NCBI GenBank assembly: GCA_963575745.1
Contig: CAUYUJ010000077.1
Location: forward strand, 1-64,000
Direction of reading: 5' to 3'
Origin: Prorocentrum cordatum
Lineage: Eukaryota
DNA: 64,000 nucleotides
Shown here: positions 1 to 64,000 of the stretch, piece after piece
Position numbering within the stretch: position 1 is the stretch's first letter
Layout: the number at the start of each line of letters is the position of its first letter
Position numbers and translations under genes: made by a program
The notes under the pieces: generated by a model
Seen by the model: the letters and a program-made list of their open reading frames with translations, nothing else
What the model was told of the DNA's origin: nothing
The model's database searches: none

Positions 1-186
1 CCTCCTCCTCCTCCTCCACCTCCTCCTCCGCCTCTCCTCCTCCTCCTCCTCCTCCTCCTCCTCCTCCTCCTCCTCCTCCTCCTCCTCCTCCTCCTCCTCC
101 TCCTCTCTCCTCCTCCTCCTCCTCCTCCTCCTCCTCCTCCCTCCTCCTCCTCCTCCTCCTCCTCCTCCTCCTCCTCCTCCTCCTCC
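1..186. repeat. (CCT)n microsatellite
   Basis: Near-perfect CCT run. Similar CCT/GGA runs occur at ~2455-2590, 3735-3900, 20050-20180, 23850-23900 and 24145-24370. Confidence 0.95.
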
Positions 187-188
187 GC

Positions 189-251
189 CTCCCCGTCCGC
201 GGCGATCCTCTCGAACCGCTGGACGCAGCCTGGCACCAGGACGTGCGACAC
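189..251 (-). CDS. Putative micro-exon of a minus-strand host gene (VSHVLVPGCVQRFERIAADGE)
   Basis: Acceptor ggcag|GTG, donor GAG|GC; 63 bp, phase 0/0, GC3-rich codons, protein-like peptide between repeats. Confidence 0.5.
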
Positions 252-269
252 CTGCCGCGCTGGAAGCAG

Positions 270-450
270 GAGAGCCCCAGAATCGAATCGACGAGTCGGA
301 GCGGCGATCGGAGGGAATCGGATCGGCAGAGATCGGCGGCCGAATCGGGACAAGCCGAACCGGAAGACATCGGCAGGCAAGCGGAGTCCGAATCGAATCG
401 GAGTCGGAGTCCATCGGAGTCGAATCGAATCGAACCGGAGGAATCGAAAT
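270..450. repeat. Degenerate GAATC/ATCGG short-unit repeat
   Basis: Recurrent gaatcg/ggatcg/gagtcg units. Confidence 0.7.
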
Positions 451-1679
451 GAGCCCTGGTTGTAGGGGTGAGAGGGGGGCCCGGAGATCGGGAGGTCAGC
501 TGAGACAGCCGCGGCCGCAGCTCAAATCCGTTCAGAATCGGCCCCAGCACACCACTGTCGGGGTCCGTCTGGACTCGCTTGCCGAGGCGGGTGCGGCGGT
601 CCCGGCGGGACGCCTCTGGGGGGCCCGAGGAGAGCGAAAACCGCCAGGGCCGCCACCGTGTCGCCTGGGCCCTCCCCCAGGCAGAGGACAGCGGGGAGGC
701 ACAACGTGCGACGCCTGCCGCCAGGAAGGGACGGCACCGTTAGGACTGTAAGGAACGCTCACCAAGGGACGAAGGGGCTCTCTTGGCCACGGCGATCCCC
801 CGACCTTCACCCCAGGCACGGCCCTCAGCCAGAGCCTCCCTGCGAGCCCGAAGAGGGAATCATCTCAGCGACGTGGCCGCAGCGGAGGGGGTGCTGGCGT
901 CCAAGATCGACAGCGGCCGCTGTTGGGCAGGCGACCCTGAGTCTAAAATGGCCAACGCCCGCGACGACACCGACAACAGCGAACGCTGCCCAAATTGGAC
1001 GGGAACCGCTGTTGGCCTTCGTACCCGTTTGTGGGGGGACTCTGGCGGGTCGGGCATAGAAGCATAGATTTGTCAGAGAATCCCTGCGCATGGAGCCGGA
1101 GCCGGCGACGATGGTTACGCCTTGCCCCTCGCATTGTCGACGCCGGCGTGCTGCTGTACATACTCACGCATGCGATCTGCAACCAATGTGCCGCCTTTTC
1201 CTCGCCTCCCTCCGACACATCAATACCCGCCGCCGTCAAGAAACAATTAGCAGCTGCATCGTGTCAAAATACATTACTGTACTGATCCAGGCTCCCGACA
1301 GTAGACCTCTCCGCACGGTGCTTTACTGCACTGTTTTGGGAGATTGGAGGCCCCAATCGCCCGACACGTCGCCCCACACATGTGCCGCCCAGGCACGGTT
1401 CACCTGGCCTGACAGACCCGCCGCGCACAGACTGACGGGCGACTGGCCACGCCACTCCGTGGCGCACGCCCTGCGTCAGGGAGGGGCCCCGCCGCGGGGC
1501 CCCACGGCGGGCCCCGGCCGCCTCCCCCGGCGGCGACCCGCGCACCGGGGCGCACCTGGGCAGCACGTGCCTCCCCGTCTGGCGCAGCGAGAGCCAGCGC
1601 TGGGTAGGCGAACGGCCGCGTGCGTCAGCGATTCCAGGACGGCCCCAATCGTACCACTCTCCCCCCTGCAGCCGCCGGG

Positions 1680-2400
1680 CCGAAGCTGCTGGGGATCGAG
1701 CCCCGCGGGGTCCCCCCCGAGGGGGCCGCTGGCGGCCGCGCCGCCAAATACCAGCAGCTGTAGGTGTATGAGGTGGCCACGCCCCCCCCCTTGTTCCTGA
1801 CCCCCTCTTCCGTCCGAACCGATCCCCCCCTCCCTTCCAGCATTCCCGCCCCCATGCTGCCACCAGGCAGGAAACTGCTGGGGATCGGGCCCGGCTGAGC
1901 CCACGGGGGGGGAGGCCGCTGGCGGCGGCGGCGCCGCAAATACCCGGCGCGGTAGGTGTACGGGGTGGCCACGGTGACCCCCCCCGCTTTTCCCGACCTC
2001 CCTCCCCCCTTCCGTCCGATCGGATCCCACCCCCCTGCCGTCCGAACGGATCCCCCCGTTGCGTTTCCAGCATTCCCCCCCACTCAGCATGGGGGAAACG
2101 GGTCCTGATGAAGTAGGTCCTGGACCCTGGGGCCTTTCCCCAGGACCACCGTTGTCTGACAGTCCCAAGGCCCGTGGAAGGCCCGGGGAGGCCCAAAACG
2201 GCAAAAACCTCAGGACCCGCTTCCCTCAGGACCCGTTTCCCTCATGGCGACTCATCCCCCTTGTGCCGCCGCCAAACGGGAAGCTGCCAGGGATCGAACT
2301 CGGGCGGGACCCCCCCTTGGGGGGGTGGCCGCTGGCGGTGGCGGCGGCGGCGCCAAATAACCGCCGCGGTAGGTGTACGGGGTGACCACAGTGACCTCCA
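1680..2400 (+). repeat. Three diverged copies of a ~110 bp unit
   Basis: gctg.ggggatcg..ccc...ggccgctggcgg...cgccaaata...gtaggtgta.g.ggtg.ccac at ~1683, ~1872 and ~2281. Confidence 0.75.
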
Positions 2401-3099
2401 CCACCCAGGCGCGTTTACCCCCTCCTTTCCCACTCCCCCTCCCCCTCCCCCTTCGCTTCCTCCTCCTCCTCCTCCTCCTCCTCCTCCTCCTCCTCCTCCT
2501 CCTCCTCCTCTTCCTCGTCCTCCTGCTCCTCCTCCTCCTCCTGCTCCTCCTCCTCCTCCTCCTCCTCCTCCTCCTCCTCCTCCTCCCCTCCGTCATCTCC
2601 ATGTTTAATGTATGCTTCCTGGGGGGGAGGAAGGGAGGAGGAATGAAGGGAGGAGGGAGCGAGAAGGCGAGGGGACGGAGGAAAGAGGAGGGAGGGAAGC
2701 GGAGGGGCGGAGGGAGAAGGGAGGGGAGAAAAAGAGGGAAGGAAAAGGCGAGTGGACTGGGGAGGGAGAAGGGCGGAGGAGGAAGGGAGGAATGAGGTGA
2801 GGGGGGAGGAAAGGAGGAGGGAGCGCGTCGCACATTGGAGCAGCAACGTTTTTCATGTTTCACCTGTTCGATACTCATGGAACAGCAACGGCGCCCACAC
2901 ACACATTCACATCTTTACGATCACGTAGACCGAAAAGCCATGGAAGCCGAGCGGAGAAAACGACGCACAGGGTGCCATGCCAGGGAGCGATGCGCACGGA
3001 GCGCCGCGCGTCGGCGCGCCATCTCTTGCGCGCAGCTAGCCTGGGACTCGCGCAGCCGTGACTGACACTTTCGCCCTGTCCGCCGGTGCACGAATAGTA

Positions 3100-3239
3100 A
3101 GTCGGGCATGTCCCCCTACAGGGGGATTTTCGACCGACGAAAAATACTCCAGAATGGTCAACAAAAATACTCAAAAATAGTCGACATACTATTTTTTACT
3201 ATTTTTGAATATTCCTCCTGTAGAGGGACGGGCCCGCCT
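3100..3239. mobile_element. MITE family A (140 bp, TA-flanked)
   Basis: Imperfect TIRs AGTCGGGCATGTCCCCCTACAGG / CCTGTAGAGGGACGGGCCCGCCT, with TA on both sides (3098-99 and 3240-41) and an AT-rich interior. Confidence 0.8.
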
Positions 3240-4529
3240 TAACACTGATATGAACGCTGAAAATGGCACATCCTTTTGAGGGAAACGAGCTCGAGCTCTA
3301 TATATATATATATATATACATATATATATACCGGCGTTTTCTCCGGCCCTGCACTGACACTTGCACAGGAATGCGGATCCTGGTGTATACGGGATCCTGG
3401 TGTATACATGTTTCGCTGCTTCCCGGGGAAAACGGGGGAAAAAGGTATACACCACACCACCCCGACGTCGTCCCCGACCCTCAAAAAGTCCTGAGATTGA
3501 ACAAGAGCACGACACTGGTACTGTATACGCTCCAGTTTCCGATCTCGCCCTCGAAATCCAATGGAGATCTCCGAATCGTCGCACGAGAACAACTGGTCCC
3601 CGCACGGTGCCTCCGGGACATGGGGGCGCGCCGACCGAGCGGCGCGCCGTCGGTGAGCCCGCTCGCCAGCAGCACCCCGCCGCCCGACGAGCTATAGAGG
3701 GCCCTGGCTTGATGGCGCCCCCGCCATCGAGCGGAGGAGGGAGGAGGAGGATGAGAAGGAGGAGGAGGAGGAGGAGGAGGAGGAGGAGGAGGAAGGAGGG
3801 GGGGGGGGAGGGGAGGGGGAGGGAGGAGGAGCAGGAGGAGGAGGAGGAGGAGGAGGAGCAGGAGGAGGAGGAGGAGGAGGAGGAGCAGGAGGAGGAGGAG
3901 GGCGCCAGCCAGCCCAGCGAGGAGGTGGGTGGCCACAGCGACGCCGTGCGGCGGCGGTCGCCGCGGCCGCGCAGCGGCAGCGGCGGCCGGCGGAGGCCAC
4001 ATGCCCTCCGCTCGGCAGCCAGGCGCCTCTCAGCGCGACGCCGCGCGGCGGGCGCGCCCGCTTCCGGGGGCGCCCGCTTCTGGGGGCTCCTGGAACCCCG
4101 TGGGTCTCCGGAGTGGGTCTCTGGAGCCCCCGCCTCGGGCGAACCGAGGCCTGGGGGCTCCTGGAACCCCGTGGGGTCTCCAGAGGGGGCCTCTGGAGCC
4201 CCCGCCTCGGACGGACCGCCCAGCTGGACCCAGAGGGGCCTGAGCGCCTCCAGCTGGGGTCGGCGGGAAGGAGGGCAGGGGCCGAAGGCAGGATTCAGGA
4301 TGGCGGGAGCCCGCGCGACTCCGGCGGCTGAGGAAGCCGAGCGTTCACAGCAGACAACTAGACAGCGCAGCCCGCACGGCTTCGCACGTTGACATAGCAG
4401 CGGGCAGCGGGCGCGGTCACCGTGGCATCGCCGAGCATCTGGCGGATCGCCGCGTCGATGCGGCGGTGCAGCTCCCAGCCAAGCTCCTCCTAGGAGTCCG
4501 CGCCTGCGCGCCCGGCGGCGCGTCGTCGT

Positions 4530-5620
4530 AGTTGCGCCAGAGGCTGTCTGGCAGCTCAAACGCAGCCATGATCGCCAAGTAGAGGCGCCCTAGGACTGCA
4601 ATGGCAGCGAGCGCCACCCAGTGCGGCATCGCCACGCAGGAGGTGTAGCTCAGCGTCTCCCAATCCAGCACGCGCGAGGTCTTGCCCGTGATGTCCTGGT
4701 TGGGCAGCGCCTCACTGTTGATGTCTCCACGGCGAGCACGCAGAATCTGGCGGCTTGCGCGTGCTACCACAAGTGCGAGGCGCTCGGGCGGGACGCTGCG
4801 CGATGCGCACGACACGAGGGACCGACCCTCGCCGGCCACGCCAAGCACCGCCACGAGGTGGCCGAGCAGAGACGCGCCCTCCAGATGCTCCTGGCGCGCG
4901 CGGTGCTGCCCGCGCAGAATGTTGCCCACCGGCGGGTGGTGCATCAACGCCGTGTTGACGAGGCGGGCAGCACGCAATGGGTGATTGCTGACTACTTGGT
5001 GCAACTCGCCATCGCTCGGACGTCCATTCCCCGTGCATCTCTCGATTTCGTGCGTGTAGTTTCGCTCGATGATTAAGAGTTATCCTCTGTTGTCCTCGCC
5101 AAGAAAAAATGCACACGTCCGAGCGATGCCAAGGCACCGCGCGCAACTGCTGCGGGCGTCGCAACAATGTCTGGCGCGAGCTCCAGCATGCTCGCTGCGG
5201 CCAGCCGCGCGCAGCGAGCGCGGCCGTCCTGTAGCCAAATGCACGGCTCGCGCCGCCCCGCATGGCAGTGCCTCTCCGCGCATCAACGACGGGAGGTGTG
5301 TCGTCCGCCGCGAGTGCCCTTCGCGTTCGCAGGCGTGGGTGAGTTCAACAACGCACTGGCGTTGCACAATATGCAAAAACTTCTGGAAACTTAGGCATCA
5401 GCGCTTCTTTGAAACAAACAAGCCAGCCATTGCCACGGCGCGCTGAATCAAATGCCTTGGTGAAACCACAAACGGAATGTGTTGTGTCACTGACGCTAGA
5501 TCGCTAGATGTGGAAACAGCGCTGTTGAACATGTGTCATGCGTATGTAACGGTTGCACAGCAGTCCTGGCAAGTCGCAGTGCGCAGGGAGTCTTGGGAAC
5601 TCCCACACACGTGCTTCTTA
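4530..5620 (-). pseudogene. Decayed non-LTR (LINE, RTE-like) reverse transcriptase fragment
   Basis: Frameshifted FV[D]FTKAFDS motif near 5440-5475, followed by PE[K]FLHIVQ, EIERCTG..GELHQVVSNHPL..RLVNTALM and RASRQILR..PNQDI. These resemble the RT core and C-terminal region of RTE-type ORF2. Stops and frameshifts are present. Confidence 0.55.
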
Positions 5621-5745
5621 TTAAACTGGTTCTGATGAAACGTCTGCGAATCTAGTATACCAGGCGGCTGAATTCTACAGTGGGCACATCCCTGGGAACG
5701 CAAAGAAAACGCACATCCGTCGATTTATTCACACAGTGGCATTCA

Positions 5746-6460
5746 AAGACACACACACAGACACACACACACACAGACGCGCAAAGGCACACACACACAA
5801 ACACAAACACAGACACACACTGACACACACTGACACACACGCACACACAGAGACACAAACACACACACAGACACGCAGACACACACACACACACACAGAT
5901 ACACAGACACACACACAGGCACACACGCAGACACACACACACACAGACACACACAGACACACACACAGACACACACACACACAGACACACACACAGACAC
6001 ACACACAGACACACAGACAGACACACAGGCAGGCACACAGACAGACACACAGACAGACACACACACACACACACACAGGCACACACAGACACACAGGCAC
6101 ACTCAGGCACACTCAGGCACACACAGACACACTCAGACACACACGCAAACACACACACACACAGAGACACACACAGACACAGACAGAGACACACACACAG
6201 AGGCACACACACTCACACAGACAGACAGACAGACACAAACACAGACACCGACACAGACACTGAAACACAGACACAGACAGGCAGAGAGACAGACCGACAG
6301 ACAGACAAACAGACAGAGACAGACAGACAGACAGCCAGACAGACAGAGCGACACACACACACACACACGCACGCACGCACGCACGCACGCTCGCTCGCAC
6401 GCACACAGACACATGGAGATAGAGGGAGAGAGAGAGAGAGACAAGTAAGGATAGAGAGAG
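5746..6460. repeat. Compound (CA)n/(CAGA)n/(GCAC)n/(GA)n microsatellite
   Basis: Seen directly. Confidence 0.95.
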
Positions 6461-6953
6461 AGGCAACGACTAAAACAAAAAACATAAACAACTTGCATGT
6501 TCCCCGGACGGTGGATGGAACTGTGTGTTATGCGGTCGGCCCCGCTGGCTTTTAATCCTGTGACATGTCGAATCATGGGACGAGCATACAAACACACATA
6601 CACACAAGACTACTGCCCCAATCTACATGGCGCAACCGAACACCAAGACCAAAGGCGAGGGTCACCTGTTTCGCAACCATGGCAAACTATGGGTAAGCAT
6701 GCTGATTTCTGTGTAGGAGTCGATACGTTGTAGATAGTATGAAACATGTCTGCGCCAATGTACAACGCGCAAGGAGGGAACGCACTAAGGAGGGAGACGG
6801 GAGGACGGGGGTACCCTCCTCCTCCTCCTCCTCTTCCTCGTCCTCCCCCCCTCTTCCCCCCCCTCCCGCCCCATTGAGGGGGGGAGGAGAGCAGCATAAG
6901 GGACGAGGGACGAGGGGGACCCCACTGGCAGTCCTCAAATGCGACGCCTACTA

Positions 6954-7127
6954 CAATCAACACGGTATAGTAAGGACGGGTGGTACGGACGCACGGCCCT
7001 TGGAGGCCGAAATTGGGATTTGTTGAGCGGCGGGCGACCAGTGAAAACGGCAAATGACGGGACGCAGAGGCAAAGAAACAAGGGTACCCTCAATGAAGGC
7101 ACGCGTCCTTACGGGAAGCGTTGACTG
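6954..7127. mobile_element. MITE family B, diverged copy (~174 bp)
   Basis: TA-CAATCAA...TAAGGACG start, internal caagggtaccct, GCGTCCTTA...TTGACTG end; colinear with the 25369-25540 copy. Confidence 0.7.
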
Positions 7128-8190
7128 CACATCGCGATGGGCATGGGGCTTTGATAAGAACGAAGAATGAGCCTCCAAGCGGACAAGCCGCCTGAGGTAT
7201 CCCGACAATCTGAGGGCGACGGGCCAAATGTCACACCCCCTGGCGACTCCCCTGTGGAATCTAAAAATGCAGCGCCTGCAAGATCGCGATGGTCATGGGG
7301 CGTTCAGAGGAACGAACAGTCTGAGCCATGACACAAGCAACCCGCCTGAGCTATGCCCACACCCAAGGCGCGAACGGGCAAATATCACACCCCTGTTGGC
7401 TTCCCCTAGGGGTGCTCAAACCCTACGCCTGCTACATCGCGATGGGCATGGGGCCTTTAGAAAAGGCAAAACACGTTTGAGCCACGAAACAAGCACCCGG
7501 CCTGGGATCTGCCCTCACTCTGGGCGCGAAAGGGCAAATGCCATACCCCCTGGCGGCTCCCCTTAGAGTCCCTCAAAAGCCACGCCTGGTAAAGCGCGAT
7601 GGGCATGGGGCTCTGCAACAAAGATCCAAGTATTAGCCATCCAACGGGCAAACAGCCTGGGGCATCCCCACAAAGATGGGCGCAACCGGGAAAATGCCAC
7701 CCCCAATCGCGGCTCCCCTTCGGGATCCTCAGATGCCACGCCCGCAAGATCACCCGAGACGCACATCGGAGGCCTCTCCCACGAGACTTTGTCAAGGGAG
7801 CAGCGTGCATCTACTGAGGAGGGCTTCTACTAAATGAAGTCATACCGCGTTGAAAAAAGAGCATCGGCTCCACGCCCGCAAGATCACGATGAGCAAGAGG
7901 TCTTGGCAAGGAAGAGAAGCCCGAGCCACGACGCAAAGCACACAGCCCGAGGCATCCCCACAGTCTGGGCGGGAACGCGCACGCGTCACACCCCCTTGTC
8001 GGCTTCCCCTGGGGGTCCTCCAATGACGCGCCCACGGCGTCGCGATGAGCACGGGGCCGTGGCAAGGGAGAAGTCGGAGCCACCAGGCAGACACACTGCC
8101 TGAGATATTCCCCCCAATCTGGGCGCGAACGGGCAAGCGTCATACCCCCCGGAGGCTCCTCCGTGGGGGACGCACATGCGGCGCCTGCCA
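7128..8190 (+). repeat. Diverged tandem repeat, ~153 bp unit, ~6 copies
   Basis: atcgcgatgggcatggggc-like motif at ~7130, 7282, 7435, 7593, 7882 and 8040, each followed by gggc..a.ggg.aaatg.ca.acccc. Confidence 0.7.
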
Positions 8191-8209
8191 AGACTGGTGT
8201 GAGGCAGTC

Positions 8210-8540
8210 TGAGCGTGAGTGAGCCGAGGGTGACTGAATATGCATGAACGAGGTCTCCGTACGAAGGATTCATACTACGAGCGTGAGTCTGTGACGCGAG
8301 TCTAATGAAAAGAGAATATGTCAGTCAGCGAGTCTGAGTACGAGTAAGTCTTGGTATAACTGAGTCGAGTATGAGTGCACAGAAGTGCGACTGTTCTGTG
8401 TGTGAGTGAGTCTCAGTATGGGCGAGTCTGAGTATGACTAAGCCTGCATATGAGTGAGTAGAGTATGAGTCTGAGTGTGAGTCTGAGTGTGAGTCAGCTT
8501 GAGTGTGAGCGAGTCTGAGTCTGAGTGAGCCTGAGTGTGG
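8210..8540. repeat. Degenerate (GAGT/GTGAGTCT) simple repeat
   Basis: Seen directly. Confidence 0.8.
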
Positions 8541-9045
8541 GCGAGGAGGAAGGGGTCGGGAAAGAGGAAGGAGGGAGGTAGAGGCATCGCACTAATAACA
8601 TGAAGCCCATGCTTCAGAAATGGGGGATACTAAGAATGCGTGGAGTCGCGCAGACTTCTCGACTGAAACTATTTGGTTTGGAGGGGGGGAAAAGGGAGGA
8701 GGGAAGGAATGGGAGGGAAGAGGCTTCGCATCGCTTCACAACCCTTTCATGCTCAACTCCAGTGCGCCGACACCGATGCCCTGCGCATGGGATGTTCCAC
8801 CCCGTGGCCCCCATGTCTTTGCTGCGCGGTGGGTCCTGCCGGGCCAAACGCTGGTGGCATGGGCGGCGGATGTTTCCCTGTGAGGAGGGAGTGGTGGATC
8901 GACGGATGGGTGAAACGCAAAAGGAAACGGATCGCTGGGAGATCCGAAATCGCATCGGACCGGGCTGGCTGGAATCGATACTGACATAATCGGACCGGTC
9001 GGATCGCAATGATACTGGAGAAAAAAAAACAAGCATGATCGTTTA

Positions 9046-9335
9046 GGACTGTAGGGCTATAGGGCTATATGGGCTATGAGGGCTACTGGGCTATAGGGTA
9101 ATAAAACTACAGGGCTGTAGGGCTATGGGGCTATAGGGTATAGAGGTATAGGGCTATAGAGCTATAGGGCTATTCGGCTATAGGGCTATAGGGCTATAGA
9201 GCTATAGGGCTATAGAGCTATAGAGCTGTAGGGCTATAGGGCTATAGGGCTATTGGGCTGTAGGGCTATAGGGCTATAGGGCACCCCCTGGCACCTGGGC
9301 ACCCGGGCACCCCCAGGCACCCAAGCACCCGGGCG
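9046..9335. repeat. (GGGCTATA)n 8-bp minisatellite followed by ggcaccc.g 9-mers
   Basis: Seen directly. Confidence 0.9.
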
Positions 9336-9436
9336 TGCGGCGAAAATGAGCGGCAAACCTAACCTAACCATATGAATCCACTAGGACCCCTACAAAGGCA
9401 AGCTCTGATTGGGGAATGGTCGGGAACATCTGTAGA

Positions 9437-9641
9437 GGCCTCCCAGATGAGGTCGGAGTAGATGCGGTCGGGGGATCGAGCCGCATCGCCGATGCATCGC
9501 CAGCGATGCATCGGCGATGCGTCGGCGATGTGTCGGCGATGCATCGGCGATGTGGGCGTGGAGAAAATCGGACACCGCAGATGCATCGGCGATGCGGCGC
9601 GATCCTCCGACTGCATCTACTCCGATCCCATCTGGGAAGCC
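9437..9641. mobile_element. 205-bp hairpin/MITE-like element with ~62 bp inverted arms
   Basis: The left arm GGCCTCCCAGATGAGGTCGGAGTAGATGCGGTCGG...GATGCATC matches the reverse complement of the right arm with few mismatches. The interior is made of catcggcgatg 11-mers. No clear TSD. Confidence 0.75.
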
Positions 9642-9680
9642 AAGACTTCTGACGCCGCCTCCCACGCGCAGCTAGAGGGC

Positions 9681-9764
9681 CCTGGCGCGGCCCGATCCCC
9701 CGACCAGCAGGTCGGCCATGCCCAGCAGCAGTTTCCACGTGGTGTCCACGCTGCCCCCAGCGTT
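9681..9764 (-). CDS. Putative micro-exon (NAGGSVDTTWKLLLGMADLLVGGSGRAR)
   Basis: Acceptor gcccag|AAC, donor AGG|GC; 84 bp, phase 0/0, protein-like. Boundaries are uncertain. Confidence 0.45.
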
Positions 9765-9892
9765 CTGGGCGGGCGGGCGCCAGAGGCCGGCCCGGGCGGG
9801 CGCTCGAGCGAGGGAGAGGAGGGGTGCAGAGGGCGAGCGCGGGGGGGCAGCGGGGAGCTTCGCGGCGGAGGAAATCATGGTCAAACAGGATC

Positions 9893-10990
9893 GTTGTTGT
9901 TGTGATTGTTGTTGTAGCTTGCTGCTTCTTGGTAGTGTTGCTGCTGTTGCTGCCATCGTCGTTGTTGTCTTGTGGTGTTGCGGTTATACGTCGTCATACA
10001 CAAGGGTAGACGCGCACGCCATCAAACAACAACACATATTGCACCAGACCGATTGTACCACGCAGGGTGCGCACCACCACATATGTTGCACTGACTTCTG
10101 CACCACATAGATTGCACCATGTAGACTGCATCACATAAATATGTACATCTATAGATACACACCACAACATGCATTGCACCATTTAGGTTGCACTATGTCG
10201 ATCGCGCCCCGCCAGTTGCGCACCTCATGGATTAACAGACAAAGTATCGCATGTTTGGAGGGCGAGAATGGCTTGATCCCCGGAACGCGATCCCTGTCGG
10301 AACGGGCGGTTCCAATTCAAATAATCACATGCTTGGGCGGCGAGAACATCCAGATCCCTGGATTCTGATCCATGGAATGGAACGCGATCCCTGTCGAAAC
10401 GCGCCCGCCCCTTTGAATCCACGTGACCCCACCCTTCCGACAACAAACTGTGGGTCGCGTGGGTTCACAAGGGCACGCGCGTTCCAACAGGGATCGCGCT
10501 CCATTCCGGGGATCAGAAAGCAGGGATTAGGGTGTTCTCGCCGCCCAGACATGTGATGAAAGTATTGGAACCACTTGTTTCCACATGGATCGGGCTTCGT
10601 TCCAAGGATCAGAAATCAGGTATCAGGCCAGTCTCGCCCTCCAAACATGCGATGGAAAGTTGTTTAACAATTATATGAGGTGCACAATTGGTGGGGCGCA
10701 GCCGACGTGGTGCAACCTAAACGGTGCAATGCATGTTGTCGTATGTGTGTGTCGCAGTCGATGTGGTGCAATGGGCGTGGTGCAAAATATGTGGTGCGCA
10801 AGCTACCTGGTACAATCGGTATGGTGCACTTGCGTGCACGTCTACCCTTCAAATGACGGCATCTTGCGCGACAGATGACCGCCACAACAAACAAACACAA
10901 CGACTACAGCAGCAACAGCGACAGCAACGGCGACAAAGACAACAGCAACGGACATAACCACCACCACCAACAGTAACACCACCAACAACA
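9893..10990. repeat. Long imperfect foldback palindrome (~1 kb), centred near 10440
   Basis: aagggtagacg (10002) pairs with cgtctaccctt (~10849), and gcatgtttggagggcgaga pairs with tctcgccctccaaacatgc. The inner arms 10365-10430 and 10451-10516 also pair. The GTT-rich left flank mirrors the AAC-rich right flank. Confidence 0.85.
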
Positions 10991-11180
10991 ACGAGAACAA
11001 CGACTACGACGTCATCAATAACATTAACAACAACTACTACAGCAACACCAACAACATCAACCACCACAACAACGGCACGACCAACAACACCAACAACAAC
11101 AGCAATTACAGCAGCAACCGCAAACAACAACCACAACACAAACACCAACAACAACAGCAACAGCAACACCACCATCACTC

Positions 11181-12476
11181 ATTCTAAGACTGTTCGCTCT
11201 GACTTGCCCGCGTGTCATTCAAAGCGAGTCCCCCACACCCTCGATACCCGCCCTTTTTGTCTTGGATCATACCCCCTTTGGGGGGGTTCTTTCTCTCTGC
11301 GGGGGGCGGCGGGCTTAGACAAGCGGGCAAACCTGAACGGGCGGACAATCCTTCGTGGGCGTACGTGTGCCCGCCATTCGAATTGGTGCGGGCCCTGCAA
11401 AAAGAGGAGAGGGATAACGAGGGAGAGTGGGAGGAAGGGAGGGGGAGGGACCAGGGACAAACGAAGAGGGAAAACGCCAGGAGAGAAGGAGGGAAGAGGG
11501 GGGCGGTTGATTGGAGGCAGAGAGAGAGAGAGAAAGACAGATAAGAGAGGTAGAGAAAGAGCGAGAGCGAGAGAGGGGAGAGAGAGAGAGAGAGAGGGAG
11601 AGAGAGAGAGAGAAAAAGAAAGAGGGAGGGAGGAGGCAGGAGAGGGGAGGGAGAAGGGAGGAGGAAGAGGAGGGAGAGGGGATAGGGCAGAGAGGCATAA
11701 GGGTGAGGGAAGAGAGGAGGGAGAGAGAAGGGAGGAGAGGAGGCAGGAGGGAGGAGGGAGAGGGAGGAGGAGCAGGAATGTAACAGCGTGAACGTTCGAG
11801 GAAATCCTGGGCGAAAGCGCCGTTCCTGAAGGAAGTCTCGGGCGGGAGCCCACGACGGGCGTGCGATCCCCTGACGGGCGGGTCGGGCGGGTCGGACATT
11901 CAAGCGGGATGCCTGAGTATGGCGAGAGCGCGGTTACTAAGTACATTGTAACGGCGTCCTTGGCGCAGCGTGTATCCTGAGCGTCGAAAGCGCGATTTCT
12001 GAATAAGTTGCATGGAAGTCACAGGCGAGAGCGAAATTCTTGCATAACATGTAAAGGGTTCTCTGGCGGGAGCGGGGGTCTTGATGAAATTGCGTAAAAT
12101 CTTGACTCAATTGCGAGGAAGTCTCAAGCGGGAGCGCCGTTCCCGAGTAAATTGTGAGGAAGTCTCAGATGGGAGCGCCGTTCCCGAGTAAAGTGTGAGG
12201 AAGTCTCAAATGGGAGCGGGATCCTGATTAAATTACGAGGAAGTCACAGGCGGGAGCACCGAGCCTGAGTAAATTGTGAGGAAGTCTCAGGAGCGGGGGG
12301 TCCTGGGTGAATTTGGAGGAAGGCTCAGGCGGAAGCCGTTGTTGTTGTTAACAGGGGGGCCAGGGGCCCAGTTTGAACACGAAGACTTTCGGGCACATTT
12401 CGATTGAGGAAAAATTGAAACAGCATGAACCGGTGAGGGGGGGATCAACAATAATTATTCTTCAGAATTGAAAGCT
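11181..12476 (+). mobile_element. Non-autonomous element, family C copy 1, lying between AAC-rich tracts
   Basis: Starts ATTCTAAGACTG..accctcgatacccgccct, contains a ~41 bp gaggaagtctca..gggagcg tandem array, and ends gggatc-AACAATAATTATTCTTCAGAATTGA (12447-12471). Homologous to 30628-31636. Confidence 0.7.
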
Positions 12477-12479
12477 CAA

Positions 12480-13230
<751 letters not shown>

Positions 13231-13247
13231 TTCTTTTGTTTCTTCTT

Positions 13248-13715
13248 CTTCTAAGACAACCACACCAGCTACAACAACAGCAGCAGCAACTGCAATAGCA
13301 GCAGCAACAACACTATCGCTTCTCGGCCCCCCAAAGGGCTCCAAGATAACCCCGAGAATACGCTTCAAGGGTTCCACAGGACCCCCAAAAGAACCTAAGA
13401 GGTCCCCAAGAAACCCCAACAGACCTCAAGAGGCGCCCGAGAGGCCCCCATCAGGCCCGAAGAAGCCGCCCCCCTCCTCCGCGTCCGCATCTCCAGGAGG
13501 TCCATCCCCCCTCTCCCGCCCTCCCCCCCGCCGTCTTGGAGCCACCCAAGAAATCTCCAAGAGGCCCCGAGAGGTCTCCGGATCACCCGGAGGAAGCTTA
13601 AAAAGCTCCCTTGGGGCCTCATTGTGTCTCTCTTGGGCTTTATTAGGGGCTTTTCTAAGAGGGCCCGCAAATTAACACAAACTTGACACAATAATTACGC
13701 TCTCCAATAAAAAGG
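13248..13715 (+). repeat. Local duplication, copy 1 (copy 2 at 15567-16032)
   Basis: ttctaagacaaccac.ccagctacaacaac...tatcgcttctcggccccccaaagggctcc...ttgacacaataattacgctctccaataaa is near-identical in both copies. A partial third copy lies at ~17190-17500. Confidence 0.9.
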
Positions 13716-13720
13716 TGGTT

Positions 13721-14225
13721 AGGACATTCAAGCGGGATGCCTGAGTATGGCGAGAGCGCGATTACTAAGTAAATTGTGACGGCGTCGTTGGCGCAGCGTG
13801 TATCCTGAGCGTCGAAAGCGCGATTTCTGAATAAGTTGCATGGAAGTCACAGGCGAGAGCGAAATTCTTGCATAACATGTGAAGGGTTCTCTGGCGAGAG
13901 CTGGGGTCTTGATGGAATTGCGTAAAATCTTGACTCAATTGCGATGAAGTCTCAAGCGGGAGCGCCGTTCCCGAGTAAATTGTGAGGATGTCTCAGATGG
14001 GAGCGCCGTTCCCGAGTAAAGTGTGAGGAAGTCTCAAATGGGAGCGGGATCCTGAGTAAATTGGAGGAAGTCACAGGCGGGAGCACCTTGTGAGGAAGTC
14101 TCAGGAGCGGGGGGTCCTGAGTAAATTTGGAACAAGTCTCAGGCGGAAACCGTTGTTGTTGTTATCCCGGGGGCCAGGGGCCCAATTTGAACACGAAGAC
14201 TTTCGGGCACACTTTGATTGAGGAT
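13721..14225 (+). repeat. Duplicate of 11894-12410 (internal part of the family C element)
   Basis: ggacattcaagcgggatgcctgagtatggcgagagcgcg ... gaacacgaagactttcgggcaca is colinear and highly similar. Confidence 0.9.
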
Positions 14226-14386
14226 AAAATTATCCCGGCAAAGCAACCTAACAGCGATATGTAGAAGCATATCTGAAAGCATTCCCCTTAAGATTCAGAT
14301 GAAAATCCAGTTGTAGAATTCTGCTCTTCTCGCAGTCGTAGTCGCATTCGCGATGACAGTCGCAGCGGCAACGGCAGTCGCAGTCA

Positions 14387-14716
14387 CAGCCTCAGCCTCA
14401 GCCTGCCTCAGCCTCAGCCTCAGCCTGCCTCAGCCTCAGCCTGCCTCAGCCTCAGCCTCAGCCTGCTTCAGCCTCAGCCTCAGTCTGCCTTCAGCCTCGG
14501 CCTCAGCCTCAGCCTGCCTCAGCCTCAGCCTGCATCAGCCTCAGCCTCAGCCTCAGCCTGCCTCAGCATCAGCCTGCTTCAGCCTCAGCCTCAGCCTGCC
14601 TCAGCCTCAGCCTCAGTCTGCTTCAGCCTCAGCCTCAGTCTGCCTTCAGCCTCGGCCTCAGCCTCAGCCTGCCTCAGCCTCAGCCTGCCTCGGCCGCAGC
14701 ATCAGCCTGCCTCAGC
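14387..14716. repeat. (CTCAGC)n minisatellite with CTGC variants
   Basis: Seen directly. Confidence 0.95.
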
Positions 14717-15290
14717 ATTCAAAATGTGGCCCAGGAATGGAGTTCTGGGAACTAGAAGAACACGAAGTGGCCTACAGTTGGCTCCGGGCATTCAAAATCA
14801 TGCCCAGGAATGGAGTTCTGGGAACTTGAAGAGCACGAAGTGGCCTACAGTTGGCTCCGGGCATCCAAAATGTGGCCCGGGAATGGAATTCTGGGAAATC
14901 GAAGAGCACGAAGTGGCCTACAGCTGGCTCTGGGCATCCAAAATGTGGCCCAGGAATGGAGTTCTGGAACTCGAAGAGCACGAAGTGGCCTACAGCTGGC
15001 TCCGGGCACTCAAAAAGTAGCCCGGGAATGGAGTTCTGGGAGGTCGAAGAGCACGAAAAGTGTGACTGTTGACGAAAAACGAGCCCGGCTCTGTTCCCAG
15101 TTCTCCAGAATGTGGCCCGGGAATGGAGTTCTGGGAGGTCGAAGAGCACGAAGTGTGTGACTGTTGGCGAAAAGCGAGCCCGGCTCTGTTCCCGGTTCTC
15201 CAGAATGTGGCCCGGGAATGGAGTTCTGGGAGGTCGAAGAGCACGAAGTGTGTGACTGCTGGCGAAAAACAATTCCCGGTTCTCCTCCCC
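14717..15290 (+). repeat. Tandem repeat: four ~73 bp units then three ~94 bp variant units
   Basis: Shared core aatgtggccc.ggaatggagttctggga..tcgaagagcacgaagtg; units start at ~14721, 14794, 14867, 14940, 15012, 15108 and 15203. Confidence 0.9.
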
Positions 15291-15310
15291 GGCACCCGGT
15301 GAGGGGGGAA

Positions 15311-15572
<262 letters not shown>

Positions 15573-18259
15573 AGACAACCACCCCAGCTACAACAACAAC
15601 AGCAGCAACTACAATAGCAGCAGCAGCAACAACACTATCGCTTCTCGGCCCCCCAAAGGGCTCCAAGATAACCCGAGAAGGCGCTTCAAGGGTTCCACAG
15701 GACCCCCAAGAGGCCCTAAGAGGTCCCCAATAAACCCCAACAGACCTCAAGAGGCGCCCGAGAGGCCCCCATCAGGCCCGAAGAAGCCGCCCCCTCCTCC
15801 GCGACCGCATCTCCAGGAGGTCCATCCCCCCTCTCCCGCCCTCCCCCCCGCCGTCTTGGAGCCCCCCAAGAAGTCTCCAAGAGGCCCCGAGGGGTCTCCG
15901 GATCACCCGGAGGAAGCGTAAAAAGTTCCCTTGGGGCCTCATTGTGTCTCTCTTGGGCTTTATTAGGGGCTCTTCTAAGAGGGCCCAGAAGTTAACACAA
16001 ACTTGACACAATAATTACGCTCTCCAATAAAGAGGCGGTTTGTTTTAAATGTGGTTTGAATTATTGGCCCTCTTGGAGGCCTCTTCGGGCCGTCAGAGGG
16101 CTCCAAGAGGGCCCAGGAGGTCTGCGGATCACCCGGAGATGGTGCTGCAGCATCTCCGGTTGACCTGGAGACTTTTTGGAACCCTCTTGGAATCTTCTCG
16201 GGGCCCTCTTGGAGCCGCTTTGCACGCTCCCAAGCCGTCCTGGAGCCACCCAGGAGAGCTCCAAGAGGGCCCCGAGAGGTCTCCGGGTCACCCAAAGACG
16301 GTGTTGCAGCATTTCCAGGTGGCCGCGAGACTTTCCAGGACCCGCTTGAGGTCTTCACGGGGCCCTCTTGGGCCCCCAGCAGGCCCCCAAGAGACCCGAA
16401 GGGCCCTCCAAGACGCCCTAAGAAGCCTCCAAGAAGTCTCAACAGACCTCAGGAGGCGCCCAAGAGGCCCCTATCAGGCCCCAAGAAACCTCCAGCAGGC
16501 CCCCAAGAGGCCCCCCAAAGAGGCTCGTCGATCGCTTCAGGCATAGACGAATTCGTACAATCTTCGGATGCATGGTGACCCTGGCCCCGCGTCTACTTGC
16601 GAAGGCTCTCCGCATGCCCCCACGCCGCTTCACAAGAGGCGATCCTGATGGACAAAATCTCACAACGTGAGTTCGGGTGGCCCCTTGGGTCTCATTGTGG
16701 GGCCGTCCTGGGGGCCTCTTGGGCCGCATTGTGGGCCTCATGGGTTGTCTTGGTGCCCTCGTGGGTCGTCTTGGGGCCCTCTTCGGGGCCTCTTGGGCCA
16801 TCATGGGGCGATCCTGGTGGCCTCTTGGACCTTGGACCTTCTTGGAACGCTGAAACCCCGTACAAGCGACAATGCTAAATCCTTCAAAAAACAATTGAGC
16901 AATTGTGGTGTGGGCCTCTTGGACCCTGGAGCCCCCAGGGGGTCCTCTTGGAGCTCCCCAGAGGAGTCTGCAGGGTCTCTTTGGCCGTCTTGAAGCCACT
17001 GTGAGCGTCTTGGAGCGCTCTGGGGCCGTCTCGGAGCCCTCTTAGAGCAGCGCAATCGCACTCGGAGCTCACGCGAAGTCTTTGGATACCTCAGGCTGGA
17101 AACCTCCTGAAGGCCCTCCGAACCTCACGCCGAGCCCCGCAAGAGGAAGCAATTGTACAAAGAGTGGATACATGGTGACCCCCCCGCGAGGAAGCTAAAA
17201 AAACTCTCTTCGGGCTTCATTGTGTCTCTCTTGGGCTTGATTCAGGGTTTTTTAAGAGGGCCCGGAAATTAACACAAACTTGATACAATTATTACGCTCT
17301 CCAAGAAAGAGGCGGTTTGTTTTAAATGTGCGTTGAATTCTTGGCCCTCGTGGAGGCCTCTTCGGGCCGTCAGAGAGGGCCCAGGAGGGCCATAAGAGGG
17401 CCCCAAAATGGCTCCAAGAGGACCCAATACAAGACGCGCTACAATAAGACGCTCTCCAATAAAGAGGCGGTTTGTTTTAAATGTGCGTTGAATTCTTGGC
17501 CCTCTCGGAGACCTCTTAAAGGCCGTCAGAGGGCTCCCGCAAGGCCCCAAGAGGCCCAGGGGGCCCCGCGAGGGTCCACACCAGCACCAGCACCACGGGC
17601 AGCCCAGGCAGCGCCAGCAGCATCGACGCCAGCAACAACAGCAACAGCTGTAGCAACAACCACCGCAACGGAAAGATGATTCCAAGATGGACCCAACAGG
17701 GCTTTGAAAGAATCACGAGATTACCCCTGTCGCCCCAATGTGCCCACCCCTGCTAAGCGATGGCCCCTATATGACTCCAACGCGACCCTGCGGCCCCAAG
17801 AGAACACGAGACGAACCCATTGTCTTCCGACTGAACTAAGGCTACCGCGTGACCCCGATGTTGCTCCGAGGTGGCCCAGGGACGACCCTATGAACCCGAG
17901 ACGATTTCATTATTACCCCAAGATGACCCCTGCAAACCCTGATTAACCCCAAGATTGTGTCAATGTGGCTCCAATGTGACTCCGATGCGTTTCTTTCTTC
18001 TGCCGTTGCTCCTGGTTTGGGCCGATAAGACGGATAGGGGTGCCGACCCTCCGCCCCCTCGTCGTTGTTTTCCTCCTCCTCCCCCCTCGTCCTCGTCGCC
18101 CTCGTCGTCGTCCCCGTCGTCGCTGTCCGCCTGGCCCCCTTGCCCCATTCATGGTAGAAAACCAAATCGTCAGCACAAACCAAGTCCATCCATTCTCGGA
18201 TGTGATCAAAAATATGCGTCACAAAAGCACACAGGCACGAAACATCGTCGTGAGACGAT

Positions 18260-18304
18260 TTTCCTATTGTTGAATACTCCTCCTGTAAAGGGACCTGCCT
18301 GACG
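18260..18304. mobile_element. MITE family A right end only
   Basis: ttgaatactcctcctgtaaagggacctgcctgacg-TA matches the right TIRs at 3239 and 54972. Confidence 0.6.
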
Positions 18305-20834
18305 TAAGGCCAGCCGCCGCGCGCTGGGGACGGACGTGAAGCGGGCAGCCCCGTGCAGTCCCGCTGCGCCTGGGGCCCCCCATCGGCGGTGGACAAACCT
18401 CCCTTTAGTACACCTCCCCTTAGTGAAAACGGCCTGGGACCGAAACCGACGGACCTCGACCCACAAACATGACGTCCGCGACGCCCTCTCGCGAACCGAA
18501 CACGGCCTATTCGCTAATCGACGTGTCAGGGTAGGAGGTCTATCCACCTCCGACCCCATAGTAGGCGGGCCCCTGAGACGCTCCTGGGGGGCCACGAGGG
18601 GGACGGCCCAGGCTCCACGCGCTGGCGGCGCGAACGGGCCGTCGGGCAGTACTGCACGTCGTGGGCCCCGGACACGACAAGGACTTTTTTTGTTACTGGT
18701 GCAGTGTTTCCGTCCCTGCTGCCCGTTCCGTCGCCGTTGTTGTTGCCGGTTCCGGCTCCGGTTCCAATTCTGGAGGCGTCTTTTTGCCGTTTCCACTTGC
18801 CGCTGTTCCGCTGCTGCGGTGTTCCAGAGACACTTCTTCGGCTGCGGTGAAAAAAAACGGCCCAGCCGTTTCCACGAAGGTCCTGTGGCGCGTGGAACCC
18901 CTGGGAGGCCCAGAAACCCTGGGAGCCCCTGGGCGGAGGTCAGGAAGCCCTGGGACCCTCTGCAGAGCTCCTGGGCAGCCCAAGGCAACACCTGTCGGCT
19001 GCAAGCAAGAGCGGCCCTCGGCAAGGGTGCGATCTCTGGTGCGCGGCTGGCCGGTTGCCAGGTGTGGTGCGACGGCAGCGGCCCGCGTGCTTGGGTTCGG
19101 TCGGTCCTCGCACGACCCCCCATCGTCGCGCACCACGGATCTCTCCGGCGAGGAATTGCTCCCGCTGGCAGTCGGCCGTGGGAGGCCGCGGCCCCTCCCG
19201 AGAGACCCGGGGGAGGGGGGCTCCCGGGAAGCACTGGGGGGCCCCAGGAGCGCCGAGCCCTTCCATGCATCCTGTGCGGGCCCTGCCCGTGTACGAGGTT
19301 GCACATCCAAGCCGGCCTGCTTCATGCGTTCCTGCCCGCGCGTCCGTCAGGGATGCAGAAGGCTGCGGGCAGACAGACAGGCAGGAAGCGCTGGGAGAGG
19401 CCCCTGCGGCAGCCGGGAAGGCCCGGGGGGGGGGGCCCTCTGGGGGGGGGGGGGGGGCACGCTGGGCTCATGAAGGGGAAGGGGCCCAGGAGCACACAAA
19501 GAAATACGTACTTTCTCGCATGTTCGTGAGGTTCGTTCTCCCCCCCCCAGATCTTCCCACACTCTCCAATACTTTCTGGAGAATCGACGATCATTTGTGT
19601 CTGTTTCGTTCCCCCTTCCGAATAAAGGCCGCCCACGGCGCCACCAACATCGAAAACCGACGGGGCTGACCGCGACGGCAACGACACCGGCCGAAAACGA
19701 TGGGCCGCAGGCCGCCTGGAAGGGCGCAGCGACGCTCAGCGGCGAGCGAGGGGGGAGGAAGCGAGGGGGAGAAGGCATCCTCGGAAGGCGGCGGGACTTC
19801 TCAGAAGCCCCCATCGCGCCCTCTGAGCAGCCTTCTGCGACTTCAGGGAAGGCTCAGGAAACTCCTTAGAAGGCTGGGGGGACTTCCGAGCCTTCTGAGA
19901 AGCCCCTCCCCTTCTCACTTCCCCCCGGGATCGCCGCCGAGACACAGCAACGACACGGCAGCCGACCCAACGAGTCCGACTGCGACGCAGCAGAACCGAC
20001 CGAGCCGCGGACACCCATTCATCTTCCCTGGGAGGCTGTGAAGAGCCCACGGAGGAGGAGGAGGAGGAGGAGGAGGAGGAGGCGGCGGAGGAGGAGGGAG
20101 GAGGAGGGAGGGAGGAGGGGGAAGGAGGAGGAGGAGGAGGAGGAGGAGGAAGAGGAGGAGGAGAAGGAGGAGGAGGAGGAGTGACACCTCCTGGTGGGTC
20201 GGACGACAGGGGGGGATAGGATAAGAGAGAGTTCGCGAGACAGCTCACGTAACTGACTTTCGCGGCGCCTCCTGGCGCATTGTGGCACTGGCTTCCGCGG
20301 AAAGCCGTTCGAGGAGTCGTTCGAAGGGCGGCGCTCGCCACACCACGGGGGCGGTAAGTGCCAGGCTGCGAGGCGTCGATGTGTTCGGGGCCAGGACCTT
20401 GCATCCTACACCTCTCTACGATGGCCACATCAGATGATTAGCTTGCGCGATGTTATCTGGTTGCAACGCTCAATCATCGCAAACACTGGTCACAAGAATG
20501 GAGTTGTTTGCCGGTTGTTGCATTCGCGGTGGCTTTCTGCCGGCGTGGTGCTGCCATAGGTGAATTCTTGCATGCTCGCGGCGCTCAATACCTAAGTTCC
20601 TAGAGGCTGGCCGATTTATGCGAGCATAGCACCTGGGTCAAAGGACGCATCCCAAATGCGAAAGGCCAGAAAGCTAAACAGAGCGGTCCAAACCCTTGCG
20701 GTCGCCAGACTCCGGAGGGTGTAGTGGATGCGCTGGCTTCTGAGGAAGAGGGGCGGAAATTTCGCGACAGGGGCGGGATCTCAGAGTGGCATCTTGGCGC
20801 CGTTCGGGATATGAAACATCACATGAGCCACGAT

Positions 20835-21005
20835 CAAAAACGGGTCTTACGCGAGATGATACAGCGACCTTACGCGGTGGCTTACGCGGGCCGCCAGCGC
20901 GGCACGCTACAGTTGAGACGAAGGCGCTTACGCGCGACCTTACGCGGGCAGCTTACGCGCCAATGTCGGCGCAAACGACCCCGTTTTCTTTCGTCGCTCA
21001 CATGG
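20835..21005 (+). repeat. Dispersed repeat with CTTACGCG motifs (copies at ~21385-21510 and ~33070-33240)
   Basis: accttacgcggtggcttacgcgggccg...cttacgcgcgaccttacgcgggca...atgtcggcgca is shared among the three copies. Confidence 0.8.
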
Positions 21006-21805
21006 AGAGCGATTGCGGTAGATTGGAGGTTCGTCCCGCCCTGAAATAAGGGAAAAGGAAGCCCCTTCGACTCTTGAAGCAGCAGAGCGCTCAAAGTACA
21101 TCGGATTCGGAGCACCAAGCCAAGGTCACAGGAGGGGGCTGGGGCCTCGGGAAGGTCAGTGCGAGGCCATGGCCGTCCGCGGCGACGCCAGCATCGAACA
21201 CCGACCAGGTCGACAGCGAACCGATAGCCGACCGAAGCAAACAGACCGAGGCAACCTAGAACCTAGAAGAACACAACGACGAAACAAGAGCACGACGACC
21301 GACCGAACCGAACCGATCGAATGAACGCAACCGACCGCGACGCAACCGGACCGACCGATCCTCGGACACCCTTGGAGGCTCATGCGAATGGCATCGTGAC
21401 CTTACGCTGTGGCTGACGCAGGTCGACGGCGCGGCACGCCAGTGGAGACGAGGGCGCTCACGCGCGACCTTACGTGAGCAGTTTACGCGCGAATGTCGGC
21501 GCAGTTGAACCTGTTTTTTCGGGGGCGCGCAAACATGGATTAGCGATCCATGTAATTGGCGCGCGGTCACCAAATCTATGGATCGGGGAGGTGCCCTCCC
21601 CAATATGCGGCCGGTGCCGCCTCGCTCGGCGGCGGAAATCCGCGAGTTCCCATGGAAACGGGACCCGTCGCTAATCCACGCCCCCTTGATCCATGTTTGC
21701 GATCGCCCCATGTTTGTTTTTCCGCTCATGTGAGTTCTCTCGGGCGAGGTCCAGCCGCCGCCCCCTCGAGTCCTACGGCTCCCCCCCCCGCGGGCACCGC
21801 ACGGC

Positions 21806-21871
21806 CTTGGCCCCGCTCGCGAGCTCGAAGAGCCTGGTCTGCCTCTCCACCACGTGGCGGATCTCGCGCTC
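21806..21871 (-). CDS. Putative micro-exon (EREIRHVVERQTRLFELASGAK)
   Basis: Acceptor ccccag|GAG, donor AAG|GC; 66 bp, phase 0/0, strongly GC3-biased codons. Confidence 0.6.
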
Positions 21872-22577
21872 CTGGGGGGCGCGCCGGGGGCGGGCGGGCG
21901 AGCGGGCGGCGCCTGCGGGCGCGCGGCAGGCAGTGGCAAACCGAAGCTGCAACATCTGCACCCCGCCGTCGGGCTGCAAACTTGACTTGTCCGCCGTCGA
22001 GGACGCCTGCCCCCCGGGCGGCTGCAGAGTTCGTGCCCCTACGCGGCACCGCAGGGGCGTAAACTTTGCAGCCGCCCGGGGGGGCAGGCGTCCATGACGG
22101 CGGACGTGTCTCTTCTGTATCGCTCTTCGCCCGCTCACTCCATGCCCCGTGCCTTTGTTGGTCCGCGCGTGCTGTTTTGTTCGCCAATGGATCCAGGATG
22201 ATCTTCGATGGCCCTCGCCGAGAAAACATGCACAACACGTCCGAGCGATGCCAAGTCTGAGATGGGGCCGCCTCGGCGCGCCGCCCACGGGTGTGATAGT
22301 TTCTTTTATCACCCGAAATTGCTTTTGCTCATCACACTTGAGCCGAGCATCGTTGCCACTGCAGCTCGTGTTTGCACACAGTCTGCGTGAGTTGCTGCAG
22401 GCGTGCAGGTGTGCATGAGTGCATCACGGTGCGCGACTACGCGCTGCGAGCCGCGGCCGCCGAGGCTCGAGTCCAGAAGTCACAAGGCACGTCCTGGAGC
22501 CAGGCGGAACAATTGCGCAGTCACAGCTGGATAGCTCTTTGGTATCATCGGGCGACCTGGAGACCCCCTGAACGCAG

Positions 22578-22722
22578 GTGGCCTCACCTAGGTCCCCGCC
22601 TTCGCATCAGAGAGAATACTTGTAGGCGGTTTGGCCTGATACATCTGCAGATTATACCCCCTATCCCTGATGTTTCTGGCCCCAATAGCTTAGGTCCCCT
22701 CCCAAAGGGTTAGGGATACTTT
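22578..22722 (+). repeat. Dispersed repeat (second copy at ~28852-28996)
   Basis: gtggcctcac.taggtccccgccttcgcat...cggtttggcctgatac..ctgcag...ccccctatccct...cccctcccaaa is shared. Confidence 0.8.
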
Positions 22723-22759
22723 TTTGGGTTTTATCAATTGGGCGGCCTGCATCATACGT

Positions 22760-22960
22760 GAGGACCACATCCCAGAAGCACTTTCGCGCACCCAGAAAAG
22801 TATGGATGACTACCTACCAGACCACCCCAACCCAACCCGAAGACCCGAATTAGGCTCCATATGTGTTTTCCGATGTTCCCGGACCCCCCCACACTGGAAA
22901 TGGATGGCAAATTGAGGCCTTCGGGTTGGGTTGGGGTGTCTTGGTGGGTGGTGAGAAACA
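22760..22960 (+). repeat. Dispersed repeat with short inverted arms (copy at ~53298-53342 plus 53630-53795)
   Basis: Inverted pair accccaacccaacccgaag / cttcgggttgggttggggt; both loci share ggctccatat.tgtgtt..cgatgttcccggacccccc. Confidence 0.75.
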
Positions 22961-23849
22961 GTGTCTGCCCGACGCGCGAGCGGAAGCATCAAACGAGCAC
23001 CACCTCCCAGGAACCGGCGCCTGAAAGCCCTCCAGTTCTGGTACTTCCCCGGTGCTCGATATTATTTCTAGTGATCATTGCTAAAGTGCAGTGGAAATCT
23101 ATGGTGAAGTCGGGTTGGAAGGACGCAGGGGCGTTGGATGCCGAAATGGACACTGTTTGGGCGGTGGACTGCCGATGCCCTGAAGGACTGGCCGAGGAAA
23201 ACCGCGGAGGACGGGCCGCAGGGGCAAGGATGCAAGGGTACCCTGAGGACATCCGTGCGTCCTTACTATGATAGGGGAACGAAACATGGCATAACCATAG
23301 AAACTCGGAGGTCCGCGCGGATTGCTCGGATCGGCGCTGGACCCCCCTCCCTGGCGCGCGCCAGGGGCGGCGCCACGGGCGCCGCCAGGGGGGTCCAGCG
23401 CGGGTCCAGCGCGGTCCAGTGCGGTCCACCTCCGAGTTTTTGCGTTCATGTCACTGTTCGTTCCCCACATCTGAAAGACCTGGCTGCAGGTCAGACTCTC
23501 AGAACCCCATGGTGAAGGGGCCCTGGGACACACAAATAAATACACACAAATAAAAGGATTTCCCATATTTTCCCATATTTTCTGGGTTTCTGTATTCCCC
23601 CCCACTTCCCATATTTTCCCATATTTTCCTGGGGGTCGTCGATTAATTGTGTCTGTGTGTTTTTTCCCCTCCTGACATGGGCGCATCGGAGCGGCCGCGC
23701 GCGGCGCGGCCCCGCCCTGCCCCTGCGGGCGGCTCGCGCGGGGCGGCGCGTCGCGCTCCTGCCGCAGCCGCGCCCTCCGGGGCGCGAGCCGCAGGGGGTC
23801 CTGGCCCGGCCCCCATGGGCAGAGGAGAAGACGAGGCCAGGACGAGAAT

Positions 23850-23962
23850 CCTCCTCCTCCTCCTCCTCCTCCTCCTCCTCCTCCTCCTCCTCCTCCTCCT
23901 CCACCACCACCACCAACCACCACCACCACCACCACCACCATCACCATCACCATCACCATCAC

Positions 23963-24051
<89 letters not shown>

Positions 24052-24370
24052 GCATCATCATCATCATGATCATCAGCATCGTCATCATCAGCATCATCAG
24101 CATCATCAGCATCATCATCAGCAGCAGCATCATCATGGTCAGCATACCCTCCTCCTCCCCCGTCCTCCTCCCCCTCCTGCTCCTCCTCCTCCCCCTCCTC
24201 CTCCTCCTCCTCCTCCTCCTCCTCCTCCTCCTCCTCTTCCTCCTCCTCGTCCTCCTCCAATCCTCCCATCCTCCTCCAATCCTCTTCCTCCTCCAATCCT
24301 CCTCCTCTTCCTCCTGCTCCTCCTCTTCCTCCTGTCCCTCCTCCTCGTCCTCCTCCAATCCTCCCATCCT
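23850..24370. repeat. Compound (CCT)/(CAC)/(CAT) microsatellite
   Basis: Seen directly. Confidence 0.95.
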
Positions 24371-24835
24371 CCTGCTCCTCTGGCCCCGGGGGCAGAGACT
24401 ACGACGAGGCCAGGACGCGGGGCACCTGCGCATCGAGGGCGGCGCAGCTCTCCCGCGGGGCCGCGGCGCAACTCTCCGGCCCGCGGGTTGGCTGGGAGCC
24501 CAGCCGGGCCGTGCGTCCCGCCCCACGGCCGGGACGAGGACGTCGTCAGGCACTCGCTGCGTCGGCGGCCGGGCAGTGCGGCGACTCGTGCCAGCATGCG
24601 AGGAGGAGGAGGGGGCGGGACAGAAGGGACGGCCGCAGGGAGGAGGGGAGAGGCGCGAGGCCGCTCCGGGGGCCGGGTCACGCCTGGAGCGCGCGGCGCG
24701 GCTGGCCAAGCACGGACTGCATCGAACACAGGAGGGAGGGAAAAGCGGCAGAGCGCCCGCCTCGGGCAAGCATGAGACGCCAGGATCTCGAGGTCCTCCC
24801 ACCTCCTGCCCCCCCCGCCACCCCCGCTGCGACGA

Positions 24836-24993
24836 GGGCAGGACGAGGATAAACTCGGATGAGGATAAATCGGGACTGAGATCCGGCGGCTCTGGAGGAT
24901 GTCTCGGGCGCCGCGGCCTACTCAGAGCGTTCCGGACCTCTCTGAGAGCGTTCCGGAGCGCTCCGGAACGGAGCTTATCCTCGTCCTGGCCCC
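24836..24993. mobile_element. MITE-like element with short TIRs; inverted relative at ~26837-26985
   Basis: Arms gggcaggacgaggataa / ttatcctcgtcctggccc. The internal gagcgttccgga repeats and ggaggatgt..gggcgccgcggcc recur in reverse orientation at 26.85-26.95 kb. Confidence 0.65.
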
Positions 24994-25368
24994 GTCCGAG
25001 AGGAGGGCGGGTCCTGGATCACGAAGTCGGGAGGCAACTCCTGGGAGGTCTTCGCAAGAACGAGTAAGGGTTACTAGTACTAGACCGAACTAATGGTCGA
25101 CGAGGCCGGATCGGGCGGGATTCAGCTCGAAACAAAGACGGGCCCAACAGGATTAGGAAATTTGAGCCAGAACATACCGGATTAGGGCAGATCCCGACCA
25201 CGGACATACCAGCGCCGATGCTGAATTTGCCCGCTCGGCATCCTGAGGAGATCAACGGGGCGGAGGGCAGATAACGAAGGAGGGAAGGAAGGCGTCACTG
25301 GCAAACAAACATCGCTCCTCGCCACAGTGAGAGCCCGTCCGACACTCGGTTCTTCGCCGCGTTCCGTA

Positions 25369-25540
25369 CAGTCAAAAACCTAATAAGGACGCGCGGTAAG
25401 GACGCAAGACCTTTGGAAGTCGAAGTTGGGATTTTGGGGGCGGCGGACGACGAAAACCTCAAGGACGCAAGAGCAAGGAAGAGCAAGGACGCAAGGGTAC
25501 CCTGAGCAAAGTCGCGCGTCCTTATTAGGGTTTTTGACTG
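25369..25540. mobile_element. MITE family B, best-preserved copy (172 bp, Tc1/mariner-pogo type)
   Basis: 27-28 bp TIRs CAGTCAAAAACC(C)TAATAAGGACGCGCG, with a TA duplication at 25367-68 and 25541-42. Confidence 0.9.
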
Positions 25541-25679
25541 TATCTGGTGCTCCCTCCATGACTTTCCATCTGTCGGACTCTCGAACGCACCTGCACAGTG
25601 CGTGTCGCTTCCGCAGGGGTGGCGCGCACACTGCACATGTCTTTGCAGGGTGAGCGCAGTGGCGGGCGTGGTACCAATG

Positions 25680-25850
25680 GAGGCCAGTCCACAAGGCACC
25701 TCCCACAAGAGACCCGACCCTGAGACCCCAGGACGTCCATGATTGATTTTCGGTGAGGAACGTCCTGCCTTCCACAGCAGAGCCATCGAAGCCATCGAAA
25801 CCCAGGGCACGCACCCTGGAGGCAAGCAGGGTGTCTCTTGGCATCGGCCG
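25680..25850 (+). repeat. Dispersed repeat family E (copies at ~54680-54815, 58200-58362 and 58928-59086)
   Basis: ccagtccacaag...accc.accctgag.cccca.gacgtccatg...ccatcgaaaccca...cctggaggcaagcagggtgt.tcttggcat is shared. Confidence 0.85.
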
Positions 25851-27727
25851 CCACTGTGTGAGAAAGCCGCTTGGACAAAGACAGGCTTGGGCATGCTTGT
25901 ACTCTCTGTACGCTCGGGTCGGACGTGCGACTCCAAGAGGGGCGGCACGCAGTAACAGTATGGCCTTCTGCGCACGATGACACAGGGGACGCGAACCAAA
26001 CCAGGGCATCCATACGACAGGCAACATTCTCATATCGCCAGTGCGCCGACAACGTCTTGCTACGAGGCCGAACCGAACACATCAGATGCGGATCGTCTGC
26101 CGCTTCCGAATCCAGCTCCGACCTGGGCCCACGACACCAACAGTTTCAACGAGCGCGAACCTCCCTCAGAGCTCCTAAGTGGCCTCTATGAGACCTCTGG
26201 CTCAGGCACGATGGTGGGATGGACTTACGGTTATAACAATCGAGCGCGCGTCGCGCGCGTCGCGCGCGTTCAAGTTGTGGCTAGCTTGGGCTCAAGGGCA
26301 AAGCAAGGGGAAAGGACCGTGCCAAGAGAATCCAGAACAACATTGTGGCGAAAGCGTCTTCGGGCCATCCTGGGGTGGGGCCTTTGTAGACGCTCTGTGG
26401 CCTCACTCGGGGAAGCCGTGGAGCTAGCTCCGCCAAACAAACAAGAGATCGCCAAAATTTGTGAGACATCCACGAATGCATCAGAGCATGAACTGGTCTT
26501 CATGATCAAACGGGTATCTTGGCTAACTCTTGTGACCTCTTGGCAAGGAGGAGACGAGGATGAAGGAGGGCGTATGAGAAGGAAGATGAAGAAATGGGAG
26601 TGGTGAGAATGCGGAGGGAGGAAAAGGAGAACGGATGAGGAGAGAAGAGTCAAGGGGATATTCCAAGGAACACGGCGGAGCTACCGCCGCCGAAAAGGGG
26701 AGGTCCTCTGTGGGCTGGACTGGGCTCCTCTCTGGGCCGCCTTGGCCCGACCCGGCGGGCCTCCTGTGCTGCCTTAGACGCGCTGACGCAAAAAGGAGCG
26801 ACGCAAAGGGAAATCCACGCGTGTGGCTTTAAAACAGGGCTAGGATCGGGATAAATCGCTCCAGAGCGTTCCGGAGCGCTCTCAGGGCGTTCCGGAACGC
26901 TCTGGAGCGGCCGCGGCGCCCAATACATCCTCCAAACCCGCCGATTCTCAGAGATTTCGAGTTATCCCGATCCGATTTTGTCCCGTTCTTCGCGCGCGTC
27001 GTGTTAGGCCTCGTGGCCCCCTTCCGGAGGTCCTCTCAGGAGCCGCTTGGAGGCGCTCGAGCTGCCATCGCAGGACCAGGCAGCATCGAATCCGTGAGCC
27101 GGGCAGGCCGAAAAATGCGCACCGGATCGGGCCGTGCCGGCACGGCATCGAGGTCGGGATCGAATCGGCTGCGCCAGGATGAGCACCAGCACGACGCAAA
27201 AACACTCGGCCACATGACATAGGATCGTCGGAATGTCGGGAGTGAACTGGATCGAGGCGGCCGACATCGACATCGAACCTGATCGATGGGATCATCGAGG
27301 CGGGCCCCGCTCTTGGGAGCCTCTTGTCGAATGTTCGCATCCTCTTCGGGCGTCGTGGCGCCCCCCGCCACCCCAGGAGCGATCTGGGGTGGCGCCCCCC
27401 GCCACCCCAGGCACTCCAGGACCCCCCCCCCGGGTCCCACCATGGAGGCTTGGGGCCTCCGATTCGGGGGCTGAGGTCATCCTACCTTGCTTCTGTTAAT
27501 TATATATATATATACACACATGCAAATGCAGTAATGCACTTCTCACAAACAGCAAACAGGCAAACCGGCAAAGGTAACCAAGTCATGAGACCCGCACTAA
27601 AAGATGCACAACCAACAACAGAAACACCAAGCACAAACCAAACAACAAGACGCTCGCGGTCAGCCGAAGAACGGATTGCAGGTGCTCGTGTGAGGGATAG
27701 CCCACAATTGTCAATGTGAGCTTGTGC

Positions 27728-27937
27728 CGGGTGTGGGGCATGGGTGCGGGTGTGGGCGTGGGTGTGGGTGTGGGGTGGGTGTGGGTGTGGGGTTGGGTGT
27801 GGGTGTGGGGTTGGGCGTGAGCGTGGGTGTGGGTGTGGATGTGAGCGTGGGTGTGGGTGTGGGTGTGGGCGCGGGTGCGGGTGTGGGCGTGGGTGGGGAT
27901 GTGCATTGGCTTGGGTGTGGGTGTGAGAGTGTGGGTG
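27728..27937. repeat. (GTGTGG)n minisatellite
   Basis: Seen directly. Confidence 0.9.
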
Positions 27938-28208
27938 TCTAAACACGGCCCCCCCGAGGCCGGGAAGACACAAAACACCTGCCCGAACCCACCGCCCCAA
28001 ACCTGCCCGAACCTCCCCTGCTGGCCAGAATGCTGGGTCGCCTCAGACCCCCCACACGGCTCCCGGCCCAGTGGAACCCACGGTTTGCCACGTCGCTCAC
28101 GACGTTGCGGATGCGATGCACCGGGTCGCCAAGGACCTCTGACGTCCATGCTGGCGCCTTCCGGCACGCCGCGGCATGCCGCGGGAGGGGCCGCCCGGCC
28201 CAGGGAGC

Positions 28209-28277
28209 CTTGCCGACGGCCCTGGACGCGACCACGGGCCAGAAGAAGTCGAACAGCTCTATGGCCAGCGGCGTGTA
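28209..28277 (-). CDS. Putative micro-exon (YTPLAIELFDFFWPVVASRAVGK)
   Basis: Acceptor ctcctgccag|TAC, donor AAG|GCTCCC; 69 bp, phase 0/0, clearly protein-like. Confidence 0.6.
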
Positions 28278-29149
28278 CTGGCAGGAGTTTCGGTGGCATC
28301 TCATGGGAGGCTATCGCGCCATCTCCCTGGCTCTTGCAAATCGGCCCTGGATCGGCACTACGTCGACGCTCATATACGCTCATCGGCGCCGAATCGGCGC
28401 CATCCAATCGACTGCCAGACGCCCATCGGCGCGAACGCCCTGCGAAGACTGACCTGCCAAGGAGCACGCGACCCCCATGGGCTGCTGCCGACCAGGAACG
28501 CCCCTCCCTTCCCTTCTCGCCCGCGCCCCTCTCGTGCCGCTCGCCCCCCCTCCCGACGGGCGGCGAGCACGTCCGTGTCCAAGCCCTCGCGGCCCGGACA
28601 CCGCTGCGCGATCCCATGGAAGCGCGACCCGGAACCCCTGACCCCGAATAACACACCGAAGACTCGTGTGGCTCCCATCATACTGGAGGACCCCATCCCA
28701 GCAACAAGTTCGAGAGAAGCATCGAAACAGCGTCGAACGAGTCTCCCAGGGCCCGACACGCGAAACCCCTCCAGCTTCGGTACGTGCTTGGTGCTCGGAG
28801 CTCTTTCTGGCAATCAAGGCTAAAGCAGGTTGGAATGTCATAACTGAAGACGTGGCCTCACTTAGGTCCCCGCCTTCGCATTATGGATGACAAGTCTGGA
28901 CGGTTTGGCCTGATACACCTGCAGAAGAGACCCCCTATCCCTAATGCGTTTGGCCCTCCTGACTTCGGGCCCCTCCCAAAGACATAGGGGTACTTCTATT
29001 GAATCGCTCTGTGATCCCATGAATACGTTCCGCGCGGGGCATCCGCACACAACCGCCCCGCATCCATGCCGAGGAGTCCAGGCCGCGAAACGGTACGAAA
29101 TTCTGCCAATCGCAATCGGACGTTGAACGCCGCTCAGGGGTGGAGGGGC

Positions 29150-29403
29150 CCAACACATCAACAGCAGCAACAACAACAGCAACAGCAACAGCAACAACAA
29201 AAGCAATAACCACAACAACAGCAACAACAAACACCAATAACTACAGCAACGACAACAACAGCAGCGGTAGCAACAACAACGAAACACAACAACCACAACA
29301 ACAACAGCAGAAACAAAAACAACAGCAGCAACAACAACAACATCAGCACCGCAACAACAACAACAACAACAACACCAACAACAACAGCAACACCAACAAA
29401 AAC

Positions 29404-29437
<34 letters not shown>

Positions 29438-29796
29438 ACAGCAACAACACTAGCAGCAACAACAACAGCAGCAGCACCAGCAGCAACAGCAGTAGCAACA
29501 GCAACAGCAGCAGCACCAACAACAACATGGACAACCACACCAACCACAACAACACCAACAACAAAAACGACAGCCGCAACACCAACAACCGCAACAACAG
29601 CAACAACAGCAGCAACAACACCACCAACAACAACTGCATTACAACCAACAGCTACAGCATCAACAACACCATCACCACCTACAACAACACCATCATCAGC
29701 AGAAACAACAACAGCCACAGCACCAACAGCTACAACAACAAAAACAGCAGCAGCAACAACAGCAACAACAGCAACAACAGCAACAACAGCAACACT

Positions 29797-29828
<32 letters not shown>
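29150..29828. repeat. (AAC/AGC)n microsatellite
   Basis: Seen directly. Confidence 0.95.
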
Positions 29829-29829
<1 letters not shown>

Positions 29830-30612
29830 CATTTTACCCGAACGCGTGGTGCTCTCCCCAGTGCCAGGGTTTTCATACGACACCAGGCAATACCCCCACT
29901 TCGTGGGGGGGCATTACAAGCTCTACCAAATATCCAAACGACTCTTCGCGACCACCCAAACCCAGCTTCCCGCCCTATGACGTTGGGACACTTCACTTCG
30001 TGGCGTGCGGACGACCGTGGCTACTACACTGGCGTGGGGTACACACCCACAGAACCCAATGGTTTTTGGAGATTTCGGCGTGCGCGCGCGAAGAAAAAAC
30101 GAATGTGTCCCGCATGGTATTATTTGACAGGGATGATGGCCCTGGCAGGTGCGCAACCGTTGTCGCAGAAGTTCGAAAAAGTTGCTCGCAAAAGCCCGTT
30201 TGACAGAAATGTTTAAAAAGTGTTGGGTTTCCTACGAATCCGCAAGAGCGCGCGGGATGAGATTTTGACATTTTTTTGTTGAAAAACCATTGGTTTTTTG
30301 ATGTTTTTATGTTAAAATCGCTCCGAACACTAAGCTTTTGGAAGGATTTCGTCTTGCGCGCGCGAATGTCCACTTTACCTTATTTTTTGCAAGGGATTCT
30401 TGAAATTTGATTATATTAGAACAAGAAATGTCATTTTATAGTGTTTTTTGCAAGGGAAAACGGATTACAACAAAACAACCGGATCTTGATCACCTCGAAT
30501 TACCTGAGGCTTCCTCACGAAAATGATGAAAACGTGGCTGCGGCCTAGGCGCGGCGGGGGGGGCGCGCACCAGGGGGCCCAACAATAATTATTCTTTAGA
30601 ATTAATAATGTT
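29829..30612 (+). mobile_element. Non-autonomous element, family D copy 1, between (AAC)n tracts
   Basis: Starts TCATTTTACCCGAACG and ends AACAATAATTATTCTTTAGAATTAATAATGTT. Its 3' ~560 bp is nearly identical to 32211-32775. Confidence 0.75.
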
Positions 30613-30627
30613 CAACAACAACAACAA

Positions 30628-30876
30628 TAATTCTAATACTGCTCGCCCTTATATACTCGAGTGTCCAATAACGCGTATTTCCCAAACCCTCGATACCCGC
30701 CCTCTTCGTCTTCGATGGAACCCCTTTCGGGGGGGGTACCTTTCTTCCCTGCAGGCTGGGCCCCGGCAAGCGGCGGGGCGGCCGCGGATCGTCGGCCTGG
30801 CCAGCGGCAGCGCTGATCGGCGGGGCGGCCGCGGACCGTCGACCCGACCCCAAGAGGGACGGACAGGGGACCGACC

Positions 30877-30912
<36 letters not shown>

Positions 30913-31636
30913 TCGAAGACGACGGCGACGGCGACGACGACGGCGACGACGAGCGAAAGCGAGAGCGAGAGAGAACGACAGCAGGGCCACGAAGGGCACG
31001 AAGTAGGCCACGAAGGGCGACAGCGGGGATACGAAGGGAATGCGTATGGGGCCACGAAGAGCACAAACAAGCGGGGGCCACGAAGTGCAGATAATGAGGG
31101 GCCACAGAAGGCAACTATGGGGCCACTGAGGGTAGCAACTGGGCCACGTAGGACAGTGAGAAGAACACAAGTGGCGACAGCGGGGCCACGAAGGGCATGC
31201 ACATGGGGCCACAACGGGCGCGACTCCTGGGTGCCTGGGTGTCGGGAGCGCGGCGCTTGGGCAAATTGCACGAAATTCCAACGCAAGGTTATTCTTCAGT
31301 AAAATGCAAGCAAGCCTCCAGCGAGAGCGCGACTCCAGAGCGCCGGGGGAGCGATTCCTGAAAAAATGTAAGGAAGTCCCAAGCGAGAGCGCGATTCCTG
31401 AGTAAAATGCGAGGAGGTCTCGAGCGGGGGCGGGGGTCCTGGCTAAATGGTAAGGAAGTCTCAGGCGGGAGCCGTTGTTGTTTTAACCCGGGGGCCAGGG
31501 GCCCAGTTTGAGCAGGAAGACTTCGCATGTCAAAAAACAGGGTGCGAGCGTCGAGGGGCGCACTTTGATCGAGAAAAAAACAATATGCACCGGTGGGGGG
31601 GGATCAACAATAATTATTCTTCAGAACTGAGAATTT
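30628..31636 (+). mobile_element. Non-autonomous element, family C copy 2, between (AAC)n tracts
   Basis: Same start and end motifs as 11181-12476, with internal ggggccacgaag repeats and the aggaagtc.ca.gcg.gagc array. Confidence 0.7.
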
Positions 31637-31645
31637 AACAACAGC

Positions 31646-31679
<34 letters not shown>

Positions 31680-31704
31680 GCAACAACAACAACAACAACA
31701 ACAA

Positions 31705-32775
31705 TCACTTTACCCGAACGCTCAGTGTTCTCACCAGTGCCAGGGTTTTCATGCGACGCCAGCCAATACCCCCACTTTGTGGGGGGGCAGTGCAAGCTCT
31801 ACCAAATATCCACACGACTCTTCGCCACCACCCACACCCAGCTTCCCGCCCTATGACGTTCGGACACTTCACTTCGTGGCCTGCGGACGACCGTGGCTAC
31901 TACACTGGCGTGGAGGGCGCAACCTATGGCGCAACCAATAGGGGGACGTTTTATTCTCGGCGGCCGAGGGCGCAACCTATGGCGCAACCGCAAGGGATTG
32001 TGGCCCCTGGCAGGCGCGCGAACCCCGTTGCAAGAGCGTGCGAAAGTAGCTCGCGCGAGCTCATGTAACATAAACGTTGGGAAAACCATTGGTTTTTTTA
32101 GGATTCGGACAGCGCGCGCGGGTGGAAATTTTGAAAAGTCGTGCAGGTGTTTTTCGAGGACCTACGGTGCGATTCGTGTGATTTTATGATGCGCGGTGCT
32201 AAAATTCTTAAGAAGCCCAATGGTTTTTGGAGATTTCGGCGTGCGCGCGCGAAGAAAAAAACGAATGTGTCCCGCATGGTATTATTTGACAGGGATGATG
32301 GCCCTGGCAGGTGCGCAACCGTTGTCGCAGAAGTTCGAAAAAGTTGCTCGCAAAAGCCCGTTTGACAGAAATGTTTAAAAAGTGTTGGGTTTCCTACGAA
32401 TCCGCAAGAGCGCGCGGGATGAGATTTTGACATTTTTTTGTTGAAAAACCATTGGTTTTTTGATGTTTTTATGTTAAAATCGCTCCGAACACTAAGCTTT
32501 TGGAAGGATTTCGTCTTGCGCGCGCGAATGTCCACTTTACCTTATTTTTTGCAAGGGATTCTTGAAATTTGATTATATTAGAACAAGAAATGTCATTTTA
32601 TAGTGTTTTTTGCAAGGGAAAGCGGGGGGGAACAAAACAACCGGATCTTGATCACATCGAATTACCTGAGGCTTCCTCACGAAAATGATGAAAATGTAGC
32701 TGCGGCCTAGGCGGCGCAGGGGGGCCGTGCACCAGGGGTCCCAACAATAATTATTCTTTAGAATTAATAATGTTC
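31705..32775 (+). mobile_element. Non-autonomous element, family D copy 2 (has an extra ~300 bp at 31913-32210)
   Basis: Colinear with 29829-30612; terminal motif at 32743-32767; AAC runs on both sides. Confidence 0.75.
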
Positions 32776-34208
32776 AACAACAACAACAGCAGCGACCCCG
32801 GAAAGCGTTCCGAGAAGCGGTCCGACCCCGCGAAACCTCGGTGGCCTGCCGCGCCCGTCCATCGCCCAGTCGGCTCGGGGCCTCCCCGACTGGCCGACGT
32901 CCCGGGCGCCACTCCCTTTTGCCAGCCTCGGGACGCCGAGTAAGCCTCACCGGTTGGCGGCGTGCGAGAGGGGGCAGGGGGAGGGGGGAAGGCTTCTTAA
33001 AAGCACCCTGCTTCTAAGAAGCCTTCCCCCCTCCCCCTGCCCCCCTCTGCGCGTGGCCGAGCCTGAGCGACAATCAAAAAGGAGTATTACACGAGATGGC
33101 GCAGCAACCTTACGCGGTGGCTTACGCGGGCCGCCATCGTGGAACGCCACGCTGGAAGCGAGGGCACTTACGCGCGACCTTACGCGGGCAACGTACGTGC
33201 CCATGTCGGCGCAGACGACCCCGTGTCTTTGCGTCGCGCGCCTGGCCAAATCAAGCAGATGGTTTTGAGGATGCCGCGATCGAGTCCCAAGGCTGCGACA
33301 TGCTCAACACAAGAGGCCCAACGAGCCGAAGGACAGACACCGTCCAGCGTGGAACCAGGGAGGCCATGGACGAAGCGAGCTCGAACGCGCCCTGCGGCGC
33401 GAGCCTGCACGGCGTCACGCGTCACTCACCCTGCTCCACTGGCCCACCTGCAGCTCTTCCTACCCCTTTTTCACAACAGGATATTGTCAGGAGTCGAACA
33501 GGGGACCGACTACAGAATCGGTTTGCCCCCACACTTGTTTCTCCGTCGAATCTACCAGCAATGCGTGGGATGTTCCGTAGATCTACCGCGCATTGCACGC
33601 ATTTTCGTCGTAGATCTGACGGCAAAATTTCTGGGGTAAATCAGTTTTGTAGTCAACCCCTCATTCGAAGGAAGGGCCGAGTCCAGACGGAATTAGCCCA
33701 GACGGAGGCCGAGCATTCCGTGCGGACCTACTCCGCACGGGCTCTCGCATCCTAGCAGGAGGAGGCGAAGTCCAGACGGAGTAAGCCCAGACGGAGACCG
33801 AACACTCCGCACGGACTCAACTCCGAACCGACTTAGCTGGGGAAACCAAACAGTACCCATACCGCTACTCCCCCGGCCTCTCCCAGGGTGCGCGCTCTGA
33901 CAAAGCGAGGCGAGTCCAGCGGTGGCGACGAGGGCCTTCCAGGACGCCCTATTTCAAGGGAAAACGGGCGAAGGGCAGTGGCATGGGTACACTTATGCTC
34001 CGCACCGAGCTGCCTTCGACATTCCGGCGGGCGGGCGGCAATGAGGGGTGACCCAAATGGGGGGTGCAGAAAAGGACACGCAAGGGGTCCTTGAGGGCCC
34101 CTCTTGGGCACCAATTGGCTCCAAAAGGGGCCCTAAAAGGGGCCCTTGAGGGCTCATTTCTTCACCCCCGATTGGGTCACCCCCCAGTACCGCCCGCCCG
34201 AGACACTC

Positions 34209-34262
34209 CTGCACGTCCTCGCCCACCTCATCCTGCTCTCCCTCGTCCGCCCCGCACCCTTC
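34209..34262 (-). CDS. Putative micro-exon (EGCGADEGEQDEVGEDVQ)
   Basis: Acceptor ctgcag|GAA, donor CAG|GA; 54 bp, phase 0/0. Confidence 0.35.
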
Positions 34263-34544
34263 CTGCAGCCCGCGCCCCCACTCCGCTCCTGTGCCCCCCG
34301 CGGGCGGGGTCTCTCGCTCCCCCCCCCCCCCGCCGAAGCAGCTCCGGAGGTGCCCCCCGCGGAGCTCGACGGCCAGCGTCGGGCCAAGGTGCCAGGCGAG
34401 ACGTCGGGATAAAACTCGCCCAGGGGATGCCTCCTCCTCCTCCTCCTCCTCCTCCTCCTCCTCCTCCTCCTCCGCCTCCTCCTCGGCGGCCACGAGAAGG
34501 GCGAAGAGCCCAGGGGCGGGCATTACACGTGTTCGCCCGGGAGC

Positions 34545-34596
34545 CTTGTCGAAGACATAGATCACCGGCGCCCCTGGATACATGTACTGCACTCCC
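34545..34596 (-). CDS. Putative micro-exon (GVQYMYPGAPVIYVFDK)
   Basis: Acceptor gcccag|G, donor AAG|GCTCCC; protein-like. Begins with a split codon (52 bp). Confidence 0.55.
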
Positions 34597-35057
34597 CTGG
34601 GCTATTCGCCCCCATCGTCGCCTCTGACAGATGCTCTGTTTCAACACATCATCTGGTGTGTTCTCGTCTCCTGAGTAGCCAGGACATCCACAAACGCCGT
34701 CCGCGAAAACTGTGGCCTGGGATTTGAAGTCGTAGCGGAAGACACTGCAACAAAGCCAACGGCATTAGCATCGACATCCTCCAACTTAACCTGCGAACGC
34801 TCCTCACCCTCCATCCTCCTCTACTCCATCCTCCTGCCCCTCCCTCCACAAATACTCTACAGGGAGTGCAAAAAAGGAATGCAAACATCAGGAACTTAAT
34901 ATTATACGTTGTCGCGTAAATATCGCAGCACCGAGACGGGGCAAATAACAAGACTAGGAATGTGAAAAAAAGACAGAGCCACGACGCGGCATGGAACAAA
35001 ACAAGGTGTCGTCTAGCAAATCATCGCGCGACGAATCATTCGGTCGTCTTGGGCGGT

Positions 35058-36678
35058 CGTGCTGGGGGTTGCGCTGCTGGTCGTAGGGGTTTGTGCTGGG
35101 GGGTTGTGCTGCAAAGTTGTGCTGGGGGTTTATGCCGAGGGGTACTGCCGGGCGGTTGTGCTGGCGGGTTCTGCTGGGGGGTTGTGCTGTGTGTGTGCTG
35201 GAGGGTTGCGCTGGGGGGTTCTGCTGCGGGTTGTGCTGGGGAGGTTGTGCTGGGGGTGGTGCTGGGGGGTTGTGCCCGGGGTTTGTGCTGAGGGCGTATG
35301 CTGGGGAGTTGTGTTGGAGGGTTGTACTGGGGGGTTGTACTAGGGGGGATGACTGGGAGGTTGTGCTGGGGAGGGGGGGGTTGTGCTGGGGGGGTGTGAG
35401 GTGGGGTTGTGCTGGGGGGTTGTGCTGAGAGGTTATGCTGGGGGAATGTGCTGGGGGGTTGTGCAGGGGAGTTGTGCTGGGTGGCTGTTGCTGGGGGATT
35501 GTGCTGGGGGGTTGTGATGGGGGGTTGTGCTGGTGGGTTGGCGGTGGGGTTGTTCTGGTGGATTGTGCGGTGGGGTTGTGCTGGGGGGGGGGGCGGGGGG
35601 TTGTGCTGGGGGTTGTGCTGGTGGCTTGCTGGGGGTCGTGTGGGGTTCTGCTGGGGGACTGTGATGGGGGAGTTGTGCTGGGTGTTGTGCCGGGGGTTAT
35701 ACTGGGGGGTTGTGCTGGGTGGTTGTGCTGCGGTGGTGGTGCTGGGGGGTTGTGCTGGGGGGTTGTGCTGGGGGTTGTGCTGGGGGTTCTGCGCGGTTTG
35801 GCGGGGGGGGTGCTGCGAGGGTGTGCTGGGGGGGGATTATGGGGGGCTGTGCTGGGGATACTTCTGGGGAATTATGCTGGAGGGTTGTGCTGGAGGCTTG
35901 TGCTGGGACGTTGTGCTGGAAGGTTTTTGCTGAGGCGTTGTGCTGGTTGGGGGTTGTGCTGGAGGGGGATTGTTCTGGGGATTGTGCTGGGGAGTTGTGC
36001 TTGGTGGTTGTGCGGAGGGGTTGTGCTGGGCCTTGTGCTGGGGGGTGTGCTGGGGGGTTGTGCTGGTGGGGTTGTGCTGGGGTTGTGCTGGGGAGGTTGC
36101 TGGGGGGTTGGTGCTAGGTGTGCGGTGGGGGGGGGGTTCGTGCTTGGGGGGGCTGCTAGGTTCTCGTGCTGGAGGGTCGTGCAGGGGTGTTATGCCGGCG
36201 CATTGTGCTAAGAGTTGCGCTGAGGGGTTGTGCTGGGGGGTTGTGCTGGGGGGTCTTGCTGGGCGGTTGCGATGGGGCGGTGCTGGAGAGTTGTGCTGGG
36301 GGTTATGCTGGGGGTGGCTGGAGGGATGTGCTGGGGGGTTGTGCTGGAGGGTTGTGCTGGGGAATCGTGGTGGGGGGTTGTGCTGGGGGGGTTGCTGGGG
36401 GATTGTGCTGGGGGTTGTGCCATGGGGTTGTGCTGGGGGTTGCGCGGTGGGGTTTGTGCTGCGGGGTCATGCAGGGGGTTGTGCAGAGGGGTTGTGCCGG
36501 GGGCACTGTGATGGGAGTATTTCTTGGGGGGGGGGCTGGGAGGTCGTGCTGGGGGGTTGCGCTGGGGGTTGTGCTGGGGGTGTTATGCTGGGGGTCGTGC
36601 GGGGAGGGTTGTGCTGGGGAGTTGTGCTGATGAACCGTGGTGGGGGGTTGTGCTGGGGGGGGTTGCTGGGGGGTTGTG
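35058..36678 (+). repeat. G-rich satellite array, 12-14 bp unit TTGTGCTGGGGG(G)
   Basis: About 1.6 kb of diverged units, G-rich on the + strand. Confidence 0.95.
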
Positions 36679-37262
36679 TGAGTATAGTGCATCGGCGCTT
36701 TTGGGAGTGGTCACCATTTTCCGAGCGACGCCCTGGATGCACATGATCGGCAGCCCGACATGCCAGACATGCGCGCTGGGGGCGTCACCCGAGAAATGCC
36801 CACCTCTCCAAAAACGCCAACGCACTGCATGACATTGGAACATTGGAACCCAACAAACACTTAGAAACATAAGCAGCAACATCAACATCAACAGTATAAT
36901 ACTGTAAACATCAACACCATTGTCAGCATCATTATCACTCAGATAACACGGGCCAACATCTGCGTATCAAGTCTAGCAACATCGAATCGCCACTGGGGGG
37001 GCGCACAGCGGGTGGTTTTTAGTGGGGCCTCCTAATATTCTAGCGTGTTGCCACCGAAAACATACTCCCAAATTCAATGCTTGAAAAACGATGGGGTCGA
37101 CGTTGGGCAGGGGAATCTATCGCGCACGGGGGCACTAATCTACGCAATCCGTGTTCTATTATTGGTCATTTACATGGACAGTCGGCCCAACAACATATAT
37201 TTCAAACGCCGAACGTGACCCCGAAGGGGTCGGTGGATCTTCTGTCCCCTTCACATCTCCCC

Positions 37263-37291
37263 CCGTAGCCAATGCCACGTAGGCTCGAAAG
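37263..37291 (+). other. Possible decayed spliced-leader relic upstream of the ATG at 37307
   Basis: CCGTAGCCA (exact 9-nt match to DinoSL) + atgccacgta + GGCTCgaAAG, compared with DinoSL CCGTAGCCA-TTTT-GGCTCAAG. Confidence 0.35.
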
Positions 37292-37306
37292 ACCAAATGA
37301 AACACA

Positions 37307-40300
37307 ATGACCCCAGCAGAGAGTGACGATGATTTTGTTCCGGAGAATCGGATAGAATTTGTTTCTGGTGAGCACGCAGCCTTGGTCCCAACTGAAGCTG
37401 GTCGCGCGGCCAAGGATAAGGCAGTCTTGTTTTCATTGTACAACCTTCTGACCCAGCAACAGCATGTGACCCGCGATTCACGTGAAACTCAAATCCCACC
37501 AGCCCTCTGGGCGTAGGTGGTCTAGAACAGATCCTCTTCCACCCCTCCCTCTTCCCCCTTGGGGAGGGGTTTACCCCTCCCCCTACCCCCTCCCCTGGAC
37601 CTGGACGGGGGGGGCCGCGGGTAGTTAGAGCGTCCAAGATGGCCCAAGACGGCTCCAAGAGCGCCTCAGAGAACCCAAGATGAGCTCCAAGATGGCTCAA
37701 GATAGCGCAAGATCGCTCACGATGGCTCCTAAGATGGTTCCAAGAAGCCCAAAGACGGCCCCAAGATAACTCCAAGTGGCCAAACAGCTCCCCAAGGAGG
37801 CCCCGAAGAGGCCAAAATCGTCCCAAAACCTAAGGAAAATCAATGATTTTTGCTTTCTCGCCTTTTCGCTTCCGATGGCTATCCGAGGCCTGGAGATGGC
37901 TCCAAGATGGCCCAAGAGGGCCCCAAGAGAGCCCCAAAAGAGCCCCAAGACGGCCCCAAGAGCGCCCAAGAGCACTCCAAGAGCGTTCCAAGAGGGGTCA
38001 AAGAGGCGATTTTAGGGGCTTCCGAGGGGGGACGCTAATTAAACCCCCCCTCTTGTTTGATCGACTCCCTCCAAGATGGCCCCAAAAGCGCCCCGAAGTC
38101 TCCCCAGAGCGCCTCAAGAGGGTCCCAAGAGGCGCCCAAGATGCCCCAAGGCGCCCAAAAAGCCCTCCAAGAGGCCCTCAAAAGACCCCCAAGAAGCTCC
38201 TTCCCCTCCTCCTCCTCCTCCTCCGATTCTTCCTCTTTCTCCGTCCTCCTCCTCCTCCTCCTCCTCCTCCTCTTCCCCCTCCTCCTCCTCCTCGTCCGAC
38301 GACGACGACGACTCCTCTTCCATCCTCCCCCTCTCGGGGTCTGTGACAGCTTCCCCCGCCCTTTGTTATTCTGCATGCTCCCCGACTTCCCTGATCACCT
38401 CAACTCCCCTGAGCATCGTTTCTGGATGGGCTGGTGGGGATACGCGAAGCGTCAACAATTACAAATGCATCGTTTGTCGATTTGCTTGTCAGCAGCATTC
38501 ACCATGGCGACTTGGAATCAGCAGCAAAAGCAAAATTGGGCAGAGATACGAGGCGTTTCATCAATGATCACATGCCGAATACCTATAAGAAATCAGTGAG
38601 GTCTTTTTCTATCGGATATCTTCCAACTGTGTTAAAACAGTTTGGTGGCATCGATATCACAGATTTGGATATCAATCATGTGCTTGGGAGGGTATGCGAC
38701 CATCGGGGCGTTGTCGTGGCCAAATCGGAACGTGGAGACGAGCAGGACAACGCAATTGTTGCAGCTGCAGCTTTTGATGATTACAAATCAAAGTTAAGAT
38801 GCCAGTTTGAACGTTTGGATCCAGATGAAATGGTGGACCAGCTTGTCGCTCAGAGCATCGATCTAGAGAAGCATAAAATGTCGTTGAAGCAGGCCCACGC
38901 CAATGTGTGGCGCGCGCGCGCCCAATGCCAACTTATGGCTGACGAGGTGGCCGAACTTCGAAAATCAGTTGGAACCATCGTCAGCGAAACTACATACAGG
39001 ACTGGGCTTCGTCACGTTCCGACGTTGGGCAAATACAATCTGGCTCTTATCAGGTCTCATGGGCACGTGGCTGCGAACACAGCTTTGGCAATGGTAGCTG
39101 GGTCGGCATGGGCAGGCGAACTCAAGGATTATAAGATTATCACAACTCAGGAGCACAGACTTGCGGCTGGGCAGCGTTTGGTCATGCACCATTTGGCATC
39201 AGCAGCAGACCGAGAACTTCAGCAACACAGTCAATCAGCGCTCCTTCCAACCAGTGCAGAGGACAGAGAAGCCATCGGCATGCGAGGGAAGTTCTGTGGG
39301 ATGGAAGTTGTGACATTCAAAGGCGACGCTACTCATCAAGAGGCATGTGAAAAGTCAAAGATGTATTTGAGCACGGTCGCAACAATGCATTGCAACATCA
39401 ACGCGGTCATGGATGCGTATGCTTTCAATGCTACTCTGAAAAGCGATTCGTGCGAGGACCCTAAGCCGATTGACGAGCCTGGCCCTTGTCATGGCGCCAA
39501 CGCGTCCGACACCAGCGATGGCGAACCGCAAGTTCAGCAAATCGCAACCAGTGTGGCCGACCATCTGGCCAGCCGAGTTGAGAGCGCTAAAGGCTTCGGC
39601 GTTATGCAGAGCGTGGAGCATGGTACTGCCCAGGAGCTTTGGCGTATCGTGGTGAAATCGTTTCAGAGCGTGGGGGTTACCCATCCAGATGATCGGTCCA
39701 ATCAATATCAACGCGACCTCCAGCCAGCTCAGAGAATTCTTCGTGTTTATGCCTTTGGTTTTGATAAGGTGGGCACTGCGTGAAATCGTTGCGTTTGCGG
39801 TCGCCCGTGCTTGCCTGCCTTCCAAAACAGCCAGGTGGCCCCTTCGCCCCTTCAATATTCCAAGCCTCGTTCGTTCGGTTCGGGCCCGATCCACTCGGCT
39901 CCGTCGGCGGCACAGCCTTTTTAGGGGGGTAGCTTTGCAGGCACGACAAGAAATCAAAGGCAAGCACGCGGTCAAAGCAAACGCAGCGAGTTCTCTTGCC
40001 AGGGATCCGATAATCAGGCACACGCTCGTTGGATGAAGTGGAGACTTGCGCCTCATCCATATTTGATGACGATCGTGATCTGGTGCTGCTTTCACCGTTA
40101 CCATCTTATTGTAAAATGTTTAGTTCAGGTTTTGGATACATGGTGTTGGGGTGATGCGATCAGGGCGATGGCCACTGAAGTTCCCGTTGCTGCGATTGCT
40201 GATCAAAGTGGGCAACACTATGAACATGGACATGCGCATGCAGAACAGGAAGCCGATGGAGATGGTGATGATGCAGACGGTGATCGTATTGGGGGCACTT

Positions 40301-42813
40301 GGGATTTCAAGTATTTCAGTGGTGTTGCTACAATAGCGAATGTGGTTCGTTCTGTTGGGGTCCCCCGTAAGATACGGAACTGTTTGGAATCGATGTCAGA
40401 CTTAGAAGTCGCACGTGAAGACATCGAGCGGGCGTGCTCTCGCTTGCCTGGGAGGGTGCTCCGCGGTCGATGGGGCGCCATCGACTCGGTCGAGGACTGG
40501 TTGGTAAACGTGTACGCTGTTCTCAGGCTCGCTTTCGACTGTATATTTGCAGAGGTTAAGGCGAAGAAGAAGCCCAACGGCCGCGGAGAAGGACGGGGTC
40601 GGGGCCGAGGCCGCGGTCGTTCTGCTGCTCCTGGGGCTGACGAGGACAAAGCCTACGCCGAGAAACAGAAATGCTACCGAGCTACAGCGAGAAACCTCTT
40701 GCATAACGTCTTCTTCGTTATCTCGTTCCATGTCAGCCGCGTGGTGAAACAACCATTGACGTACTATTTCAGGTGGGCCCAGAAAAACGTTAAGAAATAC
40801 AACACGGCAAGAAAATCACACAAAACGGATGGATCGACCTACTTGGGACCCACAGTGCTTTCAAAGATGGTGTCCCACAAAGTTGCAGAGATAACTGGTA
40901 GGATTGACGGTTTGCTGGGAGATGGCGGTGATGGTGGAGACACGTGGGAACCATGTTGGAAACTATTGCCTGCAGAGGGTTGCCGTTCCGAGGTCTTGGC
41001 TTTCATCATCACCTTGACGCTGACCGAAGCAGCTAACTGGGACTTTCGATTTGCACAGCCGTTTTCATCTTTGCCCTTGGTGCTGCTCAGGATCGTCGAT
41101 ACCCCTCCAAATCATCAAGATGACCATCGAAAAAGTATCGCTGCCAAATTATTGGATAAACACGCGTGTTGTCACAACGCGAACGCAGAAGAAGATGTCA
41201 CAGTGAAGATGCGTGAAATCTTTCGGCAGGAATTTGACGATATGAGACAGACAGGCCGATGCGATGTCAGCTTGTACGTTGCTGTGCTCATGTTGCGAGC
41301 GTCTTTACCAGATAACACAGAAGACATCGAGGGCTGCAACGGTTGGCTGCAAGCGATGGTTCACCGAGCCCGAAAAATGAAGAAAGGATCAGCCGACGCC
41401 CGCTTGTGCATCAAGTACGGCGATGGGATTACTGCAGAGGTGGCGACTTCACTTGACGATGAGGAGATCTCCGAGTTTATGAAAAAAGATTTCTATGTTA
41501 ATCGGTATGTTCCTGTGGCTGGAGGTGCTGGCCCCGATCTTCCTGCTGAGCGTGATTTTGCGTGTGTCCACGATAAGACGGAGCCTACCATCTTAGCAGC
41601 AGCGTTCTCCATGGACGTCTACAGGAAGATCGATGTCTGCTGCAAGCACGTGGTCTTCATCAAGGACTTGGGTTCTCAAGGTCGGGAGTCGGAGACGACG
41701 CGACGCGCGTGATCCCCGCAAGCCCCTTTCATGCATCCCCCGTCCCGTGTTTTGCCCCATGGGGCGACTACGTCGCCTGCGGTCGATCGCAGTGCTGGTC
41801 GGTCGGGTCCCTGTCAACTTATGTATTTGTCAAGCCGGGGCTGTTTTTGTAAAAATCCGAGCGGGGGCGTGGAAGATATGAAAAGGGCGTGCGAGGATAG
41901 CGTCGCGTTGCGTAGATCCGACTCCCAGCAGGATGGGCCTGGGATTTCATATTGTGGTGACTGCTTCCTTCTTGTTTGGACATACCGTTGCATGGTATAC
42001 ACGGCCGCTGCCAAGATCACAGTCGGTGGCCACTGCAAGCTAAAACGACCCCTGGAGATGAAACGGTTGATTGACGTCATGGTGTTATTTCCATTGTGCG
42101 CTGCAGGCGGCCCTTTGACGACAGACGAGGTCCCGAAGGCCAAAAAGAAAAGGAAGAGAACACCGAAGATGATGAAACTGCATCGTGTGCCTATCAAGTG
42201 GAATGGATTGGACCATGGTGCCGTGGACTTTGAGAAGCTGGAGTCCGTCGAGCTTTACGCTCAACCGAGTGCGACCAAGCGAAAGAAGGTATCGCCAGGG
42301 CCTGCGCCAGAAGCTGGATCAGCTGCAGTGCCAATCGCAGATGACGAACCAGATGGTCTCGATCCTGACCTAGAGGAGTACTGGGTGAGAGAACTCGAGG
42401 CCGTGATGGGCCGTGGTCTCGAGGGCGATTCAGGTGACGAGAACGAGCCCGAAGCAGATCCTGATCACGTCGGCCATGCGACTGACCAAGTCTTGGATGA
42501 AGATGGATTGTTTGAAGAACCAGGGGGCGATGTCGACCCTCTGCCGTGCGACGAGGATTCTGACCGAGATGATTTTGATCACCCTCATGTTGATCTTGTT
42601 GCCCCGATGCCGTCTGTGGACCCGCCAGATTCGGAGTGCGTGTCGTTAGCAATGGCACCTGTGCGGAGGCAAATGCGAGATGCACGACAATTACTTGCGG
42701 ATGCAACTACAACGAATTGCGGCCTCTTAGTGGTTGCCAATGCTGTGCGATCGTCAAGTCAGGATATTCAATATTGTTGTTTCAAGACGTGTACCTCAAC
42801 TCAAGAGAAGTAG
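37307..42813 (+). pseudogene. Large hAT-like DDE transposase gene (~1,350 aa reconstructed), interrupted by a HINE-like insertion
   Basis: Segments 37307-37494 + 38460-39768 + 40003-41664 + 41932-42813 join in frame. Motifs in the expected order: VTFKGDAT (D1), FGFDK|GSDN (D2, across a GT-AG intron at 39769-40002), WCCFHRYHL (CxxH), RGRWG (hAT-like RW) and NTEDIEGCNG (E). The second intron (GA-AG, 41665-41931) is less certain. Confidence 0.7.
37495..38459 (+). mobile_element. Helentron/HINE (DINE-1)-like non-autonomous element
   Basis: 5' CCCACCAGCCC with an adjacent partial palindrome, CCAAGA-rich core and CCT microsatellite, subterminal GGGCTGGTGGG, 3' hairpin ACGC-GAA-GCGT, and AAT at both junctions. 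Removing it restores the host reading frame (ETQ-I-TNAS). Confidence 0.7.
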
Positions 42814-43984
42814 ACTGGTTTGCAAACCACAATCGGCGGCTCGGGGCCCCACTCTGGTGAACAACGCTGGCTGCTTGAAAGGCTATCGTGCCGTACTTGT
42901 TGTCCACGCAAAGACGTTTCGACTAGCCCGTTCGTGGTCCGCAAGCTCCGAATCGAAACCTACAACAAAACACGGTTTCTGCAGAGGTTGCCACCGCTGG
43001 TTTCTACTTCTCAAAAAGTACCGACAGAGACCAACTGTTACACTGGTCCCAGTACACACAGCGCAGCAGCCTTGGCTTTCGGTCATCCTATGCGAAGAGG
43101 TAGGCGCCGAAAAGGCCAAAAGGCATAGTCATTGTCGATGCAGCTGAAGGCTTCTACCATTGTAGGTCATGTCTGTCATGTTGGCATCTTGGCTGTGCCA
43201 GGCTGGCGCTATCTTCTTGGAGGCCAGACCTGGACGTACTGGGGCGCATCCCTGGCGCGGCCAGCTTCAGGTGCGCTGTGTGTGCATCTCTTTGATCGTG
43301 GAAAGGTTGAGAGGATGGGCAATTGTAAGAGTAGGAAGTGGAGAGTGATTGAACGGGGACGGGTGGAGGGGGAAGGTAATATTGCAACAACGCGGCGTCG
43401 CGGCGACGCGCCCAGGCCGCTGGCTCGCCGCGACTGCACGTGCGAGGGAACAGCCGTGCATTAGCCTGATCGTTAGCTCTCGTGATCCTTCCCCTCATCC
43501 TTTCCCAATCCCCCACCCTCCCTGTCTCATCCTCCACCCGCCTTAGCCCCCGTTACTGGTGTTACGTCTAAGGGGGTGTGGAGTAACATGCCCCCGTCCT
43601 CGTCCCCCTAAGTGGGGCAGCTGTGCGGCTAGCACGTTTGACTCCGCCTTGCAATGCAAGGCCCTTGCGTGCCACGACCGTGGCCGACCGTGGACGGCAA
43701 CGGTGTGAAATAAATTGCGAGACGATGGCAAACGCGACTGTGTGTTGCAGCATCCGTTGCAATGAACGGCGCGCGGTGGGGTATCATGCCATATGTGGGA
43801 ACCACAACAAGCGTGACCATCAACATATAACAAGCAGCACGCGCAATGCACAGCAACAACAAAACAATAATAATACAACAAAAACAGATCATTTTGTTTA
43901 AGAAAAAACCTCTCCGAACTAAATAAAATCGAAACACACAACAACGACACGCCTGTAGGAAGCGTGATCGCATCCAAATGGCGT

Positions 43985-44410
43985 GTGATTTTCCCCCAGG
44001 GGCCTAAATTATATCCCAAGGGGGTCCATTCTCCCCCAGAGGCCTAAACTGAGCCTCCTGGCATACCCATTTCCCCCCAGAGGCCTACATGAGCATCCTC
44101 AGGGGTAGGTAGTTCCCCCAGGAGCCACAAGTGGACAGTCTTGCAGCTGGCATTTGCCCTCTGAGGGGAAATGAAAACCGATTCCTATCGAGCAAGCTCT
44201 TGTCCAGACACGTTGTTGTCGTGAACGATGTACTCCGTCGGCTCTGGGATTCGCGTGCGAGCTCATGTCGATTTTGGCCCCTGGGGGGAAAACGAAAAGA
44301 GAGGCGTTAGGAACGTCTTGATGTCGAAGCCATCGCGTGAATCGATTTTCCCCCAGGGGGCAAAACGATCAAGCGATGGAGATCCTCCGACCCGCTGGGG
44401 GCAACCCAGC
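43985..44410. repeat. Cluster of TTCCCCCAG(A/G)GGC motifs in direct and inverted orientation
   Basis: Direct copies at ~43991, 44030, 44072, 44113 and 44348; inverted copies at ~44156 and ~44277. Confidence 0.6.
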
Positions 44411-44700
44411 GATTGATTCAAGTTAATGTGCGGAGGCTGGGCAGATTAAACAATGAGTCTGAATCGGAGCCTCCCTGCTCAAGATGTTGCTTGTTCTGTG
44501 GGCGCAAAGGGGCAGGAGATTCCAGCACGGCGCTCAACTGCTGCTGCTCCTCATCCTGCTCCTTCACTGTGTTTGTTCTCCTCTCCTTCGCTCATCCATA
44601 GCCGTTGTGGTTCATGACTTGCCGTGGCATGTTCTTGCTACATCGTCTTCTCCCCACAGTTTTGGCACTCGTGGCACTGGCGACTGCACTCGTGGCTGGC

Positions 44701-44800
44701 NNNNNNNNNNNNNNNNNNNNNNNNNNNNNNNNNNNNNNNNNNNNNNNNNNNNNNNNNNNNNNNNNNNNNNNNNNNNNNNNNNNNNNNNNNNNNNNNNNNN
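44701..44800. other. Assembly gap (100 N)
   Basis: Run of n; true length unknown. Confidence 1.
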
Positions 44801-46292
44801 CAGCACAACCGCAGCACAACCTCCAGCCGAACCTCCAGCACGACTCCAGCACAACCTCCAGCGCATCCTCCATCACAACTCCATCACAACCTGCAGCACA
44901 ACACCAGCACAAAACCTCCAGCATCGACCTCCAGCACAACCTCCAGCACAAACCCGCAGCACGCCTCCAGCAACAACTCCCCAGCACAACCCCTCAGCAC
45001 AACCTCCATCACAATCCCCCAGCACAACCCCCCAGCACAACCCCCCAGCACAACCCTTCAGCACAACCCCTCAGCACAGCCCCCAGCACAACCCACCCAG
45101 CACAACCCCTCAGCACAACTCCCCAGCACAACCCCCCAGCACAGCCCCCCCAGCACAACCACCCAGCAGAACCCCCCAGCACAACCCCTCAGCAGAACCC
45201 ACCAGCACAACCCCCCAGCACAACCCCCCCAGCACAACCCCTTGTGCTGGGGGGTTGTGCTCTGGGGTTGTGCTGGGAGGTTGTGTTGAGGTGTTGTGCT
45301 GGGGGTTTGTGCTGAGGGGTTGTGCTGTGGGGTTGTGCTGAGGGATTGTGCTGAGGGGTTCTGCTGAGAGGTTGTGCTCGCGGGGTTTTTTTTTTTTTTT
45401 TTAATTGTTGAGGTGTTGTCTGGGGGTTTGTGCTGAGGGTTGTGCTGAGTGGATTGTGCTGCCGGGTGGTGTTTGGGGGGTTGTGTGGGGGTTGTGCTGA
45501 GGGATTGTGCTGAGGGTTGTGGCTGAGAGGTTTGTGCTGGAGGGGTGGTTCTGGGGATTGTGCCTGAGGGTTGTGCTGAGGGGGTTTTGCTGGGGAATTG
45601 CGCTGGGGGGTTGTGCTGAGGTTGTGCTGGAGGGTTGTGCTGAGGGGTTGTGCTGAGGGGTTGTGCTGGGGGGTTGTGATGAGGGCTTGTGCGGGGGGGT
45701 CGTGCTGAGGGGTTGTGCTGTGGGGTTGTGCTCAGGGGTCGCATTGAGGGTTTTGCTGAGGGGTTGTGCTGGAGTGTTGTGCTGAGGGGTTGTGCTGAGG
45801 GGCTGTGCGCTGGGGGGGGGGGGGGGGGGGGGCTGAGGGGTTTTGCTGTCAGGGGTTTGTGATGAGGGGTTTTGCTGGGGGTTTGTGCTAGGGGTTGTGC
45901 TGGAGGAGTTTTGCTGATGAGGGGTTGTGATGGGGGGTTGTGCTGAGGGGTTGTGCTGAGGGTTTGTGCCGGAGGGTCGTGCTGAGGGGTTGTGCTGGAG
46001 GTTGTGCCGAGAGATGGTGCAGAGGGGTTCTCTTGGGGGTTGAGCTGAGGGTTGTGCCGAGGTGTTGTGCTGCGGGGTGGTGCCGTGGGGGTAGTGCTGA
46101 GGGGTTGTGCTGAGGGCTTGTGCTGGAGGGTTGTGCTGGAGTGGTCGTGCTCGAGGATCGTGCCGAGGGGTTTTGCTGGAGGTTGTGCTCAGAGATAATG
46201 ATGAGGATTGTGCTGCAACGTTGTTGCGCGGGTTGAGCTAGGGGGTCGTGCTGAGGGGTTGTGCTGGAGGGTCGTGCTGAGGGGTCGTGCTG
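44801..46292. repeat. Same satellite: C-rich arm (44801-45241) abutting a G-rich arm (45242-46292)
   Basis: CCCCCCAGCACAA-cccc-TTGTGCTGGGGGG inversion centre at ~45240; the G arm is dominated by TTGTGCTGAGGGG. Confidence 0.95.
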
Positions 46293-46729
46293 AAGGGCGC
46301 GCGGGGCGCCAGCAGCCTAGATAATGCAGCGCGGGAGGCCCACCCGCTGGATTCACATGCGAAGGCCTGGCGTGCCCAGCCGCGCAAGGTACGAGGGCCG
46401 AGCGCTGGATGGAATTGCGGCCACGTGCGCGTGCAGCTCTCGCCGAGGCCAGCCCAATACACACGGCGACGGCGACGGCGACGGCGCCGAGAGCCTGAGC
46501 GTGCTAACTTGCGGCTGCGCGTGACCCTGCCTGGTTTCTGGCGCCGTCGCACGAAGCGGAGCTCCAGCGCACCCCCCCCTAAGCGACTGGGTGCCCACAC
46601 GGCGCCCGCGTCGAAAGCGCAACGCGGTCGCCCCGCCGAACCAGTTTCTTTGCCCGGCCCCAGCGTACCGGACCGCGACAGGCACCCTCCGCCGAGGCCC
46701 TTGGAAACGTGTGGCTCAGGATGGAAACG

Positions 46730-48165
46730 TCAGAACTCGAACTCTGTCGCTTCCAGGTCGGGGCACGACTCGATGGCCGCCCGCACCGCGTCGGGCGCCA
46801 TGATGAGCCCCCTGCAGCTGCGGCGCTGGACGGCGCGCGTGATCAAGAACCTCGCGGCACCAGCGATGTTGCCCCTCTTTCGGGCCTGGCCCAGGAGCTT
46901 AGCCACGTCGCTCTCCGTCGCGATCGGCGGCGAGGCGGCGGGCGCCGCCGCCTCCTCCTCTGGGGGAACGAAAAGGTACCGATACCGCAACCCCCTGGAC
47001 CTCCCCCGGGGTGCGTTCTGACCAGAAATTCGAAGCGAATCCAGCCGTGGCAACGAGGAATCTCCAGAAGGCCCAAGAAGGCCAAAACGGCGGCGGGGTA
47101 GCGGCATCGGTACCTTTCCCCCCCCCTGATCCTGCTCACTCTCCGCTGGAAGCGTCGCGATCAGCGTGCTCGTGCAGCTGCTCGCGCCGTCGTCGGCCCC
47201 AGCGGCCGCCGCGTCGGCCCCAGCGGCCGCCGCGTCGGCGGCCTCGGCGCCGGGGCCGCCGCCAGCCCCGCCCCCGCCCAGGTCCTCGTCGCCGACGTCG
47301 CTGGACTTCGCCGAGGAACTGGAACTCGAGGAAGACGAGGAGGACGACGCGACCTCCGCGCCCACGGCCGCGGCCTCCTCGGCAGCGCCACCGTCGGACT
47401 CCTCGGCGTCGGCGTCGTCCTCGTCCTGCCGCCAACCCAGGGCGTGGTGCTCCTCGAGGCCTGCCGCATCGGGGTCCCAGGGCTCGACCTTAAACTTCGG
47501 GTAGGAGTCGACCTTGACCTCCTCAGCCCAACGCTGCGTCAAGCAAGAGCGCAGACCACTGTGGAACGCGCACCGCGCGTGGGCGCCCTGCATCTCCGAA
47601 AGGTAGCGCCTGTGGGCGTCGGGGGCCCACTGCGCGATGAAGACGCGCCGATCAGAGGCGGTGGACTTCTCGAACAACTTCCTGTTAGATCGCGATAGAA
47701 GCCAAGTATCCTGCTCGTCCTGCATGTAAGCCTTGATCTTTCGCCCTGGACCTCGGTCCACCAGCTGCCAGATGTGCGTGGTGCTCTTCGGCGGGCCCAG
47801 GTGGCAGATCGTCTTGAGCTCACCCATGGCCCGACGATAGGACGTCGTGCGAGACGCGTCCAGAGAGTCCGTGACGAGCAAGGCCGCCTCGTTCGAGCCC
47901 TCACGGCGCGGCGCCCAGACAGCGTCGATCCACTTCCGCATCGTCGCCCTGTCCATCCACGCCTTCGGCTGGAACAACACCGCCACGTCGTCGGGGTACC
48001 GCGACCGCTCCACCGCCGAGATCTGGCCCTTGCCCCTGGAAATGATCGACAATTTTGGTTGCGGCTGGGTCAGGTCCGCGGAGAAGCACAACTGCAGCGT
48101 GCACTCCCGCTTCTCCCGCCCTGCGCCCGCCCCCGCGACCTTGCGCGACCCCGTCGCCACGTCTT
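46730..48165 (-). CDS. pogo/Tigger-like transposase, DDE_1-type catalytic region + acidic linker + C-terminal extension
   Basis: Canonical pogo-family motifs GREKRECTLQLCFSAD, VLFQPKAWMD, LLVTDSL (D2) and PPKSTTHIWQLVD (D3); 36 residues lie between D2 and D3. Confidence 0.85.
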
Positions 48166-48261
48166 CTGGGGAACACCATGCCTGCGGGCGCGCGTTCCAA
48201 CGAGCGCCCCCCCGTTCCCCCGACGCCCATTCGCGGCCGCCACGGCCCAGGAATTTCCGGG

Positions 48262-48403
48262 TGTGCTGAGGGGTTGTGCTGAGGGGTCGTGCTGAGGGAT
48301 CGTGCTGAGAGGTTGTGCTGGGGGGTTATGCTGAGGGGTTGTGCTGAGGGGTTGTGCTGAGGGGTTGTGCTGCGGGGTTGTGCTGGGGGGGGGGGGGGGA
48401 GGT

Positions 48404-48445
<42 letters not shown>

Positions 48446-49122
48446 TGCTGGGGGGTTGTGGCTGAGGGGTTGGATGGGGGGTGTGGGCTGGGGGTGTGTG
48501 CTGATGGGTTGTGCTGAGGGTTTGTGCTGAGGGGGGTGTGCTGGGGGGTTGTGCTGAGGGTTTGTGCTCTGGGGGTTTGTGGGCTGATCGGTTGTGCCTG
48601 AGGGGTTGTGCTGGGGGGTTTTTGTGCTGGGGGGGTTGTGCTGAGGGTGTTGTGCTGAGGTTTTGGTGCTATGGGTTTTGCTGAGGGTTGTGCTGAGGGG
48701 GTTGGGCTGAGGCTTTGTGCGGAGGGGTTGTTGCTGAGGGGGGTTGCGCTGAGGTTTGTGCTGGGGGGGGGTGCTGATGGGTTGTGCTGAGGGGTTGTGC
48801 TGAGGGATTGTGCTGAGGGGTTGTGCGAGGTTGTGGGGGTTGTGCTGAGAATTGTGCTGGGGGATTGTGCAGAGGGGTTTGTGCGAAGCGCGGTTTGTGC
48901 TGGGGTTGTGCTGAGGGTTGTGCTGAGGGGTTTGCTGAGGGGTTTGTGCTGAGGGGGTTGTGCTGAGGGATTGTGCTGTGGGGTTACGCTGAGGGGTTGT
49001 GCTGAGGGGTTGTGCTGAGGGCTTGTGCTGGGGGGGTGCGCTGGGGGGTTGTGCTGATGGGGTTGTGCTGAGGGGTTGCGCTGAGGGGTTGTGCCGTGGG
49101 GGTGTGCGGAGGGGTCGTGCTG
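48262..49122 (+). repeat. TTGTGCTGAGGGG satellite array inside the pogo-like gene, with a poly-G tract
   Basis: Seen directly; poly-G at ~48385-48445. Confidence 0.95.
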
Positions 49123-49357
49123 AAGGGCGCGCGGGGCGCCAGCAGCCTAGATAATACAGCGCGCGAGGCCCACCCGCTGGATACACATGCGAGGGCCTGG
49201 CGTGCCCAGCCGCGCAAGGTACGAGGGCCGAGCGCTGGAAGGAATTGCGGCCGCGTGCGCGTGCAGGTCTCGCCGAAGCCAGTCCAGTTCTCTCGCCGGG
49301 GGTGGTCCTGACCGCTGCGCCCCCCTGCCCCCTGGGAAACGGTGACCCCTGGCGCTC

Positions 49358-50840
49358 TTTGGGAGGTCGCGAAGGCCTTGCCCTTCCCAGTGAAGTCGTA
49401 TTCGCAGGGCACCTGGTCTGCGTTGTATCTCTGACCCCAGCCGAAGAAGCCCATGTCCCCGTCGAACTCGTTGGCGGCGCCCCACTCGGCGGGCAGAGGA
49501 CTGCGCGCGCGATGCCGGAGGCCGCGGATCCACTCTTGCATCACCGCGGCCTCCTGCTCTGGCACCAGTCGGCGGCGATTCTTGATCTTGCGCCACCGGA
49601 ATCCAGCCCCTTTCATGAACGTTGTGCAGAAGCGCTTCGTGGGCCCCCACACCTTCCTCGTCTTCCGCACGATCGGGAAGCCCACGTAACCGTCGCGGCC
49701 CTCGTCGATGCGGCCTCGGATCACCGCGTAGATAGCCCGCGCCTCATGGTACGCCACGTTCGCCGTCAGCTTCCGATTCCCCCTTCGAATCTTGATGAGC
49801 CGATTCCTCAGACACTTCGTGAAGATGCGCATCGGCTTCGTCCGCCACTCCTGCGACCTCTCCGCTCTCGCCGTCCTGCCAGCGGCGTGCTCCTGCGCCG
49901 CGCGCCTCTCCAGCGCGGCCAGCTGCGCCGGCTTCTTCCACTTGAAGAGCGTCGTGTAGGGAACGGGGGTCCCAGACGCCCTGTCGCGATCGTCCTTGTA
50001 CGGCATCCCCGCGGCCAGGGCGCCGTTGTGCAAATCCAAGAATGTCAAGCACTGCTGAGCAGAGTACCGCTTCCGCGTCTCCGCGCCGCTGGTCAATTTC
50101 TCCCGCAGCCCGCTCTTGAGCACCTTCTTCTTGACGCGGAGCGCCTCGTCGGGATTCTCCTGGCCGCCCGCGTGCTCCGCCCCCTCGAGCCCGCCCTCTG
50201 GCTCCCGATCCTCCTCGGCCGCGTCCCAGGGCGCGGCCTCCAGCTCCTCCTCGGGCGCCTCCGCGCCCTCCAGCAGCAGCGCGTCTATCACGTCCCCGGG
50301 CCCCTCCAAGCGGGCACCCGCCCCTGGGGCGCCCTCGCCTCCGAGAAGGCCTGGGCGTTTCGGGCACTTGCCGTGATGCGAAGAGATCCCCTGGCTCGTC
50401 TTGGCGCGAAATTCGCAACCGGGATGCCCGCAGAAGAACGGGAACAAGGCATCCGTCGTCTTCGGGCCAGGGGCGAGCTCTCGACCGCCCGCGAACCACC
50501 TGGCACCGTGCGCGAAGAGCGTGCTCTGCTTCTTGCGCATCTTCTGCGGGGTCTCGGGGCCGTCGTCCTGAACGTCCTCGACGGCCTCCTCGGTGTCGGT
50601 TTGCCTATCTAGTGTCCTGCTCCCTCGAGGTGTGTGGTCCCCAGTTTGCACGACGGCGACCTCGGCGGGCCTCTTGACCTGGACGCCGAGACAGGCGCCA
50701 ACCAGCGTCGGGGCGCTGCTTCCCTCTCCTGGGCATGCCGCGCGCGGGCCGCCACAGGTGAGCCAGTGCTGGCAACTCAAAGACTGGGGAAACCAGTCGT
50801 GGCACTTCGGGCACTTATGGAAACCAGGGAAGTCTGACAT
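49358..50840 (-). CDS. pogo-like transposase N-terminal half: two C2HC-type zinc-finger motifs, bipartite HTH region and first catalytic Asp
   Basis: Zinc-finger motifs CPKC-x11-HWLTC and CGHPGC-x12-HHGKC. RKRYSAQQ..VPYTTLFKWKK looks like the first HTH, and RKLTANVAYHEARAIY..PTKRFCTTFMKGAGF like a Tc5/CENP-B HTH. YNADQVP carries D1. Confidence 0.8.
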
Positions 50841-50850
50841 CCCCGCTGTG

Positions 50851-50871
50851 CTTGAGCCAGGATGACTACGA
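50851..50871 (-). other. Relict dinoflagellate spliced leader (DinoSL)
   Basis: The minus strand reads TCGTAGTCATCCTGGCTCAAG against DinoSL CCGTAGCCATTTTGGCTCAAG: 17/21 identical, ungapped, ending 10 nt before the ATG at 50840. Confidence 0.8.
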
Positions 50872-50879
50872 TGACCACC

Positions 50880-52340
50880 GGGGGTTGTGCTGGGGGTTGT
50901 GCTGAGGGGTGGTGCTCAGGTGTGCTGAGGGGTTCTGCTGAGGGGTTGTGCTGGGGGGGTGTGCGGAGGGGTTCTGCTGAAGGGTTGTGCTGGGGGTTTG
51001 TGCTGGGGGGTTTGTTGCTGGGGGTTTGTGCTGAGGGGTTGTGCTGGGGAGTTGTGCTGAGGGGTGTGCTGAGGGGTTGTGCGAGGGGTTTTGCTGGGGT
51101 TGTGCTGGGGGGTTTTTTGCTGGGGGGTTGTGCTGGGAGGGGTGCTGGGGGATTGTGTTGGGGGATTGTGCTGGGGGGGGTACTGGGGGGTTATGTTGGG
51201 GGTTGTGCTGGGGAGTTGTGCTGGGGGGTTGTGCTGGGGTACTGTGCAGGGGGGGTTACGCCAAGAGGTTGTGCTGGGAGGTTTTTCGGGGGGGGTGCTG
51301 GGGTGTTGTGCTGGGGGTTGTGCTGCGGGGTTGTGCTGGGAGGTCGCGATAGAGGGGTCGTGCTGAGGGGTTGTGCTGGAAGGTTGTGCTGGGGCATGTG
51401 CTGGGGGTTGTGCTGGGGTGGTCGTGCTGGGGGGTTGTGCTGGGGGTTGTGCTGGGGGGTTGTGCTTGGGGGTTGTGCTGGGGGGTTGTGCAAGGGGGCG
51501 TTCTGACGGGGAGGGGGCTGGGGGTTGTGCTAGGGGTTGTGCTGGGGTTGTGCTGGGCGGTTGTACTGGGAGGTTGTGCCGGGGAGGGTTGTGCTGGGGG
51601 GTTGTGCTGGGGGGTTCCGCTGGGGGGGTTGTGCTGGAGGTTTGTGCTGGGGAGTTGTGCTGGGGGTTTGTGCTCGGGTGTTATCCTGGGGTTGTGCTAG
51701 GGGGTTGCGCTGGGGGCTGTGCCATAGTCGTCCAAAACTCGGATAGCGGGACAGTCCACAGCGCGTGAAACGCCTGTGGGAGACGCTTGTAAGGATGCTG
51801 GAAAGGGCATTTGAGAAGCTTGCAAGCTCGAGAAATGGAGCTTCGCAAAAGCCCAGCAAGACCTTCGAAGGAGCTTCGGAAAGGCTTCCCAGAAACGTTG
51901 TGAACACGGGAAACCGACTTCGGGACACGCTGCAAACCCCAAGCACAACGCCCCAGCACAACCCCCCCAGCACAACTCCCCAGCACAACCCCTCAACACA
52001 ACCCATCAGCACAACCCCTCAGCACGCACAACTGGTCAGCACAACCAGCCAACACAACCGGACAGCACAACCGGCCAGCACGAACCCCCAGCACAACCCC
52101 CCAAGCATAACCCCCAGCACAACTCCCCTGAGTACCGCTCCATCACAAATCCCCAGCACAACCCCCCAGCACAAAACCCCCAGCACACACCACCAGCACA
52201 ACATTCAGCACAACCCCCCAGCACAACTCCCCAGCACAACCCCCAGTGCGCACCCCCCGCACGAACCCCCAGTACAAACCCTCAGCACAACTGCCCTGCA
52301 CAACCCCCTTGCACAACCACCAGCACGACCACCAGCACAA
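50880..52340. repeat. Same satellite: G-rich arm (50880-51722), ~215 bp unique spacer, C-rich arm (51938-52340)
   Basis: Inverted arrays seen directly. Confidence 0.95.
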
Positions 52341-52982
52341 CGTCATCGCAGTGACAATTTCTTAAATCAGTTTTTCGAACATCATTCACGCGATGACCGC
52401 AGGACATGGCACAAAACAAAGAGTTTTAGACATATGATTATGTAGGCCCGCGAGGCTGAAGCCGGGCATGCTGTCATAGTTTTTTGAAACCAGTGCCGCT
52501 GCAGCGCTGTCCACATGACCGTGCTTCCGTTTCGCTTGATCGTGGGCCGCCTTTGTACGATGCACACTGAAACTTTGAAACCGCTAGGTTTGGATTCCAA
52601 CTGCACCTCTGGCAGCAGTCTCTCGTCCGACAGAACGACGACCTCGCCCAAGCGCGGGCCACCAGAGTACGAAAGGCCCCCGCTCGTTGATTGCACAGTC
52701 AACGATGAGTCAAATGCTGCTGCGGCCACCACAACGACGACATACGACGACGGAAGACGGACGACAGACGGCGACAGCCGACGGACGACATATCACCGAC
52801 GACAGACGCAGATGCCGACGAAGGACGCAGATGGACGACGGTCCGACAGATGCAGACAGGCGACGGACGACCGACGACCGCCGACAGGCGCCGACACCGC
52901 CGGCCAACGGACAACGGACGACAGACGACGACGCGACGACGACGACGACGTCCTCGGGGGCGCGGGTGGGCTCCTCCAGCAC

Positions 52983-53039
52983 CTGGAGGGCGCACGCCGT
53001 CACGCTGATGATGCCCCGCGACGAGCCGGGGATGTCCTC
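52983..53039 (-). CDS. Putative micro-exon (EDIPGSSRGIISVTACALQ)
   Basis: Acceptor gcgag|GAG, donor CAG|GT; 57 bp, phase 0/0, GC3-biased. Confidence 0.5.
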
Positions 53040-53870
53040 CTCGCGCCGCTCGGATCGCCCCGCCGCTTTCCCGAGACGCCCGGGGGCTCGACGCAATCAA
53101 GAGGACCCCTCCGCCCGATGACCCAAACATCCCGCGGAGTGTGCTCTCGTCACCTCGGCTTCTGGCCGGCGTCATTCGGGCCCGGGGCCCACCAAGCCTG
53201 CAGCCAGGACGAAACACTACCCCCAGGAAAGGAGGTCGAGACCTGGGGCCGCAGATAAAAAACACCTTCAGGGTTATGTTGCTCCCATCGTACTTAAGGA
53301 CCACATCCCAGAAATAATGTCGAGCACCCCGAAAAGTATCGAAAAACGGTGTCGAGCGAGTGTCGCCTTCCAAGGCACGACGCGTGAAAGCCCCAAAGTT
53401 CCGGTCCTCTCTTGGTGCTCGAACTTCTTCGTGGTGCGCAAGGCCTAAAAAGCAGGTTGGGGCAACGTAGCCTTAGGGGCCGAGGCCGACTTCGAGAGAC
53501 CCTCCGCGAGAGCGGCTCGGGAAAGGAGAGACACACCGTCGGTGGAAGGTGGTCGATCGGGGGCGCGCTGGCCCGACCTCTCTGGCCTCATGCCTCCTCG
53601 CTCCTCCTGCTCTTGCCCTGGCCCGGAGGAATGACTACCTGCCAGACCACCCCAACCCAACTCGAAGACCCGAATTTTGGGTTGGGGGGTATGGGCTCCA
53701 TATATGTGTTGTCGATGTTCCCGGACCCCCCCCACTGGAAATGAAAGCCAAATTGAGGCCTTCGGGTTGGGTTGGGGTAGTTTGGTGCGTGGTGAAGGAA
53801 GCACGGGCCAACGAGCAACCATTGGTCGGAAGAGGTAAGTGGAAGCACGAAGTAGGAGGGCGTTGAAAAT

Positions 53871-54513
53871 CCGCCGACCCGGTCGGCGTGTGGGAGAGGC
53901 TTCCCCGTCGTCCCCACAGCGTCGTCGCCTCTACTGCTTTCCGAGAGCTCCCCACACAAATGCACACTAATTTTGAACAGCGTCGTCCTTCAGTCGAAGG
54001 GAAGACCCTTCCCTTGATCCCTTCCCCGCCAGGGGGGGGTCCCGGGGCAACTCCTGGGGGGGATCCCCCCTCGCTCCGGGGGGGAGTCCCCCCTCGGGTA
54101 CGCAGCCCCCGGGCTCTCGTCCTCCTGCGTCCTGGGGCTCCGTTGGCCCTCCGGGGCCGCCTGCGGGCCCTTTCAGCATATCTTAAGGCTCCTTTGAGAC
54201 CTTTCGCCATTTTTAGACTCTCTTGGCAGCCTCTGGCGGCACTCTTGACAGGCTCTGCGGGCGCTTTTAGACCTCGCTTGACGCCGTCTTGGAACCCTCT
54301 CGGGCCACTTGAGGGCGCTCTTTGCCGATCTTGGCACTCTCTGGAGCCGTTCCCGAACCCTGGAGGAGGCTTCTTGAGCTGTCTGCGGACGACCTTGCAG
54401 GCATCTGGCGCCGTCTTCGAGCCATCTGAGGATATCTTGGACTCCTCTACCTCCATTGTCTTCGTCGTCGCTGCCTACAGGGTCGGCGGCATCGGCCGTA
54501 AGGCCTTCGCAAT
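53871..54513 (+). mobile_element. Second Helentron/HINE-like element
   Basis: AAT-CCGCCGACCC start with adjacent palindrome cgccgacc-c-ggtcggcg, subterminal GGGTCGGCGG (54480-89), 3' hairpin GGCC-GTAA-GGCC, and an AAT end. Confidence 0.7.
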
Positions 54514-54818
54514 AGATTGGCTTCCGTCCGCCCCCTTGGGGAGGACGGAGAAGGTGAAGCCGCTCTTTCACTGAAATAGGAAAGCGCTTTACGTGGATAC
54601 GAATACGGGAATCCGAAAATACCTGCTTTCAACGACCGACGGGTATCGGCGCACGGACTGATGTACAGTGGCGGCCCGACCACAAAACACCTTCCGCACC
54701 AAACCCAACCCTGAGGTTCCAGGACGCCCACGGATTGCTGGTGCGGGAGCGTCGCGCCCTCACAGCAGAACCATCGAAACCCAAAGAGAAGCCCAGGGCA
54801 CCTTGGAGGCGAGCATTA

Positions 54819-54972
54819 CGTCGGGCCTGTCCCCCTACAGGCCGATGTTGGACGAAAAAATAAAAAAAATACTCAAAAATACGTTTAACATGCACAAACA
54901 TAGTCCAACATTAGTCCCCTGACTTTTTTTCCTATGTTTGAAGATTCCCCCTGTAGAGGGGCAGGCCCGACT
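54819..54972. mobile_element. MITE family A (154 bp, TA-flanked), inserted in a family E repeat
   Basis: TIRs GTCGGGCCTGTCCCCCTACAGG / CCTGTAGAGGGGCAGGCCCGAC; TA at 54817-18 and 54973-74. Confidence 0.85.
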
Positions 54973-56119
54973 TAAGGCGAGCGGGGTGCTCCTTGCCGTG
55001 GGCCTCCACCCGCACTCGGCACGCGCACTGCTGTCATGCCGCGTCCGATCGCCCCGCGAGCCTCGAGGGAAGGGGCACCGAGCGCCGAGGCCGAGCCCGA
55101 CCGACCTGCTCCCAGCCTCCCTGCTGGCTCCCTCCTCCCCCCCTCCCTGGCCCTTCCCTCCTCCTCCTCCTCCACCTCCTCCTCCTCCACTTCATCCTCC
55201 TCTCCCTCCTCCCTCCAGCCTCCTTCCTCCTACCCTTCCCTCCTCCCTCCTTCCTGGCCTCTTCCCTCCTCCTCTTCCTCCTCTGCCGCCTCCTCCTCCT
55301 GCGCCTTCTCCTGCTCCTCCTCTTCCAGCTCCTCCTCCCTCCTGCCTTCTTTGTCCCATCCCTCCTTTGTCCCGTTCTCTTATGAACAACTCCTGCCTGC
55401 CGCACCCCCAGAGGTGTGGGTATGGCGGGCCGGGCACTTCGCCTGAGACTTCCTCATCATTGATGATACTGAAGCTTGAAGCTTGGAACAATTTCACGGA
55501 CGGGGGCGGTTCGTCTTCAAACTGTGGCTCCCGATTTAGCCCAACGCACACTCGTCCTTACCAATTGCAGCAAGTTCAAGAATGGTGGGCGGGCCGTTTT
55601 CAAGCTGTGGCTCTCGCCATATATTCGCGCACAGTCGTCGTAAAATTTGCATCGGTGGAGGGCGGTTCTTTTTAAACATGCGACAGTCGCTCTAGCGCCG
55701 CAGACATTTGCTTCAAAATGTTTGCAACAGTCTCAAGGGTTGTATGGCTAAAGTCTCACGATTTAGGATTATCAGGGCGCAACTGTGAATTGATTGGCGG
55801 TGGTGAAGTCTAAGGAGTGGTTTTGGCACGATTGAGAACTCTCAGGACGCAGAACTCACGTTGCCTCGCGGCGCTGGAGCTCCAGGAATTGCGTCAAGCG
55901 CGGTTGGGGATTCTCAGACTGTTGTCTTCCAAAGGGGGCACTTCCCGCACTGAACAGAAATACATGTAGGGGGTCATAAAGAGCGAACATGCTGGGAGGG
56001 TGTATTGCAACATGATTTATTCGTCTTGGATTCACACTGGTCCACCTCCTCCTCACCTTCCTCCTGCTCCTCCCTCCCCCTCTATCCCTCTTCCACCGCT
56101 TTCCGCCGTCCTCCCTCCA

Positions 56120-56238
56120 CCCTCCCTCCTCCTCCTCCTCCTCCTCCTCCTCCTCCTCCTCATCATCATCATCATCATCATCAGCAGCAGCATCAGCAGC
56201 ATCAGCAGCAGCAGCATCAGCATCAGCATCAGCATCAT

Positions 56239-56285
<47 letters not shown>

Positions 56286-56429
56286 GCATCATCATCAGCA
56301 TGATCAGCATCATCAGCATCATCATCATCATCATCCTCATCATCCCCATCATCCTCATCATCCTCATCATCCTCATCATCATCATCATCTGCAGCATCAT
56401 CCTCCTCCTCCTCATCATCATCATCATCA

Positions 56430-56470
<41 letters not shown>

Positions 56471-56499
56471 CCTCCTCCTCCTCCTCCTCCTCCTCCTCC

Positions 56500-56554
<55 letters not shown>

Positions 56555-56555
56555 C
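56120..56555. repeat. (CCT)/(CAT)/(CAG) compound microsatellite
   Basis: Seen directly. Confidence 0.95.
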
Positions 56556-57539
56556 TTGTCCTCCTCCTGTCTCGTCCACCACCTCCTCCTTCCTGACTCC
56601 CTCGTCCCTTCTCGTCCGCATCCTCCTCCTCCCTCCCTCCCTCCCTCCCTCCCTCCATCACACCGTCATACCCTCATACCTCCCCTCCCTCTCATTGACA
56701 AGGAGCATGAGGAGGAGGATGAGAGGGGAAAGTAGGAGCAGGAGCTACGGGCGATTGGTCCACGAAGGCAGCAGTCGTCGACCCTCCTCCTCTCCCTCCT
56801 CCTCCTCCCCCTTACTGCGTCTGGTAGTGCAAGCGGACGCTCTGCAGGCTCCGAGGTGCGTGGGTGGTACGGTGCGCCACCCGCCGAGCGCCGGAGAGAG
56901 CGACGTGGAGCGCACCACGTGAGGCACCGCGGCGAGCGACTATAGCCTCCCTCCCTCCTCGCCTCCTCTCCCGTGCCACGAAGGACGGGGGTCCCGCGCC
57001 CAGACCTCGAACGGACTGGGAAAAGTCGGTTCGCGCAGGTTGCGTCCTCTAAGAGAGCCCTCGTCAGGCCTCAGGGCGGTCAAAACATAGTTCAGAATGA
57101 GAAGCTGGCCCCTCGGAAAGGGTCGGGACCTCCGGGACAGAACAGGGCCCGGAAAGGGCCGCCTTCCCCAAGGACCAAGGACTCGCCCGAGTCGTTTCTT
57201 TGACGGACCTGGGGCCCGCGAAGGGCCACAGGGGGCCCGAAAGGGACACAAAATCCTACAGGATCCATCTCTCTCTCAGGCCCACTGCAGTGTCCTTCAT
57301 GACGATCTGGCCGCCGAGATCAGAGATCGACCCTCAGGCCGTCCTGGGGCGCGTCCTGGCCAGAGGGCAGATCCCGCCGTGGCGACGTGGAACCTCCCAC
57401 GGGCTTCCCAAGAAGGGCCGAGGCGTCCAACAGGCTCGAACCTCGGACCTCGACGGCAGGGCGCCTCCCCCAGGCGGACCCTGCCTCCGTCAGGGCACAG
57501 CAGGGTCACCCGGTGGGCCCCCCCCGCCCCAGCGTGGTC

Positions 57540-57581
57540 CTGCGACCACTTCGCCGCGCGCAGGAGGAACATGATGCTGCC
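57540..57581 (-). CDS. Putative micro-exon (GSIMFLLRAAKWSQ)
   Basis: Acceptor ccgcag|GGC, donor CAG|GA; 42 bp, phase 0/0. Confidence 0.55.
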
Positions 57582-59333
57582 CTGCGGGGGCGGGCGCGGG
57601 AGGAGGGCGGCCCCCCTGGGCGCGGGCACTACGTACCTCCTGCTGGCCGTCCAGCGCCCAGCAATGACTTCAGGGAGTTCGTGGTCCTCAAGGGGAGAGG
57701 GGCGTGCATGTGGGTGTGTTGCTTTATCCTTCCTCTCTCGTCTTCGCTTCCCTTGCCGTGCTTCCTCCTCCCTCCCCGTTTATCCTCCCTCCTCTTGCAT
57801 GCCGCCACCTCGTTGTCCTCTGCTTTGTGAGGGCGGGTCCCCCGCTCTGTGAGTGGATCTTCACGCGCGACCTGGTCTTCGACCGCTAAGAATTTGACCG
57901 TGACAGCGCCACGAAGGCTGAACACAACCATCGAGAGATCCAGCACGACTAGGTCCGCGACAGATGGCACTTCAACCGCTTACAATCTGAAAAATTGCGG
58001 GATGGTACCAAGGAGAACGTCAACACGACTGGTCGAACATTACTCGGGGGTCGATGTCAATCATCAGACTTGCAGCCAGCGCGACCCTGCCTGAGACCAC
58101 CGGGAGCTCAACAAAAAACCGAACTTGACCACTTCGACCACAGTCACCGGCCGTTCCAACACGACGCGGTCGCCATCTACTGGGAGGTCACTCCTTAGCG
58201 GAGGCCAGTCCACAAGAACCTGTCCACAAGAAGCCCAACCTTCAGACCCCAAGACGTCCATGGATTCTTGGTGTGGGAACGTCACGATGTCCATAAAGAA
58301 ACCATCGAAACCCAAGAAACCCAGGGCACCCTGGAGGCAAGCAGGGTGTTTCTTGGCATGGGCTGCTGCTGCTGCCCTCTCGGGCCTCTGTGTGGATTGT
58401 CCCTCCCCTGCAGTCGGGGATGGCCAGAAGAGCACCCCTCAAGAACACGAGACCCTCCGTCGGCAAACACAATCTGAACATCCAAGGTTACCCTCCCCAG
58501 GATTAACATGAGCATCCAACAAGCACGAAGAACACTACGGTACCCTCCCGAACCGACCTCGATCTGATGCCTCGGTCCGACTGTATCTCCCCTCATTCCT
58601 TGATTCGGCGGCGAGCCAGGGGGAAGTGAGAAGGAGAAGGATTTCGCAGAAGACTCCGAAGGCCCCTGGAGTTTTGACAAGTTTTCGAAGCCTGCCCAGA
58701 AAACACCGAAAACTTCTCAGAAGGCGCGAGGGCTTCTGAGAAGCCCCGCCGCCTTCTGAGAAGGCCTTCTCCCTCTCACTTCCCCCCCTCGCTCGCCGCC
58801 GAACATCAGCACCAAGGAGAAGAACGACTTCGTGGTCGAGAGCCAAGAAGCCCGCTGGTTTCGCCGCCTAGCCCGACGCCCGAATGGCGTTCGACCTCAG
58901 CGTGGCGATCGCCCAGGTGATACAGCGGAGACCAGTCCACAAGAAACCTTCCATCAGAAAACCCAACCCTGAGGCCCCAAGACGTCCATGGATTCTTGGT
59001 GTGGGAACGTCGCGCTCTCCACAGCAAAGCCATCGACACCCAAGAAACCATCCTGGAGGCAAGCAGGGTGTTTCTTGGCATGGGCCTCAACTGTACATGG
59101 CAGTGGAAGTTACAGCACGTCGGTATGCCAATGCTGCTGCGAGCAGCAGCGCGAAAGCCACCGGCACGACGGGAACCAGCAGCACCACGGCGACGGGGAG
59201 CCCGAACAGAATCGTGATCAGTACGGTTGGGACCAGCAGTACTCCGGTGAGCCGTACGCGCGCGCGTGCAGCACGTGTGTCCCGAGATCTCGCCTTCAGA
59301 ATGACCCCAAGCAGCCCGAAGGAGGCCAAAATA

Positions 59334-59506
59334 CACTCGACCAGGATAGTAAGGATGCGCGGTAAGGATGCAAAGGCCTTGGAACGCCATGTTGACATTT
59401 TCCGTGCGGAGCGCAGCAGAATGCAGAAGAATGCCCAATACCGAAGGGGCAAGGATGCAGGGGTAGCCTTGGAAAGTTGCCCCATCCTTACTATCATGAT
59501 TGACTG
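59334..59506. mobile_element. MITE family B, diverged copy (173 bp)
   Basis: TA-CACTCGA..ATAGTAAGGATG ... CATCCTTACTAT..TTGACTG-TA. Confidence 0.75.
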
Positions 59507-61849
59507 TATGTCTCGAAGTGGTCTCGCTGGAGGCTCTCAAACCCTCGAGAAACCAGACTGATGAACAGTCTAAGCTCATGTAAGCATGTACGTCTTCTTG
59601 CAGTTTCGGCTGCAGGCCTCTGAGACGTCAACCAACAAAGCCCCACGAGTCAAAGAGGGTCCCGAATGCTCCCAGGAACACATCAAGAGAGTCTCAAACG
59701 AGCCCCAAGATGCAACTTCAGCCACAAGGGGACGATATTTGCTCTCCCTTCCGACCGATTACCTCCAGCGGCCGAAGGCCACCCGACGGGGCACCCGAAG
59801 ACCTGCAGGAGACCTCAAGAGGACCACATGTTGACATAACGTTCGGGGTAAAAGTCCGAATTTTAATCAAGTTCCTAGCCAGCTGGAGCCAGTGTACTCG
59901 ATGGTAACCGCGGGCGCGAACAAAACGCGAAAACAAATCAGCGCCGCGAAGCTAAGCATAGAAAAGCCAGGCGAGCAGAGATACGCAAAGCAAAGCCGCT
60001 AGGCGATTAACTGCTTGGCCTGATACCTGATTGTGCTCGCCTGAGCCCCCTCTTTTGCTTCACGAATGCTCTTGTCTCTTACTTCCCCTCGCACGGTCGC
60101 TCGCCTGGGCTAGGGCAGGCAGGCATGCCAGGAGCGCCAATGTGATGAACCATGCAAGGATACAGGACGGTGTTCTGCGTGCCAGGCATGAGCCCAGGAT
60201 GAGTCTGGCCAGCAAGGCGTCAGCGTGCTCCGAACACGCCCCCCACCCCCACACTCGCCCCTCCTCCTCTTCCTCGTCCGTCCGCCTCCTCCTCCTCCTC
60301 CTCCTCATTCGCCTCATCCGTCCCAACCCCCCCACACCTCGACATCCCCCCCCCCTTCGCCAGGCCGCCTTGTTCCCACGCATCAGCCGCCTCGGAATGG
60401 TCTGCTCGTCAGCGCCTCGGAGTTTGTCAGGAGGAGGGAGGAGGACAGTGAGGAGCGGAGACGGAGGGGAAGGGTTGGATATAGAAGGGAGGGAACGCAG
60501 GGAGTGAGGGAGGGATCGCAGGGGGGCGTCGGGGGACGAAAGGATGGATCGCCGGGAGCCCGGGGGAGGGGAGGGGAGGGGAGGGATGGGGGAGGGAGGT
60601 GGGGAGGGGAGGGCGACGAGGGGCAGGCGGGAGGGAGGGCAGGAAGCGAAGGACACGGACATGGAGGGCAGGGAAAGCCGCAGGGAGGAAAGGCGGCGGG
60701 GGGGACGGAGGGGAGGCCCTGGAGGGAGGGGCGGGAGGGGCGTGGTGGGCACTCCAAAGGCGACGACGAGGATGTGGCGATGTACTGGGCACGCTGGAGA
60801 GACGAGGCGGGGCAGGCATGGGAGCTCCTGTGCCATATCCGAGGCAACCGGAGCTACCTTGGGCGCGCCTTGGGCCATCTTAGACTGTCCAAAGTTCTTT
60901 TCGGGTCGTCTTGGGGCCCTCCTAGAAGCAACACTGGGAGATATCAAAAAAGCGCCCAGATGTTCTGGAGGTGGCGGGCGCTCAGGTTCTACAAGTCTTG
61001 GAACCAAGCGCCTGGCGTATGACGCAATAGAGGGGCCGCGACCAGGAGGTCTCTTGGAAGCCTGATGGGAGCCTCTCGTAGGTCTGTTGCCATCTGAGGC
61101 TTTCCAGAGTAGTCTGGAGGCCATCTGGGGCCCTCTTGGCGGTTTGGAGGCTGTCTCGAAGCCATCTTCGTCCGTCTCGGAACCATCTTGAGGGATCCTC
61201 TTGCCATCGCTTGGACGTCCATTCCCTGTGCACTTGCCTTCCGCCCCACGAGGCCCCCAGGAGTCTCCAAGAGGCGCCCAAGAGGCACCCAAGAGGCACC
61301 CAAGAGGCTCCAAGAGGCCCCCAAGCGGCTCAAAGGAGGCCCCAAGCGGCCACAAAACGGCCCCCAAAAGCTTTCCAAACTGCCTCCAAGAGGCCCCCGA
61401 GAAGCCTCTCACGAGATCCCAACAGACATCCAATCGGCTTTAAGTATACCAGTGGCGGGATGGGCCGCATGCCATTAAAAGTACGTGTGAGGAGAGGAAG
61501 GACGACGGCGGGGGCAAAAGGCGAAGGGGAGGACGAAGGAGAAAGGAGAAGACCTGGCGCGGGAGTGCTGCAGGCTCCCGCACCCCAGAGCAAACACGGC
61601 AGCGGCAGGGGGATCATTCAGAGAGGGAAGCATGGGACGAATACCGTTCGAGTCGAGTAAGGCGGATGTGAGGACGGGGAAGGAGGAAAGAGTCGGGGCG
61701 GACGAAGGGGGAGACAGCACCAGGGGGGGTAACGAATCACACCACGTGGCTGGCTTTCCTGGCGCCTCCCAGCGCCCGAGGCACCGATGCATATGGAGGA
61801 ACGCGCCCAGCGGCGGAGGAGAAACCAACCGACTGCAGCATATTGAATA

Positions 61850-62021
61850 CAGTCAAAGCGTGTATTGAGAACGGGTGGTAAGGAGGCCAGACTCTTGGAG
61901 GCCGAAGCTGGGATTTTGTGGGCGGCGGGCGACCAGTGGAAACAGCAAAGCACGGCCGCAGAGGCAAGGACACGAGGGCACCCTGGACGAAGGTTCGCGT
62001 CCTTTCTAGGCGCGTTGACTG
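61850..62021. mobile_element. MITE family B copy (172 bp)
   Basis: TA-CAGTCAA ... TTGACTG-TA; interior colinear with 25369-25540. Confidence 0.8.
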
Positions 62022-62149
62022 TACCCCGATCCCCCCCTTCCAAATCCCCTCCTTTCGTCCGACCCGAACGAGGGGGGAGAAGAGAAAGGGAGGGCAGAAG
62101 AGGATAGAGGAGGGGGGGAAGAGAAGAACGAGGAGGTGGCACCCAACGA

Positions 62150-62815
62150 CCACCTTCGCCATCGCCATCGCCATCACCACCACCACCACTACCACCACCA
62201 CCACCACCACCATCATCAGCATCATCATCAACAGCATCATCATCACAACCACCACCAATCATCCTCATCATCATCAGCAGCATCATCAGCAGCATCAACA
62301 TCAGCATGATCATCCTCATCCCCATCAAATTCCACCTCCTCCTCCTGCTCCTCTTCATCATGATCACCATCATCAGCAACAGCATCATCATCATTATCAT
62401 CATCCTCATTATCATCAGCATCATCAGCATCAGCATCACCATCATCATCATCATCGCCATCCTCCTCCTTCTTCTCCTCATCCGTATCATCATCACCATC
62501 ATCATCATCATCATCATCATCATCAGCAGCAACAGAGACATCGTCATCAGCAGCATCAGCATCGTCATCATCATCGTCATCGTCGTCGTGCTCGTCGGCA
62601 TCATCCTCATCATCAGAAGCATCGTCACCATCACCACCACCATTATCATCAACAACAACATCATCGTCAACGTCGTCATCACCACAACCATCATAATTCG
62701 CAATCGTAGTCCGCATCCTCGTGACGCTCTCCATCGCCATCATCATACCTATCATCATCAGCAGCAGCGTCAGCATCAGTACCGTCGTCGTCGTGGTCGA
62801 CCTCGCTATCAGCAT

Positions 62816-62853
<38 letters not shown>

Positions 62854-63392
62854 GCATCATCAGCATCGTCATCAGCAGCATCGTCATCGTCATCATCATC
62901 ATCATCATCATCATCAGCGTCATCATCATAATCAATATAAGTGTCATCATCATAAGCAGCATCATCAGCATCATCAGCATCACCACCGTATTCGTCAGCA
63001 ACACAAAACCAGAATCGTCACCGTCGTCAATATCACCATCATCATAACAACAGCAGCAGCAGCAACAGCATCATCATCAGCAGCATAAGCATCATCAGCA
63101 TCAGCATCATCGTTTGCAACATCATCATGATGATCATCGTCATCATCAGCACCATCAGCATCAGCAGCAGCAGCATCATCCTCATCATCACCGACAACAG
63201 TAATAACCTCATCAACAGCATCATCATCAGCATCATCATCGTTATAAACATGATGATCATCATCATCATCGTCATCAGCAGCAGCATTGTCAGCATCGTC
63301 ATGATCACCACCACCACCGCCACCAGCATTGCCACCATCACCATCATCTCCATCATCTCCATCAACAATATCATCAGCAGCAGCATCATCAT
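62150..63392. repeat. Long degenerate (CAT/CAG/CAC)n tract
   Basis: Seen directly. Confidence 0.95.
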
Positions 63393-64000
63393 GCCCCGTG
63401 GGGCTAAGGCGGCGGCTGATGCGGCCGCCTTTGGAGCTGGAACTCGCTTGGCGCGAGAAGTCAACGTCCGAGCCCACCTTGCGCAGGGGGGGGGCTCGCT
63501 AACCCCACTTGCGTGGCCTGGGACACACTGGACGATTTACCCCCCTAGATGGAAATATAGGCTGTTCCCATCGGGTTTCGAGGGGCGTATCCCCAACCGG
63601 GGTGTTGGGGTTGTGGGGCTCGAGATCGGATGGTGATAGGGATCGGTTAAACGATACTGACTCCCTCATCCGATGATCCCAAGTCCTCCCTCATACTCCA
63701 TCATCCTCCCGCGTCCTTATTCTCCTCTTCCCTGCTCCCATGCAGCAGGCAGGGCTGGCTGCAGAAGCAGCGTCTGCCCGCCGCAAAAAAAGGTGCCAGC
63801 ACTTGAAACCATCATGACTCAGCGTACACATTCACGTTAACGCCTCCTCCCCAGACTCCCGGCGGCTCGCAAAACTCGCGGCGGCCACACGGTTGCAATT
63901 GCAAGTCTTCGGGAGCCTGCTTCGGGCACTGGGACCATCAAAAGAACTGATCGGGACGGGAAAGCCGGCCCCTGCGGACAGGGTCGAGAAGTCTGGTAAT

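What the first reader, a model, noticed from the sequence alone, without database searches (positions are those of the whole stretch)
44801..52340. pogo/CENP-B-like transposase gene with no visible TIRs, housed inside inverted arrays of a G-rich 13-bp satellite
Seen: the transposase unit fills the space between TTGTGCTGRGGGG arrays. Satellite begins about 40 bp upstream of its ATG and about 25 bp after a TAG at 46317-19, and I see no TA-CAGT-type pogo termini. The arrays flip orientation at 45241 and across 51723-51937, so G-arm 45242-46292 and C-arm 51938-52340 bracket the gene as long, internally repetitive inverted arms. Established: Foldback/Galileo-type elements have long TIRs built from tandem repeats, and CENP-B is a pogo-derived protein that binds a satellite motif. 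Inference: this is either a foldback-like pogo element whose ends are satellite arrays (CAGCACAACCCC as the transposase binding site) or a satellite-associated, possibly domesticated, CENP-B-like gene.
Basis: partly seen in the sequence, partly recalled or inferred. Interest (0 to 1): 0.78.

Follow-up and report, generated by a model that had tools for sequence, protein, structure and literature searches.

The report
Transposase retrogene embedded in satellite arrays
A transposase gene in a dinoflagellate-type genome seems to have been copied back from its own messenger RNA, which would explain why it has no transposon ends, and blocks of a 13-base repeat lie in and around it rather than forming its ends.

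Summary
The arrays, both orientation flips and the gene are real. There are five arrays here, plus a sixth at 35086-36678 with no transposase beside it.

The gene runs on the minus strand from ATG 50840 to TGA 46732-46730. It encodes a full-length pogo-type DDE_1 transposase with an intact D/D/D triad. It is collinear with a 902-aa relative once a GC-AG intron (49376-48182) is removed.

A decayed dinoflagellate spliced leader (18 of 22 bases) ends 10 nt upstream of the ATG. This marks the locus as an mRNA-derived retrocopy, which would explain the missing TIRs and TA duplication.

Satellite B, with a 159-bp non-repetitive "head", is a 1,034-bp insertion inside that intron. A 93%-identical relative reads straight across the site without it. 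The same head plus array recurs 273 bp after the stop codon. A 154-nt GT..AG hairpin element also sits in the C-terminal coding region.

The foldback-transposon reading is not supported. A domesticated, possibly satellite-binding gene stays open: the ORF is intact although the tag has decayed. Splicing and expression are untested. Interest is moderate.

The parts
51938..52340 (.). Satellite array R, C-rich on the + strand, GTGCTGG variant (14 of 20 typed units)
51723..51937 (.). 215-bp non-repetitive spacer between the inverted arrays C and R; unique in the window
50880..51722 (.). Satellite array C, G-rich on the + strand, GTGCTGG variant (31 of 38). It ends 7 nt from the relict leader.
   Evidence: An X1 contig runs from 50651 across 50879 into satellite (record 8 and table 5c).
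50851..50872 (-). Relict dinoflagellate spliced leader: 18 of 22 positions match, and all 4 mismatches are C/T transitions. It ends 10 nt upstream of the ATG.
   Evidence: the only match in the window at up to 3 mismatches in 20 nt, expected 0.02. Sequence read. DinoSL sequence from PMC6050394 and PMC12014239.
49377..50840 (-). Exon 1 (488 codons): zinc-finger-like N-terminus, helical DNA-binding region, and the first catalytic Asp (RYNADQV)
48182..49376 (-). Inferred intron 1 (1195 nt, GC..AG, phase 0). It would be about 156 nt without the insertion.
   Evidence: The join DFTGKGK|AWCSPED is gap-free against four relatives. Coordinates. GC-AG usage in dinoflagellates from PMC11453091. No RNA evidence.
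48262..49295 (-). 1,034-bp insertion inside intron 1: a 159-bp head (49128-49286), 9 nt of unassigned sequence (49287-49295), and satellite array B (48262-49127; GTGCTGA variant, 27 of 38). CCCGG stands on both sides (49300-49296 and 48261-48257).
   Evidence: P0001 joins the two flanks directly. An X1 contig covers 49067-49398 and bridges the head/intron junction with 2 differences (record 3). Also.
46730..48181 (-). Exon 2 with stop codon: DDE_1 core (second and third catalytic Asp), acidic/Ser-rich linker, and a conserved C-terminal domain ending EATEFEF*
46960..47113 (-). 154-nt introner-like element with GT..AG ends and about 23-nt terminal inverted repeats, inside the coding region. With a flanking AG it makes 156 nt, in frame, and is absent from all relatives.
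   Evidence: Fold z -3.84, 0 of 200 shuffles as good. Second copy at 33837-33990, 72%. Up to 95 (X1) and 110 (X2) contigs carry it (table 3). Gap in alignment A1.
46457..46729 (-). 3' flank or UTR between the stop codon and head A. No poly(A) remnant was recognised.
46298..46456 (-). Head A, 94.3% identical to head B over 159 nt
45242..46297 (.). Satellite array A, G-rich on the + strand, GTGCTGA variant (22 of 39). Collinear with array B only for the 40-70 nt next to the head.
44801..45241 (.). Satellite array L, C-rich on the + strand, GTGCTGG variant (18 of 25). It abuts array A head to head and runs into the N gap 44701-44800.
35086..36678 (.). Separate array of the same 13-bp satellite (GTGCTGG variant, 52 of 60), with no head and no transposase beside it

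Best explanation
The locus is an mRNA-derived copy (retrogene) of a pogo-superfamily DDE transposase gene in a dinoflagellate-type genome. It entered as reverse-transcribed, spliced-leader-capped mRNA, so it never had terminal inverted repeats or a TA duplication here.

It lies in a region rich in a 13-bp G-rich satellite. The satellite is not part of the element. One repeat unit, a 159-bp non-repetitive head followed by an array of the GTGCTGA variant, sits inside an intron of the gene. A second copy of the same unit sits 273 bp after the stop codon. Arrays of another variant, with two orientation switches, form the surroundings. A small GT..AG hairpin element of a high-copy family has also entered the C-terminal coding region.

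Shown: the gene, its family and triad, the leader-like tag, the insertion relative to a close relative, the repeated head, and the two satellite variants.

Inferred: the retroposition itself, splicing of both inserts so that a 919-aa protein is still made, and selection having kept the frame open after the gene became immobile.
For: Gene:
- DDE_1 at E 8.2e-10.
- The first exon finds a 902-aa relative (P0002; E 2.1e-84, 41% identity, query 2-494 against 3-502).
- Exons 1 and 2 together cover P0002 from M1 to its last residues, with a gap-free join.
- D483, D605 and D642 of P0002 are invariant in 4 of 4 relatives and present in the window protein.

Retrocopy:
- The leader match at 50851-50870 (-) is the only one in 64 kb at up to 3 mismatches in 20 nt. 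The expectation is 0.02, and 2 of 100 shuffles gave any match.
- It lies on the gene's strand and ends 10 nt before the ATG.
- Such relicts are the accepted tag of dinoflagellate retrogenes, including intron-bearing ones (PMC6050394 and PMC12014239, passages read).
- No TIRs were found at the gene flanks or the outer flanks.

Insertion:
- P0001 (93% identical, 220 of 237) has residues 3-8 equal to the last six codons of the left intron flank, and residues 9-29 aligned from the first codon of the right flank.
- No GT/GC/GA..AG pair can be placed at that junction (read), so this is an empty site rather than a spliced one.
- The head is repeated at 94.3%.
- One X1 contig carries a further head copy that diverges after the position matching 49287 (table 7).
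- Arrays A and B share the GTGCTGA variant (22 of 39 and 27 of 38). Arrays 35k, L, C and R carry GTGCTGG (52 of 60, 18 of 25, 31 of 38, 14 of 20).

Selection hint:
- Of 18 listed differences to marine-metagenome contigs (X2), 12 are synonymous.
- If the 971 codons had drifted like the tag (4 of 22; 95% CI 5-40%), they would stay stop-free in 1% of 2000 simulations at 5% divergence and in none at 10%.
Against: - No poly(A) remnant and no target duplication of the retrocopy was found.
- The retrocopy reading rests on one 22-nt tag.
- The gene appears to hold an intron, which is unusual for retrocopies elsewhere, though reported in dinoflagellates.
- Splicing is inferred only from collinearity with relatives. 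No RNA run was available.
- If the intron is not removed, the 1,034-bp insertion breaks the frame.
- The exact edges of the insertion are uncertain by about 10 nt. P0001 is known only as protein and has a 3-residue indel nearby. Nine nt (49287-49295) belong neither to the head nor to P0001.
- No class, termini or target duplication could be assigned to the head-plus-array unit.
- Head A and its junction are not covered by X1 contigs.
- X1 may be the sample the assembly came from.
- Three arrays in the gene's orientation lie directly beside gene parts, a closeness this explanation treats as coincidence of a satellite-rich region.
Confidence: 0.6

Rival explanations
1. Foldback-like pogo element. 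The satellite arrays are the long, internally repetitive terminal inverted repeats, and the transposase binds the 13-mer to mobilise the whole unit.
For: Arrays of opposite orientation do lie on both sides of the gene: 45242-46297 G against 51938-52340 C. No ordinary TIRs exist. Earlier AI notes of this scan report other transposons lying in satellites of this genome (unchecked).
Against: - A relict spliced leader sits directly before the ATG.
- The arms are no more alike than any two arrays.
- The proposed arms carry different satellite variants (A: GTGCTGA; R: GTGCTGG).
- Two more arrays lie inside and one outside the arms.
- A 93%-identical relative lacks the intronic array.
- The satellite occurs alone at 35086-36678.
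- The outer flanks show no inverted match or duplication, and the left end is lost in an N gap.
Confidence: 0.06
2. Domesticated CENP-B-like gene. The immobile transposase copy is kept by the host as a DNA-binding protein that recognises the 13-bp satellite around it.
For: - The copy is TIR-less and the run data give no sign of many close copies. The gene is covered by single short X1 contigs with 0-4 differences (table 8).
- The 971-codon frame and the triad are intact although the tag has decayed.
- 12 of 18 differences to X2 contigs are synonymous.
- The top structural match of the N-terminal helical region is the CENP-B DNA-binding domain (Z 6.0, 119 of 131 residues aligned).
- The family profile has a C2H2 zinc finger (E 6.1e-10 to PRDM9 fingers).
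Against: - No result connects the protein with the satellite.
- Z 6.0 at rmsd 9.4 A is within the range the tool calls a common arrangement, and Foldseek found nothing at E <= 0.001.
- Pfam finds no CENP-B_N or Tc5 HTH in the protein.
- The catalytic triad is retained, so the protein may simply still be a transposase.
- Purifying selection between copies is also expected for active transposon lineages.
Confidence: 0.12
3. Dead gene. The 156-nt segment is coding sequence rather than an intron, and the 1,034-bp satellite unit has simply broken the gene. The open frames are then a by-product of high G+C.
For: - The 156-nt segment is in frame and stop-free, both here and in P0001.
- No RNA evidence for splicing exists.
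- High-G+C DNA gives many long open frames on both strands.
- The leader's T-run, proposed as a promoter motif in PMC6050394, is mutated to TCCT.
Against: - The segment is missing in 4 of 4 full-length relatives, exactly between conserved residues, with GC..AG|G at its ends.
- Both exons are open over 488 and 483 codons in the frame that matches the relatives. Simulations make this unlikely under neutral decay.
- Synonymous differences exceed non-synonymous ones.
Confidence: 0.15
4. The orientation flips of the satellite are assembly errors in a repeat-rich, scaffolded region.
For: A 100-N gap abuts array L. Satellite arrays cannot be checked with the short contigs available. Head A and the 45241/45242 junction are not bridged by any listed contig.
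Against: - The arms around 45241/45242 are not mirror images (37-47% ungapped), unlike the near-perfect palindromes that chimeric reads produce.
- The gene-proximal junctions at 49286-49296 and 50879/50880 are each carried by an X1 contig.
- The right-hand flip has a unique 215-bp spacer.
Confidence: 0.1

Closest known systems
pogo / Tigger elements (pogo superfamily of IS630-Tc1-mariner DNA transposons)
   Same: DDE_1 catalytic domain with three conserved Asp residues, the last two 37 residues apart. N-terminal helical DNA-binding region. More distant relatives (P0029, P0030) carry HTH_Tnp_Tc5.
   Different: This copy has no TIRs and no TA duplication. It has an extra zinc-finger-like N-terminus and a conserved C-terminal domain. 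It has spliceosomal-type inserts and a spliced-leader relict in front.
Dinoflagellate DinoSL-tagged retrogenes (PMC6050394, PMC12014239; passages read)
   Same: A decayed 22-nt leader lies directly upstream of the coding sequence on the same strand. An intron is present, as reported for some dinoflagellate retrogenes.
   Different: The retroposed gene is a transposase. No poly(A) remnant, target duplication or parental copy was identified. The listing (10 of 24 papers shown; titles and abstract starts only) showed no paper on leader-tagged transposase genes.
CENP-B and other pogo-derived domesticated genes
   Same: Pogo-type protein without transposon ends, lying beside a satellite. Weak top structural match to the CENP-B DNA-binding domain.
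   Different: Catalytic residues are intact. No CENP-B_N hit in Pfam. No evidence of satellite binding, and no orthology or synteny data.
Foldback / Galileo elements (recalled from the literature, not read here)
   Same: Tandem-repeat arrays in inverted orientation lie on either side of a transposase gene.
   Different: The arms are not specifically paired, belong to different variants, are interrupted by further arrays, and have no definable ends.
Introner elements of dinoflagellates (PMC10666404 and PMC11453091, passages read; Roy et al. 2023 seen only in reference lists)
   Same: The 154-nt element at 46960-47113 has GT..AG ends, about 23-nt inverted repeats and many copies. It sits in a coding region in a way that keeps the frame.
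   Different: Splicing is not shown. The head-plus-satellite unit in intron 1 has no inverted repeats and is not of this kind.
Satellite-carrying non-autonomous elements such as Helitron/Helentron-borne arrays
   Same: A non-repetitive end with a boundary shared by three copies, followed by a tandem array of variable length, found at separate places.
   Different: No Helitron-type termini, hairpin-plus-CTRR end or insertion-site rule could be shown. The scan's index found no look-alike of the head.

Membership tests
pogo superfamily DNA transposon | DDE_1 (PF03184) catalytic domain | tested here: met
   E 8.2e-10 and 7.1e-10, 39 bits against a cut-off of 22
pogo superfamily DNA transposon | Complete acidic triad (D, D, D) | tested here: met
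   RYNADQV, LLVTDSLD and QLVDRG align with D483, D605 and D642 of P0002, which are invariant in 4 of 4 relatives
pogo superfamily DNA transposon | CENP-B/Tc5-type paired helix-turn-helix DNA-binding domain | tested here: inconclusive
   Pfam finds no family in exon 1 at E <= 0.05. AF2 model has pLDDT 81.5. Foldseek finds none at E <= 0.001. VIA-align rank 1 of 48,161 is 1hlv_A, at Z 6.0 and rmsd 9.4 A.
pogo superfamily DNA transposon | Terminal inverted repeats flanking the gene | tested here: not met
   Best inverted alignments are at shuffle level: 183 of 300, 284 of 300 and 161 of 300. No long-range non-satellite inverted repeat surrounds the block.
pogo superfamily DNA transposon | TA target-site duplication | tested here: not met
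   There are no termini at which to look. No TACAGT/ACTGTA in 44801-52400.
Foldback/Galileo-like element | Two long inverted arms built of tandem repeats that are copies of each other | tested here: not met
   The arms are 73-78% alike in any register, like any two arrays. Arm A is the GTGCTGA variant and arm R the GTGCTGG variant.
Foldback/Galileo-like element | Defined outer ends with a target duplication | tested here: inconclusive
   The right end fades into degenerate repeats. The left end is lost in the N gap 44701-44800. The flanks are unrelated.
Foldback/Galileo-like element | Other copies with the same arm-gene-arm layout | not testable with these tools
   No genome is held. The one close relative seen (P0001) lacks the intronic array.
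DinoSL-tagged retrogene | Relict spliced leader upstream of the coding sequence on the same strand | tested here: met
   18 of 22 positions match. It is the only match in the window, with an expectation of 0.02, and ends 10 nt before the ATG.
DinoSL-tagged retrogene | Poly(A) remnant and/or target duplication at the 3' end | tested here: inconclusive
   By eye, only a weak A-rich stretch (AAAGAAA near 46650) and no clear direct repeat. No formal search was run.
DinoSL-tagged retrogene | Parental copy without the relict | not testable with these tools
   No genome is held.
CENP-B-like domesticated transposase | Sequence-specific binding to the neighbouring satellite | not testable with these tools
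   Needs EMSA or DAP-seq.
CENP-B-like domesticated transposase | Immobile single-locus gene kept under purifying selection | tested here: inconclusive
   No TIRs. 12 synonymous against 6 non-synonymous differences to X2 contigs; 87 further differences were not shown. Simulation of stop-free survival. No orthologue DNA.
Introner (the 154-nt element at 46960-47113) | Multi-copy element with inverted-repeat ends that supplies splice sites | tested here: met
   GT..AG ends. Hairpin z -3.84. Second copy in the window. Up to 95 and 110 contigs in two runs.
Introner (the 154-nt element at 46960-47113) | Removed from the mRNA | not testable with these tools
   No RNA holder was listed.

The most novel reading that the evidence does not exclude
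A pogo-type transposase that lost its transposon ends by retroposition has been kept intact by selection. It now acts, like CENP-B in mammals, as a binding protein for the 13-bp satellite that surrounds and invades its own gene. The 159-bp head plus array would be a new kind of mobile satellite carrier that spreads its binding sites.
Probability: 0.07. Interest if true: 0.75.

Novelty: new member of a known kind. Interest (0 to 1): 0.4.

Why it matters
It explains a transposase gene without transposon ends by a known dinoflagellate mechanism, retroposition of leader-capped mRNA, rather than by a new transposon type.

It offers a clean candidate for an early stage of transposase domestication: an immobile copy with an open frame and an intact catalytic triad.

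It also shows, at one site with an empty-site comparison, that a satellite array with a defined non-repetitive head can arrive as a unit inside an intron. That bears on how introns grow and how satellites disperse in very large, repeat-rich genomes.

Tried and rejected
- **RNA evidence:** no RNA holder was listed.
- **Read laying:**
  - X1 and X2 give no cover at 46604-46909.
  - X2 gives almost none over array B.
  - No contig joins across the insertion.
  - These blanks are not used as evidence.
  - Summed word depths are much higher over the satellite, the head and the 154-nt element than over the gene, but they are not copy numbers and were used only as hints.
- **Head as a protein query:** no candidate (only proteins of 31-100 aa were searched).
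- **Exon 2 protein searches:** one close hit and two distant long ones. No annotated model of this gene appeared.
- **Rfam and tRNA scans of 44801-53500:**
  - The only Rfam matches were four sub-threshold miRNA-model matches on the 45241 hairpin.
  - No tRNA was found.
- **Scan's own index:** the gene, the head, the 154-nt element and the satellite have no look-alikes.
- **Metagenome relatives L001-L007:**
  - In 6 of the 7 loci no inverted repeat brackets the ORF.
  - TRF on 2 of the 7 found no 13-bp satellite.
  - The contigs are only 1-5 kb, so transposon ends could lie outside them.
- **Hairpin motif GCGGTCCAACCGC seen in L002:** at chance level in the window, 3 matches against 2.77 expected.
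- **Leader 15-mer in the seven loci:** no exact match. A leader-like stretch upstream of the L002 ORF was judged chance-level by hand.
- **Intron-1 flanks against the 154-nt element:** no significant similarity, 42-376 of 500 shuffles as good.
- **Foldseek against PDB:** nothing at E <= 0.001.
- **Pfam on other ORFs in the window:**
  - The window held 121 stop-to-stop ORFs of at least 140 aa with entropy above 3.6 bits.
  - 110 of them were scanned. The 11 inside 45061-50915 were left out.
  - The only match was one sub-threshold low-complexity hit.
- **First alignment (A1):** too gappy for the locus search, so a four-sequence alignment (A2) was used instead.

Full report
**Observation**

Tandem Repeats Finder gives period-13 arrays at these places:
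- 44801-45241 (C-rich on the + strand)
- 45242-46297 (G-rich)
- 48262-49127 (G)
- 50880-51722 (G)
- 51933-52341 (C)
- a further one at 35086-36678 (G)

A 100-N assembly gap (44701-44800) abuts the leftmost array.

So the repeat landscape is real. It consists of five arrays around and inside the gene, not two arms.

**The gene**

Two long minus-strand frames carry the coding sequence.

The downstream frame has a DDE_1 domain (E 8.2e-10). An all-against-all HMMER search with the upstream frame found 27 proteins at E <= 0.001. The best is the 902-aa P0002 (E 2.1e-84, 41% identity over query residues 2-494).

Aligned together, the two window frames cover P0002 from its first Met to its last residues. 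The join DFTGKGK|AWCSPED matches DFQSSGK|SWASPED without a gap.

This places the features as follows:
- Exon 1 at 50840-49377.
- A phase-0 GC..AG|G intron at 49376-48182.
- Exon 2 at 48181-46733.
- The stop at 46732-46730.

GC-AG introns are common in dinoflagellates (PMC11453091, passage read).

The three catalytic Asp residues are invariant in four relatives and present here.

Pfam sees no DNA-binding family in exon 1. A profile of the relatives hits C2H2 fingers (PRDM9, E 6.1e-10).

An AlphaFold model of exon-1 residues 230-488 (pLDDT 81.5) has the CENP-B DNA-binding domain 1hlv_A as its best match among 48,161 chains. The match is only Z 6.0 at rmsd 9.4 A, and Foldseek found nothing at E <= 0.001. 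"pogo-type" is therefore established, and "CENP-B-like" is only a weak lead.

**Why there are no transposon ends**

The minus strand reads ...ATCGTAGTCATCCTGGCTCAAG, then 10 nt, then the ATG. The dinoflagellate spliced leader is DCCGUAGCCAUUUUGGCUCAAG (PMC6050394; PMC12014239). The window matches at 18 of 22 positions, and the four mismatches are all C/T transitions.

Its 20-nt core is the only match in the 64-kb window at up to 3 mismatches. The expectation is 0.02, and 2 of 100 shuffles gave any match.

Genomic relicts of this leader are the accepted mark of genes that were reverse-transcribed from mRNA, and intron-bearing retrogenes are reported.

An X2 contig from a marine metagenome covers 50713-50864 with 3 differences (record 16). 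The proximal part of the tag is therefore shared with a relative in another sample.

No TIR could be found:
- Gene flanks: 183 of 300 and 284 of 300 shuffles score as well.
- Outer flanks: 161 of 300 shuffles score as well.
- No long-range non-satellite inverted repeat surrounds the block.

I did not find a poly(A) remnant or a target duplication of the retrocopy. That remains the main gap in this reading.

**The satellite inside the gene is an insertion**

The only close hit to exon 2 is P0001 (264 aa, 93% identical, 220 of 237). It begins in the intron and reads GQDHPR|KFPGRGG.

The first six of these residues are the last six codons of the left intron flank (ending at 49296). The rest aligns from the first codon of the right flank (starting at 48256). 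The 1,034 bp between them (49295-48262) are therefore missing in that relative.

No GT/GC/GA..AG pair fits the junction (read), so this is an empty site rather than a spliced one. CCCGG stands on both sides.

The edges are uncertain by about 10 nt, because P0001 is known only as protein and has a small indel close by.

The inserted block has three parts:
- A 159-bp non-repetitive head (49128-49286).
- Nine unassigned nucleotides.
- Array B.

The same head, 94.3% identical, followed by array A, lies 273 bp after the stop codon. Collinear similarity continues only 40-70 nt into the arrays.

One X1 contig carries a head copy that departs into other sequence after the position matching 49287, where heads A and B also end (table 7). 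Other X1 contigs carry variant letters at six head positions (table 3). The head therefore has a shared outer boundary in three copies.

I could not assign the unit to a transposon class. An earlier AI note of this scan (e1-7694971) reports Helitron2-like satellite carriers in this genome, but the index found no look-alike of this head.

**Two satellite variants**

Arrays A and B, the two with a head, are mostly GTGCTGA units (22 of 39 and 27 of 38 typed units). Arrays 35k, L, C and R are mostly GTGCTGG (52 of 60, 18 of 25, 31 of 38 and 14 of 20).

They are 73-78% alike in any register, like any pair of arrays.

The 45241/45242 junction is not a mirror image (37-47% ungapped). That argues against a chimeric-read palindrome, but no contig bridges it.

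X1 contigs do bridge the head/intron junction (49067-49398, 2 differences). They also bridge the junction between the leader-proximal DNA and array C. X1 may, however, be the sample the assembly came from.

**A second small insert**

The segment 47113-46960 (minus strand) starts with GT and ends with AG. It folds into a hairpin through about 23-nt terminal repeats (z -3.84, 0 of 200 shuffles as good).

It has a 72% copy at 33837-33990 with the same boundaries. It occurs on up to 95 (X1) and 110 (X2) contigs (table 3).

With a flanking AG it makes 156 nt, in frame, and it is missing from all relatives. This fits the introner elements described for dinoflagellates (PMC10666404 and PMC11453091, passages read). 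Splicing is untested.

**Is the gene alive?**

Both exons are open, 971 codons in all, or 919 if the 156 nt are removed.

Of the 18 differences to X2 contigs listed by the tool, 12 are synonymous. Both of the 2 X1 differences are non-synonymous, and 87 further differences were not shown.

If the coding sequence had drifted as far as the tag (4 of 22; 95% CI 5-40%), it would remain stop-free in 1% of 2000 simulations at 5% divergence and in none at 10%. That model uses substitutions only.

This hints at selection after immobilisation, so a domesticated gene is possible. It does not show any link to the satellite. Selection among active transposon lineages, or conversion from other copies, could give the same picture.

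**Relatives elsewhere**

Seven metagenome loci encode relatives at 31-41% identity. In the six I examined no inverted repeat brackets the ORF, and the two I ran TRF on hold no such satellite. These contigs are only 1-5 kb long.

Four of them carry a small hairpin motif that earlier AI notes describe for large pogo-like transposons. It is at chance level in this window.

**Verdict**

The best-supported account is a leader-tagged retrocopy of a pogo-type transposase gene in a satellite-rich region. A head-plus-satellite unit lies in its intron, a second copy of that unit lies behind it, and an introner-like element lies in its coding region.

The foldback-transposon idea is not supported. The domesticated, satellite-binding idea is open but unsupported beyond intactness.

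Each component is a known kind of thing, and the combination is a neat case rather than a new class.

Noticed in passing
window 46960-47113 and 33837-33990: 154-nt GT..AG element with about 23-nt terminal inverted repeats. One copy lies in the transposase coding region and one 13 kb away (72% identity, same boundaries). It is present on up to 95 and 110 contigs of two sequencing runs, so it looks like an introner family.
   Followed up: partly
L002 1670-1900 and 4205-4352; also L001, L003, L004: Metagenome relatives of the transposase carry tandem units (40 and 60 nt) that each contain the small hairpin GCGGTCCAACCGC, upstream and downstream of an intronless 788-aa ORF. The same motif is mentioned in earlier AI notes on large pogo-like transposons.
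   Followed up: partly
L005 1833-2415: A 134-bp tandem repeat (3.3 copies, 91% matches) whose units hold a 24-nt palindrome, upstream of another relative of the transposase.
   Followed up: no
window 48385-48444, 45807-45833, 45386-45403: Homopolymer runs inside the satellite arrays: 60 G in array B, about 27 G in array A, and about 18 T in array A. X1 reads seem cut at 48374-48456, according to read laying.
   Followed up: no
window 10100-10797, 9437-9641, 23274-23466, 34028-34200, 58604-58803: Self-inverted (palindromic) stretches of 176-729 nt at 68-78% identity, found in the self-comparison of the window.
   Followed up: no
window 11886-12416 / 13714-14231; 12992-13720 / 15310-16040; 30051-30626 / 32211-32788: Local direct duplications at 92%, 88.5% and 97% identity, interleaved with (ACT)n and 41-bp tandem repeats. 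This points to segmental duplication in a repeat-rich, gene-poor stretch.
   Followed up: no
whole window: Apart from the transposase, none of 110 long open frames scanned has a Pfam family above its cut-off. The window is dominated by micro- and minisatellites (130 TRF rows).
   Followed up: partly
window 50858-50859: The T-run of the leader relict, proposed in PMC6050394 as a promoter-like TTT(G) motif of retrogenes, is mutated to TCCT in this copy.
   Followed up: no
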